NCBI GenBank assembly: GCA_017656135.1
Contig: JACDOJ010000007.1
Span: 975-64,974, forward strand
Source of the DNA: Bacillota bacterium
GTDB taxonomy: Bacteria > Bacillota > UBA5301
Length of the DNA stretch: 64,000 bases
Direction: 5' to 3'
The stretch's first letter is position 1; each line of letters opens with the position of its first letter. Made by a program: the position numbers and the translations under genes. A model generated the notes under the pieces. It was not told where the DNA came from, did no database searches, and saw only the letters and a program-made list of their open reading frames with translations. Of the stretch, positions 1 to 64,000 are shown in pieces.

Positions 1-116
1 CTTCAAGTTAGATGTAATGATGATACTTTGTTGCTCATAGCTATTGAATATCACATTGAGCTCTTGTCAAAGCATTTGAAATGTGCTAAGATAGGTTTTG
101 CAATTGATGACTGAGT

Positions 117-204
117 GCCGAAGTGGTGGAACTGGCAGACGCGCTGCGTTCAGGGCGCAGTGGGCTTTACGCCCGTGTGGGTTCGAATCCCACCTTCGGC
201 ACCA
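117..204 (+). tRNA. tRNA-Leu (anticodon CAG) with long variable arm and encoded CCA
   Basis: Acceptor stem GCCGAAG/CTTCGGC, anticodon loop TTCAGGG (CAG), extended variable arm, T-arm GTGGGTTCGAATCCCAC, 3' ACCA. Confidence 0.85.
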
Positions 205-537
205 TTTTTATGCCTATAATCACCAACAAGCTCTCTAGCTGGGCTGATGGTGATTTTTTTATTCCACTAAGACATCTTGCTGTATTTTCTGTCTCCAACC
301 CCCCAGCTAGTACCTATTATCACTTATCCACTGACAGTACCAATTCTATCCGTTTTTGGCGGTACAATCCGTGAATACATTCAGTAATTCTCTCCTTTCA
401 TGATTATCGCAAAAGGCTGGAGCAACAGGGCATATAACTGTTCCACAGACTAGTTTCTAATACAGCCATTTAGCCTAATTGGAGATTGCCGGACCTGACC
501 CACGAATCGTTGTTACAGACTTTTCCGCTGGTAAAAC

Positions 538-573
538 CTTGACAATCGCACTGGTCATTGGATATCATAGAGC
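538..573 (+). promoter_or_regulatory. sigma-A-like promoter (TTGACA-18-TATCAT) driving the lysine riboswitch leader
   Basis: TTGACA at 538-543 and TATCAT about 18 nt downstream, immediately before the L-box. Confidence 0.5.
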
Positions 574-595
574 TACAATAGAAAGAAATGCCCGC

Positions 596-826
596 AGATA
601 GAGGCGCGGTGATTAAGAGTACTGTCTCTTAGGGTTGGCACCGATGAGGAGGCAGGAAAGGAATTACCGCCGAAGTGCGTGGAAACGGCCTGGTTTCCCG
701 TGCTGGCACCATGCAGAATATGTATGGTGCTGTCATGAATACGGTTTCGTATTCGTGGAGCGCTATCGGACAAGGCAAGGTAACCTTGTGGATGGTAGTA
801 GCCCACAGGGTTTTTTGTTTTTCCGG
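596..826 (+). promoter_or_regulatory. Lysine riboswitch (L-box) with intrinsic terminator (OFF switch)
   Basis: Conserved L-box blocks AGAGGCGCG (5'), GGAAAGGAATTACCGCCGAAG, and TGGAGCGCTATC (3' half of P1). A 10-bp stem AACCTTGTGG/CCACAGGGTT followed by TTTTTTGTTTTT at about 783-826. Lies 50 nt upstream of the NhaC-family gene. Confidence 0.8.
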
Positions 827-877
827 TAGACTCCGTCTGTATGGGCCAAAATCCCACAGAAAAGGAGTCGTGAACAG

Positions 878-2620
878 ATGCAGAGAAGGTTTATCCTTCT
901 ACTCTTGAGTGTACTCGTCCTGTTGACCATGTCTCTTCCGACCCTGGCAGCAGGGGCTGAATCCAACGCCGAGACTTACGGTATCTGGACCCTAGTTCCA
1001 CCAATAGTCGCCATCGCTTTGGCCTTCATCACTAAAAACGTTATTCTCTCCCTCTTTGTTGGCGTACTTTCCGGAACCTATCTCCTCCAGCTGAGCAACA
1101 CCAACTTTGTCAGCAGCCTGATTCTGGGTTTCATGGATGTCATTAGCTACGCCCTGAGTTCTTTGGCTGACTCTTGGAACGCCGGTATCATTCTTCAAGT
1201 TCTGACCATCGGCGGCTTAATTGCCCTCATCTCTAAAATGGGCGGTGCCAAAGCCGTAGCTGAAGCCTTGGCCAAAAGGGCTAAAGGACCCCGGAGCGCC
1301 CAGATTGTGACTTGGCTCATGGGCATCTTAGTCTTCTTCGATGATTACGCCAACTCACTCATCGTCGGCCCAATCATGAGGTCCGTCACCGATAAACTCC
1401 GGATCTCCCGGGAAAAGCTGGCCTTCATCGTTGACGCCACTGCCGCGCCTATCGCCGGTATCGCCCTGATTTCCACCTGGGTCGGCTACGAGATTGGCCT
1501 CATTAATGATGGCTATCTCTCCATCGGCCAACAGGTGAACTCCTACGGCATCTTCGTCCAGACCATCCCGTACCGCTTCTACAACATCCTGATGCTGGCC
1601 TTCGTTTTCTTCACTTCGTACTTCCTCCGGGACTTCGGGCCGATGTACGCTGCTGAACGCCGGGCTCGGGTTCAAGGCCAAGTGCTGTCTCCCGGGGCTA
1701 AACCCATGGTCAGCCAGGAAGCCACCGGTCTGGAGCCTGCTGAAGGCACCGTCTTAAACCCCTGGAACGCCATCATTCCGATCTTGACTCTGATCGTAGC
1801 AGCCTTTGCCGGCTTCTACTACAACGGTTACACCGCCATCATGGGTAGCGGGGACCAGAACCTGATTTCCCTGCTCAAGACCAGCCCCTTCTCCTTTCCG
1901 GCCATCAGAGAGGCTTTCGGGGCCTCTGACGCCAGTGTCGTGCTTTTCCAAGCCGCAGTTGTCGCCAGCATCGTGGCCATCGCTATGGGTATTAAGCAGA
2001 AGATCTTCGACCTTGGTGAAGCCATCGACACCTGGGTCCATGGTATGAAGTCCTTGGTCATCACCGGCGTGATCCTGCTTTTGGCTTGGTCCCTTTCTGG
2101 GGTTATTAAAGAGCTGGGCACCGCTAAGTACCTGGTAAATATGCTCTCTGATTCTGTTCCGGCTTTCCTGTTGCCGTCGCTGATCTTTATCCTGGGTTCA
2201 ATGATCTCCTTCGCCACTGGAACCTCCTACGGGACCATGGGTATCCTGATGCCTCTGGCCATCCCCTTTGCTGCAGCACTTTCGCCTGACCCCAACTTCA
2301 TCGTCATGAACGTGGGTGCTGTTTTAACCGGTGCCATCTTCGGTGACCATTGCTCCCCCATCTCCGATACAACGATCCTCTCGTCCATGGGAGCTGCCTC
2401 TGACCACATCGACCATGTTAAGACCCAGCTCCCCTACGCCATCGGAGTCGGCCTCTTCACCATCTTCTTCGGTTACTTGCCGGTAGGGTTGGGCCTCTCC
2501 ATCTGGGTGGTGCTCCCGGTTTCCATCGTGATCCTAGGCTTGGGAGTCCGGTTCTTCGGTCGTCCGGTGGAGGTCGAAACCGCCCCTGCCGGAGCCGAGG
2601 TCAGCTTGAAATCGGTTTAA
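878..2620 (+). CDS. NhaC-family Na+/H+ antiporter-like transporter (LysW-like putative lysine transporter)
   Basis: 580-aa polytopic membrane protein with signal-like N-terminus. NhaC-family sequence. Preceded by a lysine riboswitch and an AAAAGGAG RBS. Confidence 0.75.
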   Translation: MQRRFILLLLSVLVLLTMSLPTLAAGAESNAETYGIWTLVPPIVAIALAFITKNVILSLFVGVLSGTYLLQLSNTNFVSSLILGFMDVISYALSSLADSWNAGIILQVLTIGGLIALISKMGGAKAVAEALAKRAKGPRSAQIVTWLMGILVFFDDYANSLIVGPIMRSVTDKLRISREKLAFIVDATAAPIAGIALISTWVGYEIGLINDGYLSIGQQVNSYGIFVQTIPYRFYNILMLAFVFFTSYFLRDFGPMYAAERRARVQGQVLSPGAKPMVSQEATGLEPAEGTVLNPWNAIIPILTLIVAAFAGFYYNGYTAIMGSGDQNLISLLKTSPFSFPAIREAFGASDASVVLFQAAVVASIVAIAMGIKQKIFDLGEAIDTWVHGMKSLVITGVILLLAWSLSGVIKELGTAKYLVNMLSDSVPAFLLPSLIFILGSMISFATGTSYGTMGILMPLAIPFAAALSPDPNFIVMNVGAVLTGAIFGDHCSPISDTTILSSMGAASDHIDHVKTQLPYAIGVGLFTIFFGYLPVGLGLSIWVVLPVSIVILGLGVRFFGRPVEVETAPAGAEVSLKSV

Positions 2621-2637
2621 GTAGAGATGTACATGTA

Positions 2638-2670
2638 CCCCCAGGTCTCTGGAAGGCCTGGGGGTTTTTA
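2638..2670 (+). terminator. Rho-independent terminator after the transporter gene
   Basis: CCCCCAGG..CCTGGGGG hairpin followed by TTTTT. Confidence 0.7.
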
Positions 2671-2675
2671 CTTGC

Positions 2676-3590
2676 CTAGAAGTCCTGAGAGAAGACGACC
2701 TCTCCAGGACACTCCACCTCGGGGCTGGCTTTGTCCAACAGTTCGGTCAGGGGCACGATCTCATACCCGGCCGCTTCCAAACCTTCGATTATCTGCGGCA
2801 GAGCCTGAACGGTGTGTTTCCGGTTGTTCTTGGCTCCGTTGATCAGCCCGCCTCCGTCGTGAAAGAGCAGGATGTCGCCGGGCTGCACCCGGTTCAATAT
2901 ACGGTTCACCACCGCTTCCGGGCTTTTTCCCGGCATCCAATCCTCGCTGGAGAGGCTCCAGAGGACGATCCTAAGGCCCAAAAGCTCCGCCAAACGGCGT
3001 AGCTGTGCGTTATATAGTCCCCGAGGTGGGCGAAGAAACCGGGGATACTTCCCCCCGGCGTTTAAAATGGCAACTATGGTCTGGAAGATCTGGCTGGAAA
3101 GGGCGGGAGTGGAGAGAGAGGTCAGGTTGAGGTGATCGTAGGAGTGAATCCCCACCTCGTGCCCTTCGGAAACCATCCGCTCCGGAAGTTCGGGATAGGC
3201 GTCTACCTGAGAGCCTAAGAGGAAAAAGGTGGCGGGCACACCGTAGCGCCGCAAGATCTCCAGAATAGCCGGAGTGTAGGTTGGGTTTGGCCCGTCATCA
3301 AAGGTCAGAGCCACCTTTTTCTCTTCCTCGCTGCCTCGCCGGTAGATATCGGCTTGGCTGCCGAAACCATGGTAAACATAGAAGTTCCCGACTAATAGCA
3401 GCAACACTACAGCTAGTACAGGGGTACCGTAGTAAACCAGTATACTGGAAAGCGGCCCGTCCCCAACGACCCCAGCCAAGAGATAGAGTAACCCATAGGC
3501 AGCCAGAATACAGATGGTGACAATCCAACCATAGAGAAAAACCTTGCTCAAAAGCTCAAAGGCTTGTTGGTGCTGCTTCTTGAAGCTCAT
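2676..3590 (-). CDS. Polysaccharide deacetylase (NodB homology domain), membrane-anchored
   Basis: TFDDGP and HSYDH motifs; N-terminal TM segments. Confidence 0.8.
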   Translation of the reverse strand: MSFKKQHQQAFELLSKVFLYGWIVTICILAAYGLLYLLAGVVGDGPLSSILVYYGTPVLAVVLLLLVGNFYVYHGFGSQADIYRRGSEEEKKVALTFDDGPNPTYTPAILEILRRYGVPATFFLLGSQVDAYPELPERMVSEGHEVGIHSYDHLNLTSLSTPALSSQIFQTIVAILNAGGKYPRFLRPPRGLYNAQLRRLAELLGLRIVLWSLSSEDWMPGKSPEAVVNRILNRVQPGDILLFHDGGGLINGAKNNRKHTVQALPQIIEGLEAAGYEIVPLTELLDKASPEVECPGEVVFSQDF

Positions 3591-3653
3591 GATTCTCCCC
3601 CTAGACCAACCTATATTCTAATTTACGTCTCCTAGCTCGTCACCGTGCCATTT

Positions 3654-3683
3654 TTGGCATTGACACACTTGTCCAGGTATAAT
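3654..3683 (+). promoter_or_regulatory. sigma-A promoter for the leu operon (TTGGCA-18-TATAAT)
   Basis: TTGGCA at 3654-3659 and TATAAT at 3678-3683. Short leader with no T-box. Confidence 0.5.
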
Positions 3684-3770
3684 ATAGTAATTAAAAATTA
3701 CATATTGGTCTTTACCTCTCTGAAGAAGGGTTGTCCGCACAAGAAGACTAGAAGTTAGGAGGGAATTAAC

Positions 3771-5315
3771 GTGCGGAAGATCTTCGTTTTCGATACCACT
3801 CTGCGGGACGGCGAACAGACTCCAGGAGTCAGCCTCAACGCTGCCGAAAAGGTGGAAATCGCCAGGCAGCTGGAAAGGTTGGGAGTAGACTTGGTAGAAG
3901 CCGGTTTCCCTGTAGCCTCCCCCGGAGACTTTGAAGCGGTACAGCAAGTAGCCAAAACGCTGAAAAATACCGCCGTCGTCGCCTTGGCCCGAGCGGTCCC
4001 CAAAGACATCGAGGCCGCCGCCGAGGCTCTTAGGGAATCTGCATCTCCCGTCATCCACACCTTTATCGCCACCTCGGATATTCACATCAAGTACAAACTC
4101 AGAAGCACACCGGAAGAGGTTCTGGAGCGGGCGGTAGCCGCCGTCAAGCTGGCCAGAAATTACTCTGAACTGGTGGAGTTCTCGGCTGAAGACGCCACCC
4201 GCTCAGACCCCGCCTACCTTCGGGATGTCTTTGCTGCGGTGATCAAAGCCGGAGCCGGAATCATCAATATCCCGGACACTGTGGGGTATACCACTCCTGA
4301 TGAATTTGCCCAGCTCATCACCTATCTCAAAGAAAATACCCCAGGTATCGATAAGGTCCGGATTAGCGTCCACTGCCATAACGATTTGGGCCTGGCGGTA
4401 GCCAACACTCTTAAAGCGGTTTCCGTCGGAGCCAGCCAAGTGGAATGCACCATCAACGGCTTAGGCGAGCGGGCAGGTAACGCTGCCTTGGAAGAAGTCG
4501 TCATGGCCCTGCAAACCAGGAGCCAGCTCTACCAGGCCCAGACCGATGTGAACTCCAGGCAAATAGCTTTCACCAGCCGTTTGGTTTCCTCTCTAACCGG
4601 AGTCGGGGTGCAGCCCAACAAAGCCATCGTCGGCAAAAACGCCTTCGCCCACGAGTCCGGCATCCATCAAGACGGCATGTTAAAGAACCGGAACACCTAT
4701 GAGATCATGACCCCGGAATCCGTCGGCCTGACCCAAAGCCAGCTGGTCTTGGGGAAACACTCCGGCCGGCACGCCTTCAGAGCCCACTTGACGGAGTTAG
4801 GCTACTCTTTGAACGAGGAAGAACTGAACAAGGCCTACCAGCGCTTCATCGAGCTGGCAGATAAGAAAAAAGAGGTTACCGACCGAGATATCCAGGCTAT
4901 CGTTGAAGACGAAACCCAGAAGATCGAGGAGCTCTACACCTTGGAATACCTTCATATTTCCAGCGGAAACACCACCGTCCCCACCGCTACAGTGATCATC
5001 AAACATCAGGATGAACTCCTGCAGGAAGCAGCCTGTGGCGACGGCCCGGTGGACGCCGTCTACAAAGCCATTGAAAGGGCGACCGGCATCGATGTCTATC
5101 TAGAATCCTGGTCCATCGAAGCCGCCACCGGTGGAAAAGACGCCCTCGGGGAGGTCACGGCCCGCATCCTGGCCGACGGCAAATCTTACATCGGCAGGGG
5201 CAGCAGTACCGATGTCATCGTAGCCAGCGCCAAGGCCTATCTCAGAGCCCTCAATAGATACCTACAAGACACCGCATCAAACAGACCTCAAAGGAGGAAA
5301 GCAGCATGGGAATGA
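3771..5315 (+). CDS. leuA: 2-isopropylmalate synthase
   Basis: GTG start. N-terminal [10 protein letters not shown]. HxH..D catalytic TIM barrel and C-terminal LeuA regulatory domain. 514 aa. Confidence 0.9.
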
Positions 5316-6592
5316 CCCTGACCGAAAAGATCCTGGCTGCCCACGCCGGTAAAGAGCGAGTGGAACCGGGAGAACTAGTAAACTGCCGGGTGGATCTGGT
5401 CTTAGGCAATGACATCACCGCCCCTGTAGCTATAGAGGAGTTTTCCAAAATCGGCGTCAAGGAGGTCTTTGACCGGGACCGGGTTGTCCTGGTCCCCGAT
5501 CACTTCGTACCGAACAAAGACATCAAATCAGCCGAACAGGCCAAAGTACTCCGGGACTTCGCCCGGGCGCAAAACCTGACCTACCGCTTTGACGTGGGCA
5601 CCATGGGGATTGAGCACTGCCTCCTGCCGGAAGCAGGCCTGGTGGGACCAGGGGATCTGGTGGTAGGAGCCGACTCCCACACCTGTACCTACGGGGCTCT
5701 CGGCGCCTTTTCCACCGGGGTCGGCAGCACTGACCTGGCTGCAGCCATGGCCACCGGCGAAGTCTGGTTCAAAGTTCCCCAGACCAGCAAGTTTACCTAC
5801 CACGGGAAACTGCAACCCTGGGTGAGCGGAAAAGACCTCATCCTCTACACCATTGGCGAGATCGGAGTCGACGGTGCCCTCTACCAGTCCATGGAGTTCT
5901 CCGGAGAGGCCATAGCCCGGCTCTCTATGGATTCCCGGTTTACCATGGCCAATATGGCCATCGAGGCCGGAGCCAAAAACGGAATCTTCCCGGTGGATGA
6001 GATAACCGAGAGCTACATCGCCCACCGGCTGAAACGCTCATATAAAGTGTACCGCCCTGATCCGGATGCCACCTACGCCGCCGAGTACGACTTCAACGTA
6101 GAAGAAATTGAGCCTCAGGTGGCTTTTCCCCACCTACCGGAAAATACCAAGGGCATCAGCGAAGCCGCCGGAGTGGTCATCGACCAGGTAGTCATCGGGT
6201 CCTGTACCAACGGGCGGTTAGAAGACTTGAGGGTAGCTGCCAGCATCCTCAAAGGCCGGAAGGTTCATCCTGAGGTCCGGCTCATTGTCATCCCTGGGAC
6301 CCAGCAGATTTACCTCGATGCCCTTAAAGAGGGGATCATCGAAGTGTTGATCCAGGCCGGTGCCGCCGTTTCCACCCCCACCTGCGGTCCCTGTTTAGGT
6401 GGACACATGGGGATTCTGGCCAAGGGCGAGAGAGCTCTGGCTACCACCAACCGCAACTTCGTCGGCCGGATGGGACATCCGGAATCAGAGGTCTATCTGG
6501 CCGGCCCCGCCATCGCTGCCGCCAGCAGCGTCCTGGGCCGGATCGCAAGCCCCGTCGAGCTGGGTCTGAAGGAGGTATCCACTGTAGCATGA
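5306..6592 (+). CDS. leuC: 3-isopropylmalate dehydratase large subunit (short type)
   Basis: Aconitase-family motifs (GSCTNGR, CGPCLG). 428 aa. Overlaps leuA. Confidence 0.9.
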
Positions 6593-7089
6593 AACTGACT
6601 GGACGAGTTTGGAAATTCGGCGACAACATCGACACCGATGTCATCATCCCTGCGCGCTACTTGAACTCAGCCGATCCGGCCAACCTGGCCGCCCACTGCC
6701 TGGAGGACGCAGATCCGGATTTCCCCAGCAAAGTTCAAGCGGGAGATATCATCGTCGCCGGCAAGAACTTTGGCTGCGGCAGTTCCCGGGAACACGCCCC
6801 GCTGGCCTTGAAGGCAGCAGGAGTAGCCTGTGTCATCGCTCCAACTTTCGCCCGGATTTTCTACCGGAACGCCATCAACATCGGCCTCCCGATTTTGGAG
6901 TGCCCGGAGGCTGCTCGAACCATCCAAGAAGGAGACAAAATAAGCGTGGATTTAGAAACCGGTACTATCACCCACACTGCCACAGGCAGTACCTGGCAGG
7001 CCAAACCTTTCCCATCCTTCATGCAAGAGCTGATTGGCGCCGGCGGCCTCATTGCCTACACCCGAAAGAAGGTGACCGGGCATGCCTAA
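6589..7089 (+). CDS. leuD: 3-isopropylmalate dehydratase small subunit
   Basis: 166 aa aconitase swivel domain; overlaps leuC stop. Confidence 0.9.
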
Positions 7090-8185
7090 GATCGCCCTCC
7101 TACCCGGTGACGGCATTGGAAAAGAAGTGGTGCGCGAAGCGGTCAAGATTCTATTAGCCGTCGGCAAGCGCTATAACCTAGATTTTGTCTTTGAAGAAGG
7201 GCTTATTGGGGGCTCTGCTTATGATGCCACCTCTTCCCCTCTTCCTCCGAAAACCATCGACCTCTGCCTTGGGGCTGATGCCGTACTTTTAGGGGCGGTG
7301 GGAGGCCCCAAGTGGGACGATCTTCCGGGAAACTTGCGGCCTGAAGCAGGCCTTTTGGGAATCCGCAAGGCCCTGGGCCTCTACGCCAATCTCCGGCCGG
7401 CCCGGGTGTTTCCCGGCTTGACTGGGGCTTCTCCCCTGAAAGAAAAGGTGGTTTCCGGAATCGATATCCTGGTGATCAGGGAACTCACCGGAGGAATCTA
7501 CTTCGGCGAGCCCCGGGGACGGGAAAAGCTGGTTTCAGGGGGAACCAAAGCCTATGACACCATGGTCTACACCACCGAGGAGGTCCGACGCATCGCCGAG
7601 CTGGCCTTCGAAATCGCGGCAAAACGCTGCGGCCGGGTGACCTCGGTGGACAAAGCCAATGTCTTGGAATCCTCCAGGCTCTGGCGGGAGGTGGTCCGCC
7701 AGGTGCACCAGAGATATCCTGACGTGGTCCTCACCGAAATGTATGTGGATAATTGCGCCATGCAGCTGGTCAGAGATCCGGGTCAGTTCGACGTTATTTT
7801 AACCACCAACCTCTTCGGGGATATCCTCAGCGATGAGGCGGCCATGCTCACCGGCTCTTTGGGTATGCTGCCTTCAGCCAGCCTAGGCGGCAGTGTCGGG
7901 CTGTATGAGCCTGTACACGGCTCAGCCCCGGATATCGCCGGAGAGAACAAGGCCAATCCTCTGGCCACCATCCTCTCAGCGGCCATGCTGCTCCGCTATT
8001 CCCTAGGACTCCATCAGGAGGCCCAGGCCATCGAAGACGCGGTAGAAGCCGCTCTCCTGGCCGGGTACCGCACTTTAGATATCGCCGCCGGCTCCTGTCA
8101 GGTAGTTAGCACTTCCCAAATGGGGGATCTGGTGGCGGGCTTCATCCGCCAGGGCAGCCAGCCTGGCAAGGCAGGTGCTCTCTGA
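7082..8185 (+). CDS. leuB: 3-isopropylmalate dehydrogenase
   Basis: Isocitrate/isopropylmalate dehydrogenase family motifs ([25 protein letters not shown]). Confidence 0.9.
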
Positions 8186-9780
8186 TGGAGAAAGAAATCA
8201 TACTCTATGATACAACACTCAGAGACGGCACCCAAGGAGAAGGCATCTCCTTCTCCTGTGAAGATAAGCTGCGCATCGCCCGGCGCCTGGACGCCCTAGG
8301 CATCACCTATATAGAAGGCGGGTGGCCCGGCTCAAACCCTAAGGACATTGCCTTTTTCCAGGAGGCAGCCAAGATCCGCTGGCAGAACGCCACCATCACC
8401 GCTTTTGGCAGCACCCGCCGGCCGGGTATTAAACCTAGTGAAGACAAGAACCTCGCCGCCATATTGGATTCAGGGGTTAAGGTAGCAACGATCTTCGGCA
8501 AGAGTTGGGATTTTCACGTCACCAACGCCCTCCGGACGACTTTAGAGGAAAACCTGGCCATGATCACCGAGAGCATTAGCTTCCTCACCTCCCACGGCCT
8601 AGAGGTCTTCTTTGATGCTGAGCACTTCTTCGACGGGTTCAAGGCCAACCCGGACTATGCCCTCCGAACCCTTCAGGCAGCAGTGAAGGGAGGTGCCAAG
8701 TGCCTCATCCTCTGCGACACCAACGGAGGCACCCTTCCGTCGGAGATCGGGCGGATTATCCAACAACTCGGTGACCTCGAGGTGCCCCTGGGGATCCACG
8801 CCCACAACGATTCGGGAGTGGCCGTGGCCAACACCCTGGTAGCGGTGGAGCACGGGGCTCGCCAAGTTCAGGGGACCATCAACGGCATCGGAGAGCGGGC
8901 AGGCAACGCCGACCTCTGCAGCGTCATTCCTAACTTGCAGCTTAAGATGGGTTTCGACTGCCTGAGCCCAGAGCAGCTGGCCACCTTGACCAAAACCTCC
9001 CGCTTTGTCTGGGAGCTGGCCAACACCCACCCGATTCCCGGCCAGCCTTTTGTGGGACGAAGCGTCTTTGCCCACAAAGGCGGTATCCACGTCAGCGCCC
9101 TGCGTCGCCACCCCGAGACCTATGAACACATTCCCCCGGAAAAGGTGGGCAACTCCCGCCGGGTGCTGGTTTCCGAGCTTTCCGGAAGCAGCAATATCCT
9201 CTACAAACTGGATGAGTACGGTCTGGACGCAGAGTCGGCCCCCTTCTCTCCCAACCGGTTGGTAAGCATCATCAAGGAGATGGAAAACCAAGGCTACTAT
9301 TTCGAAGGTGCCGAAGCCTCCTTTGAAATCCTCTTGAAAAAAGCCCTAGGCCTCTATGAGAAACTTTTCGAGCTGATTGGGTTTCGCCTGATCATCGAGA
9401 AACGCTCCGCGGACGAAGAACCGCTGGCTGAGGCGACTATCAAAGTTAAAGTAGGCGAGCAGGTCATTCACACCGTGGCTGAGGGGAACGGCCCGGTCAA
9501 CGCCTTGGACGCTGCCTTACGCAAAGCCCTGGCCAAGGTTTACCCTCAAATCAGTCAGATTCACCTCACCGACTACAAGGTCAGGGTGCTGGACGAAAAA
9601 TCCGGCACCGGGGCCAAGGTGAGAGTCTTGATCGAGTCCAGTGATAACGGCCGGGCCTGGGGAACCGTAGGAGTTTCCACCAACATCATCGAGGCCAGCT
9701 GGCGGGCTCTGGTGGACAGCATCGACTACGGCCTCCGCCTGGTGGAATCCCAGAAACTAGCGACCACTAATTCCGAGTAA
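8185..9780 (+). CDS. cimA: (R)-citramalate synthase (LeuA-family, CimA type)
   Basis: N-terminal YDTTLRDGTQGEGISFS typical of the CimA subfamily. 531 aa with C-terminal LeuA-dimer domain. Co-operonic with leuCDB. Confidence 0.8.
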   Translation: MEKEIILYDTTLRDGTQGEGISFSCEDKLRIARRLDALGITYIEGGWPGSNPKDIAFFQEAAKIRWQNATITAFGSTRRPGIKPSEDKNLAAILDSGVKVATIFGKSWDFHVTNALRTTLEENLAMITESISFLTSHGLEVFFDAEHFFDGFKANPDYALRTLQAAVKGGAKCLILCDTNGGTLPSEIGRIIQQLGDLEVPLGIHAHNDSGVAVANTLVAVEHGARQVQGTINGIGERAGNADLCSVIPNLQLKMGFDCLSPEQLATLTKTSRFVWELANTHPIPGQPFVGRSVFAHKGGIHVSALRRHPETYEHIPPEKVGNSRRVLVSELSGSSNILYKLDEYGLDAESAPFSPNRLVSIIKEMENQGYYFEGAEASFEILLKKALGLYEKLFELIGFRLIIEKRSADEEPLAEATIKVKVGEQVIHTVAEGNGPVNALDAALRKALAKVYPQISQIHLTDYKVRVLDEKSGTGAKVRVLIESSDNGRAWGTVGVSTNIIEASWRALVDSIDYGLRLVESQKLATTNSE

Positions 9781-9828
9781 ACTACTTGACTTTAATTGCA
9801 GATCCTGCTACACTAGGAACATCCAGAG

Positions 9829-9852
9829 AAAAGGCCGAGAGGCCTTTTTCCT
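9829..9852 (+). terminator. Rho-independent terminator after cimA
   Basis: AAGGCCGAGAGGCCTT hairpin followed by TTTTC. Confidence 0.7.
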
Positions 9853-9898
9853 CGGCAAATGATTGAGAACAATTTTCAATTTCAACGGAGGAATTGAG

Positions 9899-11935
9899 AT
9901 GTCCTGTCACAACAGCGGACCTGCTCAGAGAAAACACCGACACAGACATCGCCACGGTCAGCACGAGCCGGTTGCTCAAGCCAGAGGTGGCCACAGACAG
10001 TTGGTTCTAGTGGGTAACCCCAATGTTGGCAAGTCGGTGATTTTTAATGCTTTAACCGGTGCTTATGTCACCGTCTCCAATTACCCTGGAACCACCGTCG
10101 AGGTCTCCCACGGCCACCTGAACTTGGACGGTATGGTCTTCGACGTCGTTGATACCCCTGGAATGTACAGCCTCATCCCCATCACCGAGGAAGAACGGGT
10201 CACCCGGTCCCTGCTTTTAGAGAGCAGGCCTGATGTGGTACTGCATGTGGTTGATGCCAAAAACCTGGACCGGATGCTTCCTTTGACCATCCAGCTCATA
10301 GAGGCGGGCCTCCCGCTGATTCTGGTAGTCAACATGCTGGATGAAGCTGAAGGTATGGGTTTAGAGCTGGACCTGGTCAAACTGGAAGAAAAACTAGGTA
10401 TCCCGGTAGTAGGGACCATTTCCACCCAGAATCAGGGTATAGCCGAGTTAAAGGAAACCATCAAGAATTACCGCCCGCAAAATCCCATGCTTTTAGCTGA
10501 CTACACTTATTACGATAGACAGATTCAAACTGCCGTATCCGATATTAAAAGTCTGTTGACCAAGAAGTACACCGTCAGCAAAGAGACTATTGCCCTCCTT
10601 CTTTTGGCGGAGGACGAGGAAATCACGGAAAAAATCGCCCAATCTGAGCCGTACTTCGCAGATATCGCAGAAATCGTAGCTAAGTGTAGGGAAAACTACG
10701 GACAGCCCCTGAACTTCATACTGACCATGCAACGGCAGGCCGCAGTCAACCGGCAGCTGGAGGGGGTAGTAACCGAAAGGATAGGCGAACACCGGCACTG
10801 GCTGGATTGGCTCAATCTGGCCACCATAAACCCGTGGACAGGCATCCCTCTCCTGCTATTGGTAATATACTTCGGACTCTACAAGTTTGTCGGCGTCTTC
10901 GGTGCCGGTACACTGGTTGATTTTATCGAAGTCTCCGTTTTTGAAAACTTCATCAACCCCTGGGTCAACAACGTGGTGGAGGCCATCATCCCCTGGCCGG
11001 TGCTGCAGGATCTCTTCGCCCACGAGTACGGCATTATCACCCTGGGAGTACGCTATGCTATAGCCATTGTTCTACCAATTGTAGGCACTTTCTTCCTGGC
11101 CTTCTCCATTATTGAAGACTCCGGTTATCTGCCCCGGATAGCCCTTCTTATGGACAGGGTTTTCAAAAAAATTGGGCTCAACGGGCGGGCAGTAATCCCC
11201 ATGACTTTGGGTTTTGGCTGCGGCACCATGGCCACTATGGTTACCAGAACCCTGGAGACCAAACGGGAACGGCTTTTGGCCACTATCCTGCTGGCCCTGG
11301 CCATTCCCTGCTCCGCTCAGCTGGGAGTTATCCTGGCTCTGCTCTCCGGTTCACCTATGGCCCTGGCCGTCTGGGCACTGGTAGTGGCAGGTGTTCTCCT
11401 GCTCGTTGGGTACCTCGCCTCCAAGGTGCTCCCTGGAGAACAGGTCGGTTTCAGCCTGGAGGTCCCACCGCTGCGCCTGCCCAAGCTCAGCAACGTCTTA
11501 ACTAAGACCTACACCCGGATACAGTGGTACTTTCTGGAGGTACTGCCTCTGTTCATCGTAGCCAGTGTCATCATCTGGATTGCCAAATTAACAAACCTAT
11601 TTGATCTGATAATCCAGGCTATAACTCCAATGGTCAATGCCTTGGGGCTACCAAACGAAGCCGCTTTTGCCTTCCTCTTCGGATTTTTCCGGAGGGATTA
11701 CGGGGCTGCTGGACTCTATGACCTCCAGCAATCTGGAGCCCTTACCGGCAACCAGCTCTTGGTGGCCGCAGTAACTCTGACTCTCTTTGTTCCCTGTATT
11801 GCCCAGTTCGCCATGATGTGGAAGGAGCGGGGCTGGAAAACAGCGTTGGCAATTGCCGGGTTCATCATCCCCTTTGCTTTCGGCGTAGGATTCGTGCTTA
11901 ACACTATCTTGAACGCATTAGGAGTGGTAATGTAA
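9899..11935 (+). CDS. feoB: Ferrous iron transporter FeoB with His-rich N-terminal extension
   Basis: G-domain GNPNVGKS and DTPG motifs plus polytopic membrane domain. GGAGG RBS before the ATG at 9899. N-terminus is HRHRHRHGQH. Confidence 0.85.
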   Translation: MSCHNSGPAQRKHRHRHRHGQHEPVAQARGGHRQLVLVGNPNVGKSVIFNALTGAYVTVSNYPGTTVEVSHGHLNLDGMVFDVVDTPGMYSLIPITEEERVTRSLLLESRPDVVLHVVDAKNLDRMLPLTIQLIEAGLPLILVVNMLDEAEGMGLELDLVKLEEKLGIPVVGTISTQNQGIAELKETIKNYRPQNPMLLADYTYYDRQIQTAVSDIKSLLTKKYTVSKETIALLLLAEDEEITEKIAQSEPYFADIAEIVAKCRENYGQPLNFILTMQRQAAVNRQLEGVVTERIGEHRHWLDWLNLATINPWTGIPLLLLVIYFGLYKFVGVFGAGTLVDFIEVSVFENFINPWVNNVVEAIIPWPVLQDLFAHEYGIITLGVRYAIAIVLPIVGTFFLAFSIIEDSGYLPRIALLMDRVFKKIGLNGRAVIPMTLGFGCGTMATMVTRTLETKRERLLATILLALAIPCSAQLGVILALLSGSPMALAVWALVVAGVLLLVGYLASKVLPGEQVGFSLEVPPLRLPKLSNVLTKTYTRIQWYFLEVLPLFIVASVIIWIAKLTNLFDLIIQAITPMVNALGLPNEAAFAFLFGFFRRDYGAAGLYDLQQSGALTGNQLLVAAVTLTLFVPCIAQFAMMWKERGWKTALAIAGFIIPFAFGVGFVLNTILNALGVVM

Positions 11936-12120
11936 TGAAGTGTGGTTTCTGCGGCCGTGAGTTCCCTGAGGAGGCTGGATATCAGTCCTGCGGAACCTGT
12001 CCCCTGGCCAAACTAAAGGGCAATAGCTGCGGCATGGTTAAGTGCCCCTACTGTGGCTATGAAAATCCCAAAGAAACCGGCCTAGTGAAGAAAATCCGCT
12101 CCTTAAGGAGGAAAGCATAA
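11935..12120 (+). CDS. Small Cys-rich zinc-ribbon protein (FeoB-associated)
   Basis: 61 aa with CxxC..CxxC..CxxC pairs. TAATG overlap with feoB and with feoA. Confidence 0.55.
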   Translation: MKCGFCGREFPEEAGYQSCGTCPLAKLKGNSCGMVKCPYCGYENPKETGLVKKIRSLRRKA

Positions 12121-12404
12121 TGGCAGTTAGAGCAGAAAAACTAGCAAAAGCGAACAATAACCGGCAGGCCAGTGTGCCCCAGGGTCATCTCAACCTGGCC
12201 CAACTGCCCAAAGGAAGGAAGGCCAGGGTCTGTTCCCTCTCTGAAACCGGCAAAGACCTGCAAAAACTGTTGATTTTTGGGATAACTCCCGGTCAGAGTG
12301 TACTGGTGATCCAGCAGTACCCAACCATTGTAGTGGAAGTCGGCCATACCGTGGTAGCTTTGGACCGGCAGGTCGCTTCCAAAGTACTGGTAAAACCGTT
12401 ATGA
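12120..12404 (+). CDS. feoA: FeoA-domain protein
   Basis: C-terminal SH3-like FeoA domain. Translationally coupled to the upstream gene. Confidence 0.75.
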   Translation: MAVRAEKLAKANNNRQASVPQGHLNLAQLPKGRKARVCSLSETGKDLQKLLIFGITPGQSVLVIQQYPTIVVEVGHTVVALDRQVASKVLVKPL

Positions 12405-12407
12405 TTA

Positions 12408-12436
12408 TTGACAAGCGCCAATGGTTATGGGATAAT
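12408..12436 (+). promoter_or_regulatory. sigma-A promoter for the pyr operon (TTGACA-17-GATAAT)
   Basis: TTGACA at 12408-12413 and GATAAT at 12431-12436. Confidence 0.5.
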
Positions 12437-12461
12437 GTAAAAAGCATTTGAGCCTTTAAGA

Positions 12462-12589
12462 CAGTCCGAGAGGCTGACAAGGCGGAAGCATTCACGACTC
12501 TAACCAGCTGTAGGCTACTCCTTGTCTCCCTCTGGGACAAGGAGTTTTCTCTTTTAACCAATCCTTTAAGGGCAGTCCAGTGAGGCTGC
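12462..12589 (+). promoter_or_regulatory. PyrR-dependent attenuator: two PyrR binding loops flanking an intrinsic terminator
   Basis: CAGTCCGAGAGGCTG (12462-12476) and CAGTCCAGTGAGGCTG (12574-12589) match the PyrR binding-loop consensus ARUCCNGNGAGGYU. Terminator CTCCTTGTC..GACAAGGAG plus TTTTCTCTTTT at 12519-12554. The second site abuts the RBS. Confidence 0.75.
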
Positions 12590-12604
12590 AAAGGAGGTAT
12601 ACAG

Positions 12605-13501
12605 ATGGCAAATTCCCTTTTAGGTATGGCTGAGCTCACCCGACCGGAGATCATTCACCTCTTAGAGCGCACTGACTACTGGGCAGAACACTGGCCCAGC
12701 CCACCCCAGGTCCTAGCCCATCGAACAGTGGCCAATCTCTTCTTCGAACCCAGCACCCGAACCCGGTTCTCTTTTGAAATGGCCGCCAAACGCATGGGCG
12801 CTCATGTCTTGAACTTCAGCGTATCCTCTTCCAGCACCACAAAAGGCGAATCCCTTTACGACACTGTGAAGACCTTGGAGTCCATGGGCTTTGATGCCGT
12901 GGTCATCAGGCACAAGGAGAACAACATCGTCCACGATCTGGCCTCTCTGGTAGATGTCCCTTTGATCAACGCTGGGACCGGCACCAGTGAGCACCCCACC
13001 CAGTGTCTTTTGGATCTGTACACAATGAAACAACACTTCGGCGAGGTCAAGGGGTTGACCGTAGCCATCATTGGCGATATCACCCACTCCAGAGTCGCCA
13101 ACTCCCACCTAATAGCCTTACCGAAACTGGGAGCCAGGGTCATTGTCAGCGGCCCGCGCCACCTACTGCCGGCAGAATACCGGGGTCCGGTAGAGTTCAT
13201 GCCGGTGGATGAGGCCGTCAGTGAGGCAGATGTGGTCATGCTCCTCAGGTTACAGTTAGAGCGCTACTCTGACCTGGCCCTGAGCATTGACGCCTACCAC
13301 CGGGACTATGGGCTCAGTGAAGAACGGTTCAAGCTGCTGAAACCATCAGCCGTGATTATGCACCCCGGCCCGGTTAACCGGGGAGTGGAAATCGCCGGCT
13401 CCCTAGTGGAGTGCGAACGCTCCTTGATCAACACCCAGGTTCAAAACGGAGTCCTCACCCGCATGGCGATTTTAGAATGGGTTATCCTAGGAGGGCGATA
13501 A
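12605..13501 (+). CDS. pyrB: Aspartate carbamoyltransferase catalytic subunit
   Basis: STRTR, HPTQ and HPGP motifs; 298 aa. Confidence 0.9.
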   Translation: MANSLLGMAELTRPEIIHLLERTDYWAEHWPSPPQVLAHRTVANLFFEPSTRTRFSFEMAAKRMGAHVLNFSVSSSSTTKGESLYDTVKTLESMGFDAVVIRHKENNIVHDLASLVDVPLINAGTGTSEHPTQCLLDLYTMKQHFGEVKGLTVAIIGDITHSRVANSHLIALPKLGARVIVSGPRHLLPAEYRGPVEFMPVDEAVSEADVVMLLRLQLERYSDLALSIDAYHRDYGLSEERFKLLKPSAVIMHPGPVNRGVEIAGSLVECERSLINTQVQNGVLTRMAILEWVILGGR

Positions 13502-13503
13502 CC

Positions 13504-14753
13504 ATGGGGATTATTCTGCAAAACGTCTCCCTCCTACGGACTGATCCCTACCCGTGGAATGTGCTGATTGAAAAGGGAGTTATTAGAGCTGTTTCTCAAG
13601 AACCGTTGGCCGGCGGCGAAGCAGTTGTTGACGGGGCCGGCCGGCTCCTGGTTCCGGGCTTTGTGGACCTGCACACCCACCTTCGGGAGCCAGGTTTTGA
13701 GGATAAAGAAACCATCGCTTCCGGGACCCTGGCCGCGGCCAAGGGCGGCTATATCAAGATCTGTGCCATGCCCAACACCGACCCCGTCCCGGACAGCCCA
13801 AAGCGGGTAAAAGAAATACTGAAACTGCTGCAGGACAGAGCGTCTATACCAGTGGAGGTGGTAGCTGCCGCAACGGTCAGTCGGGCCGGACGGGTAGCAA
13901 GTCCAGCTGGTGCCCTGAGGGCAGCCGGGGCCATTGCCCTCTCTGATGATGGATCCGGCATTCAGGACCTAACGGTTTTGACTGAGGTCCTCAAACAGTG
14001 CAAAGGCGCCTCCCTCCCCTACTTTTCTCACTGCGAAGACAGAGAGCTTGCTGCCGGCGGCATCTTTCAGGACACCTTCCCAGGGGAAGCTGAAGTGAAG
14101 GCTTTAAAGAGGGAACTGGAAGCGGTACGAAAGACCGGGGCCAGGTATCACCTTTGCCACATCAGCACGGCGGAGTCGGTGGAGTTGGTCGCAGCAGCAA
14201 AGGCAGAGGGGCTAAAGGTCACCGCAGAAGTCACCCCCCATCACCTTCTTCTCTCCACTGAGATGGTGTCAGAATGGGGACCACTGTATAAAGTGAACCC
14301 GCCGCTGCGCCCGGAGGCAGACCGCATTGCCCTAATCCAGGGCCTCAAAGAGGGAATCATCGACTGCATCGCCACTGACCATGCTCCCCATACTGCAGCG
14401 GAGAAAGCCCTGCCGATAGAGGAGGCGCCCTTTGGCATCAGCGGCATCGAACTCAGCTTTCCCATGCTCTACTCAGGGCTGGTCCTGACCGGAGAGATCT
14501 CCCTGAGAAGGGTCTTGGATGCTTTAATTACCAAACCCCGAAAAATCCTCGGAAACCCCCAGCCTCGCCTGGAGCTTGCCGAGGGCGACCCTGCCGACCT
14601 GACCTTATTGGACTTAGCGTTGATCCAAGAAGTCAGAGCGGAAACTATGGTCTCCAGAGGCAAAAACACTCCTTTCCTCGGTCAAAAACTCCAGGGGTGG
14701 CCGGTCTTAACGCTGGTTTCCGGCCGCATTGTCTGGCAAGCGGAGGTGCTTTC

Positions 14754-14757
<4 letters not shown>
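13504..14757 (+). CDS. pyrC: Dihydroorotase
   Basis: DLHTHLREPG metal-binding motif. ATG at 13504 immediately after the pyrB stop. The longer six-frame ORF start lies inside pyrB. Confidence 0.85.
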
Positions 14758-16470
<1,713 letters not shown>

Positions 16471-16486
16471 TACGGAGGCGAACAAG

Positions 16487-17203
16487 TTGAAACCGACAGA
16501 GTGCATCATCTTGGCCCTGGATTTCCCAGGCAAGAAAGAGGCTTTTGACTTCCTGCCCCACCTACCGGAGCTCTCCTGGGTCAAAGTGGGGATGGAGCTT
16601 TTTTACCGGGAGGGGCCCGGCATCGTCTACGATCTAAAAAACGCAGGTTACAAGGTCTTTTTGGATCTCAAGCTCCACGATATTCCCAACACCGTCGGCC
16701 GGGCCACTCGGGTCCTCGCCGGGTTAGGAGCTGACATGCTGAACTACCACGCCGCCGGCGGCAGCGCCATGCTGGCTGCGGCAGCCGAAGCCGCTTTGAG
16801 AAGCCCCCGGCCTCCCCTGCTTATCGGGGTGACCCAATTGACCAGCACCACCCAAAAGGTGCTGGAAGAAGAAATAGGAGTATACCAACCCTTGGAGCAG
16901 GTGGTCTTGCACTACGCTCGCCTGGTCAAAGCTGCCGGTTTCCAGGGTGTTGTCTGTTCAGCTCAGGAAACCCCTCTGCTCAAGAGGGAGCTGGGCAGAG
17001 ACTTTTTGACCGTTACCCCCGGCATCCGTCTGGCCGGAGAGGAAACCCAAGACCAGCGGAGAGTAACCACCCCTGCTGAAGCTCTTGCTTTCGGCAGCGA
17101 TTACCTGGTCATCGGCCGAACTCTGACCAGAGCTAAAGATCCCGCCCAAGTTTGGGAGTCCATCAAATCAGAACTGAACAAAACGGGAGGAAACCAGCCA
17201 TGA
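16487..17203 (+). CDS. pyrF: Orotidine-5'-phosphate decarboxylase
   Basis: ALD and [10 protein letters not shown] motifs; TTG start. Confidence 0.85.
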
Positions 17204-17784
17204 CAAAGGAAGAAATTCTAGGTCTGCTCAAAGAAACAGGAGTACACCAGAAAGGACACTTTCTGCTCTCTTCCGGACGCCACTCCGATACCTACCTACA
17301 GTGCGCGAAGCTGCTCCAGTATCCCGAAAAGGCCGCGCTCATCGCCGAGGTACTAAAGGCCAAGCTGACCGGTTTGGAAGTGGATACAGTCATCGGACCG
17401 GCCTTAGGCGGTGTGATCATCGCTTATGAGGTGGCCAGGGCATTGGGAGTGAGGGCGCTCTTTGCCGAACGGGGCAGTGAAAATGTGATGAGTCTACGTC
17501 GGGGCTTTCAGCTTCACCCTGGCGAGAAGGTGCTCATTGTGGAAGATGTGGTCACCACCGGGGGCTCGGTGCAGGAAGTGATAGACTTGATCAGGTCATA
17601 CCAAATCGAGGTTGTAGGGGTCGCCTCCATAATCGACCGCAGCAACGGGAAAGCCGACTTTGGCGTGCCGTTCTATCCCCTCTTGACTCTTCCCGTGGTT
17701 TCTTATACAAAAGAGGACTGCCCACTCTGCCAGGAGGGAATCCCTCTGACAAAGCCGGGCAGCCGCAAACAAGTCAGTCAGTAA
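17200..17784 (+). CDS. pyrE: Orotate phosphoribosyltransferase
   Basis: PRPP-binding motif [16 protein letters not shown] at 17200 with GGGAGG RBS. ATGA overlap with pyrF. Confidence 0.85.
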
Positions 17785-18016
17785 GAGTCTTTTTCATCTC
17801 TTCATATTCAGCCTTGGAGATCTCTCCCCGGGCGTAACGCTCTTTTAGAATCTCCAGGGCGCTGTCACTTCTCCTGGAGTGGGGTGGGCTCCAGGCAGGT
17901 GGGTAGTGACAACCGCCGCGAAAACCTCTGAAAAGGAGCCAAACCACGATAAGCAGAAGTATCCAGCCCCATCCCATGCCGAAGAAGGGGAACATTCCGA
18001 AGCCATATCCGTGCCA
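17774..18016 (-). CDS. SHOCT-domain small membrane protein
   Basis: C-terminal [27 protein letters not shown] motif after a Trp/Gly-rich TM segment. Confidence 0.6.
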
Positions 18017-18089
18017 CATATTTCTTAACCTCCGAGTATACTCTAACATAAAAATCTTAAGATATGGTGAATACCCAAATATTAAAGAG

Positions 18090-18119
18090 TTGACAATAAG
18101 TGACAGCAGATTATATAAT
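18090..18119 (+). promoter_or_regulatory. sigma-A promoter for hsp20 (TTGACA-18-TATAAT)
   Basis: TTGACA at 18090-18095 and TATAAT at 18114-18119. Confidence 0.55.
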
Positions 18120-18162
18120 ATAGTCAGAAAGTCAAACTTTAGTCAAAAAGGAGGGGTTACGA

Positions 18163-18587
18163 TGTATCATCTGATGAGAAGACCTCATCACCACGGACCA
18201 TTCAGGGAGTTTCGCAGACTGCTGGAGTCACCTTTTTTCTCTGACTTTGTCGACTTTTTTGAACGGCCTTTCCCCGCCACCGACGTCAAGGATTTGGGGG
18301 AGAGCATTGAGGTCACCATGGACCTTCCGGGGGTGAACAAAGAGGACATCTCCATCGAGTACAACAATAATGTTCTCACTATCTCCGGCAGGTCTTCAGT
18401 GGAGAACAAGTACGAACAGGACAACTTCTTCAGACAGGAAAGGTACTACGGCTCTTTCAACCGGCAAATCGCTTTGCCCGCCGCCGTAGATTACACCCAG
18501 GCCAAAGCCAGCTTCCAAAACGGGGTGCTGAAGATCACATTGCCCAAAACCAACGCAGGCGGGTCCAATCGGATTCCGATTGAGTAG
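18163..18587 (+). CDS. Hsp20/alpha-crystallin family small heat shock protein
   Basis: Alpha-crystallin domain; C-terminal I-x-I motif (IPIE). Confidence 0.85.
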
Positions 18588-18612
18588 TACCCGTACCTAC
18601 CAACTCTTCTAG

Positions 18613-18637
18613 AAAAGGCCCGCTAAGGGCCTTTTTT
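18613..18637. terminator. Bidirectional rho-independent terminator
   Basis: AAAAGGCCCGCTAAGGGCCTTTTTT: hairpin flanked by A-run and T-run. Confidence 0.75.
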
Positions 18638-18674
18638 GTATTGTCAGTGGTCGACGGATACACTGGCATTTGGA

Positions 18675-20138
18675 TTAGGCCAAGAGCTTTTTAACGTATT
18701 TCTCTACCACCGCCGGCATCTGACCAAGCCCTTTCATGTGAGTCTTTAAGAAAGAATTGGTCAGCATCTCCTTCATCGAGTTGAGGAGGTATTTTTTGTT
18801 GAAATCATCCTCCATTTTATCCCACTTGGGGAGTTTCTGCAGATAAAACTTGCGGTAGCAGGCCAGCATCTCTTTGTGCAGTTCCTGGATGCTGAGGTTT
18901 TTGGGCTCAATCACCGGTTCTATCAGGTTGTACTTGGAGTAATCTTTGGTAACAATATGAGGCTCCAGCTCCTGGTACATGTCGGCATAGGGCCAAGGTG
19001 AGAGCATCAAGAAGTGGGCAAAATCCGGGTCATATTCTATAGCCTGCTGTAAGGTTTTGCTGATGGAGCCCTTGGTCTCATCCGGGGTTCCTAAAATGAA
19101 TGAGGTTTCTGAAATGATTTTGGCCTCTTTGAGTAGCCGGAGGGCTTCCCTGCTCTCTTCAACTTTGATGTTCTTGTTGAACTTATCCAGGCCCTCCTGG
19201 TCGGCGGCCTCCACTCCGACGTAAACATGGATGACCTTGGCCTTTTTGTACTTCCAAAGGATGTCGGCATCCCGAACGATGTCCTCCACACGGGTCTCCA
19301 TGAGAAAATATATCTCACGGTCTAAGGCAATAATCCCGTCTAAGATGGCCTCCCAACGCTTTCGGTCTTTAGTCGGGTACTCATCGGCAAACATGAAGAC
19401 ATTGACGCCGTACTCATCATTGAGGTGGACGATCTCAGAGATGACGCTCTCCGGAGTCCGCCCTCGCCAGGACTGTTCCCAGAACTTCTGTTGGGAACAA
19501 AAGCTGCAGTTCTCCTCACACCCCCGGGAACTGCTGATAACCGCTAAGGTGGAGCCGGGCACCATGAAATATCGGTAATCATCCCAGTTCAGTAGGTCCC
19601 AGGCCGGCTTTAATGAATCCAGCTCAGCCTCAGAAAGTCGCCTTCGTTTAGGCGTCACCACTAAGCCGTCACCGGAGGGATAAGCAAGGCCGGCTATTTC
19701 AGCCAGCGGTTTACCGGTGCCAGATAAGGCCTCGGCAAGCTCAACAATGGTCCTCTCGCCCTCGCCCCTGATTACAAAATCCACCAGCTCAGGGTATTGA
19801 GAGAAAATCTCTTCATACATAAAGGTAGCATGAACGCCCCCTAAGACGGTGGTAATTTCCGGGTTAACTTGTTTGACGGCCATTAACACATCCATCGTAG
19901 CCGGAAAAGAGGCAGTAAAAGCGGTGAGTGCCACAACATCCGGCTGCTCAGCTATGATCCGTTCCACAATCTGATTCAAGTCGTGGTTTAAAGTCATGGC
20001 ATCGTAAATCACCGGATTGTGTCCGGCAGCCCGCAGTTCGCCGGCAAGATAGACGAAACCCAAAGGGGTCCACGTGCCGGCAACCTCCAGAATCCCGCAG
20101 TGATATGGAGGTGTGATTAAGAAAATTTTGAGGCTCAT
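18675..20138 (-). CDS. B12-binding-domain radical SAM protein (class B rSAM)
   Basis: N-terminal cobalamin-binding Rossmann domain. CEENCSFC (CxxxCxxC) radical SAM motif. AAGGAG RBS. 6-nt gap to the upstream gene. Confidence 0.8.
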   Translation of the reverse strand: MSLKIFLITPPYHCGILEVAGTWTPLGFVYLAGELRAAGHNPVIYDAMTLNHDLNQIVERIIAEQPDVVALTAFTASFPATMDVLMAVKQVNPEITTVLGGVHATFMYEEIFSQYPELVDFVIRGEGERTIVELAEALSGTGKPLAEIAGLAYPSGDGLVVTPKRRRLSEAELDSLKPAWDLLNWDDYRYFMVPGSTLAVISSSRGCEENCSFCSQQKFWEQSWRGRTPESVISEIVHLNDEYGVNVFMFADEYPTKDRKRWEAILDGIIALDREIYFLMETRVEDIVRDADILWKYKKAKVIHVYVGVEAADQEGLDKFNKNIKVEESREALRLLKEAKIISETSFILGTPDETKGSISKTLQQAIEYDPDFAHFLMLSPWPYADMYQELEPHIVTKDYSKYNLIEPVIEPKNLSIQELHKEMLACYRKFYLQKLPKWDKMEDDFNKKYLLNSMKEMLTNSFLKTHMKGLGQMPAVVEKYVKKLLA

Positions 20139-20144
20139 GAAGTA

Positions 20145-20510
20145 TCACTCCTTAAGATAGAGCCGGTACAGCCTATACTGGGTAACAGCACCGTAGATGG
20201 CCACTGCCGCCAGGACAATGTGTTTCAGAACCAGCGCCGTTACCTGCCCCCTACCGGCAGCAGGCAACCACTCGTACCGGCGATAGTTGATGGTGCGGAT
20301 GATTCCGCCGATGAGGATCCAGACCCAGGCTCCGAGGGCAGCGTAATGCATACGCTGAACCACTTTTTTCACTAGGGTATTCTGGCCAGGCGAGTACCCC
20401 ATCTCAAGGGCGGAGCGGTGCAGGTACCAAGTCAAAAGCATGGCGCTGAACAGAATCCCTACCGCCAAGTCGTGGAAGTAGTTGCTGAGCATGATCAAGA
20501 TTGCTTTCAT
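20145..20510 (-). CDS. Small integral membrane protein (4 predicted TM), unknown function
   Basis: Hydrophobic 121-aa ORF translationally coupled between the ResB-like gene and the rSAM gene. Confidence 0.5.
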   Translation of the reverse strand: MKAILIMLSNYFHDLAVGILFSAMLLTWYLHRSALEMGYSPGQNTLVKKVVQRMHYAALGAWVWILIGGIIRTINYRRYEWLPAAGRGQVTALVLKHIVLAAVAIYGAVTQYRLYRLYLKE

Positions 20511-21508
20511 TTCGGCACTTCCCTTGTGGACTTGCTGGCAGGCAGGATGGTAAACAAAATGCCTAAGATAATTATAGCTAAGCCTATCGAGAGTAGAGTG
20601 TTTCCGGCTCTGGACTGTACTTCAAATTCTACCCAGTAGCGAAAGACCGGTATTTCCACGCTGTAGCCACCCAAGTCTACAGGTCCTCCCCCTACCGGAA
20701 CCGGTTTGGAGACAGATCCATCTGGGCTGGTGAAGACGAAGACCGGATTTGTCGGAGTAAGGCTGGAATTCACGATCCTCCCCCGAACGTAACGAGCAGC
20801 CGGAGCGAAAGAGACGGTGTATTTGAGGTCTAAGTCAGCCGGTTGAAAGAGATCAGTCTTCTGGCCCTGTTTGTCAAGGACATCAAACTTAGGAGCGCCT
20901 CGCCAGATCAGGTTTCCCTCAGAATCCCGAAGATCCAGCCCCGGAGAGACTCCTAGCTTAGTCGGATGGATCTGCAGCTCACCCACTTCAAGGGGATGAC
21001 CGAAACCGGTGGTTCCGGCGAAGAGTTTATTTTCAGTCTGGTCATATAGGATCAGATCCGCCGCAGTCTCGAGGATATTGCCATCCCAGGAATACCGCAA
21101 GGAGACCTTCTCCAACTGGATGGCCCAGCGGTATTCGGGATTCGGCCTGATGAAACCCTTCCTCAAGCCCTGGTAGCTCTTATCCACATCTAAAATAGAT
21201 TCTCCCTCAGTTAACCGGAAGTGACCTTCAAAGTTATAGACATAGGAATAGGTCGCTCCAATAACCATAATCACTAAGCCAAGTAGGGTGAGTAAGTTAC
21301 CAATGCCGACTACGAGTTTGTCACGGAGAAAATTTTGGATAAGCCTAAACAGCTGGGAGAATAGGTCTAGCAAAAGAAGCACTCCAATTGCGCCAACTAT
21401 CCAGCCCAGCCAATACTTTCCATCTTCTCCCGGGGAGCAGTGCAGGAGAAAGAGATACCCCAGAAAGAACAAAACTATCAAAACAACAGTAGTTTTGCGA
21501 GCCGTCAT
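20507..21508 (-). CDS. ResB/CcsB-like cytochrome c biogenesis protein, half-size paralog 2
   Basis: N-terminal TM region, large extracytoplasmic domain, C-terminal TM after a YxxxxRYW-like segment. ATG at 21508 with GGAG RBS. The longer ORF-track start overlaps ccsA. Confidence 0.65.
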   Translation of the reverse strand: MTARKTTVVLIVLFFLGYLFLLHCSPGEDGKYWLGWIVGAIGVLLLLDLFSQLFRLIQNFLRDKLVVGIGNLLTLLGLVIMVIGATYSYVYNFEGHFRLTEGESILDVDKSYQGLRKGFIRPNPEYRWAIQLEKVSLRYSWDGNILETAADLILYDQTENKLFAGTTGFGHPLEVGELQIHPTKLGVSPGLDLRDSEGNLIWRGAPKFDVLDKQGQKTDLFQPADLDLKYTVSFAPAARYVRGRIVNSSLTPTNPVFVFTSPDGSVSKPVPVGGGPVDLGGYSVEIPVFRYWVEFEVQSRAGNTLLSIGLAIIILGILFTILPASKSTREVPK

Positions 21509-21527
21509 TGGTATCACTCCGGTTAAC

Positions 21528-22349
21528 TTAGAACATCTGTTGGAAGACATGGTAGCTGTCTTGGATGAAGTTAACCCCCCAGAAACTGATGAGGACCGTG
21601 ATAAAGGCCAACACCGCCAGCCAAGCAGCCTTCTTTCCCTGCCACCCCGCCGTCGTCCGGAGGTGGAGATAGAGACCGTAAACAAGCCAACTCAGAAGAG
21701 ACCAGGTTTCCACAGGGTCCCACGACCAGTAACTGCCGTAAAGATCGTTGGCCCAGATGGCTCCGGAGGCAATCATGACAGTGGTCATGGCGAAACCGAA
21801 GGCAACCAGGCGGTAAGCCAAGTCGTCCAATGCCCTTAGGTCCCCCAGCCCAGCCAACCGCTGAGGATTTCTTTCTTTCACAAGGTAAAAAAGGCCTAAG
21901 ACGGCAGCAACCAAGAAGGCTGAATACCCGAACCAAGCGAAAAAGACATGGACCCATAACCAGGGGCTATTATATGCCGGGGTCAGGGGGTCAAGGTCAG
22001 GGGGGCCGGTCTGTGACGCCCAACCCAAAGTCAAAAGCACCACAGGCAGAAGCCCGATGTTGGCCCTCCACAGGCTTGTCCACCGGCGGGATAGGAACAG
22101 CACCAGCACCATCGTGAACCAGGTTCCGGCCAGGGCGTTCTCAAAATCGCCTTTGACCGGAAGGTGACCGGTAGATATGATTCGCACAGCCAGCTCAAGG
22201 GTGTGCAGCAGCACGGCTCCGTAAATAAGCCTCTTAGCAACAGGAAGCCACTTATCTTTTCTAAGAAAGATAACGAAAAACAAGGCCCCGGCGGAAACCG
22301 CATACCCCGCCAGAATAAGATAATAGAGAATTTTTTCCAGCAAGATCAT
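21528..22349 (-). CDS. ccsA: Cytochrome c biogenesis protein CcsA/ResC (system II haem lyase subunit)
   Basis: W-rich WVHVFFAWFGY (WWD-like) motif and conserved His residues in TM helices. Confidence 0.8.
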   Translation of the reverse strand: MILLEKILYYLILAGYAVSAGALFFVIFLRKDKWLPVAKRLIYGAVLLHTLELAVRIISTGHLPVKGDFENALAGTWFTMVLVLFLSRRWTSLWRANIGLLPVVLLTLGWASQTGPPDLDPLTPAYNSPWLWVHVFFAWFGYSAFLVAAVLGLFYLVKERNPQRLAGLGDLRALDDLAYRLVAFGFAMTTVMIASGAIWANDLYGSYWSWDPVETWSLLSWLVYGLYLHLRTTAGWQGKKAAWLAVLAFITVLISFWGVNFIQDSYHVFQQMF

Positions 22350-23314
22350 ACTGCATCTCTTTCCCGAAAGACCAGACTATACCTGAGCAGTATCCCTAAG
22401 ACCAGTACAGCAAATCCGATAAATATCAAATACCGTCCTTTGACGCTGTTTACCGCGAAACCCAGCCAGTACCTGTACTCCGGGATTTCTACAGTGTAAC
22501 CCAGGAAGTCGGTTGGTTCTCCACCAACTGCAATAAGGGTCTCCCCCGCGGCATCACTTCCCAGGCTGAAGGCGGTGACCTTTCCATCGGCCAGCTCCGC
22601 TGTGACCCTGACGAGTTCTCCTGAGAGCGGCCATTTGAAGAGGTCTGTCTTCCCTGCTACCAGGTCCAGGTTGACGAAACCAGTCCACAAGGTCTCAGTG
22701 GGGGAAGATTTGATTACGATCAGCGGTGAAAAACCGAACTTGTATATGGCAGCTTTTCTACTCTGGTAATAAAAAGGCCTGTTAACAGAAGTAGAAACCT
22801 GTTTGGCAGAAGAAGGCATACCCTTAAAAACTGTTACCTCAGCTCCCAGCTCTTCAATAAGGGTAGGACTATAAAAATCGACATGAACCTTATCCAACCT
22901 GATTGCGGCGTCACCGAAATCTGTAGGCTCTAAAGGTCCGCTCGACAAAATATAGTAGTTCTCCCGCACATCCTCGACAGTCTGCCCTTCAGTCAAAATT
23001 AAAATAGCCCTGAACTTATAAAAGGAGGAGTAGAACCCTGCAATGATCAAGAGCAGAATCCCGAAGTGAAATAAAACTGAGCCGGCCAGCCTGATCCTCT
23101 TTTTCGCATCCATGGTCTTGGCCAGAAGGCGAACCCGCATAAACAGGCAATAAACAAGTAGCACGGCTAACAAGATTATTACCAGGCTCAACAGCCACCA
23201 GAACCAGGATGGAGCGTAACCTGAATAAACAGAGGCCCTTACCACCAGCACAATAGCACCGGCAACTAACAGAGCCACTGAAATTTGGTTTACCAATCTA
23301 ATATCTGGCAGCAC
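22346..23314 (-). CDS. ResB/CcsB-like cytochrome c biogenesis protein, half-size paralog 1
   Basis: ResB-like N-terminal TM pair plus extracytoplasmic domain and C-terminal TM. Architecture parallels the paralog at 20507-21508. Confidence 0.65.
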   Translation of the reverse strand: MLPDIRLVNQISVALLVAGAIVLVVRASVYSGYAPSWFWWLLSLVIILLAVLLVYCLFMRVRLLAKTMDAKKRIRLAGSVLFHFGILLLIIAGFYSSFYKFRAILILTEGQTVEDVRENYYILSSGPLEPTDFGDAAIRLDKVHVDFYSPTLIEELGAEVTVFKGMPSSAKQVSTSVNRPFYYQSRKAAIYKFGFSPLIVIKSSPTETLWTGFVNLDLVAGKTDLFKWPLSGELVRVTAELADGKVTAFSLGSDAAGETLIAVGGEPTDFLGYTVEIPEYRYWLGFAVNSVKGRYLIFIGFAVLVLGILLRYSLVFRERDAV

Positions 23315-23360
23315 AATGCAGATATTCTATTTGCAGTGCTAATTTCCTCTGCTGGGACCA

Positions 23361-25241
23361 CTAATAAATCGGACGCGTATATGATGTTGTCGAGTGCTTA
23401 CTACACCCATATCCGGAACTCTCATCATAATAGTCACCACATGAAATAGTCGCTCCCGGTGTTATGAGATCTTGCTCTGAACTGAATATCTCGATCCCGA
23501 AACCATTGAGAAAATGGGTTCCCCTGGTGGTCTCCGGACGGTCAGCTCGGCCGGAATTGGCGCCGTGAAGCCCGCCGGCTGTATACCCGTCTGTCAACTG
23601 GCGGGAAAAGTCCCCGTGGCAGACAAAACAGCCAACCTCCGGAACTCCTGGCGGGTAGTCCGGCTGTTGGTTCCAATGCCCTCCCTTAGTGTGATAAGGA
23701 AAAGCGCTCCTGCTCCCTTCGGTGCCATTTTTCCCGTATACCTCTTCATCATGGCAAAGGTAACAGACTACAGAATTGCCATTATTGTCCACTATCCCCG
23801 ACTCCCGCAACAGCCAGTGGTTTTCAGAACCATGGGGCCCAGTGATCCGGTCCGCAGAAGTATCATCATTACCATGGCAATCACAACAGGCGATGGTAGT
23901 GTTCAGGTCCCAGCCCAACTCCTCCCGGAAACCACTGACCGTATAAGGGTTCCTGTTCTTCCCAGGCAGAATACAACCGTGAGTTGCCAGGTTATTGGGG
24001 TTAAAGTAAACGTCTATCTCCTCTTTATGGTCATTGGAAAGTTGCATGCTTGAGACTGTACCATGACACTTGAGACACAATTCATATTCATAAGTGATTT
24101 CATGTACCGGTCCATAATTCGGCGGAGTCCAAGGTGTGTCTGAATAGGTATAGGGAGCATTTGGCCCGACCTGGGGCGCATAAATCCCCTTCAACATCCC
24201 GCCGGCGGTATCATCACCCAATACCCTGCTGCCAGACTCTCCATAATGGGGGTCATGGCAGTCGGTGCATTCGATATGGGTTTCCTCTGGAGGATTCGGT
24301 TCGGTAGGATAATGCACCCCGTCATAACTGGGGTCTTGAACCGGATGGCTGTAAGTCTTATAAAACTCATCCCTTATATCTGGAGCCGCAGTTCCGTTGT
24401 GGCAACGAAAACAAACTTCCTCCAAAAGGGTCCGGTTGGGATCACCGTCATCCTGGAGGAGTTCCTGTTCGCTGGCCCTGTGCATATCATGACAGCCCAA
24501 ACAGGCCCACTGGGCAACGGTCTTAGTAACATTAGTGTCGGGGTCGGTCCAGCTTACTCCAGTAGCCGCACCGTGAGCACTCTGGTCCCAACCATTCTGG
24601 TGATGGCACTCTTTACAGAGAGTACCGTAATCAGCAGTCAAAACCAGGAAGTTGTCGTTATTACAATGAGGATCATGACATGAGCTGCACTGTACTAAAC
24701 CGTTCTCCAATCGGACCGGGCTGGTAGTGTTAGGGTCAACCTGCTCAGGAGCCCACAACTCAGCAGTCTGAACCACAGGTATAGAAATGGGGTGATCATC
24801 CGCTAAGTCTGTCGTCAGGTTAGTCGGGTTAGTGATAGTACCATCGGGATTTGTACCAACCAGATTATACACTGACCCATTCACCGCACCTACAGCCACT
24901 GTGCCATCATGGCAGCTTAAGCACAATTTAGATGAGCCGGTTGGTACAGGGTAATCCGCCGGATTATAGTTGATGCTGCGGGAATTATACATTGTATACG
25001 GTCCAGTCGCGAGGTCGTGGTTCCATAGTGGTGTTGCCGGATTGGCGTTATGGGGAGTGTGGCAGAAAACACAGACTTCGTCAGTGGTGTCTGAGTAAAT
25101 CGTGTTCTCAGGGGCATAGATCGGTGCACTGCTGGACAAATTGTGCTTTGTAGCTAGTATGTTCGAAGCCTTAACCTGAACGCCAAACAATAAGGTTATA
25201 AGGCTAATACACCCGATATACCTAATACTCCGCCTAATCAT
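23361..25241 (-). CDS. Secreted multihaem c-type cytochrome (about 11 CxxCH motifs)
   Basis: Signal peptide MIRRSIRYIGCISLITLLFGVQVKA. CxxCH motifs: CVFCH, CLSCH, CSSCH, CKECH, CLGCH, CFRCH, CTDCH, CLKCH, CCDCH, CYLCH, CFVCH. AGGTGAGG RBS before the ATG at 25241. Confidence 0.85.
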   Translation of the reverse strand: MIRRSIRYIGCISLITLLFGVQVKASNILATKHNLSSSAPIYAPENTIYSDTTDEVCVFCHTPHNANPATPLWNHDLATGPYTMYNSRSINYNPADYPVPTGSSKLCLSCHDGTVAVGAVNGSVYNLVGTNPDGTITNPTNLTTDLADDHPISIPVVQTAELWAPEQVDPNTTSPVRLENGLVQCSSCHDPHCNNDNFLVLTADYGTLCKECHHQNGWDQSAHGAATGVSWTDPDTNVTKTVAQWACLGCHDMHRASEQELLQDDGDPNRTLLEEVCFRCHNGTAAPDIRDEFYKTYSHPVQDPSYDGVHYPTEPNPPEETHIECTDCHDPHYGESGSRVLGDDTAGGMLKGIYAPQVGPNAPYTYSDTPWTPPNYGPVHEITYEYELCLKCHGTVSSMQLSNDHKEEIDVYFNPNNLATHGCILPGKNRNPYTVSGFREELGWDLNTTIACCDCHGNDDTSADRITGPHGSENHWLLRESGIVDNNGNSVVCYLCHDEEVYGKNGTEGSRSAFPYHTKGGHWNQQPDYPPGVPEVGCFVCHGDFSRQLTDGYTAGGLHGANSGRADRPETTRGTHFLNGFGIEIFSSEQDLITPGATISCGDYYDESSGYGCSKHSTTSYTRPIY

Positions 25242-25370
25242 AATGACCTCACCTTTTTGCTTACAACTTTGCCCCATTCGTTGTTTCGCTACATCTCTTA
25301 CCATATCCTGCCACGAAAAAGGCCCTTCTACAGATTGCGAAGGGCCAAGCGAAGCTTTCTCAGGAGTAGC

Positions 25371-25997
25371 CTAAGGTCGCGCGATAAACTCGCGAACGGG
25401 CACTTTTTGTACGGCTTTGAAGACAACCTTGCCCGTTCCCTGATGGTTAGGGTTGGTGCTAAGCCAAGAAGATCGCCCCCGGCTGCGGGCCCCTTGTACA
25501 TATACAGGCGTCGGCTGCTGCTGCCTGGCCCGGACCGGAGTCCCGCTGATCTGGACAGGAACTTCTCCACCAGGAGCGCCACCGTTTACCGGCACGGGGA
25601 TGCCGCCGTTCACAGGCACCGGGATCGCGCCGTCAAACACAGTTACGGCAACGTCAATGAGGACTTTTTGCCTCAGTTGGTCAGAATTCAAGAGGTTGAA
25701 CTCAATGAAGGCGATCTCAAAAGTCACTTCGCAAGTATTGTTTGGTGCTGCACCGGGTACGTCGACAAAACCACTGAAGGGTATATCCTCGGCCTGGTGG
25801 ACAACGATGTTGTCAGGTTCCCGGACGAAAAAGATCTGCTTGTGCAGGACGCCTTGGAATATTACTTTATTAGAAATAACAGTGCAGGTCGCGTCCCTGA
25901 TCACCGCACGGATCTCGTCGATTTTAACAGCCGGTTGCTCCAATTCAACAATGCTGTCTACCAGGATCTGGTCGGTTGCTGTTCCTACTACGGGCAT
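25371..25997 (-). CDS. DUF3794/SPOCS-domain protein (spore-associated family) with PVPVNGG tandem repeat
   Basis: Sequence pattern typical of DUF3794 proteins. GGAGGG RBS before the ATG at 25997. Confidence 0.55.
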   Translation of the reverse strand: MPVVGTATDQILVDSIVELEQPAVKIDEIRAVIRDATCTVISNKVIFQGVLHKQIFFVREPDNIVVHQAEDIPFSGFVDVPGAAPNNTCEVTFEIAFIEFNLLNSDQLRQKVLIDVAVTVFDGAIPVPVNGGIPVPVNGGAPGGEVPVQISGTPVRARQQQPTPVYVQGARSRGRSSWLSTNPNHQGTGKVVFKAVQKVPVREFIARP

Positions 25998-26068
25998 CTC
26001 TATCCCTCCTTCCCTACTATCATATGAGGGATGAGGGCACAGAGGACAAGGCCATCGGCACAAAATTA

Positions 26069-26479
26069 TCAGTTCAGGTGCTGAGCCTCTGGGTGCTGGT
26101 GGAAGTTCTCACAGATGATAAGGACGCTTTCCAAGTAACGCATGGCAGACCGGTCCGCAACCTTTTGATACTTCGCCAAATCGACGGTTCGGCCCTTGGA
26201 ACGCAAGACGATCCGGTTCTCCTCCAACCGTAACTTACCCTGCAAAGATCTGAAATCATCTTCCGGAATCCTAATCAACAGGCCAAAACAGACAGCCAGG
26301 ACCAGAAAGAGGTCTACTCCTGATTGATTGAGTTTCTTCAAGATCGGTTGAAACTCTCTCTCGGTCAAAAGGTCCAATGCCGTGTAGGTTTCCACCACGT
26401 CATATAAGTTAACATACCCTTTGGTCATGTCCATATTGAGTTGGATAAATTTCAGCGCAAGTTCCATCAAGTCGCTCAT
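26069..26479 (-). CDS. Hypothetical protein
   Basis: 136-aa ORF with AAGGAG RBS; no recognisable motif. Confidence 0.4.
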   Translation of the reverse strand: MSDLMELALKFIQLNMDMTKGYVNLYDVVETYTALDLLTEREFQPILKKLNQSGVDLFLVLAVCFGLLIRIPEDDFRSLQGKLRLEENRIVLRSKGRTVDLAKYQKVADRSAMRYLESVLIICENFHQHPEAQHLN

Positions 26480-26668
26480 ATTAATCTCCTTGACCCTTTA
26501 TTCGTTGACGGAACCTACTTACCTTTAGGACAGACGAACAAAAATTACCAACTTATTAGCGAATTGGCGCCGTTAGTTTGTGCAAACTATTAATGGAAAG
26601 GAGATGATACAATCCAAGGGGAAAGCAACGTTTAGGGGGCCAATAATCAAAGGCCCCCCAAAAAAAAT

Positions 26669-27520
26669 TTAGAATGCCCAGCTTAACGAGATCAGATGGG
26701 AATCGTAGATGTAGCAATAGTCAAAAGAGTAGTCTCCATCACCGGAGTTAAGCCCGAAACCGGCAGTCCAAGTATCGTGATAGAAACCCGCTCTGAGTGC
26801 TCCCTTCCCGAAACGCTCCTCGACTCCGAAAGAAAATCTGGTATCTCCAGTTAAATCGTAAGTCTCGAAGGCGAGAGTGGTATCGTCAGTCAAGTCGTAG
26901 GCGACGCCCGGCCGGACGTTGGTGGCCATGGCAATCGTCCCTACAGCGAAGTTGAGGTCGGAACCGAAGATATCCTGCGTCAACAGGCCGATGCGCAACC
27001 TATCGGTAGCCCGGTAGTGAACGGAGATATCCATCCCGGCTGCCTGGGCCAGATAGCTTTGGTAGGTTTGGTCGGTAAGAAGGGTTAAAGTGGCCTCGTA
27101 AAACTTCAGGTTAGTCCCGAAGGAAAGCCTATCATCCACCGGCACCGCAAAGGAAAGCTGGTACCAGGTGTTATCAAAAAGCGCCGGGATCCCCTCAGCT
27201 CCGTCATTCAGCTTAAGGCCATTCAGACTGTTGATGCCGCTGGCCCCAAAGACCAGATCACCTTGGCGTTCTACATCGGCGAAAAACCACCGGTAGTTTA
27301 TGTTCCCTTCCAGAGTCAGCATGTAGGTGCTCTCATTCTTGTCACCGATCTGCGCTAGGCCGGCGGGATTCCAGTAGACCGCATTGGCATCATCAGCAAC
27401 AGCCACAAACGCCCCGCCCATAGCCAAAGGCCTCGCTCCCACACAGGCCAGCACCGTTCCGGCCACCAAGGTCACCAGAACAAGTAAGGCAAAAATTAGG
27501 ATGTACAATCGCCTCAGCAT
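26669..27520 (-). CDS. Secreted beta-barrel-like protein (FadL/PorV-like N-terminal motif)
   Basis: Signal peptide. Motif GGAFVAVADDANAVYWNPAGLA. Alternating beta-strand pattern with C-terminal WAF. GAGGGAGG RBS. Confidence 0.55.
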   Translation of the reverse strand: MLRRLYILIFALLVLVTLVAGTVLACVGARPLAMGGAFVAVADDANAVYWNPAGLAQIGDKNESTYMLTLEGNINYRWFFADVERQGDLVFGASGINSLNGLKLNDGAEGIPALFDNTWYQLSFAVPVDDRLSFGTNLKFYEATLTLLTDQTYQSYLAQAAGMDISVHYRATDRLRIGLLTQDIFGSDLNFAVGTIAMATNVRPGVAYDLTDDTTLAFETYDLTGDTRFSFGVEERFGKGALRAGFYHDTWTAGFGLNSGDGDYSFDYCYIYDSHLISLSWAF

Positions 27521-27702
27521 TGGTTTCCTCCCTCTCTACTTGCTTCGGCACTTATGGCAAGCCTCCTGCCATCTGCCACCTGTTCCACCACTTACCATCC
27601 ATTGAGCAAACCCCCAGCTAGACCAGGGTTTACATCAAGGGTTATCGCCAGCTTTAGCGAACTTCTTTAGAGTAATCTTTTGTAGAGAGGATGTAGTAGG
27701 CG

Positions 27703-28176
27703 ATGCACCTATCCAGAGAACAGTGGCTGATCAAATTCACCGATCCCTTGGAGTGGCCGCAGAACCAGTATTTTCAGCTGTTGATGGACAAGGCCTGGCA
27801 GCTAAATGTAGAGCTGAGAAGCAGCAAGATTCACGAACTGTGGTATTACCGGCCGGAGTCCAGAACCATCTTCGTTTGGGAACCGGACCTTACCAATGAG
27901 CCCTTGACCTACCTGGTGACCATCTTTGCCCATGAGCTTGGCCACGTAAAAGACTTCGACCGCAACCCAGAATTCATCACTCGGACCAGGGATCTGCACT
28001 ACTCTGATGTGCCTTGGGACATCGAGTTCTCGGCCTTTTTGACCGGATACCAGATCATTCAAGAGGCGGGGATTCCCTTGAAACCCGAAGCCTATGCCTT
28101 CTTCATCTCCCCTCCCATGCAGCAGCAGGTGCTAGAGGCAATTCTGGGCAAAGAGGAAAAAGCGGAAAGCGCTTAA
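27703..28176 (+). CDS. HExxH zinc metallopeptidase-like protein (ImmA/IrrE-like fold)
   Basis: AHELGHVKDFD motif in a 157-aa protein. Confidence 0.45.
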   Translation: MHLSREQWLIKFTDPLEWPQNQYFQLLMDKAWQLNVELRSSKIHELWYYRPESRTIFVWEPDLTNEPLTYLVTIFAHELGHVKDFDRNPEFITRTRDLHYSDVPWDIEFSAFLTGYQIIQEAGIPLKPEAYAFFISPPMQQQVLEAILGKEEKAESA

Positions 28177-28231
28177 GTGAGGGCCGGTTGTCCCCCAGTG
28201 CGTCTTTCTCTATAATTTAAGAGTGAGGCGC

Positions 28232-29413
28232 ATGGAAATGAGGATCATCGGTCATGTAGATATGGATGCCTTCTTCGCCGCCATCGAACAGCGGGACAAC
28301 CCAGCCCTGCGTGGGAAACCGGTAATCATCGGCGGTTTGAAGCACAGTCCCCGAGGTGTCGTTTCCACCTGTTCCTACGAAGCTCGCAAGTACGGCGTCC
28401 ATTCAGCCATGCCCATCTCCAAGGCTGTTGAACTCTGCCCCCACGGGATTTTCCTCCCAGGAAACATGGAGAAGTACCGGCAGGTTTCTGAAGAGTTACA
28501 GAGGATCTTTGCCAGCTTCACTTCCCTGTACGAGCCGGTTTCCATCGATGAAGCCTACCTGGACTTAACCGAAACCTATAAGAAGTATTCCTCCCTGTGG
28601 GAACTGGGCCGGGCCATTAAGGACAAAATCAGAGGCGAGCTGGGCTTGACTGCTTCCGTAGGGATAGCCACCACCAAATCAGCGGCTAAGATCGCTTCTG
28701 ATCTGGAGAAACCCGATGGTTTGACCATCGTGCTCCCCAGTGACTTTGACCGGATAATCGGCTCTCTGCCGGTGGGGAAACTGCACGGAGTCGGCAAAAA
28801 GACGGCTGAGCGCCTGGAGAAGATGGGCATCAAGACCATCATCGATATCCGTAAAGTCGGCCGCAAGGCGATGGTCAGCACCTTTGGGAAGCACGGGGAC
28901 TGGATCTACAACCTGGCTTGGGGGATAGACCCCCGCCTGGTGGAAAAGGAGCACACTAGAAAGTCGATAGGCCGGGAAACCACCTTCCCCCGGGACACTG
29001 CCGATCCTGAAGTGGTGATTAAGGCTCTAGATGAACTCTGCGCTGATGTTGCCAACCGCCTCCAAAAAAGAGGACTCTGGGGGGAAGCTATCACCCTGAA
29101 GCTGAGAACAGCCGACTTTCGGACAACGACCCACACTCTTACCCTTAAGCGCCCGGTGGCGGCCAAAGAAGACCTCAGCGAGGGAGCTTTGCTCCTACTC
29201 AAAAAACACTGGTGCCGAAATGAGTCAGGCCATGCCCCGGCCTTGCGCCTGGTGGGGGTCTCTGTCTCCGACCTTACAGACGTCAAGCAGATGAACCTCT
29301 TCGAATCCCACCCCTTGACCAAAATAGACTTACTCCTGGCCGACCTTAACAAGAAGTTCGGACCAGGAGTAGTTACCACTGGCAATATTGAGAGTTGTGA
29401 GGAGAAAGATTAG
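28232..29413 (+). CDS. dinB: DNA polymerase IV (Y-family translesion polymerase)
   Basis: N-terminal HVDMDAFFAAIEQRDNP; conserved SIDEAYLD; about 393 aa. Confidence 0.9.
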   Translation: MEMRIIGHVDMDAFFAAIEQRDNPALRGKPVIIGGLKHSPRGVVSTCSYEARKYGVHSAMPISKAVELCPHGIFLPGNMEKYRQVSEELQRIFASFTSLYEPVSIDEAYLDLTETYKKYSSLWELGRAIKDKIRGELGLTASVGIATTKSAAKIASDLEKPDGLTIVLPSDFDRIIGSLPVGKLHGVGKKTAERLEKMGIKTIIDIRKVGRKAMVSTFGKHGDWIYNLAWGIDPRLVEKEHTRKSIGRETTFPRDTADPEVVIKALDELCADVANRLQKRGLWGEAITLKLRTADFRTTTHTLTLKRPVAAKEDLSEGALLLLKKHWCRNESGHAPALRLVGVSVSDLTDVKQMNLFESHPLTKIDLLLADLNKKFGPGVVTTGNIESCEEKD

Positions 29414-29637
29414 TCGGGATTCTCGCTCTGCAGGTACGGAAGCATATCCTTGTCGATGGTAGTCACATCTTCTTCGTCTACTTCAATCATTCCCCGGTCT
29501 CGCAGCTGGATGACTACATCATATAAGGATTTTCGCTGCTCCTCCGGGAGGCTCATAACGTACTCATTGATCTCGGATTCAGGAACCTTGGCATAAACTT
29601 TGACGCCGCCGAATTTCAAGTACTTGCCTTTGTCCAT
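29410..29637 (-). CDS. Small hypothetical protein
   Basis: 75-aa ORF from an internal ATG with GGAGGT RBS; acidic C-terminus. Confidence 0.35.
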   Translation of the reverse strand: MDKGKYLKFGGVKVYAKVPESEINEYVMSLPEEQRKSLYDVVIQLRDRGMIEVDEEDVTTIDKDMLPYLQSENPD

Positions 29638-29662
29638 GGGCATACCTCCGGAATTGGGATTA

Positions 29663-30238
29663 TCAACAGGATTCCCGAAAAGATGCCAATGTATGATGCC
29701 CGGCAAGCCTCTGGCCTACAGCCACGAAGAAAATCGACTTCAGGATGTCCCCAGGCAGGAAAATGAGAAACCCGGTTTTGAGCAACGTCAGAAAAGGCAC
29801 CGGAGTCCCGGCGAAAAAGCGGAGCGAAATGTAGAGGTACGGCAGACCGATGGCGTAGATAACCAGATGGGCTAAAATCGCTACCCCCAAGAGTTTCTTC
29901 TTCTCCGCTTTTTGCTGGGGATGGAAACTGCGCCCAATCAACCAGGCCGCCGGGATGAAACCCAAGAGATAGCCGAAGCTGGGTTTAAAAAGATAAGAAA
30001 GGCCTCCCCCAGCTGTGAAAACCGGCAAGCCCATAAGTCCTAAAAGAATGTAGACGATTTGGCTCGCCGCTCCCAGCCAAGGCCCTAAGACGAGCCCAGA
30101 AAGGAGCACCACCAGAGACTGAAGGCTGATGGCCACCGGCGGAATCGGAATCCGGACAAAAGCAGCTACAGACATCAAAGCGGCCATAACTCCTACCAAA
30201 ACTAACTTGCGGGTAACCAGATTACTCTTTAGACTCAA
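29663..30238 (-). CDS. bioY: Biotin transporter BioY (ECF S-component)
   Basis: BioY-family polytopic membrane protein. Overlaps the 3' end of the BirA-domain gene. Start codon uncertain (TTG at 30238 or ATG at 30187). Confidence 0.75.
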   Translation of the reverse strand: MSLKSNLVTRKLVLVGVMAALMSVAAFVRIPIPPVAISLQSLVVLLSGLVLGPWLGAASQIVYILLGLMGLPVFTAGGGLSYLFKPSFGYLLGFIPAAWLIGRSFHPQQKAEKKKLLGVAILAHLVIYAIGLPYLYISLRFFAGTPVPFLTLLKTGFLIFLPGDILKSIFFVAVGQRLAGHHTLASFRESC

Positions 30239-31532
30239 CTATACTCACCTCTTCTGCGAAAACTTCCTTGATTCTTCCATCATCCCTCTGAATCATCAGG
30301 CTGCCTGAAGGGGTGATCTCCACGGCCACTCCGGAGAAACTCTCCGCTCCAAGCACCCGGACCCGCCGGCCTAAGGTGCAGGAAAGCTCCTCATACTCAG
30401 AAACCATCCTGGCTAGACCGTGTTTAAGATAATCCTGATAGAGGGCGGTCAACTCCAAAAGATAGCTCCGGAACAAGGCCTGACGACTTACCCGCTTATC
30501 CCAGGCCAAGTAGAGGGAGGAAATCTCCTTATCCAAATCAGGCAGTTCATCTTGCTGCTGGTGGACGTTGATTCCTGTTCCTAGGACAACATAAGACAGC
30601 TTTTCTCCTTGAATCCCTGATTCAGCCAGACAGCCGGCAACTTTGGCTCCACCGATTAACAGGTCATTTGGCCACTTGATTTTAGCCTTATCGGCCCCCC
30701 GGGGTGCGAAACCGTTGACAGCCTTGGCCAGGGCCAGAGCTCCAAGGATGTTGAGGCTGGGTACAAAGTAGGGCTTGATGCCGGGCCTTAAGAGCACACT
30801 ACACCAAATGCCGGCAAAAGGCCGGGAGACCCAGCTCCGGCCGGATCTACCCTTGCCCTTCCACTGGGTTTCCGCAACCACCGTAGTGCCCTCCGGAGCG
30901 CCCTCCAAAGCCAGTTCGCGGAGTTCATCGTTGGTTGAGCCTACCTCCAGTTTGTAGATCAGGGGATGACCCAACTCCTCCGGATCTAACCCAGCCAGGA
31001 CAACACTGGGATAGAGCCGGTCCAGGTCAGCTTCTCCCTCCGCCGGAGTATAGATTCGCACCCCTTCGGCGGCTGGATCAAACTTAGCAGCCAGCTCCCT
31101 GACCCTTACCCCGCTGGGAGTTGCAAGCTCCGGTGCCAGCTCAGCCAAGGGGATGAGCACAAAAGCCCGCTCCCACATCCGAGGATGAGGGATGGTAAGA
31201 TCTTCGGTCTTGATAGATTCATCATCATAGAGCAATATATCAATATCCACCGCCCGGGGACCCCAGCGAATCCGGCGGTCCCGACCGTAGTAATCTTCGA
31301 TTCTCCTGGTCTGATTCTTGAAGTCAGCAGGAGAGAGGCCGGTTTTCACCTTTACCACCTGGTTCAGGTAGTCCCTCTGCCCAGTGACCCCCATCGGCCG
31401 GGTCTCGTAGTAGCTGGAGGTCGCCTCCACGCTGGTCTCCGGCAGCTCAGCCAAAAAAACCAAGGCTCCTGCCAGGTTTTTGGCCCGGTTTCCGATGTTG
31501 CTGCCGAGAGATAAGAACACCTCATGTTTCAT
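30222..31532 (-). CDS. Fusion of 6-hydroxymethyl-7,8-dihydropterin pyrophosphokinase (HPPK/FolK) and biotin-[acetyl-CoA-carboxylase] ligase BirA (group I, no HTH)
   Basis: N-terminal approx. 160 aa carry HPPK motifs (LSLGSNIGNR, RWGPRAVDIDILLYDD, PHPRMWERAFVL). C-terminal approx. 240 aa are the BPL catalytic domain (GKGRSGRSW, KWPNDLL) plus the C-terminal SH3-like domain. Single uninterrupted ORF. Confidence 0.75.
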   Translation of the reverse strand: MKHEVFLSLGSNIGNRAKNLAGALVFLAELPETSVEATSSYYETRPMGVTGQRDYLNQVVKVKTGLSPADFKNQTRRIEDYYGRDRRIRWGPRAVDIDILLYDDESIKTEDLTIPHPRMWERAFVLIPLAELAPELATPSGVRVRELAAKFDPAAEGVRIYTPAEGEADLDRLYPSVVLAGLDPEELGHPLIYKLEVGSTNDELRELALEGAPEGTTVVAETQWKGKGRSGRSWVSRPFAGIWCSVLLRPGIKPYFVPSLNILGALALAKAVNGFAPRGADKAKIKWPNDLLIGGAKVAGCLAESGIQGEKLSYVVLGTGINVHQQQDELPDLDKEISSLYLAWDKRVSRQALFRSYLLELTALYQDYLKHGLARMVSEYEELSCTLGRRVRVLGAESFSGVAVEITPSGSLMIQRDDGRIKEVFAEEVSIVESKE

Positions 31533-31894
31533 TCTCCCGCCTCCTTGCTGACTTCGATCTCAACATAGTCCAGAGGGGCGCCCAACGGTGCAGCCGGCTT
31601 ACGGACCCGCACGGTAACCCTGCAGAGTGGAAAACTTGCTAGAAGCCCATCTGCTATGGCTCCAGCCAAGGTCTCCATTAAATTATACCTCTTCTCCGTC
31701 ACAATTCCCTTGATGACCTGATAGACCTCGGCGTAGTTCACCGCTTTCGCGATGTCGTCATCGCATCCGGAAGCCTCCTTTTTAGGGAGGTATTCCACAT
31801 CCACCTCAAAACGTTGGCCCAACTCTTTTTCGGCGGGGAAAACACCGTGGTAGGCGTAGAAGACCATGTTCTGTAACCTGACTTTAAGACTCAT
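31529..31894 (-). CDS. folB: Dihydroneopterin aldolase
   Basis: MSLKVRLQNMVFYAYHGVFPAEKELGQRFEVDV typical of FolB. ATGA coupling to the downstream ORF. Confidence 0.8.
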   Translation of the reverse strand: MSLKVRLQNMVFYAYHGVFPAEKELGQRFEVDVEYLPKKEASGCDDDIAKAVNYAEVYQVIKGIVTEKRYNLMETLAGAIADGLLASFPLCRVTVRVRKPAAPLGAPLDYVEIEVSKEAGE

Positions 31895-33116
31895 CCTGCC
31901 CACTCCTTTGGTAGCGGGCAATGGCATCGGAGACCTTGGCCACCCTGGCCATTTCCCGGACATCATGAACCCGGACCACGTCGGCACCGGCGGCGATGCC
32001 CAATGCCACACTGGCCGCCGTTCCTTCCACCCGCTGGTCCACCGGCAAATCCAGCACTTTACCGATAAAGGACTTGCGGGAAGTCCCTAAGAGAAGAGGA
32101 TAACCCAGCGTCCGAAACTCTGCCAAACGGTTTAAAATCTCCAAGTTGTGCTCGCAAGTCTTAGCGAAACCGATTCCGGGATCCAGGATGATCTGCTCCC
32201 TGGAAACACCTCTGGCCAAAGCCTGGTCGACAGCGCTCTGGAGAAAGGATAAAACCTCTGCGACCACATCGGTGTAGACCGGATTTTTCTGCATCTCCCT
32301 GGGAGTTCCCCTGGTGTGCATCAGAACCAACCCGGCCCGGTATTTAGCAGCCAAGTCCGCCAGGCGAGGTTCGAACTGCAAGCCGCTGATATCATTGATG
32401 ATGCTCGCACCAGCCTCCAGGGAAGCCTCCGCTACCCGGTACTTGGTGGTGTCCACGGAAATCGGCACCGCGAGCTCCTTAGCCAATTGGCTGACAACAG
32501 GTATTACCCGGGCCAGCTCGTCCTCCTCAGAAACAAACTCGGCCCCAGGCCGGGTTGACTCTCCCCCTACATCGATGATGTCCGCTCCCTCGTCCACCAT
32601 TTGACGAGCTCTCCTGATGGCTGCTTCCGGCTCCAGGTACCGGCCTCCATCGGAGAAGGAATCGGGAGTGACATTTAAAATACCCATGATGTAGGTCTTC
32701 TGCCCCAGCGGGAGGCTGTACTCTCTGCACTGCCAATGTCCGCTTCGCGGAGCCAGCAGGGGCTCTACAGCCTCCTGCAGCTCCTTAGCAACCTGTTTGA
32801 GGCCAAAAGGTTGACGGGCCAGCTTCTCAGCCAAACCTAAGAGCTGTTTAGCAGTGCCTGAAAGGAGCACATCCACCTGCTCGGCAGCTAGAGCCGCTGC
32901 TTCCCTAGGGAGGGCGGCCTCACCACCTAAGGAGAGCATCTCCTGCTTGATGATGAGAGCCCCCCGCAGGCTGACCCTGGAGAGAGCAAGGACGTACTGA
33001 CAGAACTTAAGCTCCATAGCCTCCACACCCTGAGGATCAGCTCCCAGTTTGGTTAGAAGATCTCTGGCATAAGCCCTATTTTTAACTGTGATGACTCTGA
33101 CATTGTGTCGGGGCAC
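31884..33116 (-). CDS. folP: Dihydropteroate synthase with approx. 140-aa N-terminal extension
   Basis: DHPS motifs GILNVTPDSFSDGG, DVGGESTRPG and LLGTSRKSFIG. Start placed at the GTG at 33116 (GGGGGG RBS); the upstream ORF portion overlaps ftsH. Confidence 0.7.
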   Translation of the reverse strand: MPRHNVRVITVKNRAYARDLLTKLGADPQGVEAMELKFCQYVLALSRVSLRGALIIKQEMLSLGGEAALPREAAALAAEQVDVLLSGTAKQLLGLAEKLARQPFGLKQVAKELQEAVEPLLAPRSGHWQCREYSLPLGQKTYIMGILNVTPDSFSDGGRYLEPEAAIRRARQMVDEGADIIDVGGESTRPGAEFVSEEDELARVIPVVSQLAKELAVPISVDTTKYRVAEASLEAGASIINDISGLQFEPRLADLAAKYRAGLVLMHTRGTPREMQKNPVYTDVVAEVLSFLQSAVDQALARGVSREQIILDPGIGFAKTCEHNLEILNRLAEFRTLGYPLLLGTSRKSFIGKVLDLPVDQRVEGTAASVALGIAAGADVVRVHDVREMARVAKVSDAIARYQRSGQDES

Positions 33117-33180
33117 GGAAATCCCCCCATATATGAAAGAAGCACCCTGGGCGAGTGCTTCCCGTAGGTAGCCGTCTTGG

Positions 33181-35040
33181 TTATTCTTCTTTCTTCTCCT
33201 GCTCTTCTTTCTTTTCCTGTTCTTTTTCGGAAGGCGCCTTCTCAAGGGGCTTCCCCTGGATTACCGCCTCAAATTCGTCTTTCCTCAGTGTTTCTTTTTC
33301 CAGGAGGGCTTGCACCACTCGTTCCAGTTCCTCTCGGTGCTCTTTTAGCAGCTTGGTGGCTTTTTCGTAGGATCTTTCGATGATCGCTCTGGTTTCAGCG
33401 TCGATCTTGGCCGCCACCTCTTCACTGTAGTTGCGATCCCGAGAGATATCCCGGCCCAAAAAGACCTGCTCTTCATGGCCGTGTCCAAAAGTCATCGGGC
33501 CCAGTTCCTCACTCATGCCGTATTCGGTGATCATCTTCCGGGCCAGTTTGGTAGCCCGTTCGATATCATTCTGAGCGCCGGTACTGACCTCATTGAAGAC
33601 CATTTCTTCGGCAGCCCGGCCGCCCAGGGCGTAAGCCAAGTAATCCAAGAGCTCTGACTTGGTAGTCACGTATTTGTCTTCAATAGGCAAAACCATGGTG
33701 TAACCGCCGGCCATTCCTCGGGAAATGATGCTCACCTTGTGGACAGGGTCCATGTGATCCAGGAACCGGGCAACCACAGCATGACCGGCTTCGTGGTAGG
33801 CAAAGACCTTTTTATCCCGCTCGCTAATGACCCGTTTTTTGCGTTCCGGGCCCATGAGCACCCGGTCGATGGCTGCCTCGGCCTCTTCCATGGTAATGCG
33901 CTTTTTGTTCTTACGGGCAGCCAAGATAGCAGCTTCGTTCATCAGGTTCTCCAGATCGGCCCCAGTGAAACCCGGTGTCCGCCTGGCCAGAACTTGCAGG
34001 TCGACATCTTCTGCCAGAGGTTTGTTCCGGGCGTGAATCTTGAGGATCTCCACCCGTCCTTCCACATCCGGCTTATCCACAACCACCTGCCGGTCGAAAC
34101 GCCCCGGTCTCAACAGGGCCGGGTCTAAGACGTCCGGTCGGTTGGTAGCTGCTAAAATGATGATGCCGCTGTTAGGCTCAAAACCGTCCATCTCCACCAA
34201 GAGTTGGTTGAGGGTCTGTTCCCTTTCATCGTGGCCGCCGCCTAAGCCGGCACCACGCTGACGCCCGACAGCATCAATCTCGTCCACAAAGACGATACAG
34301 GGGGCGTTCTTCTTGGCGTTCTCGAACATATCCCGAACTCTGGCGGCACCGACACCGACGAACATCTCCACAAAGTCAGAACCACTGACCGAGAAGAAAG
34401 GGACTCCGGCCTCACCGGCCACAGCCCTGGCCAGCAGGGTCTTACCGGTACCGGGTGGGCCCACAAGCAGGATGCCTTTGGGAATCTTGGCCCCAAGCTC
34501 CACAAAGCGCTTAGGGTGTTTCAAGAACTCTACAATCTCAGCCAGCTCCTGCTTGGCCTCGTCTAAGCCGGCTACATCATCGAAAGTGACCTTGACCTTG
34601 TCCTCTGTGTGCAGCTTAGCTCGAGACCTCCCAAAGGACATGGCCCGGTTGCCGCCGCCCTGCATCTGGTTGAGGATGAAGAGCCAGATGCCGATGAAAA
34701 TGACCAGGGTAATAACGTTGGGAAGAATCGACATCCACCACGGTGGGGTAGGCTGAGGTTTGGCTGCCACCGCCACGCCTCGTTCCTCCAAGAAGGCCAC
34801 TAGATCCGGAGTTTGCGGAGGCACAGTGGTAAAAAAGGTCTCCCCGTCCTGGTACTCTCCTTGAACCTGCTGGCTGCCGATGAAAGTAACTGATTTAACC
34901 TTGCCTGCATTAACCTGTTGGATAAACTCAGAGTAACTGATTTCGTTAACCTCAGGCTTGGTATAAATACTGCTAACCACGGAGATGGCCAGCACTGCCA
35001 GGAGCAAATACAGGCTAATCCCGCGTAGGAATTTATTCAA
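33181..35040 (-). CDS. ftsH: ATP-dependent zinc metalloprotease FtsH
   Basis: Two N-terminal TM segments. AAA motifs GPPGTGKT and DEIDA. HEAGH zinc site. Confidence 0.95.
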
Positions 35041-35068
35041 AAAAATGGCCTCCTCCTTTCAGAATCGA

Positions 35069-36517
35069 CTAAAAAATTATATCATACGGGCTTTCTTGTG
35101 GCAACTCTTCCAGTTTTAGCTGCAAAATTTGTCTAGTTTTGTCCGTTATTCTGCCGCTTTCGCCTTGTCGCAAGCCCGCAACCCAAATTATGCCACTTCT
35201 ATCTAGGACTAACGGTATACTCTCCCTTCTACCTGGGGAAACCTTCTCATCGATAAAGAAATCTTTTAACTTCTTGCTGCCACCGAGACCAAAGGGGTGG
35301 AAAATATCCCCGGGCCGCCTGGTCCTGACCGTCAGAGGAAGGTCGATTTCAGCTAAGTCGAAGAAGGCACAGGTGGAATCAGGACAGTCTTCTTTTGCCC
35401 TGAGGCTCGCCAACTTGTCCAGTCCTCCCTGGTGCACCGTAGCGGTAATGCGGAGGCCCAAAGAGGAGATTGTTAACTCTCCTGGCACCTCTAACTGCCA
35501 GACTTCAGCCGACTTCCTCTCTAGTTGCGAGCTGCGTTTGCCGGCGGTCAATACTGCCTGCCGGTATTCTTTGATTAAAGTAGCCCCAGGTAGATCCACT
35601 TGGAGGTTGCTCTCATCTCTCTCTAAAAGGTCAAGGGCCTCTTCCACATGGCTAAAACTTAAAACCTTTCCGGTTAACTGAAAGTGGGCCGCTCGGATAA
35701 TTCGTCTCTTCAAGGCCAAGGGTTCTGCCTGAAAAAGTTCCAAGGGGAAACGGCAGCTCTTCCGGGAGCAGACGGCGTTTTTCTTTAACCAAAAGTCGAT
35801 GACCTGATTCAGGTACTCTTCCTCCGCCCGCATGATCTCAGCGTGCCGGGCCAAGGCTTCTTCTACCTTGGGGTTAAACTCGGCTTCCAATAAGGGAACG
35901 AGCTGCAGGCGAATTTTGTTCCTTAGGTAAACCGGCTTCTCGTTGGAAGGATCGATTCGATACGGCAGGTTATGGCTGGCGGCGTAGGCCAAAACCTCTC
36001 GTCTAGATACCCAAATTAACGGACGGATGTACTCATCCTCCCGAACCGGGGGAATTCCGGACAGGCCCGAACTGCCCCCTCCGGTCAAAAGGCGCATCAA
36101 AACCGTCTCCGCCTGGTCAGTCTGGGTGTGGGCCAGTGCAATACGCTGGGCGCCCCACCTGGCAGCAGCCTCTTTCAAAAAGGCGTACCTGATCCGCCTG
36201 GCCGCCTCCTGTTTAGACTCACCGGGACACCTCAGGCGGGAGACCTCCCGGGCATCACTGATACAAGGAAGTCCCTTCTCTTTGGCCCAGGCCTCGACGA
36301 AGGCCCGGTCTTCAGCGCTTTCCTCACCCCGAAACATATGGTCCAAATGGGCCAGACATAAAAATAACCGAACCTCCCTGCTGAGGCGCAAAAGAAGGTC
36401 GGCTAAAACCATAGAGTCCGGGCCGCCGGATACGGCTACCAACACCCGGTCCACTCCCTGGGGCAGCATCTTATAAGTGAAGATAGTACGCTTGACTTTA
36501 TCTAACAAATCGGGCAT
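35069..36517 (-). CDS. tilS: tRNA(Ile)-lysidine synthetase
   Basis: PP-loop SGGPDS; approx. 480 aa with C-terminal TilS domain. Confidence 0.9.
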   Translation of the reverse strand: MPDLLDKVKRTIFTYKMLPQGVDRVLVAVSGGPDSMVLADLLLRLSREVRLFLCLAHLDHMFRGEESAEDRAFVEAWAKEKGLPCISDAREVSRLRCPGESKQEAARRIRYAFLKEAAARWGAQRIALAHTQTDQAETVLMRLLTGGGSSGLSGIPPVREDEYIRPLIWVSRREVLAYAASHNLPYRIDPSNEKPVYLRNKIRLQLVPLLEAEFNPKVEEALARHAEIMRAEEEYLNQVIDFWLKKNAVCSRKSCRFPLELFQAEPLALKRRIIRAAHFQLTGKVLSFSHVEEALDLLERDESNLQVDLPGATLIKEYRQAVLTAGKRSSQLERKSAEVWQLEVPGELTISSLGLRITATVHQGGLDKLASLRAKEDCPDSTCAFFDLAEIDLPLTVRTRRPGDIFHPFGLGGSKKLKDFFIDEKVSPGRRESIPLVLDRSGIIWVAGLRQGESGRITDKTRQILQLKLEELPQESPYDIIF

Positions 36518-36562
36518 GTTTATTTAGTTCGTCTTAGAGAAAGAAAATCCTAGCTAACCATC

Positions 36563-36889
36563 TCAACTCAACAGACCTTGGGCCCAGAGGAATGTCAGCA
36601 CAAACAGGCCTACCGAGATCAGAAAGAAGAGATCGACCAGCCACTCTGTCTTCTGATTTTTTTCACCCCGGATTGAACTGACCTTACTCGCCTCCAGGTG
36701 CTCCTGCTGAACCAAAGCGGTTTCTGGGAGGAGGTACTCCCATTTTTCACAGTAGTAACTGCCGGGAGTGTAGGTCACTCTGGTGAAGATGTCGTTAGAT
36801 TTTCGGAGCGAAACGGTCCTGAACCGCGGGAAGAAATCAGGGCGGTTTTCCATGATAGCCACGCCTCCAATTCCAAATTTCTCCTTCAT
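36563..36889 (-). CDS. Small protein with C-terminal TM segment, unknown function
   Basis: ORF from the ATG at 36889 with GGGGAGGAAGG RBS. Sits between spoIIE and tilS, where Bacillus has yabS/yabT. Confidence 0.45.
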   Translation of the reverse strand: MKEKFGIGGVAIMENRPDFFPRFRTVSLRKSNDIFTRVTYTPGSYYCEKWEYLLPETALVQQEHLEASKVSSIRGEKNQKTEWLVDLFFLISVGLFVLTFLWAQGLLS

Positions 36890-36925
36890 TAGTATGCACC
36901 TTCCTCCCCAAATATACTCGTCCAC

Positions 36926-39439
36926 CTAGGCTCTGGAGACTAAACACCTGGTATAGATGGAAATACCGTCGGACATACCTTTACTTCGCACCCTGGCTAC
37001 AGCTATGGTCAAATCATCCTGAGGGACCCCGTCACAAGCCGCCATGCACTGGGCAAAGAGCTGCTCGGCAAAATCGGCAGCTCCCTGCTTTTTGGTATTC
37101 TCCAAGACTTTTTCAAACCAGTCTCCAGGCAAATCGGGGGCGCAGTCCTTAACCCCGTCAGTTATCATTACAATATAGTCATTTGGGTAGAGCCCTTCGG
37201 TGATGATCTGGACATCGACTTGAGAGAGAATCCCGATGGGCAGGGATTTGCCTTCCACCTTCAGGATCTCACTGCCTCTGACGATGTAGGTAGGCTGGCA
37301 GCCAATCTTCACAAACTCGGCCTCACCTGTATGCTCATCGAAGAGAAAGAGGTCGAGGGTGGCAAAACTCTCTTCGGGAGTCCTGAAGAGAAGCAGACTG
37401 TTTATGGCCCTGACTGCGAACTGACGATCCAGCCCCGCTCGGAGCAGGTTTTCCAAAAGGGAGAGCGTAGTACTGCTCTCTAAAGCCGCCTTGCTTCCGG
37501 AGCCCATGCCGTCGCTCAAGGCAATGCCGATCTTGCCTCCGGGCAGGGTTATCAAGAGGTGGTTATCTCCGTTCACCCGGGCGCCGCTCTTAGACTCCTC
37601 CACCACCTTATATTCCAAGTGGTATGCTTTTTCAGGCAGGAGCAGCAGCTCACACCAGGATTCACCGGTGTAGTACCCACAGGAGGGCTTAACCAGGCTA
37701 AACGGAGTTTCCATAACCGTCGAGGCCACCGGAGCCAGTTTCCTACACTCCTCCCTGCCGCCGCAGTTAGAACAGAGGACATGGATTTTGTACTGGCCGT
37801 CAGGTTGCAGGTCGGCTTTCACATCTTGGACCCGGCACTGTTTCTGGAGAAAGGCATCCAGTAAGGCTTTGGAAGGATCCTCCTTCACGCACCGGCGTTC
37901 CTGCATCTCCTGGGCCAAAGAGGCCACCACATCAGCCACCCCTTGCAGCTGGTTGGAGACAATCTCTCTGCTGGCTAAAAGTTTCTTTTCCCAGCTGCTC
38001 TCCACGCTCTCCAGTTCCAAGAGGTAGTTCACGGCCTGAACCAGTTTGTGAACCTGGGTGCAGGACCTTTTAGTTCCCACAGGCAGTTCTTGCACCTGTA
38101 AAGAGCCGTGCTTTTCGGCCTCTACCAGAACCTCTTCGAAGTTCTTGAAGGTACAGTAAAACTGGTCTTGCCAGCACCGGTTATAGCTGACGCACCCAGT
38201 GCAGACCCGGTCCGAGACGGCGTTGATCAGCTTGGAGATATCCGGGTGGTCCGTTGAAACCTGGTCCTGGGGAAACTGGGCAAAGCTCCTGGCCAGTTCG
38301 GTCAAAACATCCCCAAAGGTGGCCAGGCGCCCGGAGACCCAATCTCGTAGTTTTTGTTCTTCTCCGGCCAAAGCCCCCCGCTGCCGGACAGGATTCAAAG
38401 GAAACCAGCCGGCCCACTGCTGGATGAGACGGGAGGGGAAGACACCGATGAACAGGGCCGCCCCTAAAACTGATGAAGCCATTTCCATGAGCTCAACGGG
38501 GGTCAGCAGCTGGTAGGAAAGGAGAGTAGCTCCGGCTACAGAACCGAAGATGACACCTGCCTTGCCCATCTCTCTAAAAAGGCCGGCACAGACCCCAGCC
38601 GCCGCCAACGCCGTCAAGCAGTAAGGTGAGAAATCGCTTAAGAGAGCCACAATCACCCCAGCGGATATGGCGGTTACGGCACCTGCCCCAGGTCCAGCCA
38701 ACCAGGCCGCCGTAATGACCAGGATCCTGAGAACCATATCTTGAACAGAGAGGAGGCCCCAGTGTACCCCGTCCAAACCCGCAATACCGATGCCTGTAAT
38801 CAGGACAGCAAAAGCAGTCTCTTCATACCGCATCCCAGTGACAAAAAGATTGCTGGCTTTGAGTCTCGTTCCGAAATAACTCAGAATGGCCACGAGGAGG
38901 CCTGCCAAAACCGCTTCTAAAATTGCAAAGTACAAAAAAACGGGCTCACAGCCTGACAAAGTAGCCAGAATAATGCGCCCGATTAGCACTGCTCCAGAGG
39001 TGTAAAAGGCCCCAAAGATAATCTGGTAGCTGACCGTTCCTCCCTGCCGCCTGGCCAGGTGTGACCCGATTAAAACCAGGAAGGAAAGAAGCAGATATGG
39101 TGGGAGCTTGTCCACTCCCAGACTGGAGGCCAAGCCTATTATGGTGCCTATCAGGACCGGTAAGAGTCCCCAGGGATGAACCAGAGATATAGAGGCCAGG
39201 GCCGCCAGGGCAAAAGGATGGAACTCGCCAAAAAGTGACGCCCTGGCCCACATTATGGCAGTACCCGTCAGCAGAATGTGGGACCTGTTAAAAAGGAAGA
39301 ACAGGGATCGTGAATTTTTCGCCAAACCTTTGCAGCTATCCAAAAAGTTTTTCTGCCAAGTTACTGATATGGCCAAATTCATCCCCCCATAGCTTGTCCC
39401 ATTATATTGATAGAATAACACTGCCGGGGGTAAAGCCAT
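36926..39439 (-). CDS. spoIIE: Stage II sporulation protein E (PP2C serine phosphatase)
   Basis: About 10 N-terminal TM helices and C-terminal PP2C domain (GDGMGSG, ITDGV). Start uncertain (39439 or 39382). Confidence 0.85.
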   Translation of the reverse strand: MALPPAVLFYQYNGTSYGGMNLAISVTWQKNFLDSCKGLAKNSRSLFFLFNRSHILLTGTAIMWARASLFGEFHPFALAALASISLVHPWGLLPVLIGTIIGLASSLGVDKLPPYLLLSFLVLIGSHLARRQGGTVSYQIIFGAFYTSGAVLIGRIILATLSGCEPVFLYFAILEAVLAGLLVAILSYFGTRLKASNLFVTGMRYEETAFAVLITGIGIAGLDGVHWGLLSVQDMVLRILVITAAWLAGPGAGAVTAISAGVIVALLSDFSPYCLTALAAAGVCAGLFREMGKAGVIFGSVAGATLLSYQLLTPVELMEMASSVLGAALFIGVFPSRLIQQWAGWFPLNPVRQRGALAGEEQKLRDWVSGRLATFGDVLTELARSFAQFPQDQVSTDHPDISKLINAVSDRVCTGCVSYNRCWQDQFYCTFKNFEEVLVEAEKHGSLQVQELPVGTKRSCTQVHKLVQAVNYLLELESVESSWEKKLLASREIVSNQLQGVADVVASLAQEMQERRCVKEDPSKALLDAFLQKQCRVQDVKADLQPDGQYKIHVLCSNCGGREECRKLAPVASTVMETPFSLVKPSCGYYTGESWCELLLLPEKAYHLEYKVVEESKSGARVNGDNHLLITLPGGKIGIALSDGMGSGSKAALESSTTLSLLENLLRAGLDRQFAVRAINSLLLFRTPEESFATLDLFLFDEHTGEAEFVKIGCQPTYIVRGSEILKVEGKSLPIGILSQVDVQIITEGLYPNDYIVMITDGVKDCAPDLPGDWFEKVLENTKKQGAADFAEQLFAQCMAACDGVPQDDLTIAVARVRSKGMSDGISIYTRCLVSRA

Positions 39440-39533
39440 GTCGAACGGTTTCGAAGCCTGTCCTAAAGTTTTCCTTATTTTTTATTATTTTCCGAAAAAA
39501 CCCAAATAACTTTATATTATCCTACATATACCG

Positions 39534-39572
39534 AGGTAAAAAGAAACCGCCAGCCCCTTCGGCCAGCGGTTA
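39534..39572 (-). terminator. Rho-independent terminator (minus strand) after the zinc-finger gene
   Basis: AACCGCTGGCCGAAGGGGCTGGCGGTT hairpin followed by TTTCTTTTT on the minus strand. Confidence 0.65.
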
Positions 39573-39594
39573 AGAAGGAATTTACTGATAATTA

Positions 39595-39852
39595 CTAGGC
39601 ATTCATACCGTATTTAGTATAAGCCCACCCTGATCCACCGCATGCTTCACAATTGCTGTTGCTCACCATGCTCAGTCCGGAACCTTTGCAGATCGGACAC
39701 TTGTAGCCAGGTTTGGCCACGAACACCTTTCCGGCTCCGTTACAAACAGGGCAGAGGCCCCAACCGACATCAGCGGTCCCAGTACCTTTGCACTTCCGGC
39801 AGGTCTTCAAAACATAGTCGCCTGAAGTTTTCCGAGATCTCCTGCCAAACAT
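39595..39852 (-). CDS. Small DnaJ-type zinc-finger protein (4x CxxCxGxG)
   Basis: CRKCKGTG, CPVCNGAG, CPICKGSG and CEACGGSG repeats in 85 aa. GAAGGAGG RBS. Confidence 0.7.
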   Translation of the reverse strand: MFGRRSRKTSGDYVLKTCRKCKGTGTADVGWGLCPVCNGAGKVFVAKPGYKCPICKGSGLSMVSNSNCEACGGSGWAYTKYGMNA

Positions 39853-40096
39853 CCAATCTCCTCCTTCGCTGTGATTTTTTAAAACGTTACGGCCCCCACA
39901 ATTTACATATTAGTTCCCAGCTTAGCATTTCCTGCATTTTATGTAAATATATGTAATACTTTTCATATATGCGAACAGGCCCGGTTAATGCCGAGCCTGA
40001 AACCAATATGAAATTAAACATAATTCCTGCCGCATGTAGGCTCCCTGTGCTTCTGCCAATCTTGGGCTTCGCTTAGCGTAAAACAAATTACAATTT

Positions 40097-40477
40097 TTAG
40101 CCTGCGTTCCTGGCGAAACTCCGAATATTTCCGGACCGTTCAGGTTTGACGTTATCAAAATGCCTGGCGATTTCCGCATGAATCCGCTCTTCCAGTTCGT
40201 TGAGGCGAGTAGCCAAACTCATGTCAATAATGGTATCGCCCATCTGAACGATCATGCCACCGAGGATCGATGGGTCGATCACATTGTTCAGCTCCACGTC
40301 TTTGCCGGTTAACTCCTTGAGGACCCGCCCCAGCTTCTCCCTAGCCTCGTCGTCCAAAGGGACTACCGTCTTGACCTTGGCTTTGGCCTTGGACTGGTCA
40401 AATTGAACCGTGATCCCGCGCCTGGTCTTGACCAGCTGGCCATATTCCCGAGCAATCTTCCTACGCCACCGCTCCAT
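40097..40477 (-). CDS. Truncated F-ATPase delta/OSCP C-terminal-domain-like protein, paralog 1
   Basis: C-terminal LTGKDVELNNVIDPSILGGMIVQMGDTIIDMSLATRLNELEE aligns closely with the delta-subunit C-terminal segment (LTGKKVEL..VDPSLIGG..GDRVIDGS..RL.QL). No delta N-terminal domain. GGAGGG RBS at the ATG at 40477. Confidence 0.7.
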   Translation of the reverse strand: MERWRRKIAREYGQLVKTRRGITVQFDQSKAKAKVKTVVPLDDEAREKLGRVLKELTGKDVELNNVIDPSILGGMIVQMGDTIIDMSLATRLNELEERIHAEIARHFDNVKPERSGNIRSFARNAG

Positions 40478-40701
40478 CTCTTTCCCTCCTTTCGGTATGT
40501 AGGCAGCCCCCCCTGTAGGGGGGGTGCCCCTTATGCTGCTTCGGGGAGCCAGAATAAGCTCCCCGAATCTTGCAATCACACAATAAGTAAATTGTCGCTA
40601 ATTTCAGTATTTTTGAAATGTTTTAACTCCGGGCTCCATTAGAATAATTAGCCATTATCTGGTAAAAATCCTTTTTTTACCGCCTCTTTTTACTATATAA
40701 T

Positions 40702-41085
40702 TTATGCAGTAGTGTCAAAAAATACCCCGCTGTTGGCCTCTTTGCCTTCGGAAAATTCCTCGTGAATCCTTTGGTGAATGGATTCGGAAAGCTTTTCCAA
40801 CCGAGACTTCATGCTGAGATCGATGACCAGATCGGCAGTGGTGATAATCATACCGGCGATCAGGGAAGGATCCAGTTTGTTAACGATCCGTACTCTCCTC
40901 CCGATCAAGTCTTCCAGCGCCCGGGCCAGGTCTTTCTTATTTTGCTCAGAGAGCTCCACCACCGTAAAGACCTTGGCCACCACACTGTCATTAACCCGAA
41001 ACCCTCCTAACGGCCCATCGCTCATCCGTTGGTACTCCTGGGCTATTCGACTCCGCCATCTTTCCACAGAAACACCCCCTTCCAT
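40702..41085 (-). CDS. Truncated F-ATPase delta/OSCP C-terminal-domain-like protein, paralog 2
   Basis: RVRIVNKLDPSLIAGMIITTADLVIDLSMKSRLEKLSE matches the delta C-terminal consensus. Start placed at the ATG at 41085. Confidence 0.7.
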   Translation of the reverse strand: MEGGVSVERWRSRIAQEYQRMSDGPLGGFRVNDSVVAKVFTVVELSEQNKKDLARALEDLIGRRVRIVNKLDPSLIAGMIITTADLVIDLSMKSRLEKLSESIHQRIHEEFSEGKEANSGVFFDTTA

Positions 41086-41107
41086 ATCAATATCCCCACC
41101 CCCGGCA

Positions 41108-41150
41108 TCAGGGGGGAAAAACAAAAGCCAGAGCTTTTGCGCTCTGGCTT
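41108..41150 (-). terminator. Terminator-like hairpin plus T-run inside the leader of paralog 2
   Basis: AAGCCAGAGC-ttttgc-GCTCTGGCTT perfect hairpin followed on the minus strand by TTTTGTTTTT. A TTTGCA-17-TATAAT promoter lies upstream at approx. 41195-41230. Confidence 0.5.
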
Positions 41151-41275
41151 AAAACACTGCTTTTTTTAAGAACCCCGGGTCCGGTTACGAAAGGCGCACC
41201 CTATCCTATACAGTTTTTTCTATCTATACTATAATTATACATATTTTGACATAAAATGCAAACAATTCCACTAAT

Positions 41276-42907
41276 TCAGTTGGCTTTTTCCTGGCGGGCG
41301 ATGGTGATCAGGGCCTCCTGGTCCAGGTCATCCACCATATACAATCTGCCCTTGCCTCTTTTAGCCAAGTCCCGAAGGAACCTCTCATCGGGTTTCAACC
41401 CAATTACCACTAGTCGTGCTTTGACCTGCGGGATAAGCTCAACCGCCTCCAAGGCATCGGCCACCGGGTCGGAGGTGCAGAGAGGAACTGTGGGCAGGCC
41501 GTCAGTAATCAAAATCAGCAGCGGGTTCTTGGCCCGGGCCTTCTTGAGAAGCTTGACCCCTTCCACCAGACCACTGGCCAAAGGAGTGAGTCCCTCTGCC
41601 TCCACTCTGTGCAGACCACGCCGGAGCAATTCGTAGTTGCGGGTGAATTCGCTGGCCACCGTCGCTTCTTTGTTTTGAAAAATCACCACCCCTACCCGGT
41701 CTTTGGTAGTCAAAATGAGGTGCTCAGCCAGGTTTACGGCGGCCCGCAAGCGTTTACCCCGCATACTGGTGCTGGCATCGATTAGAAGCAGGATATCCCG
41801 GGGTTTTTTTGGGTTCTTCCTGTATACCCGCAGATCGGCTCGGGTAATTCCGGTCTCACCGCCGCCCCGGAGGAAGTTGTTTTTCTTGGCTGCTATCACT
41901 GTCTCGGAAACAGCGATGTTCCCAGCCCACTCCGCGTCTTCTAGGGGAACGATCTTGCCCCGCTCCGAATCCACTCTCCTCTGCCTGGGATTATCTTCGA
42001 AACTCACCGGCTGTAACTCGGTAACCGAAACCGGCACCTTGCGAATGATCTTCTTAAACTCAGCTTCCAGTTCCTTACTCCGGCTATTCGCCAGCTTGCG
42101 CAGCTCGACCCCTTCATCAGTAAGCCTGTAGCCACCCCAGAGGGTTCGCTTGGCGTACCCGGCTTGAATCAACTGGTTCAAAACTGGGGTGAGGCCGGCG
42201 TGACGCTCAGAGAGCTGGGCTATGGAAGGCGCAACCTTGACAGTCGGGTCCAAGGCCTCCAAGACCTCAACCGCCGCCTGCGTTGAGCCCACTGCCTTGG
42301 CTAAGAACAAAAGCTGCTGCTTTTGGGACAGCCAGGCGAAAGGATTGACTCCCCGAAAGCCGGTGACCGCTGCGGCGGTCTCCGTGATCTGAGAGCTACT
42401 TTGAAAGTCCGGTCCTAAATACTCCTGATGTACCAGCTTCTCCACCTTACGGATTTGCACGCCCTGAGAAGCCAGAAACTCTTCCACTTTATTTACCAAA
42501 ACAGGAATGTAGATGTACTGGCTCTGGGCCAGAGGGACTAAAATGTGCAGGTGGTTGGCTTCCTTGCCGGTCTCCACCGCCAATTCCGGCAGGTCCTCCC
42601 CAGGAAAGCGGATGGCCATTTCGTCCTTTAGGCCCTTCACTACATCTTCAGGATTAGCCACCAGGCCCGGGGCATGAAAAACATCCAGGTGCACGTATCT
42701 CTCAGGAGCCGCCCCCAGATAAAACTGGCCCGCATCGAGGTTAGAGAGAATCACAATCTGGCCGGGATTAGTTCTGTCCACTTGGTGCAGGCGCTTACTG
42801 ACCACCGAGCTTTCCCCAACCCTGAGGCCCTGAGAGTGATCGATGTATTCGCTGAAAAAGGTATTTAACTCCGAGCGATGCTCAGCCAGAATTGCTAACA
42901 GGTTCAT
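41276..42907 (-). CDS. ChlD-like von Willebrand factor A (VWA/MIDAS) domain protein
   Basis: C-terminal VWA domain with MIDAS DASTSM (DxSxS). 543 aa. Start is 3 nt downstream of the AAA+ gene stop. Confidence 0.75.
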   Translation of the reverse strand: MNLLAILAEHRSELNTFFSEYIDHSQGLRVGESSVVSKRLHQVDRTNPGQIVILSNLDAGQFYLGAAPERYVHLDVFHAPGLVANPEDVVKGLKDEMAIRFPGEDLPELAVETGKEANHLHILVPLAQSQYIYIPVLVNKVEEFLASQGVQIRKVEKLVHQEYLGPDFQSSSQITETAAAVTGFRGVNPFAWLSQKQQLLFLAKAVGSTQAAVEVLEALDPTVKVAPSIAQLSERHAGLTPVLNQLIQAGYAKRTLWGGYRLTDEGVELRKLANSRSKELEAEFKKIIRKVPVSVTELQPVSFEDNPRQRRVDSERGKIVPLEDAEWAGNIAVSETVIAAKKNNFLRGGGETGITRADLRVYRKNPKKPRDILLLIDASTSMRGKRLRAAVNLAEHLILTTKDRVGVVIFQNKEATVASEFTRNYELLRRGLHRVEAEGLTPLASGLVEGVKLLKKARAKNPLLILITDGLPTVPLCTSDPVADALEAVELIPQVKARLVVIGLKPDERFLRDLAKRGKGRLYMVDDLDQEALITIARQEKAN

Positions 42908-42909
42908 GC

Positions 42910-44151
42910 TTAAAGGTCACCCTCGGTGGCGACCGCCTCATCCACTGCCAGTTCAGAGATAGGGCGGGCCGGTTTCGGAGGTGCCGGCTGCGTTTCTTTT
43001 GGACCGGACTTAACCCTGCCGGAGCCGAAGATCCTGGCCAGGCTACCAGTCGTTTTTTGGCTTTCCCTGTCTCTGGAAGAACCCTGAGGTTTCTCGGTGG
43101 TGAAACGCCTCTCCTTCAGATAAGTAAGGATCTCCTCCAGCCGTTCCGGGAAAACTCGATGGTTCAGTGCCCAGGGTAAGACGGCGACCACATCATAGAC
43201 CTCTACGTGGTGCCGTTTGTGCAGGGCGGCTCTGATTTGGGCCCCTAGCTGAGCTGCTTCCACGGCCCGAAGGCTCTCAATCCCAAACTTCACGTACACC
43301 TCCGCCAACAGGTCTTCCACGTAATCCGGGACCCAGAGGTCGTCCAGCATCTCGGCAGCGGCCAGCAGGCGTTTGCGGACCTGCTCGTTCCCACGGTGGG
43401 ATAGACCGGCCCGAGTGGAGGATTTTGTCCGTCTCTGCCGGTTCTGGCGGAGGATGCCGGCAACAGCCTCCACTTTATCCGGCCGGCCCATATCAATCAC
43501 AAGGTCAAACCGGTCAGAAAGCTGTTTGCGGACGTCGCTCAGAGGGCCCGGATCTTCGTCGGGGTTAGATGCCGCCCAGACCGAAACCTGAACCGGGACT
43601 TCCACAGCTGCCAAACCCGTTTCTTCGATTTGCACCCGGCCAGGCTTGGTTCCCATGACGTCCAGAAGGATGTCGGTGATTTCCGGCGAGGTATCAGCTA
43701 AGCGGTTGATTTCATCGATGAAGATGATCCCCCGGTGAGCCTGGGGAATAATGCCAGGGAGCAGCGCGGCCTCTGGGTGGGTTTTATCAGTAATCTTGGC
43801 CAAATCAATGCTGCCGGCCACCGTGCCGATCTTGGCCGAGTGAGAGATCTCCAAGAAAGGCATGAGGATCTCTTCTGTCCCGATCCGGTCAATCTCTTCC
43901 GGAGAGAGGTTTCGGTGCTCCGGGCAGTGGGGCTCCGCCGGATCACAGTTGTAGAGACAGCCTTTGATCCGGGTTATCGTCGGCATCACCCCGGCCGCCG
44001 ACCGAAAAATGGTGGTCTTGCCGGTTCCCCGCAGGCCTTCGGCGTGGACGTGCAAAGGCAATCCGGCGAGGGTCGAGACAATAGACATTTCTACGGCTTC
44101 GAAAAGTGCTTCGTTTCCCTGGTACCTGGCTAGGTCCGAATAGAGCTTCAT
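42910..44151 (-). CDS. ChlI/BchI-type AAA+ ATPase (Mg-chelatase I-subunit family)
   Basis: Walker A GLRGTGKTT. Walker B IIFIDEINRL. ChlI-like arrangement. 413 aa. Confidence 0.75.
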   Translation of the reverse strand: MKLYSDLARYQGNEALFEAVEMSIVSTLAGLPLHVHAEGLRGTGKTTIFRSAAGVMPTITRIKGCLYNCDPAEPHCPEHRNLSPEEIDRIGTEEILMPFLEISHSAKIGTVAGSIDLAKITDKTHPEAALLPGIIPQAHRGIIFIDEINRLADTSPEITDILLDVMGTKPGRVQIEETGLAAVEVPVQVSVWAASNPDEDPGPLSDVRKQLSDRFDLVIDMGRPDKVEAVAGILRQNRQRRTKSSTRAGLSHRGNEQVRKRLLAAAEMLDDLWVPDYVEDLLAEVYVKFGIESLRAVEAAQLGAQIRAALHKRHHVEVYDVVAVLPWALNHRVFPERLEEILTYLKERRFTTEKPQGSSRDRESQKTTGSLARIFGSGRVKSGPKETQPAPPKPARPISELAVDEAVATEGDL

Positions 44152-44207
44152 GTTAACCCCCCGTTGTCCATATACTAGTAGTCTTCTCCATTGTAGTCAC
44201 ATGAACA

Positions 44208-44245
44208 GTGGGAAAGCAAGGTACAAAAAGCAAAAGAACCCGGGA
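44208..44245 (-). terminator. Rho-independent terminator (minus strand) after the small zinc-ribbon gene
   Basis: GAATCCGGTTTCCCGGGTTC hairpin followed by TTTTGCTTTTTG on the minus strand. Confidence 0.55.
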
Positions 44246-44300
44246 AACCGGATTCTTTTCACAAACTGCCAACTTTTTGCTTTGTAATCAGACGGTACAA

Positions 44301-44459
44301 TCACATGGGCTTCTGAACTTTTTGTTGCTCTTTAGCCTCGTACTGGACCTTGGCCTTGCAAATCTCACAGACGTAATACTTCTGAGCCGAGTGGGTAAGC
44401 CGCTTGTAGCCCTCGACCTTCTCGACTTTGCCGCAGATGATGCATCTCCTCTCCACCAT
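44301..44459 (-). CDS. 52-aa C4 zinc-ribbon protein (not in ORF track)
   Basis: MVERRCIICGKVEKVEGYKRLTHSAQKYYVCEICKAKVQYEAKEQQKVQKPM. AAGGGGG RBS 9 nt upstream of the ATG at 44459. Confidence 0.5.
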   Translation of the reverse strand: MVERRCIICGKVEKVEGYKRLTHSAQKYYVCEICKAKVQYEAKEQQKVQKPM

Positions 44460-44537
44460 ACTCTTGGCCCCCTTTACTTCTTACTAATATCTTCTACTTT
44501 TACGTAATTATATCCTCTTTGCATAAATATTTCCAGT

Positions 44538-44837
44538 TTAAAACTCTTGATGAATTTTTTCGTGAATGGATTCTGAGAGTTTCTCCAGCCTGGAAGCCAT
44601 GCTCATGTCAATCACTAGGTCGGAAGTTCGGATGACCATACCGGCAATAATCGACGGATCCAGCTTGTTTTTAATCCGGCACTTCTTCCCGGTCAGTTCT
44701 TCCAGGGCTTCCTGCAGTTCTAGTATTTCCTCATCCTTCAGTTTTACCACGGTAATAACTTCTGCCACGGTTTCGAAAGGGGACAAGTGGGAGGTGGCCA
44801 AGTAGTCTCGCTGCAAGCGTTCACGCCATTTGTTCAT
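44538..44837 (-). CDS. Truncated F-ATPase delta/OSCP C-terminal-domain-like protein, paralog 3
   Basis: LTGKKCRIKNKLDPSIIAGMVIRTSDLVIDMSMASRLEKLSE. 99 aa from the ATG at 44837 with GGAGGAGGGG RBS. Confidence 0.7.
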   Translation of the reverse strand: MNKWRERLQRDYLATSHLSPFETVAEVITVVKLKDEEILELQEALEELTGKKCRIKNKLDPSIIAGMVIRTSDLVIDMSMASRLEKLSESIHEKIHQEF

Positions 44838-44920
44838 CGCCTTCCCCTCCTCCAAAAACCTCTCCACTATCATGATATTCAGCAGGCGGCAAAAGTGAAC
44901 GAATTCACTGAAAAGGGCGT

Positions 44921-44950
44921 GAAAAAACCCCCTAACCCTAAGGCAGGGGG
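44921..44950 (-). terminator. Rho-independent terminator after the FAD-oxidase/Fe-S gene
   Basis: CCCCCTGCCTTAGGGTTAGGGGG hairpin followed by TTTTTTC on the minus strand. Confidence 0.65.
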
Positions 44951-44984
44951 CCTAAATGGTCCGTATCGTTCTATCCACGCCGAA

Positions 44985-47900
44985 TTAAGCGGATTTTTGG
45001 GCTTTGAGCCTTTCGGCCATGGCTTCCATCATCTCCGGTTTGATCCTGGCCAGGACCTTAGGCAGCATCGCCGGCATCAACTGATTCATAACCGAAGGAA
45101 GGATCTGTGGCATCAGCTCCTCCATGGACTCCGGCATATCCGGGATGTTCTTCTTCATCAGCTTCAAGACTTCCGGCAGCATCTTGGGCATCATCTGGTC
45201 CATCATCCTGGGCATCATTGCCGGCATGATCTTCTCCATCAGGTTCAGCATGATCTTCTTGGTGGAGTTGGGCATCTTCTCCATCTTGTCCATGGCTGAC
45301 TGCATGATCTCCGGCATCATATCGAACATCTGGGGCATCAGTTCCAGCATCATGTCGGCCATGCCTTCATCGGTCATCTGGTTCAGCGCCTTCTCAAAGA
45401 CGGACCACATATACCGGATCACCGGAGTCGGATCTTTGACTTCATAACCCAAACCTTCAGCGATGATGCTGGCGAAGTCCCTGATGGTCACCTCGGTCCC
45501 TTCGGCGTCAGCTGCCGCCCTAAGTTGGAACTCACAGCAGGGGCAGGTGGTGACCAGAGCGTCGGCACCGACCTCATTGGCTTCCCTTACCCGCATGTCG
45601 CCGAGTTTGTCAGAAGCGGCGGTGGCCCCGATCCGGGTCAAAACGCTGCCGCAGCAAAGAGCGTTTTCCCGGTTGTGCTTCATCTCTACCAGCTTGACGC
45701 CGGGAACAGAGGCGATGGATTCCCTGGGTTCTTCGTAGATCTTACCGTGCCGCCCAATGTGACAGGGATCGTGCCAGGTGAGGATCTTCTCCACCGGTTT
45801 CTTAAACTTCAGCTTGCCTTCCTTGATTTTCTCGATAGTGTACTGGGAAAGGTGGACGACCTCAACATCCCAGTCTATGCCGAGCTTTTCTGCCCACTCC
45901 TTGTAGTGGTGGGCCAGAGTCACCCAACAGCCGGGACAAGATGCGATCAACTTTTTGATGCCGCGTTTTTTAATCTGCTCAATGTTGTAGCGCATGACCC
46001 GCTCCCAGCGCTCCCACTGCCCTGACATCAGGAAGGGTACACCACAGCAGGACTCATCCTTGCCTAAGTAGGTGAATTTTTCACCGGCCTCTTTGAGGAT
46101 GTGGACCGCGTTTTCAGCCACATCGGTGGTAACATAGGAAGCGGTACAACCGGCCCAGTAGCCGATCTCGCCTTCCGGTTGGATCTCAACATCTTCCGGC
46201 ACCCAGGCATCCCGCTCAGCCATGCGACCGGCCCAGATGTTCCTGGCGTTATCCCAGGCTGCACCCATCATCTCGAAACCGGGGAAGGTCTGGAAATTCA
46301 GCTCTTCCACGAATTTGCCTCTGAGCTTGCCCCAGAGCTTTTCGATGGGCAGGTTCACCTGGCAGACGTCATCACAGCGTTTGCAGGTCGTGCAGAGCAA
46401 AAAGTTATCCACGACCTCCTGAGTAAGCTCGGCCTTACCCTCCATGTACTTGCGGAGGAAGAACCACTTACCCCGCGGGGAAGAGCCTTCGGTGCGTTTA
46501 CCGGCGTAGAGTGTGCAGACGTTGTTGCAGTACCCACACTGGGCACAGGCGTAAGCAGCGTAGGCTACTTCTTTAGGCAATTTCTTGCTGTCTTTGCCCT
46601 CTTTCGGCAGAACTTTTTCGGCAATATCAGTGATCGGGCGTCCCCACTTAGCCATCTGCATGGCAATCGGCAGGAACTTACCTTTGCCCATGATGACCTT
46701 ATCTGGATTCAGCAGGGTCTTAGGATCAGTTTCAGCCTTGAAGGCCTTAACCTTGGCCAAAAGGTCTTTGCCTAAAACCCGTTCGGCCTCGTGGGCGAAG
46801 AAGAGACCCATGGCATAGGGCCGGCCGCCGTTTTTCTCGGCCAACTCCTTGACCAGCAAGGATTTGGTGTATCCCAGCATGTAGGCAAGGGTCCGTTCGT
46901 CAGAAGTCAGGAAGGCAAGGATGGTGGCTTCTCCATGGGAGGTCAAGGTCCCTTCCACGGCAATACCTTTGACCTCCTCGCTGACTTGTTTCAGGAATTT
47001 ATCCATGTTGTCCACAGGAACCAGGGCCTCACTGGGGATCAAGGAAGGACCTAGTTTCTTGAGGCGCATGGGGTAAAAACGCTCGCCCCACTCTTCTTCA
47101 GCCAGCTCGGTAGAGAGAATCTGAGCCCCGAACTCCTCTGCCAGTTTCTCCAGTTCGCCTTGGAGGTATTCCCTGCTCTCAGGGTAGGCAAACAGGACCA
47201 CCGGCCGGTCTTTAGGCATAACATGATGCTCTTTGGCCTCCTCCCGGCGCTTCACAAATTCAGGAGTACCAAAGTTGATGTGCCAGAAGGGGAGTTTCCG
47301 CTCATAGACAGTGTTCAAAGCGGCAGTCATGTGTTCTTCGTCGGGGAAAGCCAGAGCGGCGACAACGTCTTTTTCGGCGGGACGGAGTTTCAGAGTGACT
47401 TTAGTGATCAGTCCGGTGATACCCTCTGTGCCAACAAAGAGAGGAAGGTCTGTGCCGGAAGCCTCTTTGACTTCGCCGGTGAAAGTGACGATCTCCACGG
47501 CAGCTACGTTTTCCTGGATGTGCCCGTACTCAAAGCTTCCGATACCGGCACCACCTGCCGCAACCCAACCGGCGCAAGTAGCACCGGGAGCGCTGGTGGG
47601 ATAGAGACGCAGTGCTACCCCCTGCCGGCGCAGCTCATCTTCGAGGTTACTCCAAATGACACCGGCCTCAACCACAGCCTCCATTTTTTCCGGGTCAACC
47701 TTGATGATTTTGTCCATCCGAGTGAAATCGATGGTGATACCACCGCGGGTAGGCATGGAGCCGCCGTAACCACTGGTACCGGCGCCTCGAGGAGTTAAAG
47801 GCAGGTCGTAACGGTCTGCTAAAGCAATGATCTTCTGAAGTTCTTCCACTGTTACCGGCTGAGCCACAGCATCCGGAACCACTTTGAAGGGGGCAAGCAT

Positions 47901-48008
47901 GGAATCAGGCATGCTACCCACATCGTGGCTGTAAAGGAGCCGCTCGTTGTATTCGAAGTGGACTCGGTCGCCGAGGACCTCAGCCAGCTCCCGTTGCCAA
48001 TCTTTCAC
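44985..48008 (-). CDS. Fused FAD-linked oxidase (GlcD-like) / Fe-S CCG-domain oxidoreductase (GlcF/HdrD-like) with Met-rich C-terminal tail
   Basis: FAD_binding_4 motif RGAGTSGYGGS. Two CxxCxxCxxxC ferredoxin motifs. Two CCG (CxnCCG) domains. About 140 aa Met-rich tail at the C-terminus (MxxMP/LMP repeats). GTG start with GGAGGTG RBS. Confidence 0.8.
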   Translation of the reverse strand: MKDWQRELAEVLGDRVHFEYNERLLYSHDVGSMPDSMLAPFKVVPDAVAQPVTVEELQKIIALADRYDLPLTPRGAGTSGYGGSMPTRGGITIDFTRMDKIIKVDPEKMEAVVEAGVIWSNLEDELRRQGVALRLYPTSAPGATCAGWVAAGGAGIGSFEYGHIQENVAAVEIVTFTGEVKEASGTDLPLFVGTEGITGLITKVTLKLRPAEKDVVAALAFPDEEHMTAALNTVYERKLPFWHINFGTPEFVKRREEAKEHHVMPKDRPVVLFAYPESREYLQGELEKLAEEFGAQILSTELAEEEWGERFYPMRLKKLGPSLIPSEALVPVDNMDKFLKQVSEEVKGIAVEGTLTSHGEATILAFLTSDERTLAYMLGYTKSLLVKELAEKNGGRPYAMGLFFAHEAERVLGKDLLAKVKAFKAETDPKTLLNPDKVIMGKGKFLPIAMQMAKWGRPITDIAEKVLPKEGKDSKKLPKEVAYAAYACAQCGYCNNVCTLYAGKRTEGSSPRGKWFFLRKYMEGKAELTQEVVDNFLLCTTCKRCDDVCQVNLPIEKLWGKLRGKFVEELNFQTFPGFEMMGAAWDNARNIWAGRMAERDAWVPEDVEIQPEGEIGYWAGCTASYVTTDVAENAVHILKEAGEKFTYLGKDESCCGVPFLMSGQWERWERVMRYNIEQIKKRGIKKLIASCPGCWVTLAHHYKEWAEKLGIDWDVEVVHLSQYTIEKIKEGKLKFKKPVEKILTWHDPCHIGRHGKIYEEPRESIASVPGVKLVEMKHNRENALCCGSVLTRIGATAASDKLGDMRVREANEVGADALVTTCPCCEFQLRAAADAEGTEVTIRDFASIIAEGLGYEVKDPTPVIRYMWSVFEKALNQMTDEGMADMMLELMPQMFDMMPEIMQSAMDKMEKMPNSTKKIMLNLMEKIMPAMMPRMMDQMMPKMLPEVLKLMKKNIPDMPESMEELMPQILPSVMNQLMPAMLPKVLARIKPEMMEAMAERLKAQKSA

Positions 48009-48092
48009 GTTAGCACCTCCGCTAAATTCGCTAATTTTATAATTATTATATACCCTGTTTTATAAATAATGCAATAGGAGGTGCTTGTATCT

Positions 48093-48896
48093 TTAGTCGT
48101 TTTGCAGCCAGTTTTCCCTAAATAGCTTAATGAAATTTAGAATAAAGCGAAATTCCTTTTCATCCAGGTCGCAGACCATCTGAAGGAGGGCCTGGACCCT
48201 AGGTTCTGCCAGAAGCTTCTTGCATTCAGGCTTTAGGTTGGTTAAAAGATCTTCGGTCACCTGATCGGTTTCCAGAATTAAAGAACAGGGAGTTACGCCC
48301 AGGGCCGTGGCCAGCCGCTCCAGAGTTTCTAGAGAAGCACCGGATTTACCCTGTTCGATCTGGGCAACCAGGCTTGCAGAAACACCGGCTTTCCCAGCCA
48401 GCTCCTTCCGGGACATGCCTAAAGAGGTGCGGACGGTCTTGAGCCGTTCTCCCAGTTCACGAGGGTTCGTCCGGTTCATCACCACAGGGAGGGAGATGCC
48501 TAAGACGTCGGCGAGACGTTTAAGCACATCAATACTGGGGTTGACCTGGCCTCTTTCGATTTGGCTGAGGTAAGCAGGGGAAATGCCCGCCAGTTTACTG
48601 GTTTTAGTGAGGTTCCAGCCCTTGCGCACCCGGGCCACCTTGAGCTTGCCCCCTAAGTAGATCTCCTCCTCAGGGCCGTTTTGGCTGAGTTCAGGAGGCA
48701 AGAGGGCATTGGCGTCGATGCCCAGGGCTTCGGCGATCCGCATCACCGTTTTAATGGAAGGCCGTTTTTTGTTCTGTTCGATCTCGCTTAGATAAGAAGG
48801 AGAGACGCCCACCTTCTCCGCCAGCTGCACCAGAGTGTAATTACGGCTTTTGCGATGGCGTCGCAGTTCAGATCCGAGGTTCATAACTTCACCCAC
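48093..48896 (-). CDS. XRE-family transcriptional regulator with three tandem HTH domains
   Basis: Three repeats of the Cro/C1 HTH pattern (..LAEKVGVSPSYLSEIEQ.., ..SKLAGISPAYLSQIERG.., ..LAGKAGVSASLVAQIEQG..). Confidence 0.75.
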   Translation of the reverse strand: MGEVMNLGSELRRHRKSRNYTLVQLAEKVGVSPSYLSEIEQNKKRPSIKTVMRIAEALGIDANALLPPELSQNGPEEEIYLGGKLKVARVRKGWNLTKTSKLAGISPAYLSQIERGQVNPSIDVLKRLADVLGISLPVVMNRTNPRELGERLKTVRTSLGMSRKELAGKAGVSASLVAQIEQGKSGASLETLERLATALGVTPCSLILETDQVTEDLLTNLKPECKKLLAEPRVQALLQMVCDLDEKEFRFILNFIKLFRENWLQND

Positions 48897-48939
48897 TTCG
48901 CTAATTTCAAGAATACTATATCCAAAAACTAGCGATATT

Positions 48940-49650
48940 TCAAGGCGCAGGTGGGAATGTGCGTTTGTGCTGGCTTTTCTCCTCTAAACGGCGGATCCGG
49001 AGCAGGGTTTCTTCGGGCAGCTCCCGGCCGCTCAGGTAGGCGTCGATCTCAGCGTAGGTGACGCCAAGCTCAGCCTCGTCAGTCTGCCCCGGCCACAGAC
49101 CGGCGGAGGGGGGCTTGGCGATGATTTTCTCCGGTACCCCCAGAAATCTGGCCAACTCCCGCACTTGGGTTTTGGTCAATTCGGCCAGGGGTCTGAGGTC
49201 ACAGGCGCTGTCCCCCCACTTGGTGAAGTAACCGACAGCGATCTCACTCTTGTTGGAGGTTCCGACAACCAAGTAATTGCGTTCGTTGGCAACCAGGTAA
49301 AGAGCGCTCATCCTCAGGCGGGCCTTGAGATTGGCTAGGGCCAGTTTAGAGGGGGATAGATCGGCGAAGATTTCCCTGAACTTTTGATAAGCAGGGGTGA
49401 GGTCGTATTTTTGCACCACAATGCCCATAGCCTCGGCGATCAAACGGGCATCGGCCTCATCCTGCTCCTGACTTTCGCAGGGTAAAATCAGCCCCAGCGC
49501 ATTGGAACCGAAGGCACTTTTGGCCAAGGCCCCGACCACAGCCGAGTCAACTCCCCCGCTGAGCCCGAAGACCACGCCTTTGCCGCCGGCCGCTTCTACT
49601 TTTTCCTTCAACCAATCTGTGATCTTAACCGCTTCCTGATGGATTGCCAA
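48940..49650 (-). CDS. nadE: NH3-dependent NAD+ synthetase
   Basis: PP-loop GLSGGVDS; approx. 236 aa. Confidence 0.85.
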   Translation of the reverse strand: MAIHQEAVKITDWLKEKVEAAGGKGVVFGLSGGVDSAVVGALAKSAFGSNALGLILPCESQEQDEADARLIAEAMGIVVQKYDLTPAYQKFREIFADLSPSKLALANLKARLRMSALYLVANERNYLVVGTSNKSEIAVGYFTKWGDSACDLRPLAELTKTQVRELARFLGVPEKIIAKPPSAGLWPGQTDEAELGVTYAEIDAYLSGRELPEETLLRIRRLEEKSQHKRTFPPAP

Positions 49651-49785
49651 GGATTTCCCTTCTCTCTTGCAGTGATACCGGTTTTCGGAAGAAACCTTTC
49701 TTTTCCAAAGCCTCTAACTCCTGCTTAGCTCTGATCGCTTTACTATGGGCCAGCTTATAGGTATAATAAGCGCGAGGTGGAACCG

Positions 49786-50253
49786 ATGTACAAGATCGTC
49801 TTGGTTGAGCCGGAGATAGCCCCCAACACCGGCAATGTGGCCCGGCTCTGTGCAGCAACCCGCACCGAGCTGCATCTGGTGCACCCTTTGGGTTTCGTAC
49901 TAAATGATCGGAAGGTAAAAAGGGCGGGGTTGGATTACTGGTCCCTGGTGACGATCAGAGAGCACAACTCCCTGGACCACTTCTGGCAGCACCTTGAAGC
50001 GGAAGGGGCAGGGTTTCACCTGCTGAGCACGAAAGGAAACCGCAGCTACACAGAGGTCAGCTACCGGCCTGGCGATTATCTGATTTTTGGTCCGGAAACC
50101 CGAGGACTCCCGGAAGAACTACTGAAACGCTACTGGGAGCACACCTTACGGATTCCCATGTACTCCGAGGCCAGATCCCTCAACCTCTCCAATTCCGTGG
50201 CCATCGTCACCTATGAGGCTCTGAGGCAGCAGGGCTTTCCAGGTTTGATTTAG
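49786..50253 (+). CDS. trmL: tRNA (cytidine/uridine-2'-O)-methyltransferase (SpoU/TrmL family)
   Basis: MYKIVLVEPEIAPNTGNVARLC SPOUT motif. ATG at 49786 with GAGGTGG RBS. Confidence 0.8.
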   Translation: MYKIVLVEPEIAPNTGNVARLCAATRTELHLVHPLGFVLNDRKVKRAGLDYWSLVTIREHNSLDHFWQHLEAEGAGFHLLSTKGNRSYTEVSYRPGDYLIFGPETRGLPEELLKRYWEHTLRIPMYSEARSLNLSNSVAIVTYEALRQQGFPGLI

Positions 50254-50266
50254 ACGGATCAGCCTG

Positions 50267-51652
50267 CTAGCTGAGACCTAGCTTACCGCCCACCACTGAC
50301 AGAGCCAGTTTTCCGAAACCTTTGTTCTTAGCCAATAGGTGATCCAGGGAATTCAGGACCTGATCCACCTCGGCTTTGGTCACCACCAAAGGGGGCTCCA
50401 TCCTGATGACATTGGGATTGTTCAAGGTGTAGGCGGTGAGGATGGCGTGCTTATTTAATAGCTCCCCAGCAACGAGGCCGCCGACATATTCCTCGCTGAG
50501 CCTGCTTAAAAGACTTGACCCCATCCGAGAGAAAAGCGACTTTTTTCCGGAGCCGTTAAACTCCAAACCTATCAAAAGGCCCCGACCCCGAACTTCTTTA
50601 ATAATAGGATACTTTTCAGCAAGCTCAGTTAATTGGTTTAAGAAATACGTGCCCAGCTCGTCGGCTTTGCCCGCCAGGTCTTCCTCCACCAGCACTTCTA
50701 AAGCGGCGAGCCCTGCCGCCATGGCAGCTGTATTTCCGCCAAAGGTGGAGGTGTGCAGTAGCGCCTTCTCCAGTCCGCCGTAGGCAGCCTCCCAGACCTC
50801 GTCGGTGCAGCCGAAGGCACCTAAGGGCAGGTAACCTGCGCCTATGGATTTGGCCAGGCAGATGATATCCGGTTCCACCTCTTCCCACTGGGCGGCGAAG
50901 AACTTGCCGGTTCGGCCGAAACCGGTCTGGATCTCATCCAGAATCAACAGGGCCCCATACCGCTGGCAGAGTTTCTTGGCAGCCTTGAGGTACCCGGCCG
51001 GAGGCACCAAGACGCCCCCTTCTCCTTGAATCGGCTCCAGGATGACCGCCGCCACCTCGGTGCTTTCAAGCAGAGCCTCCAGGGCATCGGCATCTCCGTA
51101 GGGAACCTTCAAGGTGTTCGGGAGCAGGGAACCGAAGGCTTTACGGTATTTATCCCGCCCGGTCACTGAGAGGGCCCCGAAAGTCTTCCCGTGAAAAGCC
51201 CCCTCGGCGTAGATGATGGCATCCCGGCCGGTGGCGGCCCGGGCAGTTTTAAGGGCGCCCTCTACCGCCTCAGCCCCGCTGTTGCCGAAGAAAAAGCGGT
51301 TAATCTTCCCGGGAGTCAACCGGCTCAGATTATGGGCCAAAGCTGCTGCCAAGGGGTTCAAAGCCGCCGGCACGATCTTAGGCCGCTCAGCCACTTCTTC
51401 CAGGGCTGCGATGACTCTAGGGTGGTTGTGGCCGATGTTCACGGCCCCATAGCCGCCTAAAAAGTCCAAGTAGGCCCGGCCGTCCCGGTCATAGAGGTAA
51501 ACCCCTTCCGCCCGGACGAAAGCCTTATTGAAGTTAAGCAGGTTCAGCATCTTGGCCATCCCTGGGTTGACGTGGTCCTTGTATTCGGCGTAAGTCCGCT
51601 CTCTGTCCCAGGTCAGGGCATCTTCTAAAGTAACCAGTCCATCCATGAACAA
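50267..51652 (-). CDS. Class III (PLP-dependent) aminotransferase
   Basis: GNSGAEAVE and DEIQTGFGRTG motifs. Confidence 0.8.
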   Translation of the reverse strand: MFMDGLVTLEDALTWDRERTYAEYKDHVNPGMAKMLNLLNFNKAFVRAEGVYLYDRDGRAYLDFLGGYGAVNIGHNHPRVIAALEEVAERPKIVPAALNPLAAALAHNLSRLTPGKINRFFFGNSGAEAVEGALKTARAATGRDAIIYAEGAFHGKTFGALSVTGRDKYRKAFGSLLPNTLKVPYGDADALEALLESTEVAAVILEPIQGEGGVLVPPAGYLKAAKKLCQRYGALLILDEIQTGFGRTGKFFAAQWEEVEPDIICLAKSIGAGYLPLGAFGCTDEVWEAAYGGLEKALLHTSTFGGNTAAMAAGLAALEVLVEEDLAGKADELGTYFLNQLTELAEKYPIIKEVRGRGLLIGLEFNGSGKKSLFSRMGSSLLSRLSEEYVGGLVAGELLNKHAILTAYTLNNPNVIRMEPPLVVTKAEVDQVLNSLDHLLAKNKGFGKLALSVVGGKLGLS

Positions 51653-51719
51653 AGCCTCCTAGACAAGCGATTTCTATAATATACTAGAATTCGCCTTTTT
51701 GGAGGCCTTATTCCTCTAT

Positions 51720-52850
51720 TTACAGGGCGTATTTGTTCACCGCAACCCCAGCTTGTACCAGCCCAACCCCTTGGTGCTGGGGTGAGAAGTTAGGCAAGAG
51801 GTGGGCACTGCGCTTTAAGATGGACTTGATGTCAGCAAGGGTGTAGTTGCGGTGCAAGGCTTTGAGCAGGGCTATCGTTCCGGTCACATGCGGAGTGGCC
51901 ATGGAGGTCCCGCTCAAGATGGTGTACTTGCTGCCTAGGTAAGTGGAATTGATGTCAACTCCGGGGGCAGATATATCCACCTCCGGACCGCGGCTGCTGA
52001 AGTCGGCTATCCGGTCATTCTGATCGCTGGCGGCCACAGCTATAGTTTCTGGGTACTTAGCGGGATAATCGATGGAGGTGTTGTCCGGACCGCTGTTTCC
52101 GGCTGCGGCCACGATGATGATCCCTTTGGAAGCAGCGATTCTTACCGCTTCAGCAAAGGTTTCACTGGAGTCAGAAGCACCCAGACTCATATTGATGATA
52201 TCCACGCCCTGTTCAATACACCACTGGATTCCGGCAACCACGTCTGAGAGGGAACCGCTCCCGTTGCTGTCTAAGACCTTGACCGGATACAGTACTACCT
52301 CAGGCGATACGCCCACCACCCCAAAATCATTATCTGAAGCGGCAATGATGCCTGCAACATGGGTGCCGTGGCCGTTGTCATCATTGGCGTTTTTCGTCAG
52401 TGTAATGGTGTTGAAACCTTTGTCTATCCTATCCTTAAGATCAGGGTGGCCCAATTGGATGCCGGTATCGATCACCGCCACTTTGACCTGGGCTCCTTTG
52501 GAAACAGGCCAGGCCTCAGGGGCACCTATTCGTTTGACTCCCCAGTCCATTTCCTGTGGTTTAGCGGATGGGCGGCTCTTTTTACTGAGAAAAAAATCCA
52601 GACACGAGGTATGGAAGCGGATATCATCCTCGACCCGTTTAATTTTAGCACTGGCCTCTAGCTTTGCAGTCAAAGTGACGTCTGGCAAAATGCAGACCAA
52701 CCCGTGCACTAACGGAAGCTCTTTGACCACCTCGCCTCCTAAATCCCGTATCTTTTGCCGGCATTCTGCTAGATCCTGGTCGTTGCGGCAGATCAGGATC
52801 TTCCTGGCTCCCTCTGTCACCTCTTTTTGTCGCCATATTTTTTTAAACAT
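51720..52850 (-). CDS. Subtilisin-like serine protease (S8) with N-terminal I9 propeptide, no signal peptide
   Basis: Catalytic D (VIDTGI), H (HGTHVAGIIAA) and S (GTSMATPHVTG). Confidence 0.8.
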   Translation of the reverse strand: MFKKIWRQKEVTEGARKILICRNDQDLAECRQKIRDLGGEVVKELPLVHGLVCILPDVTLTAKLEASAKIKRVEDDIRFHTSCLDFFLSKKSRPSAKPQEMDWGVKRIGAPEAWPVSKGAQVKVAVIDTGIQLGHPDLKDRIDKGFNTITLTKNANDDNGHGTHVAGIIAASDNDFGVVGVSPEVVLYPVKVLDSNGSGSLSDVVAGIQWCIEQGVDIINMSLGASDSSETFAEAVRIAASKGIIIVAAAGNSGPDNTSIDYPAKYPETIAVAASDQNDRIADFSSRGPEVDISAPGVDINSTYLGSKYTILSGTSMATPHVTGTIALLKALHRNYTLADIKSILKRSAHLLPNFSPQHQGVGLVQAGVAVNKYAL

Positions 52851-52960
52851 ACACGTTTCCTCCGTAGTAGAACGTTGTCCTACTACAGACTACGTAGTAA
52901 AGAGGCGATGTGCGAACAAAACCCGGAAATTTTTAGTAAAACCTGGGTACACTGAAGTAG

Positions 52961-52994
52961 AAAAGGCCGAAGGGTAATATCCCCTCGGCCTTTT
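52961..52994. terminator. Bidirectional terminator between the subtilase and AOR genes
   Basis: AAAAGGCCGAAGGG..CCCCTCGGCCTTTT. Confidence 0.65.
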
Positions 52995-53016
52995 CCGCTA
53001 GGACAGGACAGTGTCT

Positions 53017-55116
53017 CTAGCCCAACAAGTTTGCTTTTTCCAGCCTATCGGCAACGTCCTTGAGCCCTAACCTCTCCAGGGTCTCCCGGGTGGGAAGACC
53101 TTCTTTGTTCCAACCGCAGACCTCATAGAAGAGATCTTTGGCCTTTTCAATGTCCTCCCTGGGGAAACGCTGGCTCCCTGGGGTGAAGGGCTCCGGCCCC
53201 TCTTCATAGAGCCAGTCTGGTGCCGTATCGTGTTCATTACGCATATCTCTGGTGTTCATCTGCATGATGGTCAAGGCGCGGTGCAGGTTGAAGATCCGCT
53301 CGGCGTACAGGTCCAACTCCTCTTCCGTAACCTCAATGCCCGTGGCCAAGCTAAAGTATTTGGCTTCCAGGCTGGTATCACCCCTGTAACCTCTCTCTTT
53401 CAGCGGAGAAGCAACCCACGGGTACATCCAGTTGCAGAGGGAGAGGCTGTCGTGAAGTTCCTTCTTAATAGAAGCCCACTTGGCAGCCAAGGCTTTGTAT
53501 TTGTTCATCGGGGTATAGTTTTTCGGTGCATCGATGGCATCCGGTGAACCCCAGACCTCTGCGGCCAGTTTCTTCTGCACGTCGATAGGTAGACCGTTCT
53601 GGATGAAGTTCTGGAAAGAGTGGTTTTGGGAATCCCTGTTGTACTGCATGTTGATCAGGGCACCAACCTGACCGCTGCTTTCCACGGAGTGGTGGTAGGG
53701 GTGGCCCATCTTCCAGTACTTCCACTTGAATTTCTTGTAGAAGTCATCCGGAATTCCCCATTTTTTCATGGTCTTCAGGGTACTGTCTCCTAAGTCTTTA
53801 CCTAAGACACCCTCTTTGTAGGCGATTCGCCGGTAGAAGTCCAGCAAGAACTCAGGGTCACCGTTTTCCCACAGCTCCCAAGGAATGCTCTTGTATTCGT
53901 CCTCCGGTAGGATCTTCTCCAGCATACCGTGGGTGGCAGCATAGTTGAAGACCTTCTGCATCAAGGCATAGTTGTCCCAAACACCCAGGTCGTTTACGAT
54001 GTGGCTGCCCAGGACCATAGCCTCACTGGCCTTCAGGTCGCCATCGGGCCCGGGGAACTCATGAAAGACCTGGCGCGGCGAATACCAACCCATGCAGGTG
54101 TTGGCGGCATATTTGCTGTATCCGTACTTTTCCTCTACCGGAGCGTACTCGATCTGAGCGTGGCACCTGATGGGGCAGGCGTGGCAACCGCCCATCCGAA
54201 CGGTGTGTTTCTCGCCAAAGTCGTTGCCGAAATCTTTGGCTCCCTTGTGGCAGCGCAGACCAATGCTGTGCATGTCGTGAGGATCACAGGTACCGGTTTC
54301 TACCGGCGGGTTGGCTGCACCCCAGAACACGCCTTTGCTGGCGGTCCAGCGGCTTCCCGGCCAGTGGTATTCCGCCCAGGGCTGGGGGGTGCTGGGAACA
54401 ACGTGCTGGTTGTTGGAACCGATTAAGGTCAGGGAGTACTGGATAAGCTTCTTCCATTCCTTCTTATCGGCAGCGATTTTCACAGAACCGGTTCCGCGGA
54501 CACCGATGGCTTTCAGGTTCTTGGAACCCATGACACCACCAACACCGCCTGCAGAGTGGGAGTAACCAGTGATAACGACGGCATTGGGTACCATGTTTTC
54601 ACCAGCCGGACCGATAGCAGCTACCTGAGCCTCAGGTCCCATCTCGGCGTTGATTTCAGCAGTGGTTCGATAAACACCGCTACCCCAAAGCCTACGGGCA
54701 TCTTTCAGTTCAACTTTGTCATCTTCGATACACAGCCAGACCGGGTGGGGTGCTTTACCCTCGATGATGATGGAATCCCAACCGGCAAATTTCAGCTCGG
54801 CCGCAAAGTGACCGCCCATGTGTCCGGAAGCCACATAAGTATCAGGGTAACAAACCGGCCAGATTGTAGTAATTGCGGTTCGACTGTTGCAAGGAGCTCC
54901 GGTGCCGGCCAACGGACCTACACCAAAGACAATCTTGTTGGCTTCATCGAAGGCACGAGTACCGATGGGTACTTCATCCCAGAGAACTTTATAACCGATA
55001 CCGGTACCGCCTAAGAAGTCGCCGTATTTCGCTAATGTATCTTCAGCAGTGATTTTCCCGGTCGTCAAGTTAACCCTGAGGGTCTTACCGGTAAATCCAC
55101 CTTTGGCTTTTACCAT
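53017..55116 (-). CDS. Aldehyde:ferredoxin oxidoreductase family (tungsten/molybdopterin) enzyme, long form
   Basis: AOR N-terminal domain (MVKAKGGFTGKTLRVNLTTGKI..). Conserved AOR core. 699 aa. Confidence 0.8.
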   Translation of the reverse strand: MVKAKGGFTGKTLRVNLTTGKITAEDTLAKYGDFLGGTGIGYKVLWDEVPIGTRAFDEANKIVFGVGPLAGTGAPCNSRTAITTIWPVCYPDTYVASGHMGGHFAAELKFAGWDSIIIEGKAPHPVWLCIEDDKVELKDARRLWGSGVYRTTAEINAEMGPEAQVAAIGPAGENMVPNAVVITGYSHSAGGVGGVMGSKNLKAIGVRGTGSVKIAADKKEWKKLIQYSLTLIGSNNQHVVPSTPQPWAEYHWPGSRWTASKGVFWGAANPPVETGTCDPHDMHSIGLRCHKGAKDFGNDFGEKHTVRMGGCHACPIRCHAQIEYAPVEEKYGYSKYAANTCMGWYSPRQVFHEFPGPDGDLKASEAMVLGSHIVNDLGVWDNYALMQKVFNYAATHGMLEKILPEDEYKSIPWELWENGDPEFLLDFYRRIAYKEGVLGKDLGDSTLKTMKKWGIPDDFYKKFKWKYWKMGHPYHHSVESSGQVGALINMQYNRDSQNHSFQNFIQNGLPIDVQKKLAAEVWGSPDAIDAPKNYTPMNKYKALAAKWASIKKELHDSLSLCNWMYPWVASPLKERGYRGDTSLEAKYFSLATGIEVTEEELDLYAERIFNLHRALTIMQMNTRDMRNEHDTAPDWLYEEGPEPFTPGSQRFPREDIEKAKDLFYEVCGWNKEGLPTRETLERLGLKDVADRLEKANLLG

Positions 55117-55137
55117 CTCTCTTTACCTCCCCTAATT

Positions 55138-55866
55138 TTAGTGACAAGTTTTGCAGTCATCAGTTACAGCCATCATGCCGGCCTGACGCGGACGATAATT
55201 CTTAGTCAGGTCGCGCCAGGGTACATACCTCAGGCTGCCGGTGGGGCAAGCTTCCACACACTGGGGTTTGCCGTCGCACAAAGTACACTTGGTGGCTTTG
55301 CCAATTTCCTCGTCGAAGCTCATCATATCCCAAGGGCAAGCCCGCTGACAGATCTTGCAGCCAACGCATTTCTCGGTGTTGACCACCCGAGCGTTGACCG
55401 GACCTTTGACCTCAATGGCATCATTGGGGCAAGCGGTTGCGCAGGGTACTGGATGGGGGCACTGTTTGCACATATCCTGAATAATCAGAAAGTCGCCGTA
55501 TTTACCATGACCTCTCTTGAACCCGAACTGGGTACCTTGAGGACCATAGTTCAAGTTGCGGGCGACTTTGATCCTGGAGATAGTGGGGCAGGATTTGCCG
55601 TCATTATACTCGGTACAGGCAAGTTCGCAGCGGCGGCAGCCTACGCACCGACTGGGGTCGGAAACCAACACACCCTTAGCATCTTCAAGAATGAATACGC
55701 TTTTAGCCTCGACTTTGTCATTGCCGTCAGCTAAAATGTTGGCACCATAAATAGCAACAGCAGTAGCCGCGGATAACTTCAGAAATCCACGACGGGATGT
55801 CGGCTTATTCACGTTGAAAAACTCAACAATGCTTTCAACGGCGCCGGTTTTTTTCTCGTCTTTCAT
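55138..55866 (-). CDS. Tat-signal 4x[4Fe-4S] ferredoxin-type electron-transfer subunit (DmsB/HybA-like)
   Basis: Twin-arginine SRRGFLKLSAATAVA. Four Cys clusters (CVGCRRCELAC, CKQCPHPVPCATACP, CVGCKICQRACP, CTLCDGKPQCVEACP). Confidence 0.8.
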   Translation of the reverse strand: MKDEKKTGAVESIVEFFNVNKPTSRRGFLKLSAATAVAIYGANILADGNDKVEAKSVFILEDAKGVLVSDPSRCVGCRRCELACTEYNDGKSCPTISRIKVARNLNYGPQGTQFGFKRGHGKYGDFLIIQDMCKQCPHPVPCATACPNDAIEVKGPVNARVVNTEKCVGCKICQRACPWDMMSFDEEIGKATKCTLCDGKPQCVEACPTGSLRYVPWRDLTKNYRPRQAGMMAVTDDCKTCH

Positions 55867-56059
55867 CGTCTATTACCTCCCTTAAATTTTTTACTTTCAC
55901 AGAGACGACCCCCATCTCCGACATCAATATGGTGGAAGATTTCACAATCTTCTTTGCGCGGTAAATTTTCTAGCTCCAAACTGTGACGCCTGCTAGGGGA
56001 GCACCAATGGGATGGCTCCGGTTATCAATTGGTATTACTGTTGCATAAGAGGGAAAAAG

Positions 56060-56109
56060 AGAGCGAAAAGAAAGAAGAAAAGATAACCGGGGGCATAACC
56101 CCCCCGGTT
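56060..56109 (-). terminator. Rho-independent terminator after the acidic protein gene
   Basis: AACCGGGGGGGTTATGCCCCCGGTT hairpin plus T-rich run on the minus strand. Confidence 0.65.
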
Positions 56110-56147
56110 GGTGATAATTGGCAATTGCTTACAGTATAAGTTAATAT

Positions 56148-56789
56148 TTATTGACTTTCATACTGCCCAACCTCGTACCATTCGGTCAGGGAATCGGCAT
56201 GCTGTTTCTGCATATAGCGGGTGGAGTAGAGATAGCGGGCATCATTGGAGGCCACCGAAAGCTGAATGTCGGCGTACTCATCCTCATCTGCCACGAGCTC
56301 TTCAACAATGGTTTCCAGGATTTCCGGTGGAATCCGGAACGGCGGCAGAGTAAAGATTTTTATGGCAGTAGGACGGGGATAGAGTTTTGATTCCTCCCGG
56401 ACAGTGTCGGCCACCAGCTGCTTGGGATCGTTCTCCTCCCGGGCCATGACGGTCCTGGCGTACCTCTCCACCATCTGGGCTTCGGAGTAGAGATAGACTG
56501 TGCCGCTGCCCCCAGTCAAAGACTTGATTTCTTCGACTTCCAATAGACGTTTTTTCAGCTCTTCTTGTTCTTCCTCTTCCAAGTCTTCTCCCAGATCAAC
56601 CTCGGAGAGTTTGGTCAATTCTCCTTGCTGCGACTTCCGGCGGATCTCGTCAACCAGCCGGTCTAGATGTTCCGCCAAGAGGGCCTCTCTGGCCTCAGCT
56701 TCTTTGTCAGCTTCCGGCTCTTGTGCCTCCTCCTGGATATCGCTGTGAGGAATATCGGCATCAGAATGGCGATGTCCTTCTGCAGTCAT
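56148..56789 (-). CDS. Highly acidic hypothetical protein
   Basis: 213-aa ORF rich in E/D with predicted coiled-coil N-half; no recognisable motif. Confidence 0.4.
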   Translation of the reverse strand: MTAEGHRHSDADIPHSDIQEEAQEPEADKEAEAREALLAEHLDRLVDEIRRKSQQGELTKLSEVDLGEDLEEEEQEELKKRLLEVEEIKSLTGGSGTVYLYSEAQMVERYARTVMAREENDPKQLVADTVREESKLYPRPTAIKIFTLPPFRIPPEILETIVEELVADEDEYADIQLSVASNDARYLYSTRYMQKQHADSLTEWYEVGQYESQ

Positions 56790-56958
56790 AACATCAACCC
56801 CTTTCTACCCGGGAGTATACCAAAATCGTGCCAAGCTGAACAGCATCTGAACTTTTTTTATTATTTTTACACTCTTTTTGAAATATTTTTATTTTGCAAC
56901 AGGATACCCCACCTCTGCCATCGAAGTGTTATTATACTACAACGTCAGGGGCGCTGAC

Positions 56959-57813
56959 ATGATTACCGTCAACACTCCTTTGTACTTATTAAATAGAATC
57001 AAGGCCATCCGCCCTTCCCTACCCCGGGCCCAGGCTAAACTGGCAGAATTCATCATCGAGAATTTCAGCGAGATCAGTGATCTTTCTGTCACTGAGCTAG
57101 CCTCTCTGGCAGGTGTTAGCGAAGGAACAATTGTCAAATTCTGTCAAAGCCTGGGCTGCCAGGGGTATTCTGATTTCCGGCTGCGGGCTGCCGAAGAGGC
57201 CGCCATCACCGTGCCGGACCTTTTTTATCAGGTGACGGAAGAAGATTCCCTGGAGGGAATTGCCGCTAAAGTCTTCCGCTCCAACATCACCAGCCTGGAG
57301 GAAACCCTCCGGTCTCTGGATTTCAACGAGCTCTCCCGTTGTGTAGAGGCCATCAAGACGGCAAGGCGGATCGAGTTCTACGCAGTAGGCAGCTCGGCCT
57401 TTGTCGCCGGGGAAGCCGCCCTGAAACTCTCCAAACTTGGTTACACCTGCATTTTCCGGAATGATCCGCACAATCAGGCGATGTTCGCAGCTCATTTAGG
57501 AACAAATGACCTGGCAGTGGGGGTTTCCCGCTCCGGACGCACCTTGGACACTATTAATTCGCTGCGCATCGCCAGGGAGGCCGGAGCCGTCACCGCCTGC
57601 TTGACCAATTACTCGGCGGCGCCGATTCTCGCAGTCAGTGATATTAAACTCATTACTTCTTCCTATGACAAGAGTTTCCACGCCGAGCCGATGGCCTCAA
57701 TGTTAAGCCATTTCTCCATCATCCAGTGTCTCTTCCTGGCTCTGGCCATGGAGGACAAAGCCCTGGAATACCTGAAGAAAACCCAGTTAGCAACAGAAGA
57801 CAAACACTGTTAG
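56959..57813 (+). CDS. RpiR-family transcriptional regulator (HTH + SIS domain)
   Basis: N-terminal HTH_6 (LAKLAEFIIENFSEISDLSVTELASLAGVSEGTIVKFCQSLG). C-terminal SIS domain. ATG at 56959. Confidence 0.8.
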   Translation: MITVNTPLYLLNRIKAIRPSLPRAQAKLAEFIIENFSEISDLSVTELASLAGVSEGTIVKFCQSLGCQGYSDFRLRAAEEAAITVPDLFYQVTEEDSLEGIAAKVFRSNITSLEETLRSLDFNELSRCVEAIKTARRIEFYAVGSSAFVAGEAALKLSKLGYTCIFRNDPHNQAMFAAHLGTNDLAVGVSRSGRTLDTINSLRIAREAGAVTACLTNYSAAPILAVSDIKLITSSYDKSFHAEPMASMLSHFSIIQCLFLALAMEDKALEYLKKTQLATEDKHC

Positions 57814-57828
57814 AAAGGAAGGAGCGCG

Positions 57829-58875
57829 ATGTCACAATTTCTGCAAGATATCAAAAACCAACCCAGGGTGCTCTCAGAGTGTTTCCGGCAGTACATCGGG
57901 GAATACCGTGAGCGCCTGCAAATACTCTCCAGCTGGCGGGAGAAGGCTCCCAAAGCGCCGGTGGTCTTTGTCGGCATGGGCAGCTCCCTGTACGCTCCCC
58001 TGGCGGTTACCCCCTTTCTCAACCGGCAGGGCATACCCACCTACATCAAAGAGGCGGGAGAACTCTTTCACTACGGTCTGGATGGGATACCCCAGGATGC
58101 ACTGGTGATAGCGGTCTCCCAGTCCGGTGAGAGCATCGAAACCAAAAACGTGGTCGAAGCTTTGCAGGGCCGGCACAAGCTGGTCGCTATCACCAACCAC
58201 ACCGAAAGCTCCATCGCCAAAGAGGCGGACCTGGTCCTGCCGATGTTTGCCGGTGAGGAGGCGGCCGCTTCCACCAAGACTTTTGTCGCCAGCATTCTCG
58301 TTCTCTACCTAGCAAGCAAGGCTCTGTTCAACCAGCCTATCGAAACCGAGGCTGAGAAAATCCAGGCAGCCATCTCCGGCCTAGAGAAACTCACCGGGGA
58401 GCTGATCGAAGAAATCGGTACCTACCTAGAATTCCTCGGCGGAATTGAGAGCTTAAACGTCATCGGCAGGGGACCGACCCTGGCCAGCGTTTACCATGGA
58501 GCATTGATTATGAAGGAAACCGCCGGGGCCCATGCCGAGGGCTTAGCCGGAGGTACCTTCCGGCACGGTCCCTTGGAACTGGCTGGACCGGGACACCGAG
58601 CAATTATTATGGCCCCCACCGGAAAAACCAGTGAACTCGGAATTAATCTCTCTAGAGAGCTGGCGGAATACGGCTCAAAAGTACTTCTCCTCAGCGACCA
58701 GAAAGTTCCCGGTCATAAGAATATGGAACAAATAGTCATGCCGGCAGTAGAGGAAGATCTGGCTTCCATCTTATACATTTTGCCGTTGGAGCTCCTGGCT
58801 TGGGATAACGCCCGGCGGATGGGCTGGAACCCTGGCATCCCCCGCCTGATTACCAAAGTCACAATAAGGGAGTAA
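57829..58875 (+). CDS. Double-SIS-domain sugar-phosphate isomerase/deglycase (GlmS C-term/AgaS/FrlB-like)
   Basis: Two SIS domains (VVFVGMGSS.., ..SQSGESIET..). 348 aa. Confidence 0.75.
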   Translation: MSQFLQDIKNQPRVLSECFRQYIGEYRERLQILSSWREKAPKAPVVFVGMGSSLYAPLAVTPFLNRQGIPTYIKEAGELFHYGLDGIPQDALVIAVSQSGESIETKNVVEALQGRHKLVAITNHTESSIAKEADLVLPMFAGEEAAASTKTFVASILVLYLASKALFNQPIETEAEKIQAAISGLEKLTGELIEEIGTYLEFLGGIESLNVIGRGPTLASVYHGALIMKETAGAHAEGLAGGTFRHGPLELAGPGHRAIIMAPTGKTSELGINLSRELAEYGSKVLLLSDQKVPGHKNMEQIVMPAVEEDLASILYILPLELLAWDNARRMGWNPGIPRLITKVTIRE

Positions 58876-58880
58876 GCGCC

Positions 58881-59810
58881 TTGACCCAAAAAGTAGCTCT
58901 CGTCGGAAACTACAACATTGATTTGATCATGGGAACTGTCCCCGAAATGCCGGCTTGGGGCACTGAAACCCTGATTGAAACAGTGCTTCCCAGGGTGGCC
59001 GGGGGAGCCGGAAACACCGCTCAGGCCTTGGGTTCTTTAGGAGTTTCTGCCCTGGCTGTAGGAGCGGTAGGCGATGACGCCTACGGCCAGGAAATCATCA
59101 AGACCCTAACCGGCCTGAACCTGGATGTTTCCCTCCTGAAGCAGGTCAAAGGATCTCAGACCGGCATTGGTTTCACCATTTTGAAAGAGGATGGGGAAAG
59201 GTCTTTCCTGACTTATCTGGGTGTACTTGCGGATTATCAGGATAGTGACCTCCTAGCCGCTCTGCCTAAAGTACAGGAAGCGGATATCGTCCTCTTTGCC
59301 GGGTACAATCTCCTGCCGGCCCTGACCACCTTCGGCCTTGAGAAGTTTTTCGCCGGGGTCAAAAAAGCCGGCGCCACCCTGCTCTTTGATACCGGGTGGG
59401 ATGTGAACGACTGGCGGGGTGATGCCATCGCCAAAGTCGAGAGGCTCCTACCCTACGTAGACATTTTCCTCCCCAACCTCGCTGAAGCTCGCGCCATCAG
59501 TCAAGTGGCTGGGGATTTGCCTGCCATTGGGCGCCGCCTGGTGGATCTGGGCACCAAATCTGTCGTTATCAAGCTGGGGCCTGAAGGGGCCGCCTACTAC
59601 GACAGGGAGAACGAAATCCTGGCAAAGGGGGTGAAGGTTAAAGCAGTAGATACTACAGGGGCTGGAGACTCCTTCAATGCAGGGGTAATCTACGGCCTGC
59701 TCAAGGAGTGGTCTCCAGATAAGTACCTGGATTTTGCCAACCGTTTGGCTGCCCACGTGATCCAAAGGCTGGAAGAGCGCTATCCCAGTTTGAGTCAACT
59801 CTTAGACTAA
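58881..59810 (+). CDS. PfkB-family carbohydrate/ketosamine kinase
   Basis: Ribokinase-like fold with the C-terminal DTTGAGDSF motif; TTG start. Confidence 0.75.
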   Translation: MTQKVALVGNYNIDLIMGTVPEMPAWGTETLIETVLPRVAGGAGNTAQALGSLGVSALAVGAVGDDAYGQEIIKTLTGLNLDVSLLKQVKGSQTGIGFTILKEDGERSFLTYLGVLADYQDSDLLAALPKVQEADIVLFAGYNLLPALTTFGLEKFFAGVKKAGATLLFDTGWDVNDWRGDAIAKVERLLPYVDIFLPNLAEARAISQVAGDLPAIGRRLVDLGTKSVVIKLGPEGAAYYDRENEILAKGVKVKAVDTTGAGDSFNAGVIYGLLKEWSPDKYLDFANRLAAHVIQRLEERYPSLSQLLD

Positions 59811-59823
59811 TCAGAGAAGAGGA

Positions 59824-61095
59824 GTGAACATGATGAAGACGAAGACTTTTCAGGTTCTGGTGGTCCTGGCCTTAGTTCTCAGCCTATCAATGGGAATGGC
59901 CTTAAGCGCTTCCGCTAAGACCATCCGGTTCCTGACCATGCAGCAGGCCGGAATGACCCCGGAAGAGTTTGACGCAGCCATCGCCGAATTCGAGAAGACA
60001 CACCCCGATATCGAAGTGGAAGCCAACTACGTCAGCTATGACTCCCTCCACAGCAAGCTGGTTACCTCCATCTCCGGTTTTAACCCGGCTTACGACGTGG
60101 TTCTGGTGGATGATATCTGGTTCCCGCAGTTTGCGAAAGCCGGCTGGCTCCTGGATGTCACCGACAGGATCACCCCGGAAATGAAGGAAGACATCTACGA
60201 GGCCGCCTGGCCCATCGTCACTTACAAAGGCCGTCAGTACGGACTACCTTACCTATTGGATCAGATGTATTTCTACTACAACGAAGAGATGCTGAAAAAG
60301 GCCGGCTTCGATGCTCCCCCGACTACCTGGGAGGAACTGGTTGAACAAGCCAAAGTGCTGAAAGAAAAGGGCATCGTCGAGTACCCAATTGTCTGGAGTT
60401 GGGGCCAGATCGAGGCTCTGATCTGCACTTGGGTACCTCTTCTCTACGGCAACGGCGGTGAATTCTTCACCGAGGACGGCAAACCGGTCTTCAACAGCCC
60501 TGAAGGTGTTGAAGCCCTAACCTGGATGGTTGACACCTTGAAATCCGGCATCTCCAACCCTGCCTCCATCACCTACGGCGAGGAAGATGTCCGGAGCACT
60601 TTCTCTCAGGGTAAAGCCGCCTTCGCCGTCAACTGGATCTACATGTATAACATGACCAATGATCCCGCCGAGTCCAATGTGGTCGGCAAAACCAGGATCA
60701 GTCTGATGCCGGCCTTCGAAGGCTCCGGTGTGAAGAGCGCCACCATCAACGGTTCCATGGGCTTTGCCGTAACCGCCCGGAGCAAATATAAAGAGGAGGC
60801 CTGGGAGCTGGTCAAGTTCCTGGTCAGCAAACAGATTCAGAAGAAGTACTCTGACCATATCACCCCCATCTGGAAGTCCCTGGCCCAGGATGAAACCCTC
60901 CGAGCCAAACAGCCTGTGACTCTGCCGGCTTTCGATGCGCAGTTCCCTTACGCTCACGTCCGGCCGAAAGTACCTGAGTACTTGGAGGTCTCCAAGATCG
61001 TCCAGCTGGCTATCCACAAGGCTCTGGCCGGTGAGAAGACCCCGCAGCAGGCTTTGGATGATGCAGTCGCTGAAATCAACAAGATCCTGAAGTAA
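59824..61095 (+). CDS. ABC transporter extracellular solute-binding protein (family 1, sugar)
   Basis: Signal peptide with a possible lipobox (LSLSMG..); SBP_bac_1 pattern. Confidence 0.8.
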   Translation: MNMMKTKTFQVLVVLALVLSLSMGMALSASAKTIRFLTMQQAGMTPEEFDAAIAEFEKTHPDIEVEANYVSYDSLHSKLVTSISGFNPAYDVVLVDDIWFPQFAKAGWLLDVTDRITPEMKEDIYEAAWPIVTYKGRQYGLPYLLDQMYFYYNEEMLKKAGFDAPPTTWEELVEQAKVLKEKGIVEYPIVWSWGQIEALICTWVPLLYGNGGEFFTEDGKPVFNSPEGVEALTWMVDTLKSGISNPASITYGEEDVRSTFSQGKAAFAVNWIYMYNMTNDPAESNVVGKTRISLMPAFEGSGVKSATINGSMGFAVTARSKYKEEAWELVKFLVSKQIQKKYSDHITPIWKSLAQDETLRAKQPVTLPAFDAQFPYAHVRPKVPEYLEVSKIVQLAIHKALAGEKTPQQALDDAVAEINKILK

Positions 61096-61153
61096 TTGCG
61101 GGCAGGCTGAATTCTCCCTCACCCGCAAAAACGGCTGAAGGTAGGTATGTAAC

Positions 61154-62062
61154 ATGAGTTACTTGACTCGCGTCTATCAAAAAATCGAAGCCAAGGAGAA
61201 TTTGGTAGCCTGGGTCCTGATTCTGCCGGCTGCGCTGATCATGGTAGCCGTCGTCGGCTATCCCATCGTCAGCAACATCTGGCTGAGCCTGCATGATGTC
61301 TCGTTGATGAATCCCTTTGAGCGCCCGTTCGTGGGGTTGGCAAACTACTTAGACTTCTTTGCCGACCCCACCTTTTGGGCGTCAGTTGGCCGCACCGCCT
61401 ACTTCACCGTGGTTTCAGTAAGCCTTGAGCTTATCCTGGGCATAGCCATTGCCATGCTCATCAACATGAAACTCAAGGGTTGGAAGTTCCTCAGAGCGGT
61501 GATCATCATCCCCTGGGCGGTGCCGACTGTGGTCAACGGCATCATGTGGAAGTGGATCTACAACGCCGACTACGGCGCGTTGAACGGCCTTTTGCAATCT
61601 CTGGGGCTCATCGACAAGTACCAGGCCTGGTTGGCCGATCCCTGGACAGCGATGAACCTGGTGATTTTGGCTGACATCTGGCACGTGACCCCGCTGGTGG
61701 TTCTGATCATCAGCGCCGCCTTGGCCGCACTTCCGGACAGCCTGTATGAAGCCGCGGTGATCGACGGAGCCACTAGCTGGCAGAGTTTCTGGCGGATAAC
61801 TTTGCCGCTGCTCCGCCCGGCCATCCTGGTCACTCTGGTTCTCAGGACCGTGGAAGCCTTCCGGGTCTTTGACATCATCTACGTCATCACAGGTGGAGGG
61901 CCTGCCAACGGCACTCAGGTCATCTCCTACCTGGCCTACCTGGAGTCTTTCAGCTACCTGAACCTGGGACGGGGCGCTGCACTTTCCTTTATTGTCTCTG
62001 CCTTTATCTTGGTACTCGCCATCGTCTACTACAAAGTTCTGTATACAGAGGATGTGGCCTAG
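61154..62062 (+). CDS. ABC sugar transporter permease (MalF/UgpA-like)
   Basis: Six TM; EAA-like loop motif region. Confidence 0.8.
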   Translation: MSYLTRVYQKIEAKENLVAWVLILPAALIMVAVVGYPIVSNIWLSLHDVSLMNPFERPFVGLANYLDFFADPTFWASVGRTAYFTVVSVSLELILGIAIAMLINMKLKGWKFLRAVIIIPWAVPTVVNGIMWKWIYNADYGALNGLLQSLGLIDKYQAWLADPWTAMNLVILADIWHVTPLVVLIISAALAALPDSLYEAAVIDGATSWQSFWRITLPLLRPAILVTLVLRTVEAFRVFDIIYVITGGGPANGTQVISYLAYLESFSYLNLGRGAALSFIVSAFILVLAIVYYKVLYTEDVA

Positions 62063-62920
62063 ATGAAGAAACACTCCCCCGCGATGAAAGTGTTCGGTTA
62101 TACCATGATGGTCTTGCTTTTGATCGCCATCTTCGCCCCCATCTATTGGCTGGTGGTTTCCAGTATCTCCACCCGGGCAGAGCTACTCAGTGTACCGATC
62201 AACTGGTTCCCGAAGGAACCCACCTTCCGGCACTACATTGATATCCTCTTCGCCGGAGAGGAAGCCTCCCGGACCGCCCGGATGTTCAAGTCCACTTTGG
62301 CCAACAGTTTCATTGTGGCCAGTACTGTAACCGTCTTAGGCCTTTTATTCGGCTCCTTGGCGGGCTACGGCTTCGGGCGGATGCGGTTCAAAGGGCGGAA
62401 AACCGGGCTGATGGTGATCATGGCTACCAGGATGCTTCCGGCCATCTCCATCATCATCCCCCTGTATTTGGTCTTTGGTAGCCTGCAGATGGTGGATACC
62501 AAGAGCGTGCTGATCCTCTTGTATCTCAGCTTCACCTTGCCCTTTACCATCTGGCTGATGGCCAGCTTCTTCCAATCCATCCCCAAGGAACTGGAGGAAG
62601 CGGCCAGGATCGACGGGTGCACCAGGATCGGCGCCCTCTTCAGGGTGATCTTCCCCCTGTCGCTGCCGGGCTTTGTGGCTACCGGGATCTTCACCTTCAT
62701 GATGGCCTGGGACGAGTTCTTCTTTGCTTTGATCTTTACCAGCACCTACAACGCCAAAACCGTGCCGGTGGCCATCGCCGAGTTCACCGGCAGACACGCC
62801 ATTGATTACACTGCCATGACCACCGGAGGTGTGCTGGCAGCGATTCCTCCGGTTGTCCTGGCCCTGATCTTCCAGAGGTTCATCGTCAAAGGCCTGACCT
62901 CAGGGGCCGTCAAAGGGTAA
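62063..62920 (+). CDS. ABC sugar transporter permease (MalG/UgpE-like)
   Basis: EAA motif EEAARIDGCTRIGALFRVIFPL. Confidence 0.8.
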   Translation: MKKHSPAMKVFGYTMMVLLLIAIFAPIYWLVVSSISTRAELLSVPINWFPKEPTFRHYIDILFAGEEASRTARMFKSTLANSFIVASTVTVLGLLFGSLAGYGFGRMRFKGRKTGLMVIMATRMLPAISIIIPLYLVFGSLQMVDTKSVLILLYLSFTLPFTIWLMASFFQSIPKELEEAARIDGCTRIGALFRVIFPLSLPGFVATGIFTFMMAWDEFFFALIFTSTYNAKTVPVAIAEFTGRHAIDYTAMTTGGVLAAIPPVVLALIFQRFIVKGLTSGAVKG

Positions 62921-62946
62921 ACCGGCTTTACAACAGTAAACGAACC

Positions 62947-62981
62947 AGGGAGGGGCAGAGAGCCTCTCCCTTTACTTTTTG
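62947..62981 (+). terminator. Rho-independent terminator after the ABC permease genes
   Basis: GGGAGGGGCAGAGAGCCTCTCCC hairpin followed by TTTACTTTTT. Confidence 0.6.
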
Positions 62982-63005
62982 TTCCAAGTCCGGCCGATTA
63001 TTCCC

Positions 63006-63602
63006 TTAACCTAGCTGGATAATTAAAGGCACAACGATGGGGACAAGCAGAGAAAGGACCACCCCGCTGACGAAAGCCAAAACCGCGGTCTCCGGGTCTG
63101 TGGCCCGGGTAATCAAAGGCAGGGTTACATCCATGGCAGCGGCCCCGCTGGGGGCTATGGCAGCCCAGTGCCCCAATTTCTTGGCCACCAAAGGGATTAT
63201 CACGATGGAAATGAGTTCTCGAAAGGTATTGGCCAAAAAGCCCACCGCTCCAAGCTTCGCACTGTGCAGTTGGGAGAGTAAGGGGCCGGTAAGGCTGTAC
63301 CAACCAAAACCGGCACCTACCGCCACCGCCTCAGTACTGGAGAAGGTGGAAAAAAAGGAGTAGAGATAGGTACCTGCCAAGCTCCCCACTGCTACTAACA
63401 GAGGTATGACCAGAGCGGTCACACCTTCTTTCCGCAGGCACGAGAGAACCTGTCTCTCCCGTCCCAGATCAATCCCTATACCGAAAATTAAGAGGCAGAG
63501 GGCGAAGGTGGTGATTCCGTCCAAACTGGAAACCAAGGATTCCGGCAGGAAAGGACCTGAAAAGATGCCCACCACCAGGGTAATCAGAATCAACCAAGTC
63601 AT
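63006..63602 (-). CDS. DUF340/LysO-family membrane protein (large component)
   Basis: Polytopic membrane protein resembling the YbjE/LysO lysine exporter family. Confidence 0.6.
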   Translation of the reverse strand: MTWLILITLVVGIFSGPFLPESLVSSLDGITTFALCLLIFGIGIDLGRERQVLSCLRKEGVTALVIPLLVAVGSLAGTYLYSFFSTFSSTEAVAVGAGFGWYSLTGPLLSQLHSAKLGAVGFLANTFRELISIVIIPLVAKKLGHWAAIAPSGAAAMDVTLPLITRATDPETAVLAFVSGVVLSLLVPIVVPLIIQLG

Positions 63603-63928
63603 GCCTCTTGTACCTCCTTGGTACTCTTCTGTGCTCTCCTCCGCCGTGCCTTACGCTGCTTTTCATAGACAAAAACCAAGAGGAGGCTTCCGGCAACCCC
63701 TGAAAGGGCCAGACCAATGGATTCCAAACCCAGACGGCTGATATCGGCCATGAGTTTCCGGTCACTACCTAATTTGGCACCTAAAGTGTAAATCAGCAGG
63801 ATAAGGGCACCTGTAGAAAGGTAGTGCAGCCGGTCCTGTACTAGCTTGGGAACCAAACCAAAAAGGCCGACTAGAAAGCCGGCCCCAAGTGCCAGAAAGA
63901 TTGTGGACAATGGGCTCTCCTCCGTCAA
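63599..63928 (-). CDS. DUF340-family membrane protein (small component)
   Basis: 109-aa, 3-TM protein overlapping the start of the larger DUF340 gene. Typical two-gene arrangement. Confidence 0.55.
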   Translation of the reverse strand: MTEESPLSTIFLALGAGFLVGLFGLVPKLVQDRLHYLSTGALILLIYTLGAKLGSDRKLMADISRLGLESIGLALSGVAGSLLLVFVYEKQRKARRRRAQKSTKEVQEA

Positions 63929-64000
63929 GTCAACAGTCTCTGCAGCATTCCCAGATAGACTTGGGCAGCAGCGATAACCTGGCTTTTCAGCCCGTATTCG

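Follow-up and report, generated by a model that had tools for sequence, protein, structure and literature searches.

What is the Met-dense C-terminus of a large flavin- and iron-sulfur-dependent dehydrogenase, and what might it do for the enzyme? This question is raised by a gene at 44985..48008 of the stretch of DNA analysed here (64,000 nucleotides; hereafter the window). The initial annotation had described its product as a fusion of the GlcD/D-lactate/glycolate dehydrogenase type ending in a Met-rich tail of ~140 residues, which could replace a separate membrane subunit.

A monocistronic gene without a conserved partner gene

The open reading frame is real and lies on the minus strand, as do all features described below. 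The coding sequence (44985..48008 by ORF list and translation) is complete, with 1007 codons and a stop codon, while the plus strand of this interval gives a translation full of stops. An identical protein (P0001), from a Bacillota MAG, is present in NCBI. Read from the sequence, a GTG start at 48008 follows, at 5 nt, the SD sequence GGAGGTG (48014-48020). The candidate promoter (48014..48074, including the SD) comprises TTGCAT (48069-48074), 18 nt and TATAAT (48045-48050); a consensus promoter scanner did not flag this pair upstream of the gene, so it should be read as a by-eye match only. A terminator-like hairpin followed by U6 is found 32 nt past the stop codon (44922..44953; RNA fold -18.4 kcal/mol, z = -1.9). 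With a candidate promoter, an SD and a terminator-like hairpin of its own, the gene is predicted to be monocistronic. The co-directional upstream gene (48093..48896; three Pfam HTH_3 matches) encodes an XRE-type protein that is probably a dedicated regulator, and 5 of 79 other loci have a gene of the same kind upstream of the ortholog.

No conserved membrane-subunit or partner gene was found near the gene or its orthologs in 79 loci, which is compatible with the suggestion of a built-in module in place of such a subunit. These loci also contain no conserved sulfur-metabolism genes and no msr genes. ArsR-type regulators are encoded upstream in 13 of the 79; they have a conserved Cys ahead of the ADPxR motif, and some carry another Cys in their last helix, a pattern that presumably recalls the thiol/persulfide-sensing ArsR members. 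A CopA-like P-type ATPase gene adjoins the dehydrogenase gene in two loci, once co-directionally (copA-arsR-gene, L012) and once divergently (L008), and the other three "P-type ATPase" neighbors lack HMA motifs. In three Aminicenantes-type loci a MenC-type gene is directly upstream, yet there is no men operon there. The ydiJ gene of E. coli overlaps menI.

A fused flavin, ferredoxin-type and CCG protein

Pfam matches and complete Cys motifs support the proposed flavin, 2x[4Fe-4S] and 2xCCG architecture, with the flavin domain, the Fer4 domain and the CCG domain following one another along the chain. The flavin part consists of FAD_binding_4 (residues 45-183; 47460..47876; E = 3.9e-37) and an FAD-oxidase_C cap (residues 212-438; 46695..47375; E = 5.2e-9). 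A ferredoxin-type dicluster domain (Pfam Fer4_8 and Fer4_17; residues 485-552; 46353..46556) provides C488/491/494/498 and C539/542/545/549, with 8/8 invariant in an alignment of 68 sequences, in which residue numbers are one lower than in the 1007-residue protein. Pfam CCG matches two stretches (E = 1.7e-35), the better one at residues 744-830, and both motifs are complete with HdrB spacing (CX32CCX35CXXC and CX35CCX35CXXC). Their Cys, read from the sequence, are invariant; the first motif is C621-X32-C654C655-X35-C691xxC694 (45927..46148) and the second C749-X35-C785C786-X35-C822xxC825 (45519..45779). Pfam finds no match past residue ~855, and the protein has neither a signal peptide nor a TM segment.

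The flavin domain matches mouse LDHD in Foldseek with a TM-score of 0.85 (normalised to target). However, the metal-binding and catalytic residues of LDHD (8jdc/8jdb) align to a variable position, Leu364, Pro/Ala397 and Tyr398; within the family, Leu364 is found in 108 of 112 sequences, position 397 is Pro or Ala, and Tyr398 is invariant. By alignment, then, the His-His-Glu metal site of the D-lactate/2-hydroxy-acid dehydrogenases is missing from the flavin domain, and the catalytic His is replaced as well. The likeness to the GlcD/D-lactate/glycolate enzyme type holds only at the level of the fold, and no NCBIfam equivalog cut-off is reached, including those for GlcF and GlpC.

E. coli YdiJ, a D-2-hydroxyglutarate dehydrogenase, is alike in being a ~1000-residue fusion of FAD_binding_4/FAD-oxidase_C with a Cys-rich Fe-S and CCG-type C-terminal part, and fused dehydrogenases of this type are also encoded without a membrane subunit. 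Dld-II and the DVU3071-type D-lactate dehydrogenases are further fused FAD/Fe-S/CCG enzymes (PMC3949148). However, identity to YdiJ is 33% over 165 residues of the FAD domain only, and the score against the YdiJ equivalog is 65.6, with a cut-off of 1350. YdiJ keeps the His-His-Glu metal motifs that the Met-tailed family lacks, and its C-terminus carries no such Met-rich domain, the last 150 residues being 1.3% Met.

The Fe-S/CCG half has its best NCBIfam similarity to the thiol:fumarate reductase TfrB (E = 2.4e-46, below cut-off) and its best PDB sequence match to EtfD (9ojn_A, E = 9e-48); it also resembles HdrB in both comparisons. The HdrD, HdrBC, EtfD and TfrB modules share its layout, a pair of CxxCxxCxxxC motifs ahead of two HdrB-spaced CCG motifs, but a Met/Pro repeat domain is found in none of them, and EtfD ends in a disordered extension (PMC13083937). 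They work together with a membrane cytochrome b (in HdrE or at the N-terminus of EtfD) or with separate flavoprotein subunits; in the Met-tailed enzyme the flavoprotein is part of the same chain, and no membrane partner gene was found in the 79 loci. In EtfD and HdrDE, electrons are relayed by the Fer4 clusters, and the CCG clusters form the distal, catalytic end (PMC13083937). By analogy with this order of cofactors, the CCG clusters of the Met-tailed enzyme would be its terminal catalytic or entry site.

The tail is a conserved Met-rich domain with a predicted autonomous fold

The Met-rich tail is likewise genuine, and the peptide strings quoted for it are all present in the sequence. Residues 861-1007 contain 33 Met in 147 positions (22.4%; binomial P = 6.5e-21), whereas Met makes up 2.7% of the body and 1.9% of the window's long ORFs; no other ORF in the window is Met-rich. 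Compared with 5000 shuffles that keep the composition of the tail, Met-Met pairs are overrepresented at lag 4 (17 vs 7.9±2.1 expected) and lag 8 (15 vs 7.5), and are absent at lag 2 (0 vs 8.0), each with P <= 2e-4; the 11 pairs at i+3 (8.0 expected) are a non-significant excess (P = 0.12). By the same test, Pro is positioned: 13 of the 14 tail Pro directly follow M, L or I (P <= 2e-4). About 41% of tail columns are hydrophobic. Met accounts for 45.8% of the 58 hydrophobic columns, as opposed to 7.6% in body helices, which points to selection for Met itself, beyond hydrophobicity. The tail lacks both a TM segment (maximum KD19 = 1.18) and an aromatic belt, and none of the family columns is a conserved His or Cys.

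AF2 models the Met/Pro-rich C-terminal domain (residues 858-1007; 44988..45437; 22% Met) as five helices. In the whole-protein model (pLDDT 92.4, pTM 0.91) the tail scores 86-93, and when modelled alone it reaches pLDDT 92 and pTM 0.79. These models depict a compact autonomous fold. The tail begins 35 residues past the last cluster ligand, C825, and DSSP assigns its N-terminal part (45279..45428) to helices 861-877, which contains the invariant W868 and F871, 880-896 and 900-910. Two long helices follow: residues 914-954 (45147..45269), with a repeat core at 924-952, MEKIMPAMMPRMMDQMMPKMLPEVLKLMK, and residues 960-1006 (44991..45131), with a core at 962-990, MEELMPQILPSVMNQLMPAMLPKVLARIK, that includes the invariant P967. 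With an internal-repeat score of 86 (33.5±6.3 in shuffles, 0/2000), these helices are, judged by their sequences, an internal duplication of a 38-residue unit. A weak 12-nt periodicity is visible in the DNA of the first unit (45175-45218).

The long helices follow a hydrophobic-hydrophobic-Pro-polar rhythm, and Met sits on helical faces, as the proposal of amphipathic Met helices would have it. However, the hydrophobic period is 3.91 residues rather than 3.6, with almost no power at 100 degrees, which suggests supercoiled helix-helix packing and not a flat amphipathic face. The net charge of the tails has a median of -1 (IQR -3 to +2). With this charge, this period and no TM segment, the tail is not a classical cationic amphipathic anchor; it is predicted to fold compactly on its own.

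Far from being absent from orthologs, the tail occurs in each of the ~190 full-length relatives examined, with conservation at specific positions. At least 598 species genomes encode relatives, in more than 10 bacterial phyla and in archaea (Archaeoglobus, Methanoperedens, Methanosarcina, Methanolobus, Methanomethylovorans). Their tails are 126-174 residues long with 13.8-24.6% Met, decreasing to 11-13% in some lineages, and column entropy is 1.77, compared with 1.97 in FAD-oxidase_C. Some 12 positions keep Met in 85-96% of sequences, in bacteria and archaea alike. Many Met columns accept Leu, Phe or Val. Met content is alike in strict anaerobes and in the aerobic/facultative Neobacillus, Roseiflexus and Chitinophagales. 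The tail has no match in Pfam, NCBIfam, the PDB or viral structures (BFVD), and it resembles HEAT-like and tape-measure helical repeats only weakly, below threshold. A search for the module in other proteins, as had been suggested, found it fused to this FAD/Fe-S/CCG enzyme family only. The Met-rich tail is a previously undescribed, ancient, family-defining domain.

Possible functions of the Met-rich domain

We tentatively favor the possibility that the tail is a malleable Met-lined module, putatively close to the terminal CCG clusters, through which the enzyme engages something hydrophobic; the membrane and a lipophilic acceptor are the likeliest candidates. The cofactor-order analogy with EtfD and HdrDE would make CCG the terminal site, and the tail follows close behind C825 with its invariant W868 and F871. 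The complete cofactor architecture, the conservation, confident fold and Met preference of the tail, and its restriction to one family are all consistent with this, and a monocistronic gene without a partner gene fits a built-in docking module.

There are also precedents. The CCG subunit of type-E SQR, GlpC and GlcF have been proposed to act as monotopic anchors that use amphipathic helices and no TM helices (PMC2754724). These quinone-linked CCG proteins follow the functional logic proposed here, but the amphipathic helices proposed for them lie inside the CCG fold; in the Met-tailed enzyme the task would fall to an extra domain in which Met takes 46% of the hydrophobic positions. Helical membrane plugins (YjlC, ForE, HucM) are hydrophobic helical tubes that give soluble oxidoreductases access to quinone (PMC13433803). 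Like the tail they are all-helical, hydrophobic-lined and ~140 residues long; they are, however, separate subunits, which assemble into tetrameric tubes. We detected no sequence or fold similarity between the two, and Met enrichment is not mentioned for the plugins ("methionine" occurs 0 times in PMC13433803).

The MenC-type neighbor and the ydiJ/menI overlap are weak, lineage-specific hints of a quinone link, the former adjacency being no men operon. Exchangeable apolipoproteins (ApoA-I with its 11/22-mers, apolipophorin III) illustrate how a closed helix bundle can open onto lipid. They resemble the tail, by analogy only, in having tandem helical repeats with regular Pro, but their helices have the classical 3.6 period and charged faces and are not Met-rich, and there is no sequence relationship.

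Several observations count against a docking role. With ~41% hydrophobic columns, most Met could be buried in a three-helix-type bundle, and tails that are not cationic, have no aromatic belt or TM segment and show a period of 3.9 do not look like surface-lying amphipathic helices. Complete HdrB-like CCG motifs suit disulfide chemistry no less than quinone reduction, tail-less enzymes of the same architecture such as YdiJ work without such a module, and in some host lineages, Bipolaricaulota and Dehalococcoidia among them, quinones are often missing.

Alternatively, the tail could be a structural or oligomerisation module, a right-handed supercoiled hairpin or bundle without a membrane role. 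It might promote assembly of dimers or tetramers, or hold a soluble partner (an electron-transfer or sulfur-carrier protein, for instance) in a Met-lined groove, on the principle of the SRP54 M-domain. The Met-rich helices of the SRP54/Ffh M-domain ("methionine bristles") probably form a flexible hydrophobic surface for varied hydrophobic ligands. As there, many Met columns of the tail exchange with Leu, but the h-h-P-x repeat, the 38-residue duplication and the fusion to a redox enzyme set the tail apart, and neither Pfam SRP_SPB nor SRP54 in Foldseek is matched. The likeness noted initially, whether to SRP54 or to Cu-binding proteins, is accompanied by neither homology nor a shared fold. The period of 3.91 with almost no 100-degree power, the duplication, the confident AF2 model of a fold that is compact and autonomous, the neutral net charge and the sub-threshold likeness to HEAT-like/tape-measure repeats all suit a structural role, and D-LDH-fold flavoenzymes are commonly oligomeric. 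We nevertheless consider it unlikely, if conceivable: Leu, Ile and Val would be expected of a purely structural coil, not Met in 46% of hydrophobic columns and ~12 positions that are 85-96% Met in both prokaryotic domains, and neither a conserved partner gene in the 79 loci nor a coiled-coil or repeat fold match was found.

The tail might instead line a putative tunnel or cavity with Met, feeding a hydrophobic disulfide, polysulfide, S0 or a thiol cofactor to the CCG clusters, in which case the enzyme would be a substrate:disulfide (or sulfur) oxidoreductase and not a quinone reductase. Both complete CCG motifs with HdrB spacing, the sub-cut-off similarity to TfrB and that to HdrB, and the Cys-bearing ArsR-type regulators in 13 of 79 loci are compatible with this, and heterodisulfide reduction has been proposed for archaeal GlcD+HdrD pairings (bioRxiv 10.1101/2022.12.01.518715). 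However, no single disulfide cofactor is common to the Methanosarcina, Chloroflexota, Bacillota and Bacteroidota hosts, and sulfur-metabolism genes are not conserved nearby, making such a channel improbable.

Met-only Cu(I) sites are known from Ctr1, CusA and CusB, and stacked MxxM/MxxxM sites could make the tail a Cu(I)/Ag(I) soft-metal domain that sequesters, senses or responds to copper. The highly significant Met-Met excess at i+4 and i+8 (though not at i+3), the ~12 Met-specific positions, and the CopA-like ATPase (2/79) and ArsR-family (13/79) neighbors are in keeping with this, as is the dense MxxM/MxxxM on helices shared with Cu(I) Mets-motif proteins. Those proteins (Ctr1 with MxxxM, CopC/PcoC, CusF/CusB, the Met-rich insert of CueO, SilE) are located outside the cytoplasm or within a membrane, and as a rule they recruit His or Trp as further ligands. 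By contrast, the tail is folded, has no conserved His or Cys, and belongs to a protein predicted to be cytoplasmic, where Cu(I) sites normally use Cys. Many of its Met columns tolerate Leu, Phe or Val, some lineages decrease to 11-13% Met, copA adjacency is rare with the other three ATPase neighbors lacking HMA motifs, and there is no similarity to any Cu-binding family. We judge metal binding to be decidedly improbable.

Highly improbable is a sacrificial antioxidant shield, in which surface Met would scavenge oxidants before these reach the oxygen-labile CCG clusters and would then be restored by methionine sulfoxide reductases. This principle is established in other Met-rich proteins, and Met density is extreme beside O2-sensitive noncubane clusters, but scavenging needs no positional conservation, duplicated repeat, Pro spacing or confident fold, Met content is alike in anaerobic and aerobic/facultative hosts, and msr genes were not found nearby.

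A cofactor-binding electron-transfer extension, for example with a bis-Met haem b replacing the HdrE/EtfD haem, is scarcely credible. Invariant or near-invariant Met do occur on paired long helices, and HdrD-type modules normally pass electrons to a b haem (PMC13083937); yet bis-Met ligation is rare, His is absent, no haem protein is similar, and the haem of HdrDE and EtfD is reached from the Fer4 clusters, not the CCG end (PMC13083937).

Finally, despite biased composition and the weak 12-nt periodicity, a low-complexity or disordered artefact or a mis-called frame is refuted by a tail that is alignable in all orthologs from two domains of life, with invariant W868, F871 and P967, a pLDDT of 92, and a single uninterrupted ORF with SD and terminator.

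Returning to the engagement of a hydrophobic partner, we propose that the protein may be a self-contained cytoplasmic oxidoreductase on a single polypeptide. Its substrate would be oxidised (or reduced) at the VAO/GlcD-fold FAD domain, and the electron flow that we infer would run via the two ferredoxin-type [4Fe-4S] clusters to the two HdrB-type CCG (noncubane-cluster) sites as the terminal redox site. Directly after these, and putatively close to them in space, the short helix with its invariant Trp and Phe and the two ~45-residue duplicated helices would form a malleable hydrophobic module for docking or entry, lined with thioethers. Its most likely partner would be the surface of the cytoplasmic membrane or else a lipid-soluble carrier, which may be menaquinone in most hosts and methanophenazine in the Methanosarcinales. 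The tail would thereby do, within one polypeptide, the job of a separate membrane subunit (HdrE, DsrM) or of a helical membrane plugin.

A FAD/Fe-S/CCG fusion protein encoded by a single gene

The gene under study, at 44985-48008 on the minus strand, is one unbroken open reading frame of 1007 codons. Residues are numbered here from its GTG start codon at 48008-48006; in alignment A1 and in the full-length AlphaFold model, both built from 44985-48005, residue 1 is absent and the numbers are one lower. We rejected a plus-strand reading of the same stretch, the frame of which is full of stops. A 170-aa ORF with 16% His does run antisense to the region encoding the C-terminus (44787-45299, plus strand), and it is almost certainly not a gene, as its His content mirrors the ATG-rich sequence opposite (ATG backwards is CAT). 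The start codon is preceded by GGAGGTG, and the 84-bp gap behind the upstream gene contains, by eye, a TTGCAT-18 nt-TATAAT match that the consensus scanner did not flag. At 32 nt past the stop codon there is a hairpin (-18.4 kcal/mol) followed by U6. Because the gene has its own start signals, including this promoter-like match, and a hairpin-U6 element past its stop, it looks monocistronic. An identical protein, P0001, has been deposited from a Bacillota MAG, and the presence of SpoIIE and aldehyde:ferredoxin oxidoreductase genes in the window points to a spore-forming anaerobe as the host.

The initial annotation described the product as a GlcD-GlcF-type fusion combining FAD, two [4Fe-4S] and two CCG modules, with a Met-dense C-terminal tail. 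The modular composition is borne out by Pfam and by a full complement of Cys motifs. Outside of the tail, in what we call the body, Pfam places FAD_binding_4 at residues 45-183 (E = 3.9e-37), FAD-oxidase_C at 212-438 (E = 5.2e-9), a ferredoxin-type dicluster domain at 485-552 (Fer4_8/Fer4_17) and two stretches of CCG (E = 1.7e-35). There are two CxxCxxCxxxC motifs (C488/491/494/498 and C539/542/545/549) and two complete, HdrB-spaced CCG motifs (C621-X32-CC-X35-C691xxC694 and C749-X35-CC-X35-C822xxC825), both of which fit CX31-39CCX35-36CXXC; every one of these Cys is invariant across 68 relatives. AlphaFold models the full-length protein with very high confidence (pLDDT 92.4, pTM 0.91). Its Fe-S/CCG half finds its nearest solved module in mycobacterial EtfD (9ojn_A, E = 9e-48), and HdrB matches too. 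EtfD and HdrDE have their catalytic or entry site at the distal end, formed by the CCG clusters, and electrons are relayed by the two [4Fe-4S] clusters (PMC13083937). By analogy with these systems, the position of the relay domain between the flavin and CCG domains suggests that the CCG clusters would be the terminal site, with electrons passing from the flavin through the two [4Fe-4S] relay clusters to the CCG clusters.

The flavin domain has a GlcD-type fold and lacks the LDHD metal site

We found that the flavin half matches mouse D-lactate dehydrogenase (LDHD) in Foldseek (E = 1e-24, target-normalized TM 0.85, 24% identity); its nearest sequence match is the unpublished PDB entry 6v42. In LDHD, H398, H405 and E442 bind the divalent metal, and the adjacent H443 is catalytic. 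The alignment to LDHD, which has moderate posterior confidence around the active site and whose register is fixed by the sequence of the H405A mutant, shows neither the His-His-Glu metal ligands nor the catalytic His in the enzyme. H398 falls on residue 358, which is variable (G/K/R/H), H405 on L364 (Leu in 108 of 112 sequences), E442 on P/A397 and H443 on Y398 (Tyr in all 112). The lost site corresponds to 46815-46919 on the minus strand of the window (residues L364, P397 and Y398). The family instead has R310, K317, S322, E327, D370, Y398, D428, N434 and K437 as invariant flavin-domain residues. Because the metal site and catalytic His are missing from the sequence, the substrate is probably something other than a classical 2-hydroxy acid. 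The proposed kinship with GlcD and D-lactate dehydrogenase thus holds for the fold, and the term is wrong for the chemistry, as the LDHD metal ligands are replaced.

The body is an uncharacterized new member of a known fusion type, the FAD/Fe-S/CCG proteins. No NCBIfam equivalog cut-off was reached for TfrB, LdhH, GlpC, GlcD, GlcF, YdiJ, TmcB, HmcF, DsrK or HdrB. The best score among the Fe-S/CCG-module families was for TfrB (158.4 against a cut-off of 385), and the GlcD models TIGR00387 and PRK11230 gave 106.6 bits against 567.9 and 80.1 bits against 897. The D-2-hydroxyglutarate dehydrogenase YdiJ has the same general architecture, but lacks the Met-rich tail and keeps the 'FGHVDAGVLHV' and 'WGEHGKG' metal motifs that the enzyme does not have; the YdiJ profile scored 65.6 bits against a cut-off of 1350, and in BLASTP the two proteins share 33% identity across 165 aa, with one further, weak segment. 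In E. coli K-12 (locus L088), ydiJ (5630-8686) and menI (5223-5633), a gene of the menaquinone pathway, share one strand and have a 4-bp overlap.

The tail is a conserved methionine-rich domain

The tail comprises residues 858-1007, or 861-1007 for composition. Of the final 147 residues, 33 are Met (22.4%); the body has 2.7% and the long ORFs of the window 1.9% (binomial P = 6.5e-21). The recurring Met and Pro spacing noted in the initial annotation is equally real: given the composition of the tail, Met residues are non-randomly placed, with Met-Met pairs in excess at lag 4 (17 observed against 7.9±2.1 expected) and lag 8 (15 against 7.5), and absent at lag 2 (0 against 8.0). The excess at lag 3 (11 against 8.0) is not significant. 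Thirteen of the 14 Pro come after M, L or I.

Homologs of ~1000-1030 aa among the matches listed cover 97-100% of the query and have C-termini with 11-28% Met. In an alignment of 112 sequences, the tail is conserved column by column. W868, F871 and P967 are invariant, six positions (M887, M898, M924, M958, M962 and M974) are 91-96% Met, conservation is 94% or higher at ten further Pro positions, and over 20 columns reach 90%; mean column entropy is 1.77, lower than the 1.97 of FAD-oxidase_C. With this full-length alignment as query and one genome per species, a genome scan identified relatives in at least 598 genomes, bacterial as well as archaeal. In all of the best 80 of these relatives, the alignment runs through to residue ~985-1006. 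Their bacterial hosts belong to Bacillota, Chloroflexota, Actinomycetota, Bipolaricaulota, Aminicenantes, KSB1, Zixibacteria, Thermodesulfobacteriota, Bacteroidota and Pseudomonadota, and their archaeal hosts to Archaeoglobus, Methanoperedens, Methanosarcina, Methanolobus and Methanomethylovorans. Across 79 of these loci, the tails are 126-174 aa long (median 138). Pro makes up 13% of them and Met 13.8-24.6%, compared with 2.7% Met in the body; some lineages go down to 11-13% Met through Leu, Phe or Val substitutions while keeping a core Met set. As a domain, the tail is genuine and of ancient origin.

A predicted five-helix fold with a winding hydrophobic stripe

AlphaFold predicts five helices in the tail, at residues 861-877, 880-896 (with a kink near 890), 900-910, 914-954 and 960-1006. 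Block pLDDT is 86-93 in the context of the whole protein, and the tail modeled alone reaches pLDDT 92 and pTM 0.79. Since the same helices are predicted alone and in context, the tail would fold autonomously. The two long helices derive from an internal duplication offset by 38 residues, in which 924-952 maps onto 962-990 with a repeat score of 86, against 33.5±6.3 in composition-preserving shuffles (0 of 2000 reached it). A third, weaker copy occupies the segment ahead of the repeat (2 of 2000 shuffles). As the DNA keeps only a weak 12-nt periodicity, the duplication is old.

Both long helices follow an 'h-h-Pro-polar' pattern with a period of 3.91 residues in family-averaged hydrophobicity, and helical power is 0.045 at the canonical 100 degrees, compared with 0.26 at 92 degrees. 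With such a period and near-nil power at 100 degrees, the hydrophobic stripe winds round each helix. This must reflect either right-handed supercoiling or helices underwound by Pro, and a flat amphipathic face is excluded. The amphipathic helices suggested in the initial annotation are therefore not of the classical in-plane anchor kind, which has a 3.6 period and a cationic or aromatic face; the tails are non-cationic, with a median net charge of -1. Among the 58 hydrophobic columns of the tail, the Met share is 45.8%, compared with 7.6% in body helices. No His or Cys is conserved in the tails, whose median content is one His and no Cys, and neither a transmembrane segment nor a signal peptide is predicted in the enzyme.

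The tail is confined to one enzyme family

No Pfam or NCBIfam model covers the tail, with only HEAT-like noise at E <= 10, and a Foldseek search of the PDB returned no match (best E = 3, TM 0.26). Kinship with the SRP54 M-domain, one of the original suggestions, found no backing in these searches; there was no Pfam SRP_SPB hit at E <= 10, and the likeness to 'methionine bristles' is one of principle only. Resemblance is likewise one of principle only for Cu Mets motifs, for Pro-punctuated apolipoprotein repeats and for the helical membrane plugins (HMPs) YjlC/ForE/HucM, for which we found no PDB sequence hit at E <= 10 beyond HEAT-like noise and no Foldseek hit in a PDB copy that may miss some HMP structures. 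Nine of 37 tails gave a weak DUF6918 signal (best E = 9e-4), and 10 tails that were scanned again gave none. Matches to Lact-deh-memb were not significant (best E = 0.08).

A tail-only profile run on 1.84 billion representative proteins yielded 539 hits at E <= 1e-3, of which 95 also passed E <= 1e-10. Among 149 hits inspected, 25 belong to the enzyme family, with the CCG end directly upstream, 88 are N-truncated fragments, 25 are Met-poor and phage tape-measure-like, and 11 are deletion or chimeric fragments on tiny contigs. None is a credible instance of the module in another architecture or as a stand-alone gene, and apparent 'stand-alone' tails were rejected, as they sit at contig edges. 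Two short predicted proteins, P0138 (L089 1217-1894) and P0148 (L090 101-772), consist of a complete tail fused to an unrelated N-terminal piece resembling part of a hydrolase or of UvrD. The join falls exactly on the conserved 'LGY/LGI' junction, the contigs measure 2.3 kb and 813 bp, and both proteins are probably assembly chimeras or gene remnants. The long tape-measure-like proteins (P0170, P0190, P0192, P0215, P0222 and 20 others) match in 3-11 stretches each, with E down to 2e-17. They contain 0-7% Met, have no BFVD fold match, and owe their scores to a common 'hydrophobic-hydrophobic-Pro' periodicity (LPxLL / ALPxII). In the literature searched, we found no CCG or HdrD protein described as carrying a Met-rich module, and the domain appears to be new in itself.

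Genomic context offers regulators and no constant partner

We examined 79 loci, for which counts are raw and uncorrected for phylogenetic relatedness. They share no recurrent structural or operon partner, and a membrane cytochrome b gene (HdrE or DsrM) is absent from the window and from the recurrent neighbors. Neighbors are unrelated in Thermanaeromonas, Phosphitispora, Thermincola and Methanoperedens. What does recur is a co-directional regulator gene directly upstream, of varying type. Thirteen loci have an ArsR type at a median gap of 36 bp (L011, L012, L030, L033, L035, L036, L038, L043, L050, L052, L059, L063 and L065), and these ArsR/SmtB-type proteins carry a conserved Cys ahead of an ADPxR motif. 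An HTH_17+PocR regulator is found in six (L023, L024, L037, L040, L053 and L067) and a triple-HTH XRE regulator in five (L006, L009, L010, L013 and L034), the latter with a window counterpart at 48093-48896 (minus strand). The three kinds of dedicated regulator suggest that expression of the orthologs is inducible.

Three Aminicenantes-type loci have a MenC-type gene immediately upstream in the same orientation (L032 4655-5773, L046 4287-5408 and L058 4724-5842), and these genes pass the cut-off of the o-succinylbenzoate synthase equivalog TIGR01928 (330-344 bits against 200.65). We rejected a menaquinone operon link, as the MenC-type gene is preceded by glycosyltransferases and not by men genes. 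In Methanosarcinales, a pyruvate-kinase-like gene (~479 aa) is divergent and ~180 bp upstream in a six-locus cluster that includes L076 and, putatively, L068, L071, L073, L075 and L083, a possible hint at pyruvate- or 2-oxo-acid-related metabolism.

Within the window, three paralogs of 160, 140 and 111 aa (40097-40579, 40702-41124 and 44538-44873, minus strand) match only the C-terminal ~70 residues of ATP synthase delta/OSCP (Pfam OSCP E = 3e-21, 5e-17 and 2e-18). They flank genes for a ChlI/MoxR-like AAA+ ATPase (42910-44151) and a VWA-domain protein (41276-42907), which is an unusual combination; we noticed no ATP synthase operon among the genes examined at 36.9-55 kb.

Possible roles of the tail

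The tail starts 35 residues past the last cluster ligand, with a helix bearing the invariant Trp and Phe, and might lie close to the terminal site. Our leading reading, a tentative one, is that the tail may be a hydrophobic docking or entry module. It has two precedents: CCG subunits are thought to be monotopic anchors (PMC2754724), and helical membrane plugins link soluble oxidoreductases to quinones (PMC13433803). It fits best with a conserved added domain that strongly prefers the flexible, polarizable Met, in an enzyme that has no partner gene, and the occurrence of the family in hosts whose carriers differ chemically (menaquinone, methanophenazine) would suit a malleable Met surface. Against it stand the neutral charge of the tail, its 3.9-residue period and the complete HdrB-type motifs, which suit disulfide chemistry; most of the Met could possibly be mere bundle core, and some host lineages may be without quinones.

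A second reading, possible though doubtful, makes the tail a protein docking or oligomerization coil; the supercoiling that the winding stripe permits favors it, and the lack of a recurrent partner in the 79 loci counts against it. About as doubtful is a bolder version of hydrophobic entry, in which the tail would be an unrecognized built-in conduit: a thioether-lined right-handed bundle, possibly cross-subunit, that extracts or houses menaquinone, methanophenazine or hydrophobic sulfur beside the CCG clusters, convergent with HMP tubes and unrelated to them by descent, on a flavoenzyme whose missing 2-hydroxy-acid metal site would imply a new substrate class.

A hydrophobic sulfur or disulfide channel is unlikely, even though the complete HdrB-type motifs suit disulfide chemistry. 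Binding of Cu(I)/Ag(I), the other original suggestion, is rather improbable. The clustered MxxM/MxxxM spacing of Mets-motif proteins is shared, but their extracytoplasmic or membrane site and His/Trp co-ligands are not. CopA-like ATPases do adjoin the enzyme gene, rarely but relevantly: in a Chloroflexota MAG (L012), a copA-like HMA P-type ATPase gene (3004-5532), an ArsR-type gene (5588-5941) and the enzyme gene (6001-9033) are co-directional with short gaps, and in Phosphitispora (L008) a CopA-like gene (3449-5680) adjoins divergently. We rejected a copper link through such neighbors, as only two of the five P-type ATPase neighbors, in two of 79 loci, are CopA-like. An antioxidant shield, which the Met content brings to mind, is improbable for so positionally conserved a domain, and a bis-Met heme site is very improbable. 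That the tail is a low-complexity or disordered artifact absent from orthologs can be dismissed, given its positional conservation and pLDDT of 92.

Enzymes built as FAD/Fe-S/CCG fusions occur widely in anaerobic energy metabolism but are poorly characterized, and the present family spans methanogens, ANME-related archaea, Chloroflexota and Bacillota under generic annotation only. With Met at 46% of its hydrophobic positions, the tail is among the most Met-dense folded domains conceivable; it has no structural analog in the libraries searched and merits a family definition at minimum. If it is an acceptor-docking element, it would represent a third route by which soluble HdrD-type modules reach lipophilic or hydrophobic acceptors, in addition to the known cytochrome b subunits and plugin tubes, and would provide a sequence signature with which to find such enzymes.
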